Assembly (NCBI GenBank): GCA_020137815.1 | Contig: CM035356.1 | Location: 5,890,001 to 5,954,000 of the forward strand | Length of the DNA: 64,000 nucleotides | Direction of reading: 5' to 3' | Source of the DNA: Hormiphora californensis | Taxonomy: Eukaryota > Animalia > Ctenophora | Shown: one piece after another, positions 1-64,000 of the stretch | Layout: the number at the start of each line of letters is the position of its first letter | Position numbering within the stretch: position 1 is the first letter of the stretch | Position numbers and translations under genes: made by a program | Notes under the pieces: model-generated | Told to the model about the DNA's origin: nothing | The model's input: the letters and a program-made list of their open reading frames with translations, nothing else | Database searches by the model: none

Positions 1-1285
1 TCCTCCATTCGTCGATAGATTTTCTCAACCTTCCCTTTAAAAGCTCCCATGAAGGTGTCAGCAAGCTTGCCTTTTTCAATGTTCCCAGGCATGACTTCAA
101 CATTTTCCCTCCCCAGAAGGTGGTTCGAAGTTTGCCAAGTAGCCCGAGGGTCATGCTGTTGTTCTTCGAGACGAGCCGCGAAGTAGTTTTCTCTTACTCC
201 AGTCAGGATTTTATCAGTTTCCTTCTCCTGTGCTTTACAGTCCTCAAAGAAGTTGAGTATCACAACGGGGTCTGTTTTGGTCCGAAGAATTGCCCTATAT
301 TTCCTTTCTTTCCTCCTTCTTTCCCTTCTTGCCCCTTGGCAGATCTCATAGTTCTGTGTGAACCATTTATTACTGCGAGTTTTAACCTTCCTAGTAACCA
401 CGGGCGCCCGACTATCCATAAACCCCGTCAACACCGAGATATACAGCTCAACACACTGGTCCAGGTCATCAGGTAACTCATCACAAAGATCCGACTGAAG
501 AATGTCTTCCCTAAGATCCTCAATGTCAAGGTCTTTCATTTTTCGGCTTGTAACTAGCTTAAACTCACTGTTAGAACTACAGCCAGCCACATTTAGAGAG
601 AAGCTCACTAGTGAATGATCAGGAAGAGCAGGTGCCCTATAAGTTTCCAGTCCGTCCAACGCCGTAAGGTCTGCATCCCTGGTTAGTACCAAATCAAGTG
701 TGCCACCCCTCACATGCGTAGGCCCGATAACATGTTGAGACCATCCCTCCGACAGAATAAGCGCTTTAAACTTCTGTGTGAATCGGTCAGTATCATCTTG
801 GAATCTAACATTAAAGTCGCCCATGACAACAGGAACGCCGCCCTTTGATACAAAGGAATTTAGATAGCTGCCAAACTCAGTTATGAAGTGAGTATAGTCA
901 TTCCCCGTGCGATAGATAACAGCAAGCCGGACTCCAACACTGCCCTTCACGAAGATCTCCAGACATTCAAAAGACTTAGTGGATGTTTTACACGTAGTAA
1001 ACTTGATCTTATTCCGAATAATGAACGCCACTCCACCCCCTCGCTTCCCTTTCCTCGGTGCATTAACCAGAGTGTGCCTCCAATCCCCCACCTCCGCCGC
1101 CAGTGAAGATTCATCTAAGTTAAGCCACGTTTCAGTAAGAGCTAGAATCCCAAGTCCATTTTCGACCATCATTCCCATGACCTGATTAACCTTGTTCCGC
1201 AAGGAGAAACAGTTGCCAAGTCCAACCTTAATGGTCCTGCACCCTACCTTCCCTAAATCAGTCACACGCCCATCTTCACCAACTA
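1..1285 (-). CDS. LINE ORF2 N-terminus, apurinic-like (APE) endonuclease domain (partial; not in ORF track because no stop falls inside the window)
   Basis: Manual translation gives IKVGLGNCFSLRNK, LALTETWL, RGGGVAF, VIYR, VMGDFN, PTHVRGGTLDLVL and SDH, the ordered APE motifs of non-LTR elements. Confidence 0.88.
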
Positions 1286-2401
1286 GTTTTTTGCATTCCT
1301 TAGTTTAAGAAGGAAAACAGGACAGTCAGGCGAACCGGCATTGTGTGAGTTGGCATTACCCTTCAGCTTAGGGTCACTGGCATTTTTACAGTTAGTGCAA
1401 CACACTCTCCCCCTGTTCTTACAATCCTTTGTCTTGTGGCCTTCCGCACAGAACATACATGTAGCCTGTGGTTGCTCGCATTCCCACGCTTTGTGGCCAA
1501 ATTTCTGGCAACGGTAGCACTGTGGAATATAGTACCGATCTTCCACCCTACAGGAAACATTTCTAACGAAAAGTTTTCCTCCCTTTACCAACAAGTCCCG
1601 AAGAGCGCAAGAAACTCTCAACCCCACGTTAACCCGTTCTCTCGCTCTCGATTTCCCAACATAGACAACCTCCAAAGTATGCCCCTGGTCTATTAGAGAG
1701 CTCACCTTAGAGTTCTTCATCCGAATCATCTCAACTATGGCACTATCCAAATCACTCCGGCCCATATCAACTGGAAATTCTTCCACGGGAAGTGGAAAGT
1801 CCTTAACCGTAACCTTAGGCAGTTTAATAGATGTCTTATAGGTCGCTGCCTCGGGAAGAACTGCCTTAAGCTGACTCTCAGCAGATTGAAGCATGTCCTG
1901 ATCAGGTAAGGCAATTATTACATCGCCATTGGCCTCCGCCCTCATGAAGGACACAGGTGTCTCCTTTAGAGCCTCAGAAGCTCGTTTTACAGCCGTATCT
2001 CCCGCATTACTAATCGTAATTTTTGCAGCAGGTTTCTTAAGAACTTCAGCAAATGACCCACCGAGATTCTCACCAAGACTCGCCCTTAACCCCACTCCAT
2101 CACCCCGACGTAAGTCCATTTCTCCAACAAGTTTTTCTACTATGAAATCAGCGTGCTTACCAAGCTCACTCACAACACATCGAGCAATCTCCTCTCCACT
2201 AGCCCCGGTCTGCCCAAACCCCTTAGCCTTCCCGCTATCCACCGAATCAAAACACGGGGGGCATAGCCAGCATAATCCCACGAGTTTACTTACTTCGACG
2301 GGTACGGGCGGATCAGCATCATCTCGCTCCTCTTTGCACATCAAACATACCATCTTCTCTGTAACTGCTATCTCTGCAGCCGCCTTTCTCGTTATTGTCA
2401 T
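1283..2401 (-). CDS. LINE ORF1, gag-like nucleic-acid-binding protein with C-terminal CCHC zinc knuckles
   Basis: 372 aa; knuckles CYRCQKFGHKAWEC, CMFCAEGHKTKDC, CTNC...SHNAGSPDC; N-terminal CLMC/CWLCPPC cluster. Confidence 0.9.
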   Translation of the reverse strand: MTITRKAAAEIAVTEKMVCLMCKEERDDADPPVPVEVSKLVGLCWLCPPCFDSVDSGKAKGFGQTGASGEEIARCVVSELGKHADFIVEKLVGEMDLRRGDGVGLRASLGENLGGSFAEVLKKPAAKITISNAGDTAVKRASEALKETPVSFMRAEANGDVIIALPDQDMLQSAESQLKAVLPEAATYKTSIKLPKVTVKDFPLPVEEFPVDMGRSDLDSAIVEMIRMKNSKVSSLIDQGHTLEVVYVGKSRARERVNVGLRVSCALRDLLVKGGKLFVRNVSCRVEDRYYIPQCYRCQKFGHKAWECEQPQATCMFCAEGHKTKDCKNRGRVCCTNCKNASDPKLKGNANSHNAGSPDCPVFLLKLRNAKN

Positions 2402-2436
2402 CGTCTAGATGGGGAATTGAGGTGCCTCACGACAAC

Positions 2437-2477
2437 CTCAAATTAATTTGTTTAAAGTAGTGTTGAAAAGTTTGAAA
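2437..2477 (-). other. Spliced-leader exon sequence, genomic copy 1 (41 nt)
   Basis: Minus strand TTTCAAACTTTTCAACACTACTTTAAACAAATTAATTTGAG, identical to the copies at 62060-62103 and 62272-62315; matches my recollection of the ctenophore SL. Confidence 0.85.
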
Positions 2478-3283
2478 AGATTAACTTAGCGTGTCTTTGA
2501 GACGTAGAGAGAACGACGGGGGTCAGATAGGTGTAAAAGAAGGAAAAGACAAAACAATAAATCAATTCATCCTCGGATCAATGTAAAAGGGTCGGAGACA
2601 AAAACTAAAAATCGCAAACAAAGATCTGGAAATTTTTGATTTCTGAGTTTGAATTTTTCGAGCGCGGCGCGGCAAAAACGTAATCTTCACTTTTGCGCGC
2701 ATTTATATTTGCAGCGTATTATGGCTAAAATTGCGTGTGCCAACTCACATAAATAAAGATGCTATCATTTATCAAAAAGGAAAGCTAGGCGACCTGGATA
2801 GGTCTAATTTCGGGGTACTGATTTCTCTGCAGCATGGCCTGGTGTTTGTTATGGCAACGCCAACACCGTCGGCCGTCACCAATTTAGTAAATTATTTACT
2901 TGATCTTGAGTCAAGATCAAGATTCTTGACACCTAGCCTGTACTTGTAGCTGTAAGCGTATGGCGGCGCCATAGTCCATACTCCATACCCCCATTTGATT
3001 CTCAAATTGCTTGTTGAGTAACAACAAATTGCAGCTTGGCACCAGTAAAATACCTGCACTCGATATGACTAAAGTAAATGGTGTCAGAATTCAGAGCATT
3101 GGCGGAGCACTCAGCACACGAGAACCGTGGTCAGAGCATTGTCCTGACAGTGTGACAGTGTGACTGTCAGTGTCAACTGTCAGCCCAATGCTCTGACTGC
3201 CACTTTGCAGTCTCTCAAGTGAAGTGTGAACTTCTACCAGTACCAATTAGAATAGTTTGGTGGTGGATAACTATAAGACAGCT

Positions 3284-3356
3284 CAGCGCTAGACCAGGAT
3301 CGAACCCGTGACCTAGTGGTGACTAGTAGTGCGTGAGAGGCAGTTATTCTCCTACT
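3284..3356 (-). repeat. tRNA-derived SINE head or tRNA pseudogene
   Basis: Minus strand carries a B-box GGTTCGATCC in a T-arm-like context and a CTCTCAC anticodon-loop-like motif, but with extra sequence and no clean cloverleaf. Confidence 0.4.
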
Positions 3357-3787
3357 TCAAGTTGTATTCTCTGAGTTATTCCTTTACTGTATGGCGGCGC
3401 CATACCCCATTTGATTCTCAGATGGGTCGCGGCGCCAGACAGTTGCTTTACAAGATAAACACATGATATAAGATTTGACAAAATAATAAGAATACACGTG
3501 AAATTAAAAATTACCTTGCTCACATAACTCTAAAAGTTAAAGTAGAACAGGCCTGGACTAACTAGAGAGAGAGAGAGAGAGAAAGAAAGAGATAAACTGA
3601 ATTAATCGTTCTTCATAATCAAAAATTATAATTAATTATCATCAAATATTTCTATGGTCCTAATTATACAGAATTTTCCTAATTAGATCACGATAGATAG
3701 GTAATTAGCTAAATGTAAGGCGCGTAATTTGCTAGGATATACAGTTGAAGCTATAGCGGGCAAAATATCAGTATGACTATGTATTAT

Positions 3788-3927
3788 CAGTCGGACCCCA
3801 GTTTACCGGGAGGATAAACTTCCCCCGATGTAGGAAATTGACCGTATTTGATGCCGATTTACCGGGCACTTCGATATACCGGGCAAAATCCTTTCCTCGA
3901 ACATCCCGGTAAATCGGGGTCTGACTG
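3788..3927. mobile_element. MITE, CAGTCGGACCCCGATTTA family (Tc1/mariner-like)
   Basis: TIRs cagtcggacccc...ggggtctgactg; same family as 5659, 10674, 26504 and 38148. Confidence 0.8.
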
Positions 3928-4355
3928 TACTAAATATCTAAATATGCTCATACCATCTCAAGGCTGTTTGATACTGACTCATAATCACAAAATATATAGA
4001 ATGCTTGTGACATATCCTAAAGCCGAAACCACGGAAACTAAATATCACACTTTTCATATTTCCTATCACAGTATCACACACTTCCTAATTCATAGTCGGG
4101 ACTTCCATGTTCCATAGTGATACATAAGCGTGGTAGAGGAATGCACTATATTCATTCAGAAAGAGCAACGTATAAACTCATGACCAGGGGATCTATATAA
4201 CTAAAATTATCACACAGTTTCTAATATCTTGTGACAGTGTCCACTAGATACACATGATAACCTAAATTGACACATGATAAACATGTTCCTCTCATGATTC
4301 TCCACATTGTTGAGTAAGGGATGAACAACATCTTCAACTTCTCGTTAGGTGATCA

Positions 4356-16026
<11,671 letters not shown>

Positions 16027-18131
16027 CCTGAATAGGGACAATCCTTTAAGGTTTGGGATAGAACTAATCATAATGATAATGATTTGGGGTAAGGGGTTTT
16101 GTTATACTGCACAGGCAGAACAGGGCTAGGGCAGCTACAAGCTGACTCTGACATACTGCTCCATATAAGAGCGGCACGCCTCAAGCACAATTATCGAGAT
16201 CTACAACTTTTTGTTTTACTGCATCTGATCCTAGTAAACAAAAAAAGTAATCGCAGCCGCTTAAAGTAGTTGCTTTGAAAATCGCAAGTCAGTCATGTGG
16301 CCCCCAAATTTGATTGCTTTTTCGCACTGACCTACAAAATTTCAGAACGACGATACTAGGGTACGCGTTTAAGGAAATTTGCAGTATATTGCTAGTAAAT
16401 ATTCCTAGGGATTTCAACAGGAAATTTTAAAAAATTAAAAATTGAAACCCTCAGTAATTCCCATCAGCCCAATCTGGGGTAGTGGGGGCATTTTCTTGTG
16501 TTTGGGTTTACCTCTTTCCCTTTTTCGCGAAAAGGGCTTTAATTAAACGGGAAAAAAAGGACGAAAAAAAAAGTTGGGGGAAAGGGTTGTTGTTTTAAAA
16601 GGGTTGAAGTACTTAAAACCCTCTAATTGAAAAATTAACCCTTTATGTCATCCATTCTCTCTTCTCCTCTCTCTCTCTCTCTCCTCTCTCTCCCCTTCTC
16701 TCCTTCTTCTTTCTCCTCTCTCCCTCCAGCTCTCTAAAAAAAAGAAACCCTCTACCTCCCAAGCGCGGGTCTCCAAAAGGGCCCCTCTCAAACCCGGGGG
16801 GGGGGGGGGGATGCTATATATTAACTCTATTTCTCGCAGACAAAGGGGCCCCTTAATCAGCAGCACGGGCGAGAATTTTGTAAATTCGGAAAAGTGTAAA
16901 AAAAAACAATAGTAAAGTGACAAAAACTCCCACAGCTGGCGATGATGTGAAAAGTGGAGCATATAGTAACGACAACAAAATTTCAAGGACAATAAAAGTT
17001 AACGGGCTGTCAAAGTAGAACAAGAAATAAAAGAGTTACTTTATAAAACATTTATAGCTGTAAAATACTACCACAATAAGCTAACAACACATCCAGTGAA
17101 TTTCAACGCCCCCCAACCTGAATTTTATTATCCCGGAGTAGCCCGTTCAAGTCACTGTTTCAAACGATACTCGAGAGAGGGAGTTATTCTCACGTGTTAC
17201 ATCGTATAATACAATCACTGTCACTTTTAGCGAACAACCAACCGTTCTACAATTTGCGAAAGCAAGGAGGGAGAGAGAGAGAGAGAGAAGGGGAGAGGGG
17301 GAGAGAGAGGGGGAGAGAAGAGAGAAGGGGGGCGAGCGAGGATAGAGAGAGAGAGAAAACAGCGAATGGGAGGGGAAAAAAAAGTCTCAAGTCTGAGCTG
17401 CACTCCCTCTTTTCTTTTCATTTATGATAAAAACAAACATTTTGGGGGGAAAAAAAAGAAGAGAAAATCGTACGAAAAAAGGGTGACAAATTGATGACTC
17501 TCTCCCCGAGAGAGCCCCGGGGTTTCAATTTTTTTTCTTTTTTCTTGGGGTTTCTTCATTTTCCCCCCCCCTTTTTTTTCCCCCCCGGTCTTTTCTCTTC
17601 CCCCCCCCCTTTTTTCTTCTCTCTTCTCTCTCTCTTTTCCCCCTCTGTTTTTCTTTCCCTCTCCTTATAAACTTTTCGTGGTTCCCCTTCCAAAAACCAA
17701 TTTTTTTGATTGAAAATTTAGAAAAAAGGGGGAAGGAGGGGGAGAGAGAGAAAAGGGGAAAAGGGATAGAGAGAGGAAAAGAGAGAGGAAAAGAGGGAGA
17801 GGGAGGAGGAAAAAAGGGGGGGGAAAGACACCTCTCTCAACTTTTTTAATTAAAACAAATTTAAAACCAGTGTCAAATTCCCCCCAAAAAATTTTAAGCT
17901 AGAACAAAAACAACCCCTTGACATATGTAAAAGCGGATCCTTCTACCTCGTTGGTAACGAAGTTACCCCTCCCTTGCCGGAGCGCGAAGCGTGCCAAACG
18001 AAGGCCGCGAAGTGTGAGGTGTCTTGGATACCAATCTACCTCGGAACCAATTCTCCATAACTGCAAATCACTCGAGCCTCTCTCAACAAATTAAAAAGGA
18101 CTGGAACATCGACCCATTGTCGAAAGGCCGT

Positions 18132-18590
18132 ACAGTGTCGTGACTATTATATCAGCTATTTGGGCAAGCACGGGGTCTACTATAATAACAGTGTCGGCGA
18201 CTATTTGAGCCACCTATTTGAGCCATCTATTTGAGCCAGCTATTTGAGCCAGCACGGGGTCTACTATAATAACAGTGTCGGTGACTATTTGAGCCATCTA
18301 TTTGAGCCAGCACGGGGTCTACTATAACAGTGTCGTGACTATTATATCAGCTATTTGAGCCAGCACGGGGTCTACTATAACAGTGTCGGTGACTATTTGA
18401 GCCACCTATTTGAGCCAGCTATTTGAGCCATCTATTTGAGCCAGCACGGGGTCTACTATAATAACAGTGTCGGTGACTATTTGAGCCATCTATTTGAGCC
18501 AGCACGGGGTCTACTATAACAGTGTCGTGACTATTATATCAGCTATTTGAGCCAGCACGGGGTCTACTATAACAGTGTCGGTGACTATGC
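18132..18590 (+). repeat. Minisatellite of ~42-66 bp units (gagccagcacggggtctactataacagtgtcggtgactattt with variable 12-bp ctatttgagcca subunits)
   Basis: About 7 tandem units visible. Confidence 0.85.
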
Positions 18591-20493
18591 AGCAGCCCAT
18601 ATCAAATATTGCGACAAGAAATGCGACTATTGCAAATCAATTTGCCAGCCCTACTGCTGATCACATGCACCCAAACAGCTTGAAATGCCACGTGTGTGTG
18701 TGTATCTTTAGTGTTTACTTGCGTGGGCACAAAAAGTGGGAACACAGGAATGTACGTGAAAGATGCGCAGTCCAAAAATGTACAACCCCCATTTAATTTG
18801 GGGCAGACTTGCCAGTTGCCAGTATATAAAGCTGATCTATATTATTTTAAATCTGAATATCATAGGATCGCTCTGACATGGAATGATTTCATAAATAATC
18901 TATAGGGCTCGGGATATATAAGTTATCATTCCCGGGAAAGGTAGCAAGAGATGATACTTTGAAAACTGAAAATATTCAGTTTTAGAGAAGCATAGAGAGG
19001 AGTGAGTGATAGAGGGTGAGAGAGAAACTAAAAAAGTTCAGTTAGAGACAGATAGGGGATATGAAATGAAAGAATGGGTAAGCAAGAGGGGATAGATCGA
19101 AGGCCGGATAAAAAATTATCAGCCCTATTGCCATATAATATCGTCTATCTATAGCTATAGGGATGGAATATTGGAATGAAAACTTTAAATTGGATTAATT
19201 GCAATCTGATCGTGTAATCCGGTCTATTCAATCATGATTAACTCCACGCTGCATTCTATATTAATTTAAACAACAATTATACTAGATTTAATTGGGTAAC
19301 TTAATGGGACCAGTGTTGTCGAAATGTCGCAAGATATAAGTAGGAAACAGTAGAAACCTACTGTATGTTTGAGCAATATGTGTGAACAATATTTTGGCGG
19401 GAAAAAGTCGAACAGACACTACCTTATACTGTACCCTCCACCGTTCAACTAGTCAGTCCTGACTTTCTAGGTGGGGACACACCTTTATCAATTGGAACTG
19501 TAGTCCACCTGTCATCGGTAGATCAGTGGTCGTGGAGTTAAGATAAGAACTGAATAAAAGTAAATAATAAATGGACAAGATCACTCTTTCTGGAGAACGT
19601 TTGCTTAAAACGAATTAGTTGTAAATTTGCGCATAACAACAAATCTAAAAGCTTATTCTAATAACAAAATATCCAGACCTATGTATGTACCAATAGTACC
19701 AAAGAATCTCTAAAGAACAAATTTCTTCCCTCTCTATCTCTCTCTCTCATCTCTCTCTTCTCTCTCTCTCCTCAGCCTCTCTCTCCTCTCCGTCGCCTCT
19801 GTCTCATGCTTCTCTCTCTCTGGCTTCCGTCTGCTCTCTCTCTTTTTTTCCCTTGCGCCTCTTTTGCCACTCTCTGTGTAAGGTCGATTTCTCTCCTATT
19901 TCTTACCTCGACTTTGTCATCGATTTTGGTTGTTGGAGAGGAAGTGAGGGAGATAGATATGTCTACAGTGAGAAGATAGTAGATAGCATGGCGAGATATT
20001 AGAGAATAGAGGGGGGAGAAAGATAGAGGGGGAGGAAGATAGATAGAGAAGGTGCGGAGAAGCATCACAACGGACTTTAAACACAAAATCTGTTTGTCGT
20101 GATAACCGACAAACGAAACGGGTTACTAATAACACCTAACCAAACAGCAACTAGCATAAACATTCCGATAACACCAAATGGGGCTGTCTGGCGGCGCCAA
20201 CCCGATTTGAACACACTGAGAATCAAAACGGGGTTGCATGGGCGGCGCCAGAAAGAATTGATGCTACTTGGGTCTTGCAGGCCCTAATCTAGTAACGACA
20301 AGTTTTAGAAAAGTTTTGTTTTGAACTGGGGCCTCTAGGCGCTACTATTGGAATATATCGTGGCCCAGATTTTATAACTGCTATACACATTTTAACACAA
20401 CGATTTCCTTTACAAACGGCTCTTACAAAATAGCGTAAGCATATCTGGATCCGGTTAGGTGAAACACTTTTTGTTTATGCTTACAATTTATGT

Positions 20494-20528
<35 letters not shown>

Positions 20529-21112
20529 ATGAAGACGAGAGAAAGTGATTATAGAATAATCGCCCAAATAGATTTCAAATAAGGGGCATTATTTGGAAAA
20601 TAAGGGACGGCCCAAGATATGAAGACCTCAAGAAATTTAGAGCGAAAGAGAGGGGAGAATAATGTTTTAAAAAGGGCCATACTACTTTTTAGGTATACCC
20701 GCGGCACGATCTATGCTTTGTACCGCACCGAACCGTCGCTAGTTAACTATTTAGATGGTGGGTAATCCTTCTAGAGGTTAACTGCAGCACCCCTCCCCCT
20801 GTTTGATGTTTATATGTACAAGTAAGATTCGGTAAAAAAAATTTCTTCTTATATTCTCGTTTGAAGATTTGGAACAAAAACTCACAATAAAAGAAATATG
20901 CAACGAAAACATTATAATCCAAGTAAAAAACAAAGTAGTAGCTACTAGATCTCACGTGACATTTGGCACGTGTATTAAATGAAAGAACGGAGGCAACGCA
21001 AATTATATCGGGACCGGTGGACAAGGGGGCGAAATTTCATTGGCTCGCTGCTAGATAGTCATGTGACCGATTGCAAGAAAATCAAACTGAAAACGCCTTT
21101 GTGTCAACTTGG

Positions 21113-21203
<91 letters not shown>

Positions 21204-21377
21204 GGGGGGGGTGGAAATCAAGAATTCGGTGAAGAAGCGTGAGCTCACACGCGCCTAAAGCTACTATATTTCTCCCCTCCCCCTCTTCTCTCAATCAAAT
21301 CAATGTTAAATTAACAACACAATCGGTTAGAACAAAAAGAGAAAAAACGGTGCAAGAGAGAGAGGAAGAGAGAGAGC

Positions 21378-21451
<74 letters not shown>

Positions 21452-21756
21452 GAGAACATAGAGAGAGTTATCAGGTAAGAAGAGATAGATTTAGAAGAAA
21501 GATAGGACACTAATATAGAGCGAGAAAAAGAAAGAGAGGTGATTTGAAAAGATGAATGCTCGAAAACATCCGAACAATTTCATGATTACCTAAAACGTTT
21601 CAAGATATCTACAAAGATCTCAAGTTGGCGTTAAACTTGGCGGCGGTCTGTTTAGGAATCAGGAAATAACGATCAACCTTGAGTATCTCGCCGGTCGATC
21701 AGCAGTCCATATTTTGGCCCTAATTTTTTGGCCCTATAATATAGATTTTCAAATAG

Positions 21757-21841
21757 TCTTTCAAATTTGTTTTTATTGATTTACAAGTTGTCAATATAGT
21801 ATATTGACAACTTGTAAATCAATAAAAACAAATTTGAAAGA
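21757..21841. repeat. Perfect 85-bp AT-rich palindrome
   Basis: tctttcaaatttgtttttattgatttacaagttgtcaatata-g-tatattgacaacttgtaaatcaataaaaacaaatttgaaaga. Confidence 0.9.
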
Positions 21842-22170
21842 GAGAAGTCCTTAAAATGTTGCTTGTACCAATATACTGGTCTTTGTATAGCATCTCTTTC
21901 TCTTCTCTCTCTATCTCTCTCCCTCTCTCTATCACTCTAAGACCTCAGCTTGTCAAGTTATGGGTGCGCTGTCAAGAGCTGCCGCACTTTCTCTTGATTG
22001 GATGGGATTGGGACGACCAGATGCGGGGGGATGCTTGCTGATTTGTATACTCAGACCGATAGCACGCGTCTAGCCTAAAAAGAGATTTAAACCAAATTAA
22101 TTTAAAGTGTTTACTTGACATCACTACAATTTGTCTGATGATGACGCCCCACCTGATGGAGGGAGAGAGG

Positions 22171-22279
<109 letters not shown>

Positions 22280-23968
22280 GGAGCTACTTTAATCAAAACA
22301 ATTTGACAGCTTTACATATACTGCACGTAACGTACGGTCCCAACAATTTATTGCAATCACCACCCCACATAGCGCCAGAAAGGAGATCAGGGTTAGAAAA
22401 TAAGATCAGTGCATGTGAGGATGTTCTAAAGATAGATAAGATCAGAAAATCTATAAATTATTAGTTATTTCGGCAGATCTTTAACTCAAAATATATTTTC
22501 TTAAACTTTTCTTAAACTTTTCTTAAGCAATAGCTTAGGTTTAAGCTATGATCATGATCTTCTCGACTTTTTCTTCTTGACGTCAAGTACTTTAGAAAAT
22601 ATGTTGACGAGATTCAAGTTTAGTTGGGAGAACGCTCTTTCAAAAGCTATTATATAAGCTATAAGAAAGGGGAGAAAAGGAGAGTTGGCTGCAGAGAAGA
22701 AATTTCTGAATGAAATAAAACATTGTTTACATATTAAACAAGCTTGAAATTGCAAGAGAAGGGTAGAATTTGATTGCTATTTGAAAAGATGTAGCATTTG
22801 CTGTTATAGGTTGCCCCGCGTGAAGAGAGGGAAAGAGGGGGTGGGGGGTGGAGGGGTGAAATGATAGGGAAAAAGAGAGAGGGAGGTAGTTTGGTCATAA
22901 AGAGATGACTGTTTTTGCTCTCCACACGAACGTTGAAAACATCGAGCGAATCTAAAATTAGAAAAAGGTGTCATGTGACCTTGTTGGGGTTAAGAATAAA
23001 ATAAATTATATGTACGCATCCGGTAAATAACAAAAAATATGAAATCCGCTCACCGCCGGCACGATCAATAATACTAGTGCACTTTAATGTTTGCAATTAT
23101 TTGTTGTGTAAAACAGCTCTAGTAAAAGGGACAAGAACGAAATGGTAAAAGTAAATGATCAACGAAATAAATTGCAAAAGAATCCGAAGATCCAATAAAA
23201 AAGCCATTTCTCTGATTTGCTCGCCCCTTGATGCGGACAACCAGTACACTGATTGGTGCAAGTTTGCAGAGTTCGACCACAGCATGGTGCAGATTCCCAA
23301 AGCCCCCAAAATTTTTGGGACCACCCAAAATAGGGGAAAAAGAGAAAGAGAGAAAAAAGAGAGAGAGAGGAATAAAAATAGAGAAAGACCAGGAAGAAAA
23401 GAGAGAGAGAGAGAAGAAGAGGGGAGGAGAAAAAGAAAAGAAAGAGAGAGAGAGCGGGTTTTGAGTGAGGAAAGAGGGGGAGACAAAAGGAAATTTTTCT
23501 CAATACCGCATTGAAATCGTGTAATAAAAGGGGTTTTTAACCCCAATTTTTTGGGGAAGCGACTCTACCCTCAAAAAAAAATTAAAAAAAAGATCCAAAT
23601 AAACTGTAGTCCAACCCCCTCTACAAAAGAAACTGTAGAGACTAACACGTCTATATAACACTTGTGTGCTAGTTAGGCTAGCAAAATACTATTGACCGCT
23701 CCCGAAGTGACCCCGACCGTCCTATGTCTTACTACCGAAACTTGCTTGTAAAAATTAATAAAAATCAGAAGTTTGAGAATTGTGGCTAAATTAATCTAAC
23801 ACATGGGGGTCCGGTACTGATGCAAGGAAGGCAAAAATTAAAAGGGCGGGACACCACATAATTTGAATCAGAAAGGTTAAACTGAATATTGATGCAACTT
23901 ATGTGACATGTGTAATATAGCGTTTCCTGCCGAGATGTTATATTCTACCTGCCTTAGTGCCTCATGGA

Positions 23969-24620
23969 GGGGGGCCGGCTGAAGTTTTTGAAGTTTTTGA
24001 ATTCAACTTAAAATTTAAAAGAAAACTTAGGGGGGAAAACTTAAAAAAACTTCAAAAACTTCAAAAACTAAATTTTTCCCAAAACCTTTGGGGAGTGGGC
24101 TTATGTTGCTTCAACTTTTATAAAAACTGAGGCCGTGATGATTTTGGTGCCCCATTTTTTTTTTCCTATTTTCCTTAAAAAAAAAATTTGCATTTTGTGA
24201 AAGGGAAAAAAGGTTTTTGGCTCCAAAAAAAAATTTGAAAATTTTCTTCATATTTTTTAAACACTTTCTTTGCATTTTTTTTAGGCAACTTTTGAGTTAT
24301 GAAGGAAAAAAAATCTGTTTTTTTCAAAAAAAATTTTAAATTTTTTTTAACCCAAAATTTTCCCTGGATTTTAGGGGTAGGAATCATTGTAAAATCCCAA
24401 TTGTGGTAGAAAAAGGGGAACGGCCCGGGTAAATTGCCACAAATTTTATTAAAAATGAAAATAACCTAAAAAATGTAAAAATATCACTGAAGCATATAAA
24501 AGTAGTTTGGTTTTTTTAAGTTTTTAAATTTTTTTAGTCAACTTTTAAAAAAAATTTAAAAAACCAAAAAATAGGGTTGGAAAAATTCAAACTTCAAAAA
24601 ATTCACGGCCCCCCCCCCCC
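23969..24620. mobile_element. Poly-G/poly-C-ended foldback MITE (degraded or noisy sequence)
   Basis: ggggggccggctgaagtttttgaag...cttcaaaaaattcacggcccccccccccc. Confidence 0.5.
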
Positions 24621-26503
24621 GCCTATAGTACCGACTATTATCCCCATCACGCGGGATGTTTTCCTTTGGGGACAATTTGTGATCATTCCCTTTTGGTCAT
24701 TGTGGGCTTGGGGCCAGGAAAGGAACATTTCAAAAATTATATTATTCAAATTTCTTTATGGGGGCGTTTTATTTTCACTAGGAAGGGGGGCCGCACGATC
24801 TAAGCACTAGCGAGCTGTATCTTTTAAACGTCCATCACTCGAATTAACGGTATTGACAAAATAAGCAACCCCGCCCTTATAAAAAAAAATTGCCCCCCCA
24901 TTATTTTTTGCGAACTTTTTATAATAAAAAATTTCGCAAAATAATATAGCTGTACAATTCGCTCACTTTTATTTTCATTGCAAAAGTAAATTTACAAAAT
25001 ATTTGTAAAACTAAACACTTTGGAAGAAAAGACTAAAAAAAACGATAAAAAAAAATGCCAAACACCCGGACGTCCAAATTTCCCGCCAAAAATTTTTAAG
25101 CCCCGCAGCTATTTAGTTTTGACAATTGGCAGTTTTAAAATTTACCGGAAAAAAAGAAAAACGTATAAAAAGTATTTGATTAGAAACACCTTTTTCCACT
25201 AAAGTTGAGTACCAAGGGGCCCCAACTTTTAGGGGCAATTATTGGTGAGTTTTTTAAAAAGGGAAACCATGGTTTAAATTGTGCTGACACAGAAAAGAAG
25301 TTTGGCCCGGAAATAAAACCCACCCCTTTAAAATTGCTTAATTTTCACTTGGGCCACAAAAACACATGAAAGGGATAAAAAAAATAAAAAAACTAGGTTT
25401 TTATAACTGCGGCTTTTTTTTCAACATTTTTTTAATTTATAAACCCCCAAACAATTCCCCCCCCCCCCCCCGCCCCCCCCCTTTCCCCCGCTCTCCCTTT
25501 CCTTTTTCCCTAATTTCCCGGGGGGGGAAACTTACCCAAAAGATAAAATTGTCTTCAAAAAAACTAAACGTTTAAAAAAAAATTTTTTTTTAAACCCGAA
25601 AGGGGGAAAAAAAAATTTTCAAAAAAAACACCCCCAATTTAAAAGACCCATTTTCCCCCTTTCCCCTTTTCCCCGTCTCCCCCCTCTCTTCTCTCTTTCT
25701 CTCTCCCTCTCCCTCTATTTTTAGCCCCCTTTCTCTGCGCCCCCCTTTTCCCCCTCTGTCCTCTTCTCTCTTCTATCGGAGCTATATTAGAAGTTGTAAA
25801 ACCAAAAAAAAAACGATCATACCCATGGGGGGGGGATAAAGAAATTTATAAAACCCCAAAATTTTTTGGGGGGGTTTTGGAAATTAGGGGGGGGGTTCTG
25901 ACGATTTTAAAACAAAAATTAAAAAGGGACTTCAGTATTGAAATTAAACGAGGAAAGGGCTTTGTATATAAAATTTTGGGAAACGGTAAATATTTAAGAT
26001 AAAACCCAAACTAAAAAGATTATGAGGGGCTAGAATGAATCTGTTTGAGGCGGTATATAATTCTTTGCATAGCCCGATTCGCAGCAAGTAACAAACAAAC
26101 AAGAAACTTTTTAGCTTTTTTTGTGTGTGAGTCATAAGGAGTCATAGCAGTAAGCCAAGTAGGTTTCAGAGGTAGAAAAACTGTACTACTGTTTTAGTAC
26201 AACTAGTAAACCATTTCCGAATTGTGAGCGCTTCATATTAAAGCACTACAATTCATACAGAACATAAATTATAGGCTTTATATGTCCCCTACTTATAGCT
26301 TATATGTATATTAGGTATGATCAACCCTAAGTTATAAGTCAGGGTATTCATATAATATGAGAGGGAAAGCGACTTAACCATACGTGGTTGAAAAAAAGGT
26401 GTTGGTCAAAATGAGTTCGTCGCATATCGCTAGATATCTATTAAATAGCTCATTTTATATTCAGCACTTACCAAAAAGGCAGCATTTTTAGAAAAACATT
26501 ATA

Positions 26504-27781
26504 CAGTCGGACCCCGATTTAGTGGCATCCTCGGGGGAAAGAAATCCTGCCACTAAATCGGGGTGTCACTAAATCGGGGTGAGCCATATTTGGCCCATAA
26601 AAACCTATTTTATGCCCAAAATGCTGTACTAAGACTAAAGACACCTCTAACCTATTTCTGATTAGAAATAGAAAACTATAAAATAACTTTTTCAAAAAAA
26701 TTGAGAAAATTTTTCTAAGTTATACCAGCCCGTCCGATCTGTGTTTCGAATCGGTGCAGCTTCCTGGATGTCCTGTCTAATTAGCGGGTTCGAAACGAAC
26801 CGATACGTGATACCATGCCGGATCGGGGCACTAGTCAGGTCATATGATGTTAGATTTTCGGCATAATTGTTATAAAGCTAATTCCACTTCTAGGAGGTCC
26901 TATTGGGTCCCTAGAACCACCAAAAAAAATGGTCGCGGTTTGTCGGATGAAGAAGTTGGGTTTCCGGGCCGCGCCCTTATACCTGTATTTTCAGGCTGTA
27001 GCCAAAAACATAAATATTCTTAGAATAGGAGTAGAGAAAAATCCAGGGGCACTAAAGTGATCAGCGTCCTCGCATTAGTGGGGGTAGGTGCCGGAATTAA
27101 GTCTCTATCTCATCTGGTTAATTAGATAATTGGATAATTAGGGTTGCACATAACCGTTTTTTGGCTATACGGCTATAGCCACTTAGGAATGGTTTAGAGA
27201 CTTTTCACTGGTGCCATTTTGTTCAGAAAGAAATTTTAATCTAAGAGTTGTGGAAAAATTTAGGGCCTATCTCTTATCGTTTTGGCGTTATGTGCGGTAA
27301 ACGAATGCCAATTAACTCAATTTTTGGCTTTTTTCGACTAATTTGGCATTCGTTTACCGCACATAACGCCAAAACGGTAAGAGATAGGCCCTAAATTTTT
27401 CCACAACTCTTAGATTAAAATTTCTTTCTGAACAAAATGGCACCAGTGAAAAGTCTCTATACCATTCCTAAGTGGCTATTGCCGTATAGCCAAAAAACGG
27501 TTATGCGCAAACCTAATTATCCAATTGGTGAACTTATGATTCAATGGCCCCATGGGGATCACGTATCGGTTCGTTCCGGACCGTCTAATTAGCAGCAGGA
27601 CATGCGATAAGATTCACTGATTCGAAACACGATTCGGACGTGGCTGGTATTCCTTTGAAAAATTTTCAAAAAAATTTCAAAAAAATTCACAAAAAAATTC
27701 AAAAAATTTTTGGGGGAAAAAAATCCTGCCACTAAATCGGGGTGCCACTAAATCGGGGGCCACTAAATCGGGGTCCGACTG
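26504..27781. mobile_element. 1.28-kb non-autonomous Tc1/mariner-like element with an internal ~200-bp-arm hairpin
   Basis: ta-cagtcggaccccgatttagtgg...ccactaaatcggggtccgactg-ta; ~27128-27315 and ~27338-27526 are near-perfect inverted copies. Confidence 0.85.
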
Positions 27782-28669
27782 TACATCGAAGGAGAACAAA
27801 ATAGTAACATAAGCAAGAGAAAGTATAATATCAGAAATTGATCACACATCGACGAATTATACCCACTATACCCTAGAGCATATAATATCAAATCAAACAA
27901 GCTAGGTTTTGAAATCTATACATTTGTTAAACAATTTAAATTTTTAGAGCTATACCTCTTCGTGACCGACTGCAATATATAATGCATTGAAAAGGGCAGC
28001 GCTCAAATGTACAGCAGCACATGGCAACAGCGTATCAAATACAAGATCTCTCTATCGCGTTAAAATATGAGAAATAGCTTGCGTTATTTTTCAATCCAAG
28101 CTTTTTGGGTCCATTTTATTGGAAGAATTATATAAGCGAAGCACAGTCGAGTATCGCATATAACTTCTCAATGTAGGTTTTGCAGCTGCAGTATCCAGCT
28201 GTACTAAATTCAAACCCACGCACTCTCTCAAGGCCCAAGGCCCACTATTCGTGTCTCAAGTAAGAAAATGATTTATGAGGATATAGACGAGGCAATAAAA
28301 TGTACTATATATTAAGTAAACAGTGAGACATATATAACAGCTTACTCAACAAATAACAGCAGTATAAAGCTAGCAGGTATACTAAGACCTTTCGAAGTTG
28401 CTACATTTAGCTCACGATCAACTGATCAGTGATCACTGCTGCTGCACCCATTCAACAAAACTACTAAAATAATAGGTTGCCAAGCCTAAAAACAGAGAGA
28501 AAATATCAAACAAGGACAGTTTGTCATAAATGTTGCCTCCTCTCGCTCCTTCTCTCTCTCTTTCTCTATCCATCTATCTCTCTCTCTCGGTTAAAATTCC
28601 CAAGCTTCCATCCGTACAGACTAAGTGTCGCCTCTAGCACGGAGATCTTAGCGACTCTCTTCTTTCTCT

Positions 28670-28730
<61 letters not shown>

Positions 28731-29195
28731 CTCTCCCATATGATTTCTCTTTTTAAACGCCAGACTTTCTAGTTTCTGTCACATCGTCTTGTTTGAGATT
28801 TGATCAGTGCTGTTTGGAATATATCAAATAAAAGTCATATATTATATCAGTCAAGTAAAGCAGACTACAAATAAAATAGGGTTTAATTCTCGATAATTTA
28901 TATTTCATTTGAGATTGATTAAATAAAGTATGTCTATAGTCAGACTCCGATATCATACCGGGGCCCCGATTAAATAAAGTACACAGTATGAAAGCTGGGA
29001 ATGGCAAACTATTTAAATGAAAGAATTCAATTTGAACGGTAAGCTGATGTTACTCCTTTCTCTAAATTTTTGCTCACTCGTTCCCCTCTCCTTTTAAATG
29101 AGTTAGGTAGCCACGAAGTGGGGTCCTCTGAGTCCCTTTAGTCTTTACAAGAGGAAAGTATGTGAGATAGAAAGCTAGAAAGGGAGATACTTACT

Positions 29196-29292
<97 letters not shown>

Positions 29293-30686
29293 AAGAGAGA
29301 AGGAAAGAGTGCGATAGAGAAAACATACCTAGAATGACACATGAACAAGAGAGATAGAGAGTGAAAGAGAAAGATAGAGAGAGATAACGAGAGAGAGAAA
29401 GATAGAGATGGAGAGATCTAACAGGGTTAACGTAACCCCATGAGTCCCGCCCTAAAAATTGCCACGGAAGCTACTACCATGTCAAAATTGAATCCTTAAT
29501 TAGTTAATGGGTCTCCCAAGTAGACTGGCATGCTGTGCTCCTCGCCATTTGGATCAAAGATCATCCAAATGAGCATTGATTTAGCTGTTACAAAACCCTC
29601 TAATCCAAGGTACATATACGATTACGAAAATTACTTTTGCCGTGCATTATGCAAAGTCTGCGTCTTATTACTGTAATTCCATTACGGTAATGCCACTACA
29701 TGCGGCAGCGGAAGGTGTATGAAGAACACTAGCTGAACACGCTGATCCCGACTTGTTGAGTAACAACTCACTGATCAGGTGTCTTTTATAGAGATCTGAG
29801 AAACTAGAAATGAACTCGATAGTCTTCTGAACAAAAGCAGCATTATCACAACAGATCAGGTGCTAAATGATTACCATTCTCTATCGGATGATGCCGGATC
29901 AAGACTCGTTGTGTCAACTCAGTTAGTGAGGCTCTACAATAGTTCTACTGTGAAGAAGGGGTTCAATACATGGCTATTGTATCTGCAGGCGGTACAAAAA
30001 ACACGCGTCAAGATGAATAGAAGGCTAACTGGATTTTACTGATTGTAAAACTATCAGTAATAGAGCTCTATTAACGATCACTGGGTTAATAAAGTTACCA
30101 CGTGCCCGTTACGTAGCAATACAGAACTTTCTTAGTTTGTAGCAGTGCAGCCATTATTTTTTGCCTAATCTCTCCGCGCCCCACAACAAATATAAAGGAG
30201 GGTTAGAACATACCAAGCTATTATAGGATGGTCCCCCGTCCCTCACCCGGTTGATTGTAGTGGGAAAACGGTAATGGAAAACGGAGATACGGTAAGAAGA
30301 CGCGCAACCGTGGCCCAATCACGCCGTCATGTACGTGCTGCCAATGTTTTTGCCCGTTATGCATTTTTTATTCAGAACAGGAAAAGACATCAGATCCTAC
30401 TCTAAATAAAAACTCAATGAGATTAAACTGGGAATACAACCAAACCTAGGGAGGAATAAGAGTTCGGCCCACACGAGAGATGTAAGGAGGGAGAGAGAAA
30501 AGCAAAGGATGATGCAGAAGGGAGCAGACGACTAGAGCAGAGGAGAAGCACCGGAATACGGGTGGAGATGAGAACAGAGAAGAGAAAAGAGTTCAGCCCA
30601 GAACGAGACCGAAACGACAACCCCCTAACAAAAAGCGAGGGGTTAAACGGAAACATCAACGGAGATGCAGAGGCGAGATGAAGAGG

Positions 30687-30743
<57 letters not shown>

Positions 30744-31060
30744 AAAGAGAGAGCTAGATGGAAGGGTATACGGTCTCTCTACTCTTAATTCAGCACATGA
30801 ATCAGCCTCATGGGAGATGCACCAAAAACCGCAAAATCAGCACCCGGCCCACCTGTCATATATTTGCTCTCAGCTTTGGACCAATAAGCTTACAGATAGA
30901 CCGGTCACGTGACCAAATTCTGACCAATAAGGGTAGTTTGTTGGTGAGGAGGGGCAATTAGGATTAAATGCAGGGTGGCGTGAACAGATCTCATGAGATG
31001 ATTGTTACAATCGCAACATGAACAACAACGTTAGTTGGGAATCTATACCACCAGCAAGAG

Positions 31061-31154
<94 letters not shown>

Positions 31155-32499
31155 CCTCTCCCCCTCTCTCTCAGTCCCCTTAATCTCATCCAATGCCTAC
31201 AAACAGTTAAGATTTACTGGTTATACAAATTAACGATTATACCAGATTTTCAATGAGCCACCACACTTTAATCACAGTCTGTTATAGGGTCATGAGCAGA
31301 CCTCCAGCCTAGCAACTAGCCTAGTAACCAGCGGCTAGTAACGATATTATATGGTGAACTGTCAGCACGATGTCAAACTAAACAGTTGGGGAAACAGTTT
31401 GGAGTTGTCACGAATAAAACGATGATTTCTGCTGGCCATGCAATTTCGTACGACTATAATTATAGGAAAGAAAGTCGGCCCCCCAAAAGCTAAACAGATA
31501 GTGTTGAAATACGCGTCAACTCCCATCCCCTCCTTGTTTCCCTCTATCTATCTCCCTTTATCTCTCCCTCTCTCTTTCTGTATCTAACAAATTAGTTCTA
31601 ATTTAAATTGTCATCATAGATTTTTAGAAACAATCTATTCCGCCGTCCTAGCTCTGACTCACACACGCACATGTACCAAACTGCACTAGAGAAGCTGGAA
31701 GAAGGAGGAGCTTATTTGTGACAAGCCGCGAATTATTAAAGCTATCTTTCTCACAGTTTGACCAATGGGTGATTGGTAAGTATATTACATCACGTGATCA
31801 AGCCTCCCAAACTGACATCACGTGACCAGGCATACTACGGACCAATCCCTGTCGGCTGTCTATGAACAATGTTCATTGAACATTCGTAATTTGGGAGACA
31901 AGGAATCATTTGAAATAGACAAGTATCCCGGACAAGATTGAAACATGGCTGAAATCCTAGTTGAACTACATAGTTGACCTGTCAGAGCATTGTCCGACCC
32001 TATTCTCGCGTGAGAACAGCGGTCAGAGCATTGGCTTGACAGTGCTCGACCCTCTCTCAACCCCCCCCCCCCTCTTTTTCAAATACATAATAGTTAAAAG
32101 AAGCCGAGGGTATCTAAAAGACTGTCTGGCGGCGCCGATCCGATCTGAGAATAAAAACGGCGCCGCCACAGTTCCCAGACAGTAAAAACAGGGGCAAAAA
32201 CCACCTTTTCCACAAATTTTAGATGTCTCGTAATTCAGTAATTTCCCACTTGAACTATTTTGTAGCGCTAGAATTTAATGAATAATTTATTGAACAAATT
32301 ATACTACTACGTGATGCATAATGAATGAACCACCATGTTCACTTTTAAGTTTTCTGCTGCTAGAGATTTTAAGTTATTTCGTTGTAATGTAAATTCTTGC
32401 CTTGCTCGACCCTGTTTGAACAAAACAAGTAAATTCACTATAAATTAACACATAAAGTACTGGTACACGTATTTTGATTATTGGATTGCTATGGCAATC

Positions 32500-34910
32500 T
32501 ACGATTGTCGCATATAGCTACAAAACAGTAGCACCACACTGTTCCCCCATTATTTTACCTTTATCTTCATGGGTCACACTTCTCTCCCCCGGTGTCGGTT
32601 ACTAGTTGCATGGTCGAACTGATCACACCCCCGCAGTGTCGGTGAGGATCGAACGGGTGGAACCTCTTCGTTAACTCCTGAAGAGAGCAGTATGAAATTA
32701 TAGACCCCGCTACCTCAAATAGACGCCACACCCGAACAATTTGGCTGGTCTATTGGAATGTGCACCGGCGGGGTCATGCGCCTAAAGATGGGAATGGATA
32801 TTGGATACAGATTCATTCTTCGTACATAAAGCATGTACAATGTACATCCATGGTATGAGGGCCTATATTAAATCGTATTTGTTCAGCCCTTACCAATATT
32901 GTGTCAACACCTGACACATGTCCGACCCACTGGGATCCATTTAATTGTTCATACATGCGACAGGCGACTCAACGGATCTGCAGTGTATTCGGACAATTAA
33001 AGACGAAATTCAGTCTCTGGAGTTCATGGGGTGGAAGCAAGGTTTCTTAATCTCTCTCTGTCTCTCTGTATCTCCCCTCTATCTCTCTGTCTCTATCTCT
33101 CTGTCTCTCATTCTCTCGCCCTATCTTTCTCTCCCCATTTCCCGCCTCAATGTTTGGTCATGAACTCTATTTATTGACAGCAAGCCCTACCAGTGTTTTG
33201 ATAATCGACTTGTTGAGTGTCAATGCATCACCTCTTACTCCTTGTTGGGTAAGGGGTGAGACTTCTCCTCTGTCAATTTGAGAATCTCAATCAAATCGGG
33301 GTATGGCACTGTGGCAGTGGCTCTGCCAGAGAGAACTATTATATAGGCAGTATCTTGGCAGTGAAGCTGCCAACGTACAGGGGATTGTCCGACGTGCTCA
33401 AGGCAGTATCCTTGTTGAGCAAGGGGTGAGACTTCTCTACCCCTCATTCAACAATTATAATCATCACCTTAATAAAATCATGGCACATACAGAGTTATTC
33501 AATCTTCAATCTCCACCCCTCACCCCCCATCACCCAACAATTATAATCGTAGATTTATATTAATCAAACATTGATTCAGTGCTTCCATTCGATAGGATAA
33601 AACAGCCAAATCAATCTATAAATCTGTGTACCTTTATCCAAACAGATACGATTCCGGAATCCATGCAGTACCGGTCAAATGAGTCGCGGGCCTTCCTCGG
33701 CCTCCTGAACCCCGTCCACCGAGTTCTCCCATCCATCCTACACCATCATGCTGTTCCTATCATGAACCCCGTCCCAGAGAGGATCCAGCATTGCATCATA
33801 CTGAGTTCCTGCTCCTCGGGACCACCGGTGTGATAACATTGTGATATCGCTACACATGGGTGGTGGATTTGAATGGTATTGAAGGAGAGAGGTTCTAAGG
33901 ATTTGTATTGGAAAAGTCTGTCAGGGCAATGCTCTGACAGGGTAAAACTGATGAAATGGGGGAGATGTTGAATATTGGGGAAGGAGAGGGCAATCAGATA
34001 ACCACAATTTAAAAAGTAATAACTTAATAAAACAATACAATTAAAAGAGTTCAATTTCTCTAGATATCGGAAGGTAACTTAGTTTTCTGATGATATCAGC
34101 TGAAAGTCATACTCATATTGTTTGGTTTCCTGCCCGTTTTCAATATTGTATTGTCAACTTGATTCAGCCGGGGCAAGATACTAGAGGAAGTCCGATCCGT
34201 TGTCCAGGAATCAGGATAAGCTTGGTGTGAGTCTTGGTACCATTTCTACCTGTTCACTCAAGCTTCTACCGTATGTTTTCCAGGACCAGTATTCTACCGT
34301 TTAGTTGTCCTTCTGATAAGCTTCTTGTAAGGTTCCCGCTTAAACCCAGAAACACCAGCAGAGCTCTTGTGAATGTACGAGTAGAGCCGTTCGTCTGCAT
34401 AGGAGACTTCCTGGGGAATAGGTGAGGGTTTTATTTGAGAAGTGGGAACCCGTTCAGTCAACCGGAAAGACCGCCCCAGCGGGGGGGGGGGGGGGGGGTG
34501 TCTCTTCAACACATATACCCACCTCTAGTTGTTCCTTAGACTCAGGTACAGTGGCATTAATCTTCTCAAAACTGTCTTTAGCGTTCACTCTGTCAGAAAT
34601 TACAATGTGTTAGCACGATAATAGAAGGGAGTTTTATTCCATTCGAAAAATTCTATCGAATGATTTCTATCGGATAGATCGTCAAATATTCAACAATATT
34701 CTTCAGTCTTTTATTCTGAATATCTCAACGATCATACATGCAAATTATTTCTTACCCTGTCAATTTCTGTAGATACTTTTCATCCTTTGTGTCAAGGATC
34801 TTGGACCTTGTCTCAGAGTGGTTGCGGTTCTGTGTATACGTTTCCACCCGCATCAGGGTACCTGGATGGGGGGATATTTCAGATTTAGGTGGAGTAGGAA
34901 CAATGAACAT
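32500..34910 (-). other. Probable spliced gene of unknown product (possibly degenerate)
   Basis: Coding-like blocks bounded by GT/AG on the minus strand (e.g. MFIVPTPPKSEISPHPG...LQKLT|GTAAG at ~34757-34910), but I could not build a stop-free spliced frame. Confidence 0.3.
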
Positions 34911-34961
34911 TCCGCGGTACGATCGAGGCAGCATGAATAACGGTTGACAAATTATTTAGAG

Positions 34962-37902
34962 TTATAGACTAGTCTTTGAACTGCTCCTTTTAGTGAATTT
35001 ACTCAGATTCTTAGAGCCCTTGTACTTACTCAGAAAGTGAGTTGGGAGGGGTGCCTCAACAACAAGATCGCTGGAACCCTTGTACTCAGGTAAGAGGACT
35101 TTGTGAGAGTGGAGGTGCAGAGGGTTCCAGAATCCCATATCTCGGTCCAATACACGGGCTGCCATGGGGTTACGGAGGAGGGCAGACCTGTAAGAGAGAG
35201 AGAGAGAGAGAGTTTGTTACTTTAACTAAGAGAGAGAAAGAGCGTGAGAGATAGCTGTAAAAGTAACAAGACGTGCAGTATTGGTCAGCTAGGAGAGTTT
35301 GTTAGAGAACAACGACTATAAATCTGGCGTGGGAGGACTGAGTATAGTATTTCACGGATCATTGTGTTCCCCAGATCATTGTTCACTAGTTCTTAGTAGC
35401 CCAATTAGTAGCTCATTAAATGTTCCTAACATTATTATTACCTGCCATACTTCGCGTCCCCGAATATTGGTGTCTGGAGGACGTTAGCACAGTGAACCTT
35501 GAGTTGGTGCTTGGACCCCGTTATTGGCTGTAACTCTACCATTGATAGAGCATCCAAGTAGGTTTTTAGTACCTGAATAAACGCCATTTAGGGAGTTGAA
35601 AAGAAGGGGGAATATTATTCTGAAAAGAATATATATTTTGCTGCTAAAAGGTCAACCTTGTGACTTAAAAAAAGGTTTTAAAACTGCACGTGAGAGAGAG
35701 CAATACCAATATAATCGATTGAAGCTGAGGAAGTGGTGGGTTTAACAAATGACATCAATAATGCATCCCTCCATATAACACAGGGAGGTCCATCAATTAT
35801 GAGTAAGGGGGCAACTGGAGTCAGTCGTAGTTCCAAAAAGGTGATAGATACTAGATGGTGAAGGGTATTTTGTAACCATATATAGCCCCTATAATACCGG
35901 GGGAGGGGTGTGGGGTCAGGATATAAATGGTTCCTCTCTTTGTACCTTGTATCGTGTCAGGGTGTTCTTTGTGTTGATGCTCTGGTTCTTGGTCATACCC
36001 ATTATCCACCTGAAATATAATAGTAGTGAGATTATAGTGAGAGTGGTGAAAGTTGAGAATAGTGGGGGGGGGGGGGGGGGGAATGGTGCCTATAGTTTAG
36101 TGAGGTGATGGAACCAAGGAACCCCTTTTCAGAAAAAAGGGGGTCCGGGGTTTCTTGTGTCACCTCACAGCCCCCCAGAAGAACTAAAAACATTACAAAA
36201 GGTACAAGTCACTCACTTTCCATTCCTCTGAACATATCCAATTGATCCCCCAACTTGTCCTTGTTGCGGTGACGGTACTCCGATACATAACGCAAGATAA
36301 CTCTTGAGAATCTGAAAAGAATTAACATGTACAATTTACAGTTTTGCAACGAGATTTCCACGAGGAAGTTACTCTACAAAACCCTCCCTTTTCTCTATTA
36401 TTATATAGTGTGCTTGTTTGTAAAAGATATTTGGGCGAGTGCCTTAGGTGTTTTCGCTAGGCGGGAAAATTTGTCCGTTATTCAGTCAACTGTTGGAATC
36501 TAAGTCAATATTTTATCGATATAATTTCATTGGGGAACGAGGAGGCGTTAAAGAGTCAAATTTAACCCAGTCTTACAGGTGTTACACGGGCGATTTGTGG
36601 GGAATTTTGTAACTATAATAATGGGATGAAAAAGAGAGAAGGATAGAGAAATAGAAAAGGTATTGTAACATATATGCTTTCCTTCTGCATGTTCCATAAA
36701 TAGGCGTCAACTGATAGTAAAGTGTTGATATATTTGGAAAAGAAATATTTCTACAATATATTAGCTCTCTCTACAAATGTTTTATACGGACCCAGGAACC
36801 GACCGACACAAGTAAACAACCAATCAGAACTCGTTATTTAGGTCACGTGACTGGTTATCAGCCAATCAGGGACCAGTATTTCCTGATTCGGTTCCTATAC
36901 GGACCTTTTGGTGCCGGAGAAGGGAAGCAAGATACTGGGCCATTTCTCGATCACGGGCAAACAGGATAGCACCTGAAGCGAACATGGAGATTATATATGT
37001 ATTCCAAATTATAGAACCTTGTTCGGTGTTGCCTTGGCTCAACGAGCTGTCTCACTTTGGGTACGGTGTCCCCTCTCTTCTTGGGAAGGGGGTAGGGTAT
37101 CGCTCACTCGCCCCCATCCCGAATTAAACGTAGCGCGTGAGACAACATGAGAGAGAGAGACAGCGCAGGACGATAGAAGAAAGAGGGGATATCATACCCA
37201 ATGTCTCACTGCGCCCCCAGGTTTTGAACAAAACAAGTTCGGTGGGCACTGTCAGAGCATTGCCCTGACAGAGTGGGCATGGCTGGTATACTTGTGTAGC
37301 TCACACCGCATTTCTGTGATATATGATGGTTTGGTAGATCAAAGCAGGTATATTGGGGGGGGGGGGTATTGAGTAATTCACACTGCGTTTCTGTGAGGGT
37401 TTGGCAGGTATTGTGTGAAAAATAATGAGTTATACCTGTGGTATCTTTGTCAAGACGATGAACGGGGAAGATTGGTAACAACCCGATTTCCTCGAACTGC
37501 TGTATTAGAGATTTACCAGCCTTGGGTCCTGCAGGGGCAGAGGGGTAGTTAGGTCTCCTGGGGGTAGTTAGGAAAAGGGGATAGAGGGGTAGTTAGGAAC
37601 TGGGGGGGGGGGGGGGTAGTTAGGTCTCCTGGGGGTAGAGAGGAACTAATCATCATTTATCGACTTGGTAGAGTAAACTAGAAACAAAAAATGGAACAGT
37701 ACTAATTATTTACCTCCAGTGTACAGCCCGACGGACTGGGTTTATTGTAAACCACGATCCGTTCATCATCGTATAGAACCCTACTCTGTATATTGTCAGA
37801 GTCAACAGGGGTCCTGATTCCACTGCTAGCAAACCTTCTGGTACAGCACCGGGTGCCTCAGAAGGGTTCTTACGGTTGAATTCATGCTATAGAGATGATA
37901 AT

Positions 37903-37959
<57 letters not shown>

Positions 37960-38037
37960 GAACTTAAACTGTTCATACTGGTCCTGGGTGCCAGGGGGAA
38001 AGGATCTGAAGGCGAGGTGGGTAAAAACGGTTGCATG
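34962..38037 (-). CDS. RluA-family RNA pseudouridine synthase (RPUSD-like), multi-exon; start approximate
   Basis: Ordered motifs across exons: VLYDDERIVVYNKP, PVHRLDKDTTG|AILFAR (catalytic Asp), VELQPITGSKHQLKVHCA...PIFGDAKYG, LHLHSHKVLLP...VEAPLP. Confidence 0.85.
36793..36895. mobile_element. ~105-bp CAGGAACCGACCGA MITE in an intron
   Basis: Copy of 11404-11511; tatacggacc repeated on both flanks. Confidence 0.75.
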
Positions 38038-38147
38038 AAGTCCGACAAATACCAAAAATAGGTTCAAAATTTTTTTTTGACAAATTACCATCGCAAAACC
38101 CAGTAATATCGTACTTTAACACACCCTCACACATTTCTGCCCTCGTA

Positions 38148-38318
38148 CAGTCGGACCCCGATTTAGGGGCCCCCGATTTAGTGGCACCCCGATTTAGGGA
38201 CAGGATTTTTTCCCCCGATATAGGAAATTAACCTTATTTGACCCCGATTTAGTGGACACCCCGATTTAGTGGACAAGAGCCTCTCCCCCGAGGGTGTCCC
38301 TAAATCGGGGTCCGACTG
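38148..38318. mobile_element. MITE, CAGTCGGACCCCGATTTA family
   Basis: Perfect TIRs, TA flanks. Confidence 0.85.
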
Positions 38319-38399
38319 TATTACTAACATCGCAACAGTGAGCAGGTAGAAAGACAAAGACTTCCAAGCAGTTTATCACAATACTTAATATATATTTCT

Positions 38400-39843
38400 T
38401 CACTTGAGCCACAGTTTCAAACGAAATGCATCGACTCCATTAAGATAGTATTTCATCAGCCGTTTGTCACGGACAAATCCTAACTGTTCGTAGAGATTTA
38501 GAGCTGCTTGATTCGTGATTTCCGTTTCTAGAACTACCTGAAATATAATTTAGTGAATGTTAACAGGAAGTTAACCAGTTAACTATTGTTGAAGTTAACC
38601 TGACCTGGCTAAGTTAATTGATTCAAATCCAACTGGAGCAGAACATCAGCCGCGGATCACTGCGCGGCTCAAAATCAGTCCCAGAGTTCGCGCGAATACT
38701 CTTGGAAGTCTTGCATGGCGCGTTACAACAACTGCTTCAAAAGCGCATGTGGCACACATTTGTCGCACACAAAATGAAAAAGTTGCAAAAACTATATTCA
38801 TTAAATTAATCATTATTATTATTTATTAGTTACCTCTTCACAGTTCCGATCAATCATTGTTTGTATTGCTTTCTGAACGAGAGAAGAACCTACAAAATAA
38901 GAACATTATCAGGTGAGGAGCCTTCTTGAGTGTGAAACTTTGATATTTGAAAAAAGTAAAAAAAAACACCGTAACTGAATTTGTTGATGATTAAACTAAC
39001 CAATTTTCTTCCTCCGGTGTGCTTTATCGACCGCCAACATCGCAATATATCCCCTGAACCTGCCCTTTTTGTGCACATCTAATTTACACACAATAGCACC
39101 AACAACCTCGTCTTCCACAGTCGCCTAGAGAAATAATTGTTACATTTGTAACTGAGAATATATTTGCTGTTAGAAGATAGAAGTAGAATCTCGCTTAGCG
39201 ACGGGGAAAAATTGTCCAGGTCACATAACTACATATGGAGACTGGAGAGATATGAAAATATAAACATTGGCACTTTGTCCACATGGAATTCTGAGTTGTT
39301 ATAACCCTCCTTTACATTTGTAAAGAAAGGGTCGAGCAAGCACCTACCATGAAACACAAAAATGGCCAATTGTGGATAAAATATCGGTAGGTGTATATGG
39401 AGTAAGGTTCACTCAAATCCTTGGTAATCAACTCAATTATCCTGGCTAGATTTGATTCATCTTTGTATTCGAGTAACTCCACTCCATGCTCCTCACATTC
39501 CAATTTTAGGAAGGACAGCTCCTCGGCAACCTAAATGGGATGGTAGTGTGGTAAAGAGGGCGTCCTAATGGAGAGGTGGGGGTTCTGTGGGGGTATAGAA
39601 GTGGTAGTAATGTGGTACTGTTTGTGAGAGGGTGACCCTCTCAAGCTGCACGAGCGCGATCATTTTAATTCATAAAACGAGAGCGATCTGTGAGGGTTCG
39701 GCAGAGCAAGGGGTGAACCTTGAATTGGACAAATTTGAGGGTTTGAGGTCATGAACATGATGTTATCTCTCATATTTTACCTTGTCATGTTGAAGTCCAA
39801 AGTCTATGGTACTACCCACAGTGTTTAGTGTCCCGTTTTTCAT
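38400..39843 (-). CDS. NAA30: N-alpha-acetyltransferase 30 (NatC catalytic subunit, MAK3)
   Basis: Exons give [28 protein letters not shown] | [12 protein letters not shown]...[19 protein letters not shown] | SSLVQKAI | [45 protein letters not shown], diagnostic of NAA30; first exon 39781-39843 inferred. Confidence 0.93.
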
Positions 39844-40069
39844 AACAATCTCACATTCTAGAAATCTGCAGTGATAATTGAACTAAGATATAATTCTGGA
39901 TATTAGAGAAATAGTACTTTAAATGTGAACGTTTCAGTAAAATAGTCTTCAAAACTTTACTTTTACATTGTTTATATACCATTTCAAATAAACCCTGAAC
40001 TATTCTTGATACACTACCCCACACCGGTACACAGTCATTAGTCAATAGTACACAGCCACTACCACAAAG

Positions 40070-40180
40070 TCACTACAACAAATTGCTAGTACACTTTCAG
40101 TTGTCACTACAACTTGCTAGTACACTTTCAGTTGTCACTACAACTTGCTAGTACACTTTCAATTGTCACTACAACTTGCT
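40070..40180 (+). repeat. ~30-bp tandem repeat x4 spanning the BTB gene stop codon
   Basis: cactacaacttgctagtacactttcagttgt units. Confidence 0.8.
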
Positions 40181-40837
40181 CGTATGGGGATCCTTCCCCT
40201 TTCCCGTTGCTGCAGCTCTCTCCCTCTCAGCGACTCTCTTAGCCGCTAAAGCTCTCTTATGATCCTCCATCTTCCCCGCACTCCTTTTATCAAACGGCCT
40301 GGGTGGGAGCGGATCAGGAGCTGGGGTTGGAGGTATCTTGGCCATCTCCTCCTCAGCACACTTCTTCAGCTCGCTCACTGTCAGGTTAACCCAGGTGGGT
40401 GAGTCATCTAGCTTCCGGACAAACTCCGCGGCGATCTTCCCACACTGGTTGTCCAGGACGTAGTTCAGGCACTTGTTCGTCAACCAGGGTATATTGTAAA
40501 TGTGGGCCAGGGCTAGCATGTCCTGGAGTTGGGAAAGTCGGATGAGTTTCCCAATATCTCCACTGTAGAGAGCCTGGAAAAACCTCGTGGCTGCTCCTTC
40601 ATCAAAGTCTGTCATGAAGATTTCATCCTGGCCGAGGTCTGTGAAGAGGTGATCGAAAACTGGACTGTTGAGGCTTAGAATTAGGGAGTTTGCTTTTAAA
40701 GATTTCCCATTTTTCAGGTGTATGGCGATGTTTCCGTGGCAGGTATGGCACTCATAATCAACTCCAAAATCAATACCCTCCAGTAGACCGGTTGTGCTTC
40801 GTGGTGTGCCAGTTGGTTGGTGGTTTAGCAGGCATGT
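40169..40837 (-). CDS. Small BTB/POZ-domain protein related to the BTB of the neighbouring MATH-BTB genes; start unresolved
   Basis: The frame extends upstream of the ORF-track ATG: GIDFGVDYECHTCHGNIAIHLKNGKSLKANSLILSLNSPVFDHLF...TDFDEGAATRFFQALYSG. The nearest ATG (~40835) is one base out of frame. Confidence 0.7.
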   Translation of the reverse strand, partial: TCLLNHQPTGTPRSTTGLLEGIDFGVDYECHTCHGNIAIHLKNGKSLKANSLILSLNSPVFDHLFTDLGQDEIFMTDFDEGAATRFFQALYSGDIGKLIRLSQLQDMLALAHIYNIPWLTNKCLNYVLDNQCGKIAAEFVRKLDDSPTWVNLTVSELKKCAEEEMAKIPPTPAPDPLPPRPFDKRSAGKMEDHKRALAAKRVAERERAAATGKGKDPHTSKL

Positions 40838-41005
40838 CTACAGGGAGGGGTTAAGGGTGGTTTAGCAGGGGCATGTCTATAAGAGGGTTATAGCCTATTA
40901 TAGGGTTGGTTGGTTTCAGCTGGCTAAAAACCAGTTCTTTGTGAAAGAAACAAATATAATTGTGAAATTAAAGTTCATTTTAAAAGAAAAGCTGACAAAC
41001 TCTAT

Positions 41006-42341
41006 TTAAGACAAAAACATAATATAGATTAGCGCAAGAAGCATGAAAAACAAACACACTGCGCTGACTTTCTTACAAATGCCCAACAAAACGTCCCTGC
41101 TCTCTGTGGAATAAATAACTTCTTTGATAAGCTTGTTATTCATTGCGAAGACACCTCTTTTAGCCTCGAAAATAGCCAATTTTTGATCCTCAGTAAGGTC
41201 AAGGGCATCCAATCGCTCATTGTAAAGCTTCTTCGTGGCTGCACTACTAAATCCTTCGGGCCAGTCGAGCGCCTGATATGAAATGACGTGTAGATTCAGA
41301 GTTTTACCTATATTTCCCAACATAGCTAGAGTTAACCTTATGCATGGGACCTAAAGTAGGATTTTTGAATTTGTCACCCTCCTTCTTGGTTGGTTGTTTT
41401 GTGTGCCTACCACTTGTGTGATGTGCATATCAAAAATCCGACTTTACCTTCACTCCAAGGGGGAAAGTTTTCTTAAGACCAAGTACTCTAACAATCATAG
41501 GCCGAAGAATGGCACCACCAGCCAGGATTGCCATCTGCATTGTTTGAAGGTATCCTATCAGAACCACCGGGTCGCCTGCCACGTCTGCCTAAAATCAGGG
41601 AAAATGGATCGCTCTTAAATATTCCGGGTTTTTTAAAGACTTTTCGATGTCTGAATGTCTCAGAAACACTGCAAATCTATCTCTCGACCATTTTAAAATA
41701 TATTTCTAACCTGAATTTTCTGCTTGTATTCCTGCAACCCTGGTGATACTTCATCCTCCGGCAACTCTCCATCATAGAAATAAAGGACATCATCTTCGAA
41801 TGCTGGAAAAGTAAAAGTGAATATACAGTCAGACCTCGATTTACCGGGATGATAAACTTCCCCGATATACGAAATTGGCAGTATTTCAATTTTGACACTG
41901 ATATACCGGACACATGCACCCCGATATACCGGGCAAAACCCTTTCCCCCGAGCATTTTAATTTAACAATCCATTCACGAAGTGGAGAATGATTGTTTAAA
42001 ATGGTACCTTCGCTACGGAAAAGGGTGGGGAAGTACAACTGTTGTAATTCTGGACAGTCACCCCGTAGATCATCCATCATCTCCTCGATCATTTCAAAAA
42101 CCTTCCAAAAACGGTACACAGCCATGCGATAGACATTTCGATCTGAAATATTGAGGGAGATCCAGAGAAAAGAGATGGAGAAGGAGAAATCGGGAGAAGT
42201 GAGAAACTGAAGTCTGGTAATATATACCAAACTCAATGCATTTTTACCTGTCAGAGCAATGCTTAGTGCCGCGTTGAAGATTTTGTCTGACTTATCATGA
42301 TCATCAGATAGTTTTTTCTTGAGTTCCTCAGAAAATCCCAT
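41006..42341 (-). CDS. Heme oxygenase-like protein, copy 1 (5 exons, apparently intact, C-terminal membrane anchor)
   Basis: MGFSEELKKKLSDDHDKSD (proximal His) | YRMAVYRFWKVFEMIEE...LYFPTLFRSE | AFEDDVLYFYDG...YKQKI | PVVLIGYLQTMQMAILAGGAIL | KKLYNERLDALDLTEDQKLAIFEAKRGVFAMN...hydrophobic tail. Confidence 0.82.
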
Positions 42342-42601
42342 ATTTACATTCTATATGGGAAGAGGGGACGCTTAGATCATATGGAGGCATAATGTATATA
42401 TTGGACATTCAAATCGAATGATTGTAATCAGTTACCGGGGATAATTAAAAAACATGCTTCTTTAAAAAGATTTAAAAATATACAAAATTTTAACCAATGA
42501 TAGTTTTGATAATTAGTTTATAAACTTTAAAAATTATAGAAAGTGTCTTTCCACTCAATTTCAAATTCTATCATCCTCTTGACTTCTAATAGTCTCGCGT
42601 T

Positions 42602-44312
42602 TCAAAGTACCCTCTTAGTTTGAGAAAATGGTTTCTTGGTTGAACAGGGCCAGTTTGAATCCTCGGTATTCAACCAGTGGTTCCTTGCCATTGTAGCCAA
42701 GGTCCCATCGTTTACCAGCGCCTCCTTTAGGTTTTCCGTCTCCACCGATGTCATGAAATTACACGCGTACTCAGGGCTGATACACCGGCTCAGAGCCTCC
42801 GATAGAAAGGCCATGGTTTCCTTATCGTAGAGAGAAAAATTGAAATTCTCCAAGATGTAATCTCGAAGTGGGAGTGAGTGACCGAGGTCCAGAAATGTGA
42901 TTAGATTTTGCACGAACGTTGAGTGTAGCTCAAATTGAACAGCTAGTGCCATCAACAAATCCATTTCGGGACGTTTTGAAGTGGCTGCTAACAATCGGGG
43001 AATCTTGAATTGAAAGGCGGTTTTGTTTTCTGGAACACTCGAGAAAATATGTGTTAAGAATTTATCATCGCCAAACTTAACCGAGCAATCCAAGGCCAGC
43101 AGGGCACATTCCCAGTAACCAGTGAATTCATCCAATGATTTAGGAAGTTGTTGTTTGAAGAAAACAAGACATCCCTCCTTGGCCCAGTCAACTTTAAACA
43201 CAGCCACCATCTTGAGAAAATCACCGAATACCTTGAACTCGGTGGAGTCAACCAGCTTGTCAAGCCTCCCTGTGTAACAAGCATCAACGAATATTCGGAC
43301 GGATTCAGGTTCAAAATCAGAAACATCATGATCTAGCTCCCCCACTTCCTCAATTAGATTCTTCAAGACAGGAGAGTTACGGGACAGAACATAGGAGTTC
43401 AGAGAGATGTTAGTGCTATCGCTCAGAACAAAGCTGTTGTTTCCATGGGCAGGGAGGGACAGATACTCTTTACCAAAGTCTATCCCGGCTGGTTTTTCAA
43501 TAGCCGGCGAATTCACGGAGACTGAGCTAGTTCCCGAATTTGTCGCTGCTGGTTCTTGTTCGCAGGGAGAGCTGTGCATGTGGTCTATAATGATAAAAGT
43601 TACCAAAACAGATGCTCCGCCTCCAACGCTATTTTTCGGTAGTTTGAAATCAATATACTCTCCCAGGAGTTTACATTGCTTCAGAGTTGGGTTCTGCCTC
43701 ACCAGTATTAACACAGATTCATCCAAATTCTCTATTATGCCTGTTTCTGGGCTATAGCCGTTCACTTTAAACTTCAAGTGTCGAGGTCCACGCCTTTTCA
43801 CTTCGACTTTCCAGCTTTTCCCGAATTTTTCAAGGAATATTTCATTTAAAGCAGGCACACCAGTGAGGTTTATGGTTCGGCTGAAAACAACCGTGCTTTT
43901 CTCGTCCTGCATAATCTGTTGAACATGTGCCTCGCCCAAGTTACATTGAGTGATGACAGCAGATACGGTTATCTTTATTTCATTTTCCCCGCTATCTTTC
44001 ATGAAGTTCTGCCATCCATGTCCATATCCAGATCCGTTGTATTTCTTGCCAGTATAGGTGTGATTTTTCACTCCTCTTGGTGATACCATGTTCCATCGAG
44101 AAGTCTGTACTGCAACTCCAATTCTTAGTAGCGTTAACAGGTTTAATATGAAGAGAAGCATCGATAAAGTCTTTACCACGAGTTTTACTAACACATACGC
44201 TCCAAAAGAATCCGTGAAACAGCCGCCAATCGCTGAACAATCGCTCATGATCTTCAAGCTGTCTGTTGCGTGGTATAGAGATTAAAAACTCCGCTGAAAA
44301 CTGTTTTGCCAT
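42602..44312 (-). CDS. Intronless MATH-like + BTB protein, copy 1 (one +1 frameshift near 44065)
   Basis: ORFs 43992-44312 and 42602-44257 together match the 570-aa copy 2; one extra base lies in or near a T run. Confidence 0.75.
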
Positions 44313-44604
44313 GTTCGTTCCTTTGGGTGAGTTAATAATAAGTTAGTAATTTTGTAGTTCACAACTCACGAGTTATGGGATGAGATTCAAGCGGACGATA
44401 CAAGCGGACGATACAAAAGGGTTACAGGGTGGTTTAGCAGGCATATATATACGAGTGGGCTAACGGGTGGTTTAGCAGGGGCATGTCTTTAAGAGGGTTA
44501 TAGCCTATAGGGTTGGTTGGTTTCAGCTGGCTGTTCTTTGTGAAAGAAACAAATATAATTGTGAAATTAAAGTTCATTTTAAAAGAAAAGCTGACAAACT
44601 CTAT

Positions 44605-46522
44605 TTAAGACAAAAACATAATGTAGATTAGCGCAAGGAGCATGAAAAATAAACACACGGCGCTGACTTTCTTACAAATGCCTAACAAAACGTCCCTGCT
44701 CTCTGTAGAATAAATAACTTCTTTGATAAGCTTGTTATTCATTGCGAAGACACCTCTTTTAGCCTCGAAAATAGCCAATTTTTTCCCTGCCCGGGTGGAT
44801 GCCCGAAGGGCATCCACCCGGATGATCGTTTTAGCACGTGTGCTAAAAAGATCATAAAGGGTTTAGAAATCTCGGATTTGAAATAGTAACTCGAGCGTGG
44901 TCAAAATCGCGTGTGTCACGGTAGCAGCCTGACAACCGCGATGCTGACAATTTTGAAAAGTTCGTCCGCAAAGTTATTACAGTACGGATTTCGGTGGCGC
45001 GCGCTCAGAATTTGCTGCGCGCGCACACTCTCAATGCAGCGTATGTATACACACCTCGCGCGTTACAGCATAGCCGTAGCGCTTGAATGGATTTAACTTC
45101 TTGGTAAATCTGATTGAAACTAAAAGGCGTTGAAAGCTCAGCTCGTTAGTATGGTGACTGAGGGAACGTGAGAAGTTTCCCATGCATAGCTTGGTGTCAC
45201 ATAACATTGTAATTAGGCGTTGGCGGACGACGATCAGATCACATTGCACGGTATCGTCTGGTGTGACTGTGAGCGGCGCTTACCAGATCTCATCGTTTAT
45301 CAGTGATCGGTTCGAGTATTCGTTGGCAGGGAAACACAGCATTATGAAACATAATGCAATAATAATTCTTGTTGATCCTCAGTAAGGTCAAGGGCATCCA
45401 ATCGCTCATTGTAAAGCTTCTTTGTGGCTGCACTACTAAATCCTTCGGGCCAGTCGAGCGCCTGATATGACGTGAAGATTCGGATTTTTACATTTAACCT
45501 TTACAAACCTGGAGATATCAATAATCTTCATGGTCCACTGATTCATTATGCAAAGAACCTTGGACGAAGGTCCTTGGTAAATTACCCCTCCCTTCATTAC
45601 CGACATGGGACATACCTTCACTCCAAGGGGGAAGGTTTTCTTAAGTCCAAGTACTCTAACAATCATAGGCCGGAGGATGGCACCACCAGCCAGGATTGCC
45701 ATCTGCATTGTTTGAAGATATCCTATCAGCACCACCGGGTCGCCTGCCACGTCTGCCTAAAATCAGGGAAAATGGATCGCTCTTAAATATTCCGGGTTTT
45801 TTAAAGACTTTTCGATGTCTTACTGTCTCAGAAACACTGCAAATCTATCTCTCGACCATTTTAAAATATATTTCTAACCTGAATTTTCTGCTTGTATTCC
45901 TGCAACCCTGGTGATATTTCATCCTCCGGCAACTCTCCATCATAGAAATAAAGGACATCATCTTCGAATGCTGGAAAAGTAAAAGTGAATATACAGTCAG
46001 ACCTCGATTTACCGGGATGATAAACTTCCCCGATATACGAAATTGGCAGTATTTCAATTTTGACCCTGATATACCGGGCACCTGCACCCCGATATACGGT
46101 ATACCGGGCAAAACCCTTTACCCCGAGCATTTTCATTTAACAATCCATTCACGAAGTGGAGAATGATAGTTGAAAATGGTACCTTCGCTACGGAAAAGGG
46201 TGGGGAAGTACAACTGTTGTAATTCTGGACAGTCACCCCGTAGATCATCCATCATCTCCTCGATCATTTCAAAAACCTTCCAAAAACGGTACACAGCCAT
46301 ACGATAGACATTTCGATCTGAAATTGAGGGAGATCCAGAGAAAAGAGATGGAGAAGGAGAAATCGGGAGAAGTGAGAGAGTGAGAAACTGAAGTCTGGTA
46401 ATATATACCAAACTCAATGCATTTTTACCTGTCAGAGCAATGCTTAGTGCCGCGTTGAAGATTTTGTCTGACTTATCATGATCATCAGATAGTTTTTTCT
46501 TGAGTTCCTCAGAAAATCCCAT
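44605..46522 (-). pseudogene. Heme oxygenase-like copy 2, last exon interrupted by a ~590-bp insertion
   Basis: Near-identical to copy 1; the insertion between DQ and KLAIF introduces a stop after ~9 codons. Confidence 0.8.
44783..45371 (+). mobile_element. Non-autonomous Helentron/DINE-1-like element
   Basis: Inserted in a T run with no TSD (empty site visible in copy 1); subterminal inverted repeats TTTCCCTGCC / GGCAGGGAAA (45325-45334); 3' hairpin GCATTATG-aaa-CATAATGC; 5' palindrome CCGGGTGGATGCCC-gaa-GGGCATCCACCCGG. Confidence 0.75.
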
Positions 46523-46764
46523 ATTTACATTCTATATGGGAAGAGGGGACGCTTAGATCATATGGAGGCATATTGGACATTCAAATCGAATGATTGTAAT
46601 CAGTTACCGGGGATAATTAAAAAACATGCTTCTTTAAAAAGATTTAAAAATATACAAAATTTTAACCAATGATAGTTTTGATAATTAGTTTATAAATTTA
46701 AAAAATTATAATAAGTGTCTTTTCACTCAAATTCAAATTCTATCACCCTCTTTTCCATCGCGTT

Positions 46765-48477
46765 TCAAAGTACCCTCTTAGTTTGAGAAAATGGTTTCTT
46801 GGTTGAACAGGGCCAGTTTGAATCCTCGGTATTCAGCCAGTGGTTCCTTGCCATTGTAGCCAAGGTCCCATCTTTTACCAGCGCCTCCTTTAGGTTTTCC
46901 GTCTCCAACGATGTCATGAAATTACACGCGTACTCAGGGCTGATACACCGGCTCAGAGCCTCCGATAGAAAGGCCATGGTTTCCTTATCGTAGAGAGAAA
47001 AGTTGAAATTCTCCAAGATGTAATCTCGAAGTGGTAAAGTGCAGCCGAGGTCCAGAATTGAAATCAGATGTTGTACGAACGTTGAGTGTAGCTCAAATTG
47101 AACAGCTAGTGCCATCAGCAAATCCATTTCGGGACGTTTTGAAGTGACTGCTAACAATCGGGGAATCTTGAATTGAAAGGCGGTTTTGTTTTCTGGAACA
47201 CTCGAGAAAATATGTGTTAAGAATTTATCATCGCCAAACTTAACCGAGCAATCTAAGGCCAGCAGGGCACATTCCCAGTAACCAGTGAATTCATCCAATG
47301 ATTTAGGAAGTTGTTGTTTGAAGAAAACAAGACATCCCTCCTTGGCCCAGTCAACTTTAAACACAGCCACCATCTTGAGAAAATCACCGAATACCTTGAA
47401 CTCGGTGGAGTCAACCAGCTTGTCAAGCCTCCCTGTGTAACAAGCATCAACGAATATTCGGACGGATTCAGGTTCAAAATCAGAAACATCATGATCTAGC
47501 TCCCCAACTTCCTCAATTAGATTCTTCAGGACAGGAGAGTTACGGGACAGAACATAGGAGTTCAGAGAGATGTTAGTGCTATCGCTCAGAACAAAGCTGT
47601 TGTTTCCATGGGCAGGGAGGGACAGATACTCTTTACCAAAGTCTATCCCGGCTGGTTTTTCAATGGCCGGCGAATTCACGGAGGCTAGGTTAGTTCCCGA
47701 ATTTGTCGCTGCTGGTTCTCGTTCGCAGGGAGAGCTGTGCATGTGGTCTATAATGATAAAAGTGACCAAAACAGATGCTCCGCCTCCAACGCTATTTTTC
47801 GGTAGTTTGAAATCAATATACTCTCCCAGGAGTTTACATTGCTTCAGAGTTGGGTTCTGTCTCACCAGTATTAACACAGATTCATCCAAATTCTCTATCA
47901 TGCCTGTTTCTGGGCTATAGCCGTTCACTTTAAACTTCAAGTGTCGAGGTCCACGCCTTTTCACTTCGACTATCCATCTTCTCCCGAATTTTTCAAGGAA
48001 TATTTCATTTAAAGCAGGCACACCAGTGAGGTTTATGGTTTGGCTGAAAACAACCGTGCTTTTCTCGTCCTGCACGATCTGTTGAACAGGTACCTCGCCC
48101 AAGTTACATTGAGTGATGTCAGCAGATACGGTTATCTTTATTTCATTTTCCCCGCTATCCTTCATAAAGTTCTCCCAACCGCATCCAGATCCAGATCCGT
48201 CGTATTTGTGGCCAGTATAGGTGAATTTCGTGCTCTTCTTGGTGATTCCATGTTCCAGCGAGAAGTCTATATTGCAACTCCAATTCTTATTAGCGTTAAC
48301 AGGTTTAATTATATGAAGAAGAGCTTTGAGAAATTCGTTACCACGAGTTTTACTAACAGATACGCCCCAAAAGAATCCGTGAAACAGCCGCCAATCGCTG
48401 AAAAATCGCTCATGATCTTGAAGCTGTCTGTTGCGTGGTATAGAGATTAAAAACTCAGCGGAAAACCTTTTTGCCAT
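46765..48477 (-). CDS. Intronless MATH-like + BTB protein, copy 2 (intact, 570 aa)
   Basis: N-terminal MATH-like pattern (FHGFFWGVSV...LLHI...NWSC...GCGWENF); BTB pattern (SFVLSDSTNISLNSYVLSRNSPVLKNLI...VSDFEPESVRIFVDACYTG). Confidence 0.78.
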   Translation of the reverse strand: MAKRFSAEFLISIPRNRQLQDHERFFSDWRLFHGFFWGVSVSKTRGNEFLKALLHIIKPVNANKNWSCNIDFSLEHGITKKSTKFTYTGHKYDGSGSGCGWENFMKDSGENEIKITVSADITQCNLGEVPVQQIVQDEKSTVVFSQTINLTGVPALNEIFLEKFGRRWIVEVKRRGPRHLKFKVNGYSPETGMIENLDESVLILVRQNPTLKQCKLLGEYIDFKLPKNSVGGGASVLVTFIIIDHMHSSPCEREPAATNSGTNLASVNSPAIEKPAGIDFGKEYLSLPAHGNNSFVLSDSTNISLNSYVLSRNSPVLKNLIEEVGELDHDVSDFEPESVRIFVDACYTGRLDKLVDSTEFKVFGDFLKMVAVFKVDWAKEGCLVFFKQQLPKSLDEFTGYWECALLALDCSVKFGDDKFLTHIFSSVPENKTAFQFKIPRLLAVTSKRPEMDLLMALAVQFELHSTFVQHLISILDLGCTLPLRDYILENFNFSLYDKETMAFLSEALSRCISPEYACNFMTSLETENLKEALVKDGTLATMARNHWLNTEDSNWPCSTKKPFSQTKRVL

Positions 48478-49069
48478 GTTCGTTCCTTTGGGGGAGTTAA
48501 TAATAAGTTAGTAATACTAACTTAGTATTTATGTTATTATATAGTGTGTAGACAGGTAAAATAAACAAGGGTAAGAAAATATAAACTCTGAATTAATCGA
48601 GTCCTGGTGGGTGGAACGGAATACTTCTTCATAAATACTTCTCCTTGTATTGTGCTCCATCATTCCATCGTGGCTTACATAGTGGCTTACATAGTTAGCT
48701 GTGTCTAATTCTTTGTCGTTCACAACTCACGAGTTATGGGATGAAATTCAAGCGGACGATAACTCAAACTCGAATATTTCGAACTGGAACAGGGAACTCA
48801 CTTTTGAAAATTATTAGGCGATTTATAGTCTGGGTCTGGTGATTTCAGATTTTCTGTCCGCCCCACTATTCGGGTTGGCGTGATCTAAGTAACAATAACA
48901 ATAACAATAACAATAACAATAACATTTAACATTTATAAATCGCTTTTGAGCGAAAAGTGTTTATCTTGATCGACTTATACTAAAGCGTCCTTTCGATCAA
49001 AACTCGCTTTCTAAAGCGAGTTAATAGTTAATAAGTTAATTAAAATAGTTAACAATAAACTGTCACATA

Positions 49070-50175
49070 TCTCTATTATAATTTGGAGATGAACGACGTG
49101 GTGGTCGTTCCTTAGGCGGTATCTAAGCGACAAGCTGCTCCTTCATAAAACATTTCATGTACCCAAAGCTGTAAAGCTGCTATTTACACTTTTGAAACTT
49201 CCAGTGGAAGTTTATTAATATTTTCGAATGCCTTTTAACATGCCAGTCCCCATAGTTACCAATCCAGTTGCCATGGCAACCGTGTTGAAAGAGGCAAAAA
49301 GAACCACCAGGCGAAGCCGGGTGGGTTATCAAAATGCCCTTACTTGAGCGCACCCAATGGGTGCGCTAGTCCTTATTATAATAAGCAAATGAACGTCGTA
49401 GTGATGAGGAGTAGTGATGGAGTATCCCACGTGCAAATGGTGGGGGGTTGCCCTGGGAGGTGGCTTGGGAGGGGTATTGGAGGGGGATACTGCACGTGCA
49501 TATTATTGTTTGTTTGTTGCGAGTTCCTGTGTGGTGTTTCGTGGTGTTTTGGGATATACTACTGGGGCCGCCATGATTGCCAAAGCCTTTCTACCTACGT
49601 ACCCCGTTGATTCTCTACACAGCTACAATTCTACGGATCTTTATCACCTGATTCTACATGTTATTCAGCGGGATTTCCCTTGATGTTTATCACCAGCGCT
49701 CTACCACTACCAACCTCCGTATTCTTTACCCCGACATGGAGAGACAAAGAGTAAGAGGGGGCATAGAGACGGGTGGGGGTGTGTTGTAGGACTTAACAAG
49801 AGTAAGAGGGGGGGGGGGAGAGACATGGGGACGGTGGGGGGGTGAGGAACTTCAATGGGCTTTCTAGTCTATATTATAATTTGGAGATGAACGTCGAAGT
49901 CGTTCGTTAGGCGGTATCTAAGCGACAGGCTGCTCCTTCATAAAACACTCTATGTGCCCAAAGCTGTAAAGCTGTTACTCACAGTTACTCACAGTTCCAG
50001 CGGAAGTTTATTTATATTTTCGAATGACTTTTAACATGCCAGTCCCCATAGTTACCAATTCAGTTGCCATGGCAACCGTTTTATTGACGTTGAAAGGGGC
50101 AAAAAGAACCACCCGGCGAAGCCGGGTGGGTTATCAAAAAGCCCTTACTTGAGGCGCACCCAATGGGTGCGCTAG
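49070..50175 (+). mobile_element. Three head-to-tail non-autonomous Helitrons (types A-B-A)
   Basis: A|TC...CTAG(49369)|TC...CTAG(49867)|TC...CTAG(50175)|T; the 3' hairpin GCGCACCCA-A-TGGGTGCGC abuts CTAG in the A units. Confidence 0.85.
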
Positions 50176-51072
50176 TAATTAATAAATAGTTAATAAGTTA
50201 ATCAAAACAGCATAAACTGAACACTGTATATATCCACAAGATAGAATCATACAAAAGTCTAGGAAAATATAGCGCAACAGAGGCCATAGATCTCAACGTA
50301 AAAAATTACTACACCAGTCTCAATAAGGTGTGCACGTCATGGAAAAGATGAGGTGTAATGTTGAGCTTGGTCTTGAAAAATGGTTTACTCGTGTCTTGCA
50401 GAGTATGATAGTGAACGATAAGACTTCAAATCCCTTTCGGCAACATTGTGATGTGATATCCTGTGAATAGAGAGTTGATAGATTTCTACATGAAACGAAA
50501 ATTGAAAGAGCAACCACAACTGCAAATGCAGTTCAGAAAGATATAAAACGCTCTTGGATCAAGGGATCCAAAGATAGCAAAATACAAACTAAAGTCCAAT
50601 TTCCCACTCAAGCGACAGGTCGCCACACACCAACTCGCTAAACAGATGTGAAACTGGCTGAACCAGTGACGCTCGACAAGGCAGAGACCTATCCAGTGAT
50701 ACCAGGATCAAGCCCCATACCACCAAGACAAGACCAGAGAAAAGAATTAAGTGCCCGGCACCCCGCCACTCGAGTAAAAAATTGGACTATACCCAAACCT
50801 AGGTAAAAAAGCCGAGCAATGATACAGAAATATACAACCTGGGTGAAAGTCCGTTTACCAGTTTGGCCCATGGCCGTGATAGAGTGAAACTTCTTGGGAA
50901 TCATGCCAAATAAGGTCCAGATGAAGTGAAGATCCTGTTCCCTTAACCGCTCGAGAAAGAGAACAAACACACACATACATACAAACAAACACACACACGC
51001 ACACACAAACATACACACACACACACACACACATACACTAGAAGAAAAGAGGTTGAGAGAAAGAAGGGTAGG

Positions 51073-51103
<31 letters not shown>

Positions 51104-51466
51104 CTTTTTCTTTTTATTATGTATTGCCTCTTTTTGATTTTTTGATTTTTTTTAAATTTAAAAAAAATTTTTTTAAATTCTTTTTTCTTTGCTTTTTTGA
51201 TTTTTTAACCCGGGCTCTTTTTATACCGATCAGTTCTGGGGATCCGTCACATAAAATAAACCAATCAACTCCCAAATCTCCACTTCCTAGAACAAACAAA
51301 ATAATAAGTATTCAACTGACCACCAGACACACAAACAACCTCCTCTATATCTCCTGGCTCCTACTAACTCTAGAAATTCAACGGATTCCTATTGTCACAA
51401 TGGACATTTCAGCTCCTTACACGCCAAAAGCCCTACAGAACAAAAACGTCTTTAGATCCACTTTAA

Positions 51467-52856
51467 GGGTACGCTAACCAAAAATTTTTTTCGAGTGCAG
51501 GGAAATCTCTCACCGTAGGGTTGTAGGCCATGCCAAGGAGACCTCAAATATGCAATTTGAGCTCTCAAGTCGAATTCATATTTTTGCTACAGCTGCTTGA
51601 AAAATGAACTGAAAATAAGTTTTTGGCATCTTTAAAATACATTTGTAAAGATAGGAGCATGAAAATTTGGGGATTTGAAGAGGACATGAAGGTGAATAAC
51701 CACAAAAATTTTTTTTGCAATCCGAGCTGATTTCCGGTCCTGAGATGGATTTCTTTTTTTCCACTTTAACGCCCTATTTGGCAAAGTTCCGAAAACATGT
51801 GAAAGCTGTAAATTGGTGAAAAGTTGCGTCTAACGATTATCTAAGTGGCCATAAATTTTGGGCGTGTCCTTATTTGAGATAAGCTGTACAGAGTTTTTTT
51901 TTGTGAAAGCCGTCATTTCAGAAATAAATAAATTCCCTGTATCTCAAAAACGGCTGATCGTAGAGACCTGAGACTATGCTTAAACGATTCAGAAGGTCCG
52001 ATTTTGGGGGGGTCTTCTGAGAGACATTTTGCTCCTACTTCAACCGTTTTTGCTGTAATTGCGAAAAACAAATTCTATGAAAAGGGCAAAAGCTAAACTC
52101 CAATATCCTGTAATTAGGGAATTTTGGCTAAGAAAGGACCGAAACTATGGAAAAATGTGTAACAATCTAATTCCTTCACTATTTGGTCCATATGGGTCCC
52201 TATAATCACCAAAAACAAAATCACAAAAAATCCACGATGGCGAAGATGGGTTTTTGTTTTTCGCAATTACAGCAAAAACGGTTGAAGTAGGAGCAAAATG
52301 TCTCTCAGAAGACCCCCCCAAAATCGGACCTTCTGAATCGTTTTAGCATAGTCTCAGGTCTCTACGATCAGCCGTTTTTGAGATACAGGGAATTTATTTA
52401 TTTCTGAAACGACGGCTTTCACAAAAAAAACTCTGTACAGCTTATCTCAAATAAGGACACGCCCAAAATTTATGGCCACTTAGATAATCGTTAGACGCAA
52501 CTTTTCACCAATTTACAGCTTTCACATGTTTTCGGAACTTTGCCAAATAGGGCGTTAAAGTGGAAAAAAAGAAATCCATCTCAGGACCGGAAATCAGCTC
52601 GGATTGCAAAAAAATTTTTTGTGGTTATTCACCTTCATATCCTCTTCAAATCCCCAAATTTTCATGCTCCTATTTTTAAAAAAAAATTTTGAGATGCCAA
52701 AAACGTATTTACAGGACATTTTTTAAACAGCTGTAGCAAAAATATGAATTCGACTTAAGGGCTAAAATTGCATATTTGAGGTCTCCTTGGTATGGCCTAC
52801 AACCCTACGGTGAGAGATTTCCCTGCACTCGAAAAAAAATTTTGGTTAGCGTACCC
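51467..52856. mobile_element. Foldback DNA element with ~600-bp TIRs and TTAA TSD (Kolobok-like)
   Basis: TTAA|GGGTACGCTAACC...GGTTAGCGTACCC|TTAA; removal restores LINE ORF2 ...ETLKRFKVDLKTFLF. Confidence 0.8.
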
Positions 52857-53006
52857 TTAAAACGTTTTAGAGTCTCTGATTCACGCAATTCTCTTGGCAG
52901 TTTGTTCCATAGTCGAGGTCCCGATACGCTGAATGCACGATCAGTTGTCTTGTAATTTGGATGGGGGATTTCAAGCAAAAGTTTATCTCCATCTGCACGC
53001 AGTCCT

Positions 53007-53880
53007 GGGGGGGGGGGGTTCAACCTAAAAATTTCCATTTCCATTTGCCAAAATCCGGGTATCGATGGAAATTTTTAGAATTTTTTAGAAATTTTTAGAA
53101 GTTTTTAGTACTAAAAATTTCCAAAAATTTCTAAAAATTTCCAAAAATTTCCAAAAATTTCCAAAAATTTCCATTGACCAAGAAAAGAAAAACTAACAAA
53201 AACATGAAAATATACAAACACCGTTGTCGCAGAACTGGTTACTTTTCCTTACCTCTTGTGAGCACTGAGCATCAATAAATCATTTAATAATAGGTCAAAA
53301 ACATCGAGATCATATATTTTTTGGCAATCCGTACAATTTCTTCAGAAATCATAGATTCATTGGCCAACTAAGGCCAACTAAGGGCGTCTCGAAAACTTAT
53401 TGAAAAGTAAGTTACCAAATAGCACAAGATACCTTACATTCCTTCGGACGGAATGCCTAATACCGTAGTAGATCGGGTTTCTTAGCATACAAAATAGAAA
53501 CTTTAAACTCTTTTTTAAGCTAGATCACTGTAGATCATGGATGTAGCTTGTATAACTATCTTACTGTCGAAAACATGCAAAGATTACCTGTCATTAGCTT
53601 ACAATTGGGTTACCGAAAAACTTCTAAAAACTTCTAAAAACTTCTAAAAATTTCTAAAAATTTCTAAAAATTTCTAAAAATTTCCATTTACTAAAAACTT
53701 CCAAAAATTTCCATCGTCCATAAATTTCTAAAAATTTCTAAAAATTTCTAAAAATTTCCAAAAAATTCTAAAAATTTCCAAAAATTTCTAAAAATTTCTA
53801 AAAATTTCCAATATAAAATTTCCATTTGCCAAAAAAGTGGGTATCAATGGAAATTTTTAGGGTTGAACCCCCCCCCCCCC
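53007..53880. mobile_element. Poly-G/poly-C-ended foldback MITE with 10-bp internal repeats (AAAAATTTCY)
   Basis: G12-TTCAACC...GGTTGAA-C13; CAGTCCT duplicated at 53000-53006 and 53881-53887. Confidence 0.8.
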
Positions 53881-53908
53881 CAGTCCTATTGATTTTGTTT
53901 TCCTCTTA

Positions 53909-54790
53909 TTGCCCATTGTAGTCTTACAACAACCCCCCCCCCCACCCGTATCTATGCCCCCCTCTCACTCTTTGTCTCTCCATGTCGGGGTAAAGAATAC
54001 GGAGGTTGGAATAGTGGTAGAGCGCTGGTGATAAACATCAAGGGAAATCCCGCTGAATAACATGTAGAATCAGGCGATAAAGATCCGTAGAATTGTAGCT
54101 GTGTAGAGAATCAACGGGGTACGTAGGTAGAAAGGCTTTGGTAATCATGGGGGTCCCAGCAGTAGATCCCAAAACACCAACAAACAACAGCCACAGGAAC
54201 ACGCAACAAACAACCAATAACATGCACGTGCAGTATCCCCCCTCCAATACCCCTCCCAACCCACCTCCCAGGGCAACCCCCACCATTTGCACGTGTGGAT
54301 AGGTCACCATCCTCATCACGACGTTCATTTGTACTTTATAATAAGGACTAGAAAGCCCATTGAGATCCCACAACACCCCCCCCCCCCCCCGTCTCTATGT
54401 CTCTCCCCCTCTTACTCTTTGTCTCTCCATGTCGGGGTAAAGAATACGGAGGTTGGTAGAGTGGTAGAGCGCTGGTGATAAACATCAAGTAAAATTCCGC
54501 TGAATAACATGTAGAATCAGGTGATAAAGATCCGTAGAATTGTAGCTGTGTGTAGAGAATCAACGGGGTACGTAGGTAGAAAGGCTTTGGCAATCATGGC
54601 AGCTCCAGTAGTAGATCCCAAAACACCACAGGAACAACACAGGAACACGAAACAAACAAACAATAGAATGCACGTGCAGTATCCCCCTCCAATACCCCTC
54701 CCAAGCCACCTCCCTTGGCAACCCCCCACCATTTGCACGTGATGATAGGTCATACTCATCACGCCACGCATTTGTACTTTATAATAAGGA
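53909..54790 (-). mobile_element. Tandem dimer of type-B non-autonomous Helitron
   Basis: Reverse-complement homolog of 49370-49867; A|TC start, internal CTAG|TC junction at 54347/54348; removal between A and T restores LINE frame GRLLNKRKTKSIGLRAD. Confidence 0.8.
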
Positions 54791-56599
54791 TTAAGCAGGC
54801 GACCACTAAGATAGTCGGGTGCAAGTCCGTTTAAGCATTTGAATACCAGAACACAGGTTTTATACTCAATTCGCTCAGAGACCGGGAGGAAATGAAGCTC
54901 CTTCCGTAGCTGGGTCGTACCTCGCCAACGCCTCTGGCCATAGATGAAACGTGATGCGGCATTTTGGATCTTTTGAAGCTCTTGTCGGTTCTTCTTTGTC
55001 ATTCCGGTCATCAGGGAGTTACAGTAATCCATTTTGGAGTGGATCAAGCCGCAGACTAGTAATGTTCTTAGTCTTCGCGACAACTTCCCGGCGATTCTCC
55101 ATAAATTAACCAGAGTGGACTTACATGCATTGACCACCTTCAACACATGTTCATCCATGGAGAGTTTAGAGTCAAAGTACACCCCCAGATTCCTTGCCGA
55201 GTTCGTGACCACAGTGGGTGTGCCCTCTTTGAACAGCTGTACTGAGTCTACAGAGGTACTTCCTCTGGGAGATAGGATCATAACTTCAGTCTTTGTAGGG
55301 TTCAGTTGGAGAAAATTAGTCGTGAGCCAGGCCTGTATATCCGAAACGCAGGCCTGTAACTTCTGTTCAATATCAGAGAAGTCATCCGCTGAATATGCAG
55401 CGTACACCTGGGTATCATCTGCGTAAAAATGAATACCTACTCCGTGTTTCTCAGCAATTAGTTCCAGCTCCTTCGTGTAGCATATGAACAGAATAGGACC
55501 CAGAATCTATCCCTGAGGCACTCCAATAGTCAAATCAGTAAAAGCCGATTTCAACTCACCCACCATCACAGAAGCACCCCTACCCGTAAGGTAACTCCGG
55601 AACCAGTCAAGAGAGGTATCACTGACACCATATAGCTGCTCCAATCGTTTGAGGAGTGTCGAGTGGTTCACCGTATCGAAAGCCGCACTCAAGTCTAATA
55701 ACAGGAGCACCACCTTCGATCTTTCGTCCGTCAGTGTTAGCAAATCGTCAAATATGCGTAGGGTGGCAGTTTCACAGCTTTTATGCTGTCTATATGCAGA
55801 TTGATGTCTCGATAGAAGGTTGTTATCCTCTAGATGCTTGACGAACTGATCAGCTGCACACTTTTCAATGAGCTTGCCAAGGAATGGTAGGTTGCTGACA
55901 GGTCTGTAGTTACCCAGATCATCGGCGTCAAGATCTGACTTCTTAATCAAAGGACGAATAAGAGCAGTTTTCAAAGCAGTAGGGAATTTACCAGATAATA
56001 GGCTGTCGTTCACTATCTTAGATAGGACCGGGAGCCTCCCGGCGGGAGGAGTTCTCCAAATAATCGTCTGACAAAAGAAGTGGGTATAGGATCCAGCTCG
56101 CAATGTTTCGTGCCCATCTCCATAATGGTCGATCTTAAGACTGTATCAGACACCGGTTGAAATTTGAATGATGGCACTCGCGGTGCATTTGGAGATTGAG
56201 TTAGGTAGTACACCTACTTACGTTTCCGTTCTCCTGTTCTTGTTGAGATTCGGGATGAGAGTGTCTTCAAGACTTTGTGAAATTCATTAGCTATCCCACC
56301 CGCTGTATTCATGACCAATGGAGAAAATGTCCCTCCTTCAACTTCTCGAACCCGTTTACCGTATGATTGCAACGTTTTTAAAGCATTTTTTATTGGCCTA
56401 TGCTACAGGCCCGTAAGAAGAAGCCTAGCCATGGAAAACGTGCGCACTTGGGGTCTGCAGCGCATGCCAACATTTTTAAAAATGAAGGAAACAAAATTGG
56501 AAATCCCAAACCTGCAGGTAAAGTTTTTGGGGGGGGGGGGTAAAAGTTAAAAATTATACATAAAAATGAGTTTACATGTTCTGTAGTAATAAATAAGTT

Positions 56600-57162
56600 A
56601 AAAATTATCGGTGTTAAACCTCGTCATGTATAATAAATTATAATCAGTTTCTTCTGTTACTCTCGTTACTTTCGTCCCACGAAAACCTCGGCGGCTAACA
56701 ATAATAGTTTTTAGGAGACTGAATGAGAGGCGTTGACGAATGTAACGGATTGAATCACTATAGGACTGTTTAGTTTTCAGAGAAATCAATCTCGCAACCT
56801 GGGCATAAAACTGATAGGGATGCGTTGCTCGGTGCCAGCGAGTTAAAGACCCGGATGTCACACAATGACTTCACATTGGGGGACCAGACTCCTGTCGCAC
56901 CAACATCCAGTCGGGCATCGTTCGCTGTGATTGCCGACTTGTATTGGAATACTTCCCCTGTGAGTGGTAACAGAGGGGGCTCTATCTGGATATTCTTGCA
57001 TCTCGTCATTTTAAGGAAGTTGGCAGTTAGATCACGAATATAATTATGTCGTAGATAGACGTATCCCCCCAGTGGACAGGACAGACAATGCTCTATATCG
57101 TTAATATGTCCACATGCACAGTTCATAGGTATTCCTTTCATGGGTAGAAGATACCTCAGGGC
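56600..57162 (-). mobile_element. CRE-like non-LTR retrotransposon 3' fragment (CCHC + restriction-like endonuclease)
   Basis: LRYLLP...CACG...IEHCLSCPLGG...RHNYIRD...EPPLLPL...DARLDVGATGVW...DIRVFN; frameshifted downstream. Confidence 0.75.
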
Positions 57163-57167
57163 TAACC

Positions 57168-57577
57168 TGAATTTTCTGCTTGTATTCCTGCAACCCTGGT
57201 GATACTTCATCCTCCGGCAACTCTCCATCATAGAAATAAAGGACATCATCTTCGAATGCTGGAAAAGTAAAAGTGAATACAGTCAGACCTCGATTTACCG
57301 GGATGAAAAACTTCCCCCGATATAAGAAATTGGCAGTATCTGACCCTGATACACCCCGATATACCGGGCAAAACCCTTTCCCCCGAGCATTTTCATTTAA
57401 CAATTCATTCACGAAGTGGAGAATGATAGTTGAAAATGGTACCTTCGCTACGGAAAAGGGTGGGGAAGTACAACTGTTGTAATTCTGGACAGTCACCCCG
57501 TAGATCATCCATCATCTCCTCGATCATTTCAAAAACCTTCCAAAAACGGTACACAGCCATACGATAGACATTTCGAT
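57168..57577 (-). pseudogene. Heme oxygenase-like copy 3 remnant (exons 2-3 only)
   Basis: Matches copies 1 and 2; exon 1 is deleted at a junction near 57615 and the 3' exons are replaced by the CRE-like fragment. Confidence 0.8.
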
Positions 57578-57720
57578 CTGAAATTGAGGGAGATCCAGAG
57601 AAAAGAGATGGAGAAATGACAGTTTTGATAATTAGTTTATAAATTTTAAAAATTATAGAAAATGTCTTTCCACTCAATTTCAAATTCTATCATCCTCTTG
57701 ACTTCTAATAGTCTCGCGTT

Positions 57721-59432
57721 TCAAAGTACCCTCTTAGTTTGAGAAAATGGTTTCTTGGTTGAACAGGGCCAGTTTGAATCCTCGGCATTCAACCAGTGGT
57801 TCCTTGCCATTGTAGCCAAGGTCCCATCGTTTACCAGCGCTTCCTTTAGGTTTTCTGTTTTCACTGATTTCATGAAATTACACGCATACTCAGGGCCGAT
57901 GCACTGACTCAGAGCCTCCGATAGAAAGGCCATGGTTTCCTTATCGTAGAGAGAAAAGTTGAAATTCTCCAAGATGTAATCTCGAAGTGGGAGTGAGTGA
58001 CCGAGGTCCAGAAATGTGATTAGATTTTGCACGAACGTAGAGTGTAGCTCAAATTGAACAGCCAGTGCCATTAACAAATCCATTTCGGGACGTTTTGAAG
58101 TGACTGCTAACAATCGGGATATCTTGAATTGAAAGGCGGTTTTGTTTTCTGGAACACTCGAGAAAATTATATGTGTTAAGAACTTATCATCGCCAAACTT
58201 AACCGAGCAATCCAAGGCCAGCAGGGCACATTCCCAGTAACCAGTGAATTCATCCAATGATTTAGGAAGTTGTTGTTTGAAGAAAACAAGACATCCCTCC
58301 TTGGCCCAGTCAACTTTAAACACAGCCACCATCTTGAGAAAATCACCGAATACCTTGAACTCGGTGGAGTCAACCAGCTTGTCAAGCCTCCCTGTGTAAC
58401 AAGCATCAACGAATATTCGGACGGATTCAGGTTCAAAATCAGAAACATCATGATCTAGCTCCCCCACTTCCTCAATTAGATTCTTCAAGACAGGAGAGTT
58501 ACGGGACAGAACATAGGAGTTCAGAGAGATGTTAGTGCTATCGCTCAGAACAAAGCTGTTGTTTCCATGGGCAGGGAGGGACAGATACTCTTTACCAAAG
58601 TCTATCCCGGCTGGTTTTTCAATGGCCGGCGAATTCACGGAGGCTAGGTTAGTTCCCGAATTTGTCGCTGCTGGTTCTCGTTCGCAGGGAGAGCTGTGAA
58701 TGTGGTCTATAATGATAAAAGTTACCAAAACAGATGCTTCGCCTCCAACGCTATTTTTCGGTAGTTTGAAATCAATATACTCTCCCAGGAGTTTACATTG
58801 CTTCAGAGTTGGGTTCTGTCTCACCAGTATTAACACAGATTCATCCAAATTCTCTATCATGCCTGTTTCTGGGCTATAACCGTTCACTTTAAACTTCAAG
58901 TGTCGAGGTCCACGCCTTTTCACTTCGACTTTCCAGCTTTTCCCGAATTTTTCAAGGAATATTTCATTTAAAGCAGGCACACCAGTGAGGTTTATGGTTC
59001 GGCTGAAAACAACCGTGCTTTTCTCGTCCTGCACAATCTGTTGAACAGGTACCTCGCCCAAGTTACATTGAGTGATGTCAGCAGATACGGTTATCTTTAT
59101 TTCATTTTCCCCGCTATCCTTCATGAAGTTCTCCCAACCGCATCCATATCCAGATCCGTCGTATTTGTGGCCATTATAGGTGTATTGTTTACTCCTCTTG
59201 GTGATACCATGTTCCAGCGAAAAGTCTGTACTGCAACTCCAATTCTTATTAGCGTTAACAGGTCTAATTTGAAGACAAGCTTTGAGAAAGTCTTTACCAC
59301 GAGTTTTAATAACACTTACGCCCCAAATGAATCCGTGAAACAGCCGCCAATCGCTGGCAAATTGCTCATGATCTTGAAGCTGTCTGTTGCGTGGTATAGA
59401 GATTAAAAACTCAGCGGAAAACTGTTTGCCAT
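57721..59432 (-). CDS. Intronless MATH-like + BTB protein, copy 3 (1-nt deletion just after the ATG)
   Basis: The frame is open back to QFSAEFLISIPRN; ATGGCAAACAG versus ATGGCAAAACAG in copy 1. Confidence 0.75.
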
Positions 59433-59643
59433 GTTCGTTCCTTTAGGGGAGTTAATGATAAGTTAGTAATACTAATTTAGTATCTATGTTATTATATAGT
59501 GTGTAGAAAGGTAAACTTAATAATATAAACAAGGGTAAGAAAATATAAACTTTGAATTAATCGAGTCCTCGAGGGTGGAACTGAAGTGTTTTCTCTCGCT
59601 TCTTACACTGAATTACAGCTGCCACATTACAATTTACAGAATA

Positions 59644-59835
59644 GGGATCCCTAATAAAGTTGTGACGTTTCACCAAACATGTGGTTCCCGTGGCAGCGCG
59701 GGGCTTCAAAATGCGTGATTGTAACTTGTCACCGCATGGTTTGCGCCGCGTTTTGGTATGCGCACACACGGTGACAAGTCACAACCGCGCCTCCGCAAGA
59801 CTACAGTGACAAGTCACAACTTTATTAGGGATCCC
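59644..59835. mobile_element. MITE with GGGATCCCTAATAAAGTTGTGAC TIRs
   Basis: 23-bp perfect inverted termini. Confidence 0.7.
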
Positions 59836-60379
59836 CATGCCACGTCTTCTGTTGGAGCCAAAGCTGCCACGTTGTGCTCATCAATCCCAATAAATAATAA
59901 TAATAAGAATTACCTTGGCATGCGCTGCAGACCCCTAGGGCCTAATGCGCACGTTTTTGACGGCTTTGTAACTTTGTAATTTTTTTTCTTCCAATATTGG
60001 ATCCGGCAGCGTAGCCCAACTGCCAAAGAATTGCTGTATGGTGAAACCAGTTACCAGGTTACAATATGTATCAAGAAAACTACAAAACTTGTAATTTATG
60101 TATTTAATATATCACTCAATAGTGAAAATTTGCACTGATCGAACAAAAAAAGATTTTGCAGTTCACAATTCACGAGTTATGGAATGAAATTCAAGTGGAC
60201 GATAACTCGAACTCATTTCTGGGTCTGGTGATTTCAGATTTTCTGCCCGCCCCGCTATTCGGGGTGGCGTGATCTAAGTACACCTACTTACGTTTTTGCA
60301 ACGTGTTTGCAGTATTTAAAAAAGATGAATATAAATACGTGTAGACATTTAACAATGATAAAAACTGTAATAAATTAAA

Positions 60380-60852
60380 TATAAAATGAGTCTATTGCCC
60401 CACTTGATATAGCTGCTCGTCCCTGTTGCCCTCGCCCCTCAATCTACCCCGATGCCCCCTGATGGAAACAGTTATTGATCGCACCATGGCGAAAGATAGT
60501 CTGAGTCAAAGATAACGGATGCATTGGTCGTAGGTGTATCCCGTTTTCTTAGCTTTCTTATCGGCTAGCTGTTTCAGTGTCTTTTTGAATTCCCGACCGA
60601 GACCCCCCGTCGTGGACATTACCAGAGGTGTAAATGACGATTTTTCCACTTCAATGACCCGATGAAGGTAGCCAGTCTTTTTCTCCCTCTCATGTTTTTC
60701 ATACACTTTAGAGATTGCCTGGTTAGAGTTGGATGCCACCCTAGGATTAAATACCCTCACATCAAAATAGGTGTTATCCATGCTAGACCAGAAATCACGT
60801 GTACTGATATCTAGGCGAGCTCCATCCGCCGTAATAGTTCCCTCTGGGAGAC
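60380..60852 (-). mobile_element. Second, divergent CRE-like 3' fragment (restriction-like endonuclease)
   Basis: GARLDISTRDFW...YFDVRVFNP...YEKHEREKKTGY...IEVEKSSFTPLVMSTTGGLG. Confidence 0.75.
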
Positions 60853-61022
60853 TCATCATCATCATCATCAATTAACATTTAATATACCGCTTTATAGCAT
60901 ATTGGTAAGATATCACTTAAAAAAGAAAAAACTTAACGGATACCTTCCTGCTTTCAAAAGCGGTTTTACTCTATTTGATCAATAAATTAGAGTCCATGAG
61001 CTAGTAGTGTTTATACAAATGT

Positions 61023-62015
61023 TCAAGTGTCCCTTGGTGCTTCTAACACCCTCTTTCCACGGATTATGAAGTGGGTTCCAGGGGACTGCTTTACCTTCTC
61101 CTTCAGTTCAACAACAAGCTTTTTCCGTTCATTCCGTTCTTCTACTGTTCTATCAGGAGATATAAAGACTTTGCCAAACTTGTCGTTCCCTTTCAGCAGG
61201 GATTTCTTCGACAGGATTGAAAGTTGAGCTTCTCTGCTCCTCAGCACAACTTTCACAGGTCTTGCCGATGAGGACTGCTTTCCCAAGCGCTCGGCAGATT
61301 GCACTTTCGGAGCCTCTTCAAGCTCACCAAAAAGAGACTTGATTTGAGTTTCAAGCTTATCACCATTTACATTGTCTTTCAACTCTTCCAATCCATGGAT
61401 GATGATGTTACACCCACGGTCCTCCGATGCTGCCACGATTGCCGATTGAATCTTCTTTGGAGCCAGGGCCGAGGCACACTCCTTCTCCAAAACGGCTGCA
61501 AAGCTCTTCATTTCCTGTTGTGCTGTTGACTGCACAGCTGTTATCTCAACCTCCCTCTTCTCAAGTAATTGCCTCTGGATTTTTAGGAGCTCCTCTTGTG
61601 CAGCTACTAGATTTCTTTGGGTTTTTATGAGCTCTGTACTGTGTATTTTGAGCTCTTTCTCCAGCTGGTTTATCCTCAAGGTTTCGCAACCAACTGCTAA
61701 CAACTCTTCAGTAACTGGGAAGGTCTGTTCCATAAGAATACGGCATGCATCCTCCACAAGGTCTAAAAGCACTGGCTTGGTCAGTGCATTGAGTTTGGTC
61801 CTGGAGGGGACCTTCAGATCATTCCAAACTTCCGCTGTCTGTGGTCCGTACTGCTGCACTCTGTTCGGGTTTATTTCACCGAACCCACCGGTTAGGGTTA
61901 ATACCTCGCTTACCCACTCCACGGTTTGTTCTTGACAGTATCGGACGTGTTCTTCTTCCACATCTGTTTCCCGCAGGTAGGTCCGTGTATCAAGTTCATC
62001 ATCAGAGCTTTCCAT
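61023..62015 (-). CDS. LINE ORF1p-like protein (coiled coil + RRM-like + C-terminal domain), 330 aa
   Basis: Heptad region followed by DRGCNIIIHGLEE...AERLGK...RPVKVVL...VFISPDRTVEERNERKKL...FIIRG. Confidence 0.8.
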   Translation of the reverse strand: MESSDDELDTRTYLRETDVEEEHVRYCQEQTVEWVSEVLTLTGGFGEINPNRVQQYGPQTAEVWNDLKVPSRTKLNALTKPVLLDLVEDACRILMEQTFPVTEELLAVGCETLRINQLEKELKIHSTELIKTQRNLVAAQEELLKIQRQLLEKREVEITAVQSTAQQEMKSFAAVLEKECASALAPKKIQSAIVAASEDRGCNIIIHGLEELKDNVNGDKLETQIKSLFGELEEAPKVQSAERLGKQSSSARPVKVVLRSREAQLSILSKKSLLKGNDKFGKVFISPDRTVEERNERKKLVVELKEKVKQSPGTHFIIRGKRVLEAPRDT

Positions 62016-62059
62016 CTTCTTGCTGCCCTCTTGGGCTCTTACATAGACATTTGCTGAAA

Positions 62060-62103
62060 CTCAAATTAATTTGTTTAAAGTAGTGTTGAAAAGTTTGAAA
62101 CTC
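62060..62103 (-). other. Spliced-leader exon sequence, genomic copy 2 (44 nt)
   Basis: GAGTTTCAAACTTTTCAACACTACTTTAAACAAATTAATTTGAG on the minus strand. Confidence 0.85.
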
Positions 62104-62271
62104 ATTCCTCGTACATTTAGCAAATGGGGTTTTTAAAAAATGAAGGAAAGAAAATCTGTTTATGAGGCCCCTCGGAAATGTTCAAGTCATGCACAATCAA
62201 GTCACGCCCACCAATCACAGCTCAGAACGCGCGAAGCAGTCCGCGCGTTCTGAGCTGTGATTGGTGGGCGT

Positions 62272-62315
62272 GAGTTTCAAACTTTTCAACACTACTTTAA
62301 ACAAATTAATTTGAG
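62272..62315 (+). other. Spliced-leader exon sequence, genomic copy 3 (44 nt)
   Basis: Identical to copy 2. Confidence 0.85.
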
Positions 62316-62344
62316 CAGGTAGATATGGTGATGTGATAGCCCCT

Positions 62345-63328
62345 ATGGGCAGACCGTACGATATGACAGTTATTCCAGTACGTCAAGAGGAGCTGACTCA
62401 GGCTGATTTGGATTGGTATGCGAGCCGGATCCTGACCATGGTCAAGTATGCAGGGATTCCTTCACCGGATTTAACCAGAAAGTTAGGGAGTAGCCCTGAG
62501 GATATCAGGGAAATACCGACATCTTTCAATATCCACTCATCCCACACGAAACGTGATTTGGCATCTGTGTTAGAAGATGTATTTATGTCGACCTTGCCAC
62601 TTCTTAAGTACTTCCAACATCGTTTCAACGTCGAGAAGTCGCCTGAGTTGGAATTAAAGGAAGAAAGAGATGAACTGTTGAGAAAGAGTTTGGAGTTGCA
62701 GAAAAAAGAGGAGATATTGAGAGTTGAGATGGATGACCTGTTGAGAAAGACTATTAGGTTACAAGAGCAGGTCATTGAGCTTCAGGACACTCAACTACAT
62801 CGAGTAACCGAAACAGTACAGAAAGATCTGCGCTCTTTCTCAACTGTCTTGACGCAGAATTGTAGGTCTGCTCTTGCACCGAAAAATATCAAGAAAGATG
62901 AAGGGAAAGCTCATGGCAAAAAAGTTGATTCGAGTCCAGATCCAGACAGATCCAAAAATCTGATGGTGTTTGGTCTACCGGAAGTTGAGGCAGAATCTGA
63001 ATCTGTGTTGAAATGCGAGATAGAGAATGTTTTGGCTGAGCTTGATGAGAAACCTATTGTTGTAGCTAAAAGGGTGGGTTTGAAACGGGAAGGAAGGGAG
63101 AGACCCGTGATCGTGAAGCTACAGAGTAGAGAAATGCTGCTGAGCCTTCTCCAGAAGGCTAGGCAGTTGAAACAGTCCGAATCGTACTGCGGTGTATACT
63201 TGTCAAGAGATATGTCACTCGCAGAGAGAACGGAGAGGAGGGAACTCCACCTTACATTGAAGGAGTTAAGGGAATCGAATCCCGAAAGACAATTTCGGAT
63301 ACGGAAAGGAGCGATAAACTTTTCATAG
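62345..63328 (+). CDS. LINE ORF1p-like protein, distant paralog of 61023-62015
   Basis: Coiled coil, TVQKDLRSFSTVL..NCRSALAPKNI, DRSKNLMVFGLPE...KRVG...RPVIVKL...VYLSRDMSLAERTERR...FRIRKG; first in-frame ATG at 62345. Confidence 0.8.
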   Translation: MGRPYDMTVIPVRQEELTQADLDWYASRILTMVKYAGIPSPDLTRKLGSSPEDIREIPTSFNIHSSHTKRDLASVLEDVFMSTLPLLKYFQHRFNVEKSPELELKEERDELLRKSLELQKKEEILRVEMDDLLRKTIRLQEQVIELQDTQLHRVTETVQKDLRSFSTVLTQNCRSALAPKNIKKDEGKAHGKKVDSSPDPDRSKNLMVFGLPEVEAESESVLKCEIENVLAELDEKPIVVAKRVGLKREGRERPVIVKLQSREMLLSLLQKARQLKQSESYCGVYLSRDMSLAERTERRELHLTLKELRESNPERQFRIRKGAINFS

Positions 63329-63599
63329 ACTATCTTTATAAACTGGACTCTTAAATGGACTCATATCTTTGATCAACCGTTTTTTGCCCACAAAAAGGGG
63401 CTGATAATTTGATACATCAAACTGTGTAAATTATTATATAGATTTAATAAATAAATAATAATGGTGGGCGTGACTTGATTGTGCATGACTTGAACATTTC
63501 CGAGGGGCCTCATGTTTTCGTGTCGGCCAGGAAAAATATCGCGCGCGAGAGCAAATTTTATGCGTCGCAAATAATGTAACGCGCGAACTGCAATGTCCT

Positions 63600-63750
63600 A
63601 AAGTCCTTTTTTTTTCAACTGTTCACCCAAAAACTGAAATTTAATAAAAATTAGAATTTTGGTGGCGCGCACTATACGTTAACATGTGATAAACGCGCAA
63701 AAGAATTCCGCGCACGACTTTGGGGGGTGAACAGTTGAAAAAAATGGAGT
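63600..63750. mobile_element. Small MITE (TTTTTTTCAACTGTTCACCC inverted ends)
   Basis: Inverted ends; a related end occurs at ~7655-7700. Confidence 0.5.
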
Positions 63751-63754
63751 ATAT

Positions 63755-63983
63755 AGTCTGATTTTAAATAACTGTCGTTTTTACCGCACTCGATTTTGCT
63801 ATATTATGACAATATCTCCAGTTCCTGATAAGATAGAGACTTGAAATTTGGAGGTTAGGAAGAACTTAGCATGTTCTTCGCAACCCCCGAGTTTCAAGTC
63901 TTTATCTCATCAGGAACCGGAGTTATTGTAATAATAGAGCAAAATCGAGTGCGGTAAAAACGATAGTTATTTAAAATCAGACT
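63755..63983. mobile_element. Hairpin MITE with ~100-bp arms
   Basis: agtctgattttaaataact...agttatttaaaatcagact with imperfect inner arms. Confidence 0.7.
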
Positions 63984-64000
63984 TTATCCAGCTGAGAGAG

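Follow-up and report, generated by a model that had tools for sequence, protein, structure and literature searches.

A two-ORF LINE lies at the start of the window, by which we mean the entire 64,000-nt stretch of Hormiphora californensis DNA analysed here, and runs on the minus strand (1..2477). Its 5′ end is the exon of the published ctenophore spliced leader (SL), of which the last 41 of 44 nt are present at 2437..2477 with 0 mismatches (blastn and the leader in PMC8527503). The same letters occur at 62060-62100 on the minus strand and at 62275-62315 on the plus strand (blastn, E 4e-15). The identity of 41/41 to the window copies and to the published leader bears out the initial annotation, which had placed 41 nt of the same SL 35 nt before the ORF1 start codon. 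These 35 nt (2402..2436, minus strand) are an element-specific segment that begins with GT and reaches to the ATG at 2401, giving 76 nt in total upstream of ORF1. The junction at 2436/2437 carries either of two leaders, and a pyrimidine-rich tract with a TAG 3 nt upstream of the ATG (2405..2422, minus strand) is the place where a second leader-like sequence is joined in sample S1. ORF1 (1283..2401, minus strand) encodes 372 aa with an N-terminal Cys cluster and three CCHC-type zinc knuckles and is type I-like. The 5′ part of ORF2 (1..1265, minus strand) encodes an AP endonuclease (APE; PF03372, E 1.3e-11 in Pfam) and a linker before it leaves the window. The open frame of ORF2 begins 17 nt past the ORF1 stop codon and its first ATG falls inside the endonuclease domain (window 1178-1285), so a non-ATG start codon or reinitiation is likely.

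The flank and the SL have 4 nt in common at the 5′ junction (2474..2477, minus strand), as seen in contigs of runs X1 and X2, and according to contig depths the low-depth flank at 2478..2600 is outside the element. The pyrimidine richness of this flank is equalled by 6% of sequence windows, and we drew no conclusion from it. Further upstream, the 3′ exons of a C2H2 zinc-finger host gene (4290..6721, minus strand) have the same orientation as the LINE; the apparent end of this gene, judged by eye, lies about 1.8 kb upstream of the SL. The gene is a candidate read-through source, and its strand permits read-through, although for one copy a same-strand neighbour is a coin toss. Rfam gave 0 matches across the window. 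A hairpin closing over the SL end of the window copy (z -1.99, 7/200 shuffles) was considered as a family trait and dropped, being absent in the related loci L028 and L042.

ORF1 matched 0 Pfam families, including RRM and PHD, and the PHD-like Cys pattern is only partial; the three CCHC motifs are visible in the translation and conserved across 12 aligned ORF1 proteins. We found 13 relatives of ORF1 at 44-58% identity. As the initial annotation had stated, this ORF1 is unlike the SL-headed elements A and B at the other end of the window: it shows no similarity to the ORF of element B (E 0.93) and matches other loci than A and B do. ORF2 has 90 longer relatives, and the best six (64-71% identity) carry a reverse transcriptase (RT, PF00078). 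We built a quick, midpoint-rooted ORF2 tree of 43 rows, comprising 39 of the 90 relatives, three SL-headed ORF2s from metagenomes and the window fragment, which covers 42% of the columns; L028 was omitted as too short. The window family and L039/L042/L064 form two sister branches of one group with support of 99; teleost RT proteins are the neighbours of this group, and a single CR1-like row from an amniote stands far apart. The teleost proteins, the nearest to ORF2, are probably of L2 type, judged by L2 motifs and reference labels. Judged by this tree and the protein motifs, the window LINE likely belongs to the L2 group. Three knuckles fit the type I ORF1 of the L2 and CR1 subgroups, as described in the part of PMC4120745 considered here. 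The likeness to these Jockey-group elements extends to two ORFs and to an APE followed, in close relatives, by an RT, whereas the ctenophore LINE differs from them in having the host SL as its 5′ end, an acceptor just before ORF1 and leaders that vary between copies.

Copies of the element were examined through contigs of public DNA runs, namely X1 and X2 (one sample, S1), X5, and X7 (organism B); X12 (organism C) yielded 0 matching contigs. In X1, the LINE body has a depth of 223 and each of two flank haplotypes a depth of 34, where depth is a rough contig mean; contigs drop rare variants and paths, so these values give no copy numbers per head form. In X5, a contig covering 2263-2441 and continuing into the SL has a depth of 2771, compared with 546 for the flank. 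In organism B, at least three contigs (depths 60, 75 and 173) reach from the start of ORF1 into SL sequence. A contig of X1 and X2 with a depth of 32-35 joins the flank, from 2474 onward, to 204 other letters and thus represents a haplotype without SL or LINE, which at the insertion site shares 4 nt with the SL start. The contig depths, the SL-free haplotype and the contigs of organism B together show that the SL heads several copies, that the element does not include the flank and that the site is not an SL gene. Recent insertion is the best explanation for the LINE copy in the window. The SL is present also in organism B and in several metagenomes and therefore marks a ctenophore, not one species.

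We searched metagenomes with a 24-nt SL pattern and obtained at least 121 loci, in which those 24 nt are forced by the search. In 108 of the 121 loci listed, fewer than 4 nt precede the SL, and these loci resemble mRNA 5′ ends. The 13 with more comprise four LINEs (L028, L039, L042 and L064), two SL RNA genes, four loci resembling host mRNAs with extra letters, and L071, L081 and L085. L071 is a relative of element B by protein, L081 is B-like by its 5′ DNA and L085 is unassigned, so the DNA-like loci among those listed are nine: four LINEs, two B-like, one unassigned and two SL genes. The ORF1s of the four LINE loci are 25-31% identical to that of the window, and the three long ones (L039, L042 and L064) encode RT and endonuclease. 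All four keep 40-43 of the 44 SL nt with 0 mismatches, each with its own flank. Starts within the SL, with different flanks, are thus seen in several copies of the window family, in organism B and in four distant LINE families; the contigs of X1, X5 and X7 and the metagenome LINE loci gave no sign that most full-length copies have a longer, SL-free 5′ UTR. The relatives have 145-188 nt between SL and ORF1 ATG with similar first bases, and a post-SL segment is kept in all five families. Among the 112 mRNA-like loci, 57 have a C directly behind the SL, and the first ATG follows at a median of 11 nt. The initial annotation had argued that the LINE has almost no room for an internal promoter. This argument fails, because 76 nt is about the size of the 77-nt promoter of L1Tc, the core promoters of insect LINEs extend no further than +28 to +35, the relatives have 145-188 nt and the median gap after the SL is itself 11 nt.

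The true SL RNA genes (L087 and L088) lie in tandem on one contig, 778 nt apart, each with the SL exon, a GTAAG donor and a structured intron. The 35-nt segment of the window agrees with the SL RNA intron at 6 of 35 positions, and 1716 of 2000 shuffles score as well; we therefore discarded the idea that the element had captured the SL intron, even though the segment begins with GT. Nor does the flank upstream of the window SL resemble the DNA upstream of the true SL genes. The case in which the far flank would be an SL RNA intron or SL gene did not occur, as the second haplotype is SL-free and the true SL intron differs.

A second leader-like sequence was found when leader joins were read from contigs aligned to window 2150-2452. 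Record 5 of X1 equals window 2162-2406 with 0 differences and continues into 27 other letters (plus strand CAATAAATAGTTTTACGTTGTAGTTGA). On the element strand the last of these 27 letters are TTG, and they abut the AG at 2406/2405; this AG belongs to the TAG that, 3 nt before the ATG, closes the pyrimidine-rich tract. Record 12 of X2, from the same sample as X1, has 25 unmatched letters at the same point. In X5, 22 letters of the second leader stand behind 2441 and replace the window SL after a shared TTGAG, a join which rests on 30 aligned letters. A contig of the same run joins 2412-2436 to the window SL at a depth of 341, and by subtraction the second-leader form has a depth of about 354. 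At least three kinds of head thus occur in the LINE family: the SL with the 35-nt segment, the second leader with the 35-nt segment, and the second leader with 3 nt. For X1, X5 and X7 taken together, 12 of 16 loose ends are listed, and no non-leader end is located at 2436-2441 among these. A loose end before 2429 in X1 was rejected as a head of the window family, as it belongs to another, L039-like family.

The second leader can be aligned to the SL, with an alignment as good in 24 of 5000 shuffles, or in 27 of 5000 without the last TTG. It was not found on host mRNAs and has no match in the window, in the 121 listed loci (which were selected for the first SL) or in viral contigs; the SL pattern itself gave 0 matches in viral contigs. 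Nor was it found in the published text within our scope, outside which it may be listed in Derelle et al. 2010 or in supplementary files of PMC8527503; PMC3795323 has no ctenophore entry. By its similarity and its join sites, the sequence, which ends in TTGAG, is a candidate for a further spliced leader of ctenophores that would be kin to the published one.

Regarding the join points, bases 2403, 2408 and 2410 differ in organism B and a sister subfamily, and 2405-2407 are unchanged among the differences listed. A YAG ending 0-5 nt upstream of the ORF1 ATG is present in 5/5 LINE loci and at 267/1821 window ATGs, with the range picked after viewing the data and three of the five loci close kin. 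With an A/T-rich stretch followed by a terminal GAG, the SL looks like a weak acceptor, because host acceptors, judged by eye, are CAG after pyrimidines. The short head could come from cis-splicing, because the two join points enclose 32 nt that begin with GT and close with AG; the leader swap at 2437 does not hang on this question.

The SL also heads elements of another kind. Element B carries the full 44-nt SL at its head (62060..62103, minus strand) and an ORF at 61023-62015. Element A (62274..63461, plus strand) is SL-headed, with a single ORF (62345-63328), an A/T-rich tail and a 12-nt target-site duplication; no such duplication was found for element B in the window, and its protein gave no naming match in PDB or the atlas. 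A and B are related, as both match loci L015 and L071. The initial annotation had spoken of unrelated lineages with the same 5′ end. Two kinds are indeed present, L2-like LINEs and single-ORF A/B elements, but the LINEs form one branch and A and B are related to each other. Element A, flanked by its 12-nt duplication, is nested in an element bounded by terminal inverted repeats and stands in head-to-head orientation to B (62157-63515). A short motif with a GCCC...GGGC hairpin follows the SL in A/B-type elements (62316-62345, 62030-62059; also L015 and L071), and in these elements a YAG follows the SL within 5 nt.

Precise junctions behind an AG, with one leader or the other, are the pattern that trans-splicing gives, and the LINE copies were very probably made from SL-spliced RNA. 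The second leader-like sequence sits at the same junction in other copies, and therefore the element is likely re-spliced as RNA during copying. Two leaders on one family are a DNA record of a recurring splice, which an SL head alone cannot provide. The proposal that the element obtains its 5′ end by trans-splicing of its RNA is thus supported in part, with the two leaders pointing to repeated splicing. The RNA to be spliced would likely start upstream in host DNA, and the element may need no promoter of its own. A transcript entering a copy would be spliced at the AG that ends the old DNA-encoded leader, so that the 35-nt segment would be kept and the leader renewed or swapped. Alternatively, splicing at the TAG before the ATG would place the leader 3 nt from ORF1. 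Both RNA forms would be capped, translated and reverse-transcribed, and the few nt lost at insertion would be restored in the next cycle. We lean slightly towards this whole chain, in which an SL-headed LINE is trans-spliced again in each cycle and uses read-through instead of its own promoter. The broader version, in which ctenophore L2-like LINEs and single-ORF passengers gave up the internal promoter and are excised from host read-through RNA in each cycle by trans-splicing at the AG of the leader encoded in their own DNA, so that 5′ end and cap would be renewed and leaders could be swapped, with the second acceptor making the translated form, is one that we put forward tentatively and with somewhat more doubt than belief. 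The part of PMC8527503 considered reports a 44-nt trans-spliced leader in H. californensis and 718 genomic copies, read there as leader loci. SL-headed elements change how genomic SL copies in ctenophores are to be read, besides hinting at a second ctenophore leader, and if the broader version is true, many of the hundreds of copies would be retroelement heads and not SL genes.

A serious rival, although an unlikely one in our estimate, is a short promoter of the element's own, situated in the SL, in the segment after it or in the start of ORF1, that would fix transcription at the first base of the SL and leave trans-splicing as an occasional event explaining the swaps. In nematodes, the SL exon also acts as a promoter element for the gene that encodes it. 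The length of 76 nt matches that of Pr77, the 77-nt promoter of L1Tc, and in insect LINEs the core promoter ends by +28 to +35 (both from the portion of PMC4748587 considered); an SL-derived promoter has been proposed for dinoflagellate retrogenes (PMC5585692, considered in part). The 145-188 nt after the SL in the relatives, with their similar first bases, and the retention of the post-SL segment in all five families also speak for a promoter. Against it, one of the forms present in DNA has its leader just 3 nt from the ATG, and two different leaders serve one junction. Moreover, insertion costs copies 1-4 nt of the SL, yet families that are only 25-31% identical show no eroded or flank-patched SL. 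It is improbable that all RNA comes from a master copy that lacks the SL and has an outron and an upstream promoter of its own, the SL-headed copies being dead-end progeny like SL retrogenes. Such a master's own acceptor would give two leaders at one junction without recourse to the weak GAG, and a single rare copy can be lost from contigs. It could not, however, carry its upstream promoter through spliced RNA, and SL heads occur in two organisms and in both deep branches of the LINE group, while the listed loose ends at 2436-2441 (12 of 16; X1, X5, X7) include no non-leader end.

Template switching or RNA ligation during reverse transcription, for which U6-L1 chimeras are a precedent, could have attached the leaders in place of the spliceosome, and the short homology at both joins (TTGAG shared by the leaders, AG at the internal join) would suit it. 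We regard this as very improbable, as the joins coincide precisely with the end of the SL exon and follow an AG, SL intron letters are absent after the SL in every LINE locus and the 5′ ends stop at the SL start. Least credible, and largely refuted, is the reading of the locus as a LINE inserted into an SL RNA gene or as an assembly error through the SL repeat. The SL is followed by GT and has hundreds of genomic copies (718 in the part of PMC8527503 considered), and no contig among those listed spans the SL together with the flank of the filled site. On the other hand, the second haplotype has no SL at the site, neither the flank nor the 35 nt resemble their counterparts in true SL genes (the upstream DNA and the SL intron, respectively), and contigs of both X5 and X7 show the join of ORF1 to SL again.

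With every new copy, a LINE has to regain its 5′ end and promoter, and the established solutions are an internal promoter or excision of the element from a co-transcript by a ribozyme. To these, trans-splicing would add another one, in an animal. SL sequence also abuts SLACS, CRE, CZAR and NeSL, which have a restriction-like endonuclease and no APE and sit in SL RNA genes. The ctenophore LINE, in contrast, has an APE and sits in unrelated DNA with flanks that differ between loci, and we rejected its classification as an SL-gene-targeting retrotransposon on the basis of the APE, the second haplotype without SL and the differing flanks. In flatworms, SL fragments have been noted on LTR and LINE elements (597 loci in PMC12582326 and six in PMC5832876), with copying from trans-spliced RNA suggested, and in Hydra the SL is on about 30% of TE long reads (PMC12220107). 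The likeness lies in retroelement RNA that receives an SL and, as proposed, is reverse-transcribed together with this leader; in the parts of these papers considered, the cases are remarks in passing on partial leaders or RNA, without a family-wide intact SL head, a swap or a cycle. Dinoflagellate retrogenes keep SL relics, proposed as promoters, whose AG is re-usable as an acceptor (PMC5585692, considered in part). There, too, a DNA-encoded SL marks a copy from trans-spliced RNA, but the relics belong to host genes and are decaying and stacked, whereas in the ctenophore LINE the SL belongs to the element itself and is exact and single. L1Tc/ingi of trypanosomes are likewise LINEs with a very short 5′ region in a trans-splicing host; according to the portions of PMC1874656 and PMC4748587 considered, they have the opposite solution, a 77-nt internal promoter giving unspliced RNA. 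Our literature search covered titles and abstract openings, with most subscription papers and Repbase notes outside its scope, and returned no SL-headed LINE family described as a life cycle and no leader swap; the parts considered of PMC5240408, PMC9311404 and PMC1657053 contain no direct precedent.

Several other features of the window were recorded. A 38-nt repeat at 3113-3150 is present in very high copy with many different flanks in all four runs. At 8650-10310, the GC-rich unit of a 13-nt tandem repeat shifts to a telomere-like unit containing TTAGGG. Three near-identical BTB genes, one with a MATH match, lie in tandem on the minus strand at 42602-59124.

Follow-up and report, generated by a model that had tools for sequence, protein, structure and literature searches.

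The window, by which we mean the whole 64-kb stretch of Hormiphora californensis DNA analyzed here, contains two compact retroelements with the same layout, element C on the reverse strand and element B on the forward strand (Table 1). Both begin with a complete spliced leader (SL), carry one open reading frame (ORF1), and end in a short repeat tail. The preliminary description had placed C at these coordinates with this anatomy and had drawn B as an element of the same design with an equally intact frame, and all of this holds. Several other features lie elsewhere in the window. Three long ORFs form a young tandem gene family and contain a segment that we take to be BTB-like. A broken LINE encoding reverse transcriptase (RT) is presumably L2-like. 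Two different fragments of presumably CRE-like elements are 34% alike over 58 aa, and a G+C-rich satellite and a second palindrome are also present.

Table 1. Features of the window (positions within the 64-kb stretch)
Feature	Position	Strand	Remarks
Element C, about 1,250 bp	62103 to 60855	-	complete non-autonomous retroposon
C spliced leader, complete, 44 nt	62060-62103	-	5′ boundary of C; within the TSD; no GT donor after it
C leader motif	62023-62044	-	ATG-TAA start-stop, then GCCC-N4-GGGC hairpin; ORF1 ATG 7 nt downstream
C ORF1, 330 aa	ATG 62015, stop 61023	-	frame without stop or shift
C ORF1 layout (predicted)	61023-62015	-	N-terminal helices, long coiled coil, RRM, C-terminal domain (structure model)
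C 3′UTR, 153 nt	60870-61022	-	last ~100 nt conserved in L001; long stem possible
C (GAT)5 tail	60855-60869	-	sole run of (GAT)4 or more in the window; L001 ends alike
C TSD, left copy ACTCAT, 6 bp	60851-60856		overlaps tail
C TSD, right copy ACTCAT, 6 bp	62100-62105		overlaps first 4 nt of SL
C target, 3′ fragment of another non-LTR element	60330-60850	-	left boundary approximate; 5′ remainder at ~62106-62133
Element B, about 1,190 bp	62272-63461	+	SL-headed; ORF1, 3′UTR, (AATA/AAT)n tail
B spliced leader	62272-62315	+	identical to C leader
B leader motif, start-stop and hairpin	62331-62352	+	same motif as C
B ORF1	ATG 62345 or 62363, to 63328	+	open frame of 337 aa stop to stop
B TSD, 12 bp	62262-62273 / 63462-63473		direct repeat flanking B
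MITE-like palindromic repeat, 152 bp	62162-63513		split by B; 52-nt perfect inverted arms
Second palindrome, 237 bp	63751-63987		very high contig depth
Autonomous-looking LINE	1-2477	-	ORF1 2404-1283; APE-bearing ORF2 from 1304, exits the window
Third SL copy, 41 nt	2477-2437	-	precedes the autonomous-looking LINE
Three long ORFs	42602-44281, 46765-48507, 57721-59442	-	559-580 aa; DNA 94-96% alike
Broken RT-encoding LINE	54000-56145	-	3′-side region present twice in tandem, ~430 bp apart (by eye)
Element fragment	56770-57282	-	aligns with the C target
G+C-rich satellite, ~1.7 kb	8556-10310		12-13-bp units

Insertion Sites and Element Boundaries

Element C bears hallmarks of retrotransposition: a tail, a target site duplication (TSD), and no introns. 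Joining its flanks with one TSD copy restores an uninterrupted frame, and the alignment of this frame with the fragment at 56770-57282 runs through the insertion site (34% identity, E 2e-8). We take the interrupted sequence to be a CRE-like restriction-endonuclease region; a Pfam search with this target fragment returned no match. B is inserted into a MITE-like palindrome whose empty form is 96% self-complementary, and for which Rfam gave sub-threshold miRNA-hairpin matches only. Empty sites can be reconstructed for both elements. In both, the SL lies within the duplication and is therefore part of the element, and because the DNA copy of C starts with the SL exactly at the TSD, it derives from an SL-bearing RNA. 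Both the tail of C and its first SL bases overlap target sequence. Such microhomology is typical of CR1/L2-type priming, and CR1/L2 elements typically end in microsatellites.

C has a 5′UTR of 44 nt between SL and ORF ATG and no ORF2 in the 153 nt from stop to tail. A composite of C and the LINE fragment downstream of it was rejected, as the fragment resumes in frame beyond C and a relative, locus L001, differs after the tail. The 3′UTR fold of C is a hint of structure, with a z-score of -2.40 (2/200 shuffles equally good) and of -1.23 in L001; these belong to a set of one modest and two weak scores, and covariation is not countable from two sequences.

The ORF Encodes a Predicted LINE-Type ORF1p

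The protein of C is a predicted LINE-type RNA chaperone. An AlphaFold2 model built from 23 sequences (mean pLDDT 78.9, pTM 0.37) shows N-terminal helices, a helix of ~70 residues, and two further domains, one RRM-like and the other small and C-terminal. In the Foldseek search, human LINE-1 ORF1p filled all of ranks 1-10 (E 2.6e-5 to 1.1e-3), at 16-20% identity and a TMq of 0.23-0.31, and the RRM alone matches 2w7a with a TMt of 0.70. PDB sequence and Pfam searches returned no ORF1 family and coiled-coil noise only (OmpH, below the cut-off). In a distant homologue (L005; 30%, E 4e-7), the next frame after ORF1 is an ORF2 bearing APE and RT, and the locus L006 adjoins broken ORF2 pieces downstream. 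Fold and context, in particular the position of the L005 homologue before an APE-RT ORF2, together identify the single ORF of C as homologous to LINE ORF1p.

Judged by their sequences, B and C are two families with several subfamilies each. Their proteins share 89/305 identities (29%, E 3e-27), and every motif that had been quoted as common to them is present in both. The N-termini had been called unalignable, which is true of the first 35-65 aa and untrue beyond, where BLASTP aligns the pair from about residue 34 of C and profiles align from about residue 65 with a probability of 100%. At the DNA level the blastn match is the 44-nt SL alone; beyond it the two share the 22-nt leader motif. In a quick IQ-TREE analysis of 36 rows, which left out P0001 and P0022 as near-identical and P0010, P0011, P0014, P0026, and P0032 as partial, support was 98 for the C clade, 98 for C with L003, and 99 for the B clade, with an open fork between B and C. 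FastTree on 136 rows of at least 250 aa gave the same picture and grouped P0015-P0017, the L004-type clade, with C at a support of 96, which the IQ-TREE analysis did not do. The pair had been offered as proof of a single family; separate well-supported clades, different tails, and the open fork in both trees speak against that use of it. The family of C is itself old and many-branched.

Relatives of C Are Multicopy and Lack ORF2

Protein searches recovered 21 relatives with the C ORF (10 of them metagenome proteins, these at 61-99% identity) and 16 with the B ORF, and relatives of C overall span 99 to 41% identity. A Pleurobrachia bachei gene model sits in one homologue cluster. We fetched six loci (L001-L006), of which the four closest to C, the only relatives whose DNA context is known, are ORF1-only: similarity to APE or RT follows the ORF1 stop in 0/6 cases (C, B, and L001-L004), and the control L005 was positive. 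L001 (65% aa identity to C) has a homologous 3′UTR over the last ~100 nt and a (GAT)n tail, its 5′ end being missing. L002 (63% before a frameshift near codon 250) retains 42 nt of SL followed by the leader motif, and its contig ends 106 nt past the stop. L003 (41%) is a whole ORF1-only relative (L003:1-1285) between (CT)n runs. It has a different tandem tail and is possibly microsatellite-targeted and outron-bearing. L004 is 5′-truncated, with a (GATT)n run ~360 nt past the stop.

Contig sizes point the same way. Contigs longer than 2 kb carry 1/18 of the C homologues, 1/14 of the B homologues, and 7/12 of the homologues of the ORF1 of the autonomous-looking LINE in the window, with medians of 1,310, 1,260, and 2,237 (Mann-Whitney p 3e-4; rows without size 3/21, 2/16, and 1/13); because the assemblies are not independent, the comparison is supporting only. 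Five C clusters list 50 members, eight of them on contigs >2 kb and one on a contig >3 kb. For two B clusters (11 listed members) the count above 2 kb is zero, and in ten further clusters all 44 listed members are on contigs <4.4 kb, 40 of them <2 kb. The three best Atlas clusters have no family name, and their commonest taxon is Ctenophora, on few records; with an E-value limit of 0.001, the wider ORF1 protein family comprises 17,088 representatives.

Read data agree that C belongs to a multicopy family amplified in its ORF1-only form. In DNA run X1, single contigs had a depth of 495 on C, 308-442 on B, and 38 on unique flank, which is a sign of multiple copies and not a copy number. Metagenome X8 covers pieces of C and B and none of the unique flank, and variant contigs span the C 3′UTR in two studies. 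RNA run X7 gave contigs on C (61815-61977 and 62007-62080) and B (62339-63269), plus adjoining repeats; since these contigs extend over neighboring repeats, they are not counted as expression. An autonomous partner LINE sharing the 3′ end of C was not found in the window, the six loci, or viral contigs. Viral and prokaryote collections, the wrong ones for such elements, gave no match to SL, ORF, or 3′ motif.

ORF1 Has Evolved under Purifying Selection

Nei-Gojobori dN/dS is 0.17 for C and L001, 0.25 for C and L002 (before the frameshift), and 0.18 for L001 and L002, at a dS of 1.1-2.0, near saturation. By region, the ratio is lowest in the coiled coil (0.07) and highest at the N-terminus (0.23). 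Among the best-supported 40 of 236 variant rows, 14/15 variant sites in the C ORF fall at third codon positions (p 2e-6). C and L001 have the ORF1-only 3′ end in common, which suggests that selection acted on the ORF1-only form, and since they retain the same 3′UTR end and tail at a dS of ~1.5, the ORF1-only layout is older than their split. The proposal that the ORF1-only lineage is old and has been subject to purifying selection is thereby supported, with ORF1-only relatives at 65, 63, and 41% identity. At no fetched locus did we see the pattern named as fatal to it, in which each ORF would be nearly identical to that of an autonomous LINE.

Spliced Leaders and a Leader Motif at the 5′ Ends

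The leaders of C and B are the one published for H. californensis, for which 718 genomic copies are described, with 491 in Mnemiopsis (PMC8527503). Together with the P. bachei gene model among the homologues, the leader most likely points to a pleurobrachiid host. Three copies occur in the window, each heading a retroelement: C, B, and the autonomous-looking LINE, whose ORF1 is different and cysteine-rich. SL heads are thus present on apparently full-length LINEs as well as on half-elements.

Downstream of the SL, C, B, and L002 share a second feature. At 15-17 nt past the leader comes an ATG with a stop as its very next codon; a GCCC-N4/5-GGGC hairpin of variable loop follows, and 7-10 nt later a start codon. 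Within the window the pattern occurs twice, once in C and once in B, and it is absent from 100 shuffles, a test in which it was scored on the very sequences from which it was derived. It matches one of the six fetched loci (L002); L001 starts inside the motif, with the hairpin part present, and neither L003 nor the autonomous-looking LINE of the window has it. Contigs from runs X1 and X8 carry the SL of B and the next 9 nt (62316-62324) and then a variant start-stop and hairpin motif, representing a further subfamily. The motif may tune ORF1 translation or mark the RNA for packaging, and its occurrence in both C and B hints at common descent.

The SL of C and B ends in GAG, a poor splice acceptor by general splicing rules, and in C, B, and L002 a YAG lies 3-6 nt downstream. 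None of the four SL heads contains a relic of an earlier leader, which makes splicing at the terminal AG of the SL probable; the GAG ending and the nearby YAG leave this trans-splicing step uncertain. The lack of relics fits reuse of the AG and equally fits dead-end copies of outron-bearing masters.

Discussion

We hold with good confidence that C is an SL-carrying non-autonomous retroposon with a single intact ORF1p-like ORF and a repeat tail, likely copied by the RT of an autonomous LINE. Full-length LINEs are the likely source of the enzyme that copies this family, and host trans-splicing, rather than a promoter of its own, likely sets the 5′ end of C. One possible cycle begins with a copy transcribed by read-through. 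Trans-splicing by the host, for which the terminal AG of the SL in the DNA copy is the probable acceptor, would restore a capped RNA with an exact 5′ end, and an internal promoter would therefore not be needed. Trimers of ORF1p would then bind in cis along the RNA that encodes them and assist in capturing the ORF2p of the partner, which could account for the purifying selection on the ORF. The conserved 3′ end would be what that ORF2p recognizes, and pairing of the (GAT)n tail with the nicked target would prime reverse transcription, a step for which tail-target microhomology and a 6-bp TSD are observed. B is a second family of the same design. More tentatively, the elements may represent an ancient, large ctenophore radiation of ORF1-only retroposons that lack a promoter, rebuild their 5′ end in each cycle by trans-splicing onto the AG of their own leader, and carry a conserved start-stop and hairpin switch before ORF1.

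It is also conceivable, although we would not expect it, that the SL-headed copies are dead ends. A few masters would then keep a promoter and outron, their RNA would acquire the leader as other mRNAs do, and the SL of the DNA copies would be only a footprint. L003 may be such a master, since this whole ORF1-only relative has a pyrimidine tract and AG and no SL, and the lack of relics fits as well. The leader is described on 56% of Iso-Seq reads, stated as at least 56% of mRNA reads, for a related species (PMC8527503), so any transcript may gain one. Weighing against dead ends, SLs head C, B, L002, and the autonomous-looking LINE alike; the leader motif keeps its distance of 15-17 nt in C, B, and L002; and among the contigs listed, none runs from C or B into common upstream DNA other than the SL.

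An improbable explanation is that autonomous LINEs gave rise to C and B recently and independently, through early-ended ORF1 transcripts or through internal deletions, and that only the parent was under selection. Mammals did evolve ORF1-only forms more than once (PMC5753468, which gives several origins), the trees do not join B and C as sisters, and one of the 50 listed C-cluster members is on a contig >3 kb. Yet the layout shared by C and L001 predates their split, all six ORFs lack a following ORF2, and the contig-size comparison with autonomous-LINE ORF1 also disfavors recent origins.

We consider it very unlikely that C is a domesticated host gene with processed copies, an L1TD1-like modulator of LINE particles. 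Purifying selection would be expected of such a gene, an SL before an intronless ORF looks like the retrocopy of a host mRNA, and mammals do have a domesticated ORF1 gene (PMC4161310). The many parallel intact subfamilies (61-99% identity), the family-specific microsatellite tails in place of poly(A), contigs that stop at element size, the location of the insertions within other repeats, and the multicopy signal of the read data all argue otherwise. The related suggestion that ORF1p persists as a host-beneficial modulator finds no support, since B and C are clean TSD insertions inside other repeats with many parallel subfamilies, as selfish elements are. Of the two functions initially proposed, chaperoning of its own RNA would be the better option, to judge from the modeled fold and the analogy with known ORF1p. 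Finally, NeSL and SLACS-type elements target SL genes, but such targeting, with the SL as flanking host DNA, is refuted for C and B, where the SL lies inside the TSD, the flanks rejoin into a MITE and a continuous LINE frame, no GT donor follows the SL as it would in an SL RNA gene, and Rfam gave no SL or snRNA match.

LINE derivatives that retain ORF1 only are already known, namely HAL1, Ag-Sponge, and HeT-A (PMC5786205, PMC5753468). HAL1 of mammals resembles C as a non-autonomous LINE derivative with ORF1p only, and the predicted fold of C is that of L1 ORF1p too. C differs in its ctenophore host, its SL 5′ end, and its family's (GAT)n or other microsatellite tails versus poly(A). C thus works like HAL1 but is not HAL1 proper, which is defined by the L1 clade, poly(A), and mammalian hosts. 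Ag-Sponge (CR1-derived) and HeT-A (Jockey-derived) are likewise non-autonomous members of bipartite LINE systems with ORF1 present, and their protein is proposed to multimerize with the proteins of the partner (PMC5786205). Unlike these, C has an SL head, for which the passages describing them give no counterpart, and C is not telomeric. SL-tagged retrogenes of dinoflagellates share with C an SL-headed DNA copy that marks reverse transcription of a trans-spliced RNA (PMC12014239). They are host genes that gain a 15-nt relic per cycle, whereas C is a mobile family with relics in 0/4 heads. L1TD1, also an ORF1-derived protein without ORF2 and under selection (PMC4161310), is a fixed host gene, in contrast to the multicopy C with its TSD, tail, and many subfamilies. 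For SL-headed or ORF1-only ctenophore retroposons we found no report in the open literature searched, PMC11184263 mentioning neither term, and Repbase or the supplements of ctenophore genome papers may already list these families. Three features appear to be new: the SL at the head of the element, the conservation of the leader motif, and a radiation in ctenophores that seems to be large.

If this reading is correct, many of the genomic leader copies counted in Hormiphora and Mnemiopsis would be heads of retroposons or LINEs rather than SL RNA genes, and many unannotated ctenophore "genes" of ~300 aa would be ORF1 proteins of this kind. Such ORFs occur among predicted host genes (EukProt models) without a Pfam family and can therefore inflate lists of lineage-specific genes. 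With an SL head, a LINE-type element would also have an alternative to promoters and ribozymes as a means of preserving its 5′ end. The question of why half-elements keep ORF1p has rested mostly on old mammalian HAL1 fossils and telomeric HeT-A. C and B, as intact and apparently recent insertions with many subfamilies in early-branching animals, would make it testable there.

Follow-up and report, generated by a model that had tools for sequence, protein, structure and literature searches.

How does a stretch of DNA that encodes a single LINE-type protein come to begin with the spliced leader (SL) of its host? The question is raised by E1, an insert in a 64-kb stretch of DNA from the ctenophore Hormiphora californensis that was analysed as a whole (the window, to which all coordinates refer). 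There is little doubt in our view that E1 is a copy of a family of SL-headed, ORF1-only retroposons. We also consider it probable that E1 is a multicopy, non-autonomous retroposon of 1.2 kb, copied in trans by a LINE from an RNA that was likely trans-spliced.

Architecture and boundaries of E1

E1 consists, in this order, of the SL, a 29-nt 5' UTR, a 327-codon open reading frame (ORF), a 116-nt 3' UTR and a tail of short repeats. All parts named in the initial annotation are present where it had placed them; together with the features added here, the insert and its target are laid out as follows:

62162..62273, left arm of a 152-bp palindromic MITE, the target of E1 (reconstructed empty site)
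62262..63473 (+), insert E1 with its target duplications, about 1.2 kb
62262..62273 (+), left target-site duplication, at most 12 bp, the last GA of which also fits the SL start
62273..62315 (+), SL exon, 43 nt, the same as the exon of the L022 array and the published Hormiphora leader
62325..62336 (+), upstream ORF (uORF) of three codons, M-V-M-stop, its stop 2 nt before the hairpin
62339..62350 (+), GCCC-N4-GGGC inverted repeat, a predicted hairpin, shared with four related elements
62345..63328 (+), intact ORF of 327 aa (ORF list; predicted coiled coil-RRM-CTD fold)
63329..63444 (+), 3' UTR, its last 80 nt 81% identical to the relative L032
63445..63461 (+), tail (TAA/TAAA)n, TAATAAATAAATAATAA, at which other copies branch
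63462..63473 (+), right target-site duplication, the 12-bp junction repeat
63474..63513, right arm of the MITE holding E1 (reconstructed empty site)

The target-site duplication of 12 bp that had been proposed corresponds to TGGTGGGCGTGA, the longest exact repeat at the junctions (62262-62273 and 63462-63473). When E1 is taken out together with one copy of this repeat, the 152-bp palindrome is restored (62162-62273 joined to 63474-63513), and it differs from its own reverse complement by six mismatches, all in the central loop. The insert thus does split a MITE. The duplicated target is MITE sequence and not an SL-RNA gene, as first suggested, and the context of an SL gene (CCATCAGC before, GTAAG after) is missing at both ends of E1. 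The first two letters (GA) of the 44-mer that heads E1 fall within the left duplication, and this microhomology leaves the 5' junction uncertain by 1-2 nt. Very many contigs of the DNA runs map to the MITE holding E1.

Within the insert, the ATG at 62345 sits in the conserved hairpin, and the working start of the ORF, judged against its relatives, may be in the 62363 region (309+ aa). The 3' UTR contains a predicted GCCC/GGGGC stem-loop near 63386-63401, within the part that matches L032, and an AATAAA is present inside the tail. That the insert lacks an ORF2 was borne out: the ORF is followed by the 116-nt UTR and then the tail, and other copies stop at the same tail.

The leader and its genomic copies

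The 44-mer had been taken for the SL found at mRNA 5' ends. This holds, since an identical 44-mer is described as the trans-spliced leader of Hormiphora californensis, present on 56% of Iso-Seq reads (PMC8527503), and since it occurs on 23 host-type mRNA contigs. The 44-mer had also been counted three times in the window; there are indeed three SL copies but they are not equal, as 45 nt are shared between 62271-62315(+) and 62060-62104(-), and the third copy, 2437-2477(-), is exact over 41 nt. At the genome level, 718 leader copies were counted in Hormiphora and 491 leader matches in Mnemiopsis, in a passage that does not state their nature (PMC8527503).

A scan of metagenome contigs with an exact 29-nt SL pattern gave 34 loci, which, classed from their translations as read and not by homology search, comprise 23 host-type mRNAs, one SL-RNA array (L022) and ten retroelement-type loci. 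The SL lies at the contig start in all 23 host-type mRNAs. The array (L022:1-1945) repeats a 778-bp unit in tandem, alternating between SL-RNA and 5S rRNA genes; the SL exon begins with AGTTTC, is preceded by C and is followed by GTAAG. Because the base before AGTTTC is a C, the gene-encoded exon is probably 43 nt long and probably does not include the G at the start of the 44-mer. This G can be assigned to the target in both E1 and E2, a second element described below. The SL pattern had no match in viral contigs.

All SL copies outside the array for which genomic flank was available (9/9; six metagenome loci with at least 38 nt before the SL, and the three window copies) head retroelements. 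In total, 13 SL-headed retroelements were collected, three by their position in the window and ten by the exact 29-nt scan, which is biased toward an intact SL; in all of them the SL is present without mismatch over 35-43 nt, and the 5' end lies at the SL start or within 8 nt of it (13/13). These 13 retroelements and the 23 host mRNAs differ in how T-rich the 5 nt directly after the SL are (p 3e-5, in a post hoc comparison of related sequences).

Two irregularities were seen at the SL in the DNA contigs. Over 62060-62315, many contigs (depth 18-160) carry part of an SL in reverse, fused to an SL in forward orientation, and one partial tandem SL also occurs; the reversed/forward joins could be due to fold-back at the self-similar SL start, to head-to-head insertions or to library chimeras. 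In a single contig of run X7, with a depth of 88 out of 5147, the SL ends in an insertion of GA, which could reflect a shifted acceptor or slippage.

Other SL-headed elements in the window

The window holds a second SL+ORF1-only element, E2, and a LINE with two ORFs headed by the third SL copy:

60851..62105 (-), E2 (SL copy, ORF, tail and duplication)
62060-62102 (-), SL of E2 (exact repeat)
62025-62036 (-), uORF and hairpin of E2 (motif comparison)
61023-62015 (-), ORF of E2, 330 aa, 29% identical to the E1 ORF (E 3e-27)
1..2477 (-), two-ORF LINE with its SL at 2437-2477 (SL repeat and domain search)
1286-2401 (-), ORF1 of this LINE, with CCHC-like motifs; its ORF2, with an APE endonuclease domain, runs off the window

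E2 lies head to head with E1, 170 bp apart. Its tail is (GAT)n, and it is flanked by 6 bp of duplicated target, ATGAGT (62100-62105 and 60851-60856); deletion of E2 rejoins the reading frame of another retroelement fragment. Many E2 relatives are found on contigs of 1.1-1.6 kb, and the E1 and E2 ORFs fall on separate, well-supported tree branches, each including Pleurobrachia bachei proteins. The two-ORF LINE has SL-headed relatives at six metagenome loci (L003, L007, L008, L015, L021 and L034); two of these, L008 and L015, have an (ATT)n end. L020, classed by reading, represents another SL-headed type with two ORFs. The SL head is therefore widespread among these retroelements across the genome rather than peculiar to E1, because it is common to a second ORF1-only family and to ORF2-bearing LINEs.

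The surroundings are dense in repeats, with long palindromes or nested inverted repeats of the MITE type at 27128-27526, 51462-52861, 63751-63987 and 7183-7581. Reverse transcriptase fragments (RVT_1, Pfam) lie at 54520-56145. The fragments at 60509-60871 and 56773-57282 (-), in which Pfam gave no hit, read as what we take to be the restriction-like-endonuclease ends of CRE-type elements. A unit of at least 2 kb is present in three copies, 91-99% identical, at 41889-44281, 46136-48507 and 57104-59442 (-); each has an open frame of 560-580 codons with a stretch that looks BTB-like by eye, and the unit may be either a tandem gene family or a mobile unit.

E1 copies are dispersed and end at the same tail

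We then asked whether E1 is a single retrocopy. In DNA run X1, two E1 body contigs span 62308-63451 at depths of 289 and 250 and stop in the tail, while two others, at depths of 25.2 and 23.7, run past the tail into unrelated flanks that differ from each other. The ratio of depths suggests, roughly, 10-12 near-identical E1 copies in the X1 sample. A third flank past the tail appears in X2, from the same sample as X1, and the window MITE is the fourth; all E1 junctions seen depart at the same tail. The junction between tail and MITE found in the window is not among the contig pieces listed for the DNA runs, which is uninformative. The E1 family also occurs in a second sample (X7) and in a second organism (X13), in which a contig shows 29 differences from E1 in 443 nt.

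A more distant copy, L032, with about 65% protein identity to E1, consists of SL, ORF and (TAA)n tail with flank on both sides and without visible target duplication. Among the matches listed, 73 of the 82 contigs with full-length relatives are no longer than 1.81 kb (median 1.31 kb). Contigs of at least 3.5 kb make up 1/82 for these relatives and 3/9 for the ORF1s of two-ORF LINEs (Fisher p 0.003), a comparison of listed cluster members of at least 300 aa that is supporting only, as metagenome contigs are generally short, the nine control contigs were partly found via long loci, the L031 cluster was excluded from the control and 4/9 control proteins are not in the collection. The copies thus do not run on into an ORF2, as judged from the tail ends, L032 and contig sizes. 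A count of copies with distinct target duplications had been suggested as a check: four different 3' flanks were found, and duplications were paired for E1 (12-bp) and E2 (6-bp). Altogether, the proposed family of SL-headed ORF1-only elements is multicopy, dispersed and free of ORF2.

In RNA run X5, the E1 body is represented by contigs of 765 and 196 nt that cover 62339-63269 only. Neighbouring high-copy repeats are not covered in X5; we do not take this pattern as proof of transcription, since DNA run X8 has the same gaps. No SL-joined RNA of E1 was seen among the X5 contigs, which cannot show starts.

The ORF is under purifying selection

Between E1 and L032 the dN/dS ratio is 0.22 (bootstrap 0.14-0.33), at a dS of 1.1 and with clearly diverged 5' UTRs; between E2 and the first 242 aligned codons of L016 it is 0.23 (0.15-0.34). 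Among the 27 rows listed for E1 and the X13 contig, 15 differences are synonymous and 12 are not (expected synonymous fraction 0.22, p 1e-4). The window E1 and the majority copy differ by six synonymous and four other changes (expected synonymous fraction 0.22, p 0.01), not counting three sites beyond the ORF and two that stem from a related subfamily. The E2 ORF shows 14 synonymous and eight other differences among the 22 rows listed, from a table with 90 further rows. The ORF is therefore maintained by purifying selection although no ORF2 is attached to it. With several copies and a dN/dS of about 0.2 for both E1 and E2, a single-copy processed pseudogene is not borne out. Frameshifted relatives do exist (L016, P0005).

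The E1 protein

The ORF had been called ORF1p-like, and this stands as regards fold, since two structural aligners place LINE-1 ORF1p first, but not as regards profiles, since the search against Pfam models gave no such match. Pfam gave no ORF1p family for the E1 and E2 ORFs or for 33 aligned relatives, only coiled-coil noise, and a profile search of the PDB with the E1 ORF likewise returned coiled-coil noise only. In an AlphaFold2 model built from the 33 relatives (mean pLDDT 78; pTM 0.38, which is low), a long helix is accompanied by an RRM-like domain of four strands and by a small domain at the C-terminus. With this model as query, Foldseek lists nothing but human LINE-1 ORF1p in its top 11 rows (best E 9e-7). 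In a second aligner L1 ORF1p ranks first to third (Z 10.5, 9.7 and 9.4), and the next unrelated RRM has a Z of 8.4; the best alignment to L1 ORF1p has an rmsd of 2.6 over 87 residues. The E1 ORF is thus predicted to be an L1-type (type II) ORF1p with coiled coil, RRM and CTD. This assignment rests on the predicted fold, Pfam not recognising the ORF, and the purifying selection on the ORF supports it. Type II ORF1 is described in CR1 and L2 subgroups as well (PMC4120745), so the fold does not fix the parent clade of E1.

The E1 ORF belongs to a large family without a Pfam model: its profile collects 17,586 cluster representatives at E <= 0.001 and 399 at 1e-30. Homologues with 73-77% identity are present in the P. 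bachei proteome. No fused homologue of 680-2000 aa was found among the 7992 scored, which is weak evidence, and none of the 213 pattern matches of the E1-type profile in viral contigs was confirmed. One P. bachei gene model, P0032, joins a family ORF to another protein, presumably a Par6-type PB1/PDZ protein; the fusion is probably an annotation artefact of an insertion.

A conserved 5' cassette

Behind the SL, five elements (E1, E2, L032, L016 and L031) share a cassette of uORF and hairpin. In all five, the ATG nearest to the SL starts a uORF of 1-4 codons, and exactly 2 nt separate the stop of this uORF from the GCCC-N4/5-GGGC that follows it; 8-13 nt beyond this motif comes the next ATG. 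Across the five elements the stem is invariant and the loop variable. E1 and E2 account for both occurrences of the motif in the window, and it is present in 0/23 host-type mRNAs. We infer from this arrangement that the cassette may act as a brake on translation of ORF1.

The cassette is also of interest with regard to the donor of the enzymes. The ORF1 of L031 is of another type, with CCHC knuckles. Because a cluster mate of L031 lies on a 5.7-kb contig, L031 is probably an autonomous LINE with the E1-type head, and hence a candidate relative rather than a proven donor. L031:1-80 and L020:394-430 (SL orientation; protein P0309) both have the uORF head of the ORF1-only family, the hairpin being in L031 only, and the ORF1s of both are unrelated to the E1 ORF; the two are candidates for the parent or the enzyme donor. 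The 3' UTR of E1 compared with L007, L008, L015 and the window LINEs gave opposite-strand tail matches only, and no ORF2-bearing LINE with an E1-type ORF1 or the E1 3' UTR was found among the loci compared.

How the leader may be maintained

The template that was reverse-transcribed into E1 ran from SL base 1-2 into the tail. The endonuclease and reverse transcriptase of a LINE would be supplied in trans to this RNA. First, ORF1p would bind its own RNA and help to capture the ORF2p of an APE-type LINE, as proposed for HAL1 and HeT-A. Second, the uORF and hairpin would tune ORF1 translation. Third, promoters of the host or within the element would drive transcription of genomic E1 copies, and trans-splicing would then join a new SL at the AG with which the DNA-encoded SL closes, giving the same 5' end in each cycle; SL-headed genomic copies would thereby be source elements themselves. 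We give this third step about an even chance. Renewal of the SL is suggested because no SL mismatch is seen in 13 elements with diverged UTRs and synonymous sites, a set biased by the ten that came from the exact SL scan, and splicing at the terminal AG of the DNA-encoded SL would be the simplest way to hold the junction constant. In favour of such splicing, E1 contigs pass the SL/body junction without a branch. Against it, a YAG lies no more than 7 nt after the SL in E1, E2, L032, L016 and L020, where its use as an alternative acceptor would shorten the element, and in 7/23 host-type mRNAs; GAG, the end of the SL, is a weaker splice acceptor than YAG; and SL-joined RNA of E1 was not among the X5 contigs.

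Alternatively, the RNA could come from SL-less master loci with a promoter, an outron and an acceptor, be trans-spliced once, and give rise to SL-headed copies that are dead ends; one special case would be an ORF1 gene domesticated by the host, together with its processed retrocopies. This would be the ordinary route for trans-spliced genes, it would explain the always-current SL equally well, and it would suit the frameshifts in some relatives. Against it, the E1 body contigs of X1 and X2 start inside the SL and cross the SL/body junction unbranched. No loose end of an SL-less 5' junction at 62316 appeared in four DNA runs, which is weak evidence as rare variants are lost from contigs, these runs yielded only 2-3 of the roughly 10 3' junctions expected, and the 3' end is uncovered in X7. 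Moreover, the synonymous-rich differences between the window and majority copies fit replicating lineages better than dead ends, and dozens of divergent subfamilies are unlike one host gene. We therefore regard master loci as unlikely.

Could the SL instead be inherited as DNA, an internal promoter in the SL, or in the cassette 20-35 nt behind it, starting transcription at SL base 1 without new trans-splicing? In Ascaris, the SL exon serves as an internal promoter. The 5' ends of all 13 retroelements within 8 nt of the SL start would agree with such a promoter, as would GCCC-N4/5-GGGC, which is palindromic as DNA and whose spacing from the SL hardly varies among five elements. However, an inherited SL should drift like the adjoining UTR, yet it has no mismatch; the palindrome is tied to the uORF stop in 5/5 elements, which suggests a function at the level of RNA or translation; and seven two-ORF SL-headed LINEs, as well as L020, have no palindrome. 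An SL transmitted in this manner is thus quite improbable.

That E1-type elements are by-products of a full LINE, shortened at the 3' end by early polyadenylation or by internal priming after ORF1, is scarcely credible in spite of the AATAAA within the tail and a distant relative (P0016) on an 8-kb contig, since every junction seen leaves at the same tail, E1, E2 and L032 each have their own 3' UTR and repeat tail, the end of the 3' UTR is kept between E1 and L032, and an E1-type ORF1 precedes an ORF2 in no locus examined.

Comparison with known systems

E1 and E2 carry the marks of retrotransposition: the tails, the 12-bp and 6-bp duplications and the four different E1 3' flanks. The nearest counterparts are HAL1 (half-L1, mammals), HeT-A and Ag-Sponge, described as bipartite non-autonomous LINEs in which ORF1 is present; for the HAL1/HeT-A class it is proposed that ORF2p acts in trans and that ORF1p aids its own RNA (PMC5753468, PMC5786205). 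As in these elements, so far as those accounts describe them, E1 is non-autonomous and encodes ORF1p only, with neither endonuclease nor reverse transcriptase, and its ORF1p shares the predicted coiled coil-RRM-CTD fold with that of human L1. Unlike them, E1 has the host SL as its 5' end and a short tandem repeat as its tail, and at least two lineages, those of E1 and E2 with only 29% identity, coexist in one window.

The SL head itself recalls the SL-tagged retrogenes of dinoflagellates, for which re-trans-splicing of the copies is described (PMC12014239). In both cases the DNA copy starts with the SL, which marks a reverse-transcribed, processed RNA. The cargo of E1, however, is a selfish ORF1 and not a host gene, because of its LINE ORF1p fold and its many divergent subfamilies. 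Nor does E1 resemble the dinoflagellate copies, as described there, in tandem relics: no relic SL was found within 50 nt behind the SL in the 13 retroelements (the best score overall, p 0.07, belongs to a host mRNA), and splicing at the last AG of the SL would leave none.

In flatworms, 597 partial-leader loci lie beside LTR and LINE elements, and integration of SL-bearing transcripts was proposed (PMC12582326); in Hydra, the SL is on about 30% of Iso-Seq reads from transposable elements (PMC12220107). In these cases, as for E1, retroelement RNAs are suggested to use the SL trans-splicing of the host. The relevant passages concern animals other than ctenophores, and they describe neither full-length SL-headed elements with target duplications, nor an ORF1-only family, nor a 5' cassette.

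E1 must also be distinguished from LINEs for which the SL is the target. NeSL and CRE/SLACS/CZAR insert into SL genes, and by these general features they resemble E1 in that SL sequence adjoins a non-LTR element. Unlike in those elements, the SL of E1 is inside the insert, the duplicated target is a MITE, and no SL intron is found at either end. In the open full texts searched, neither ctenophore LINEs headed by an SL nor any ORF1-only family with such a head turned up; the Hormiphora supplements might describe genomic SL copies. ORF1-only LINEs and SL-tagged retrocopies are thus known separately, and their combination appears to be new in the texts searched.

Significance

We tentatively propose that ctenophore LINEs broadly delegate their 5' end to host trans-splicing. 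The final AG of the SL would serve as their own acceptor, and read-through transcripts would be trimmed and re-capped into full-length elements without promoter, ribozyme or terminal repeat; on this device, old and diverse ORF1-only parasites of 1.2 kb with a uORF-hairpin translation switch may have radiated. If this is true, such elements would account for many of the 718 Hormiphora and 491 Mnemiopsis genomic SL copies. Non-LTR elements must regain their 5' end and their transcription in each cycle, for which internal promoters, ribozymes and head-to-tail arrays are the known means. Splicing of the host SL in trans onto a leader encoded in the DNA would be a further one. As E1-type elements are short, intact and young, and as the Hormiphora genome and Iso-Seq reads are public, the proposal is testable. 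The fusion of such elements into gene models, as in P0032, calls for caution in annotation. Finally, living ORF1-only elements under purifying selection provide material for asking why half-LINEs retain ORF1p.
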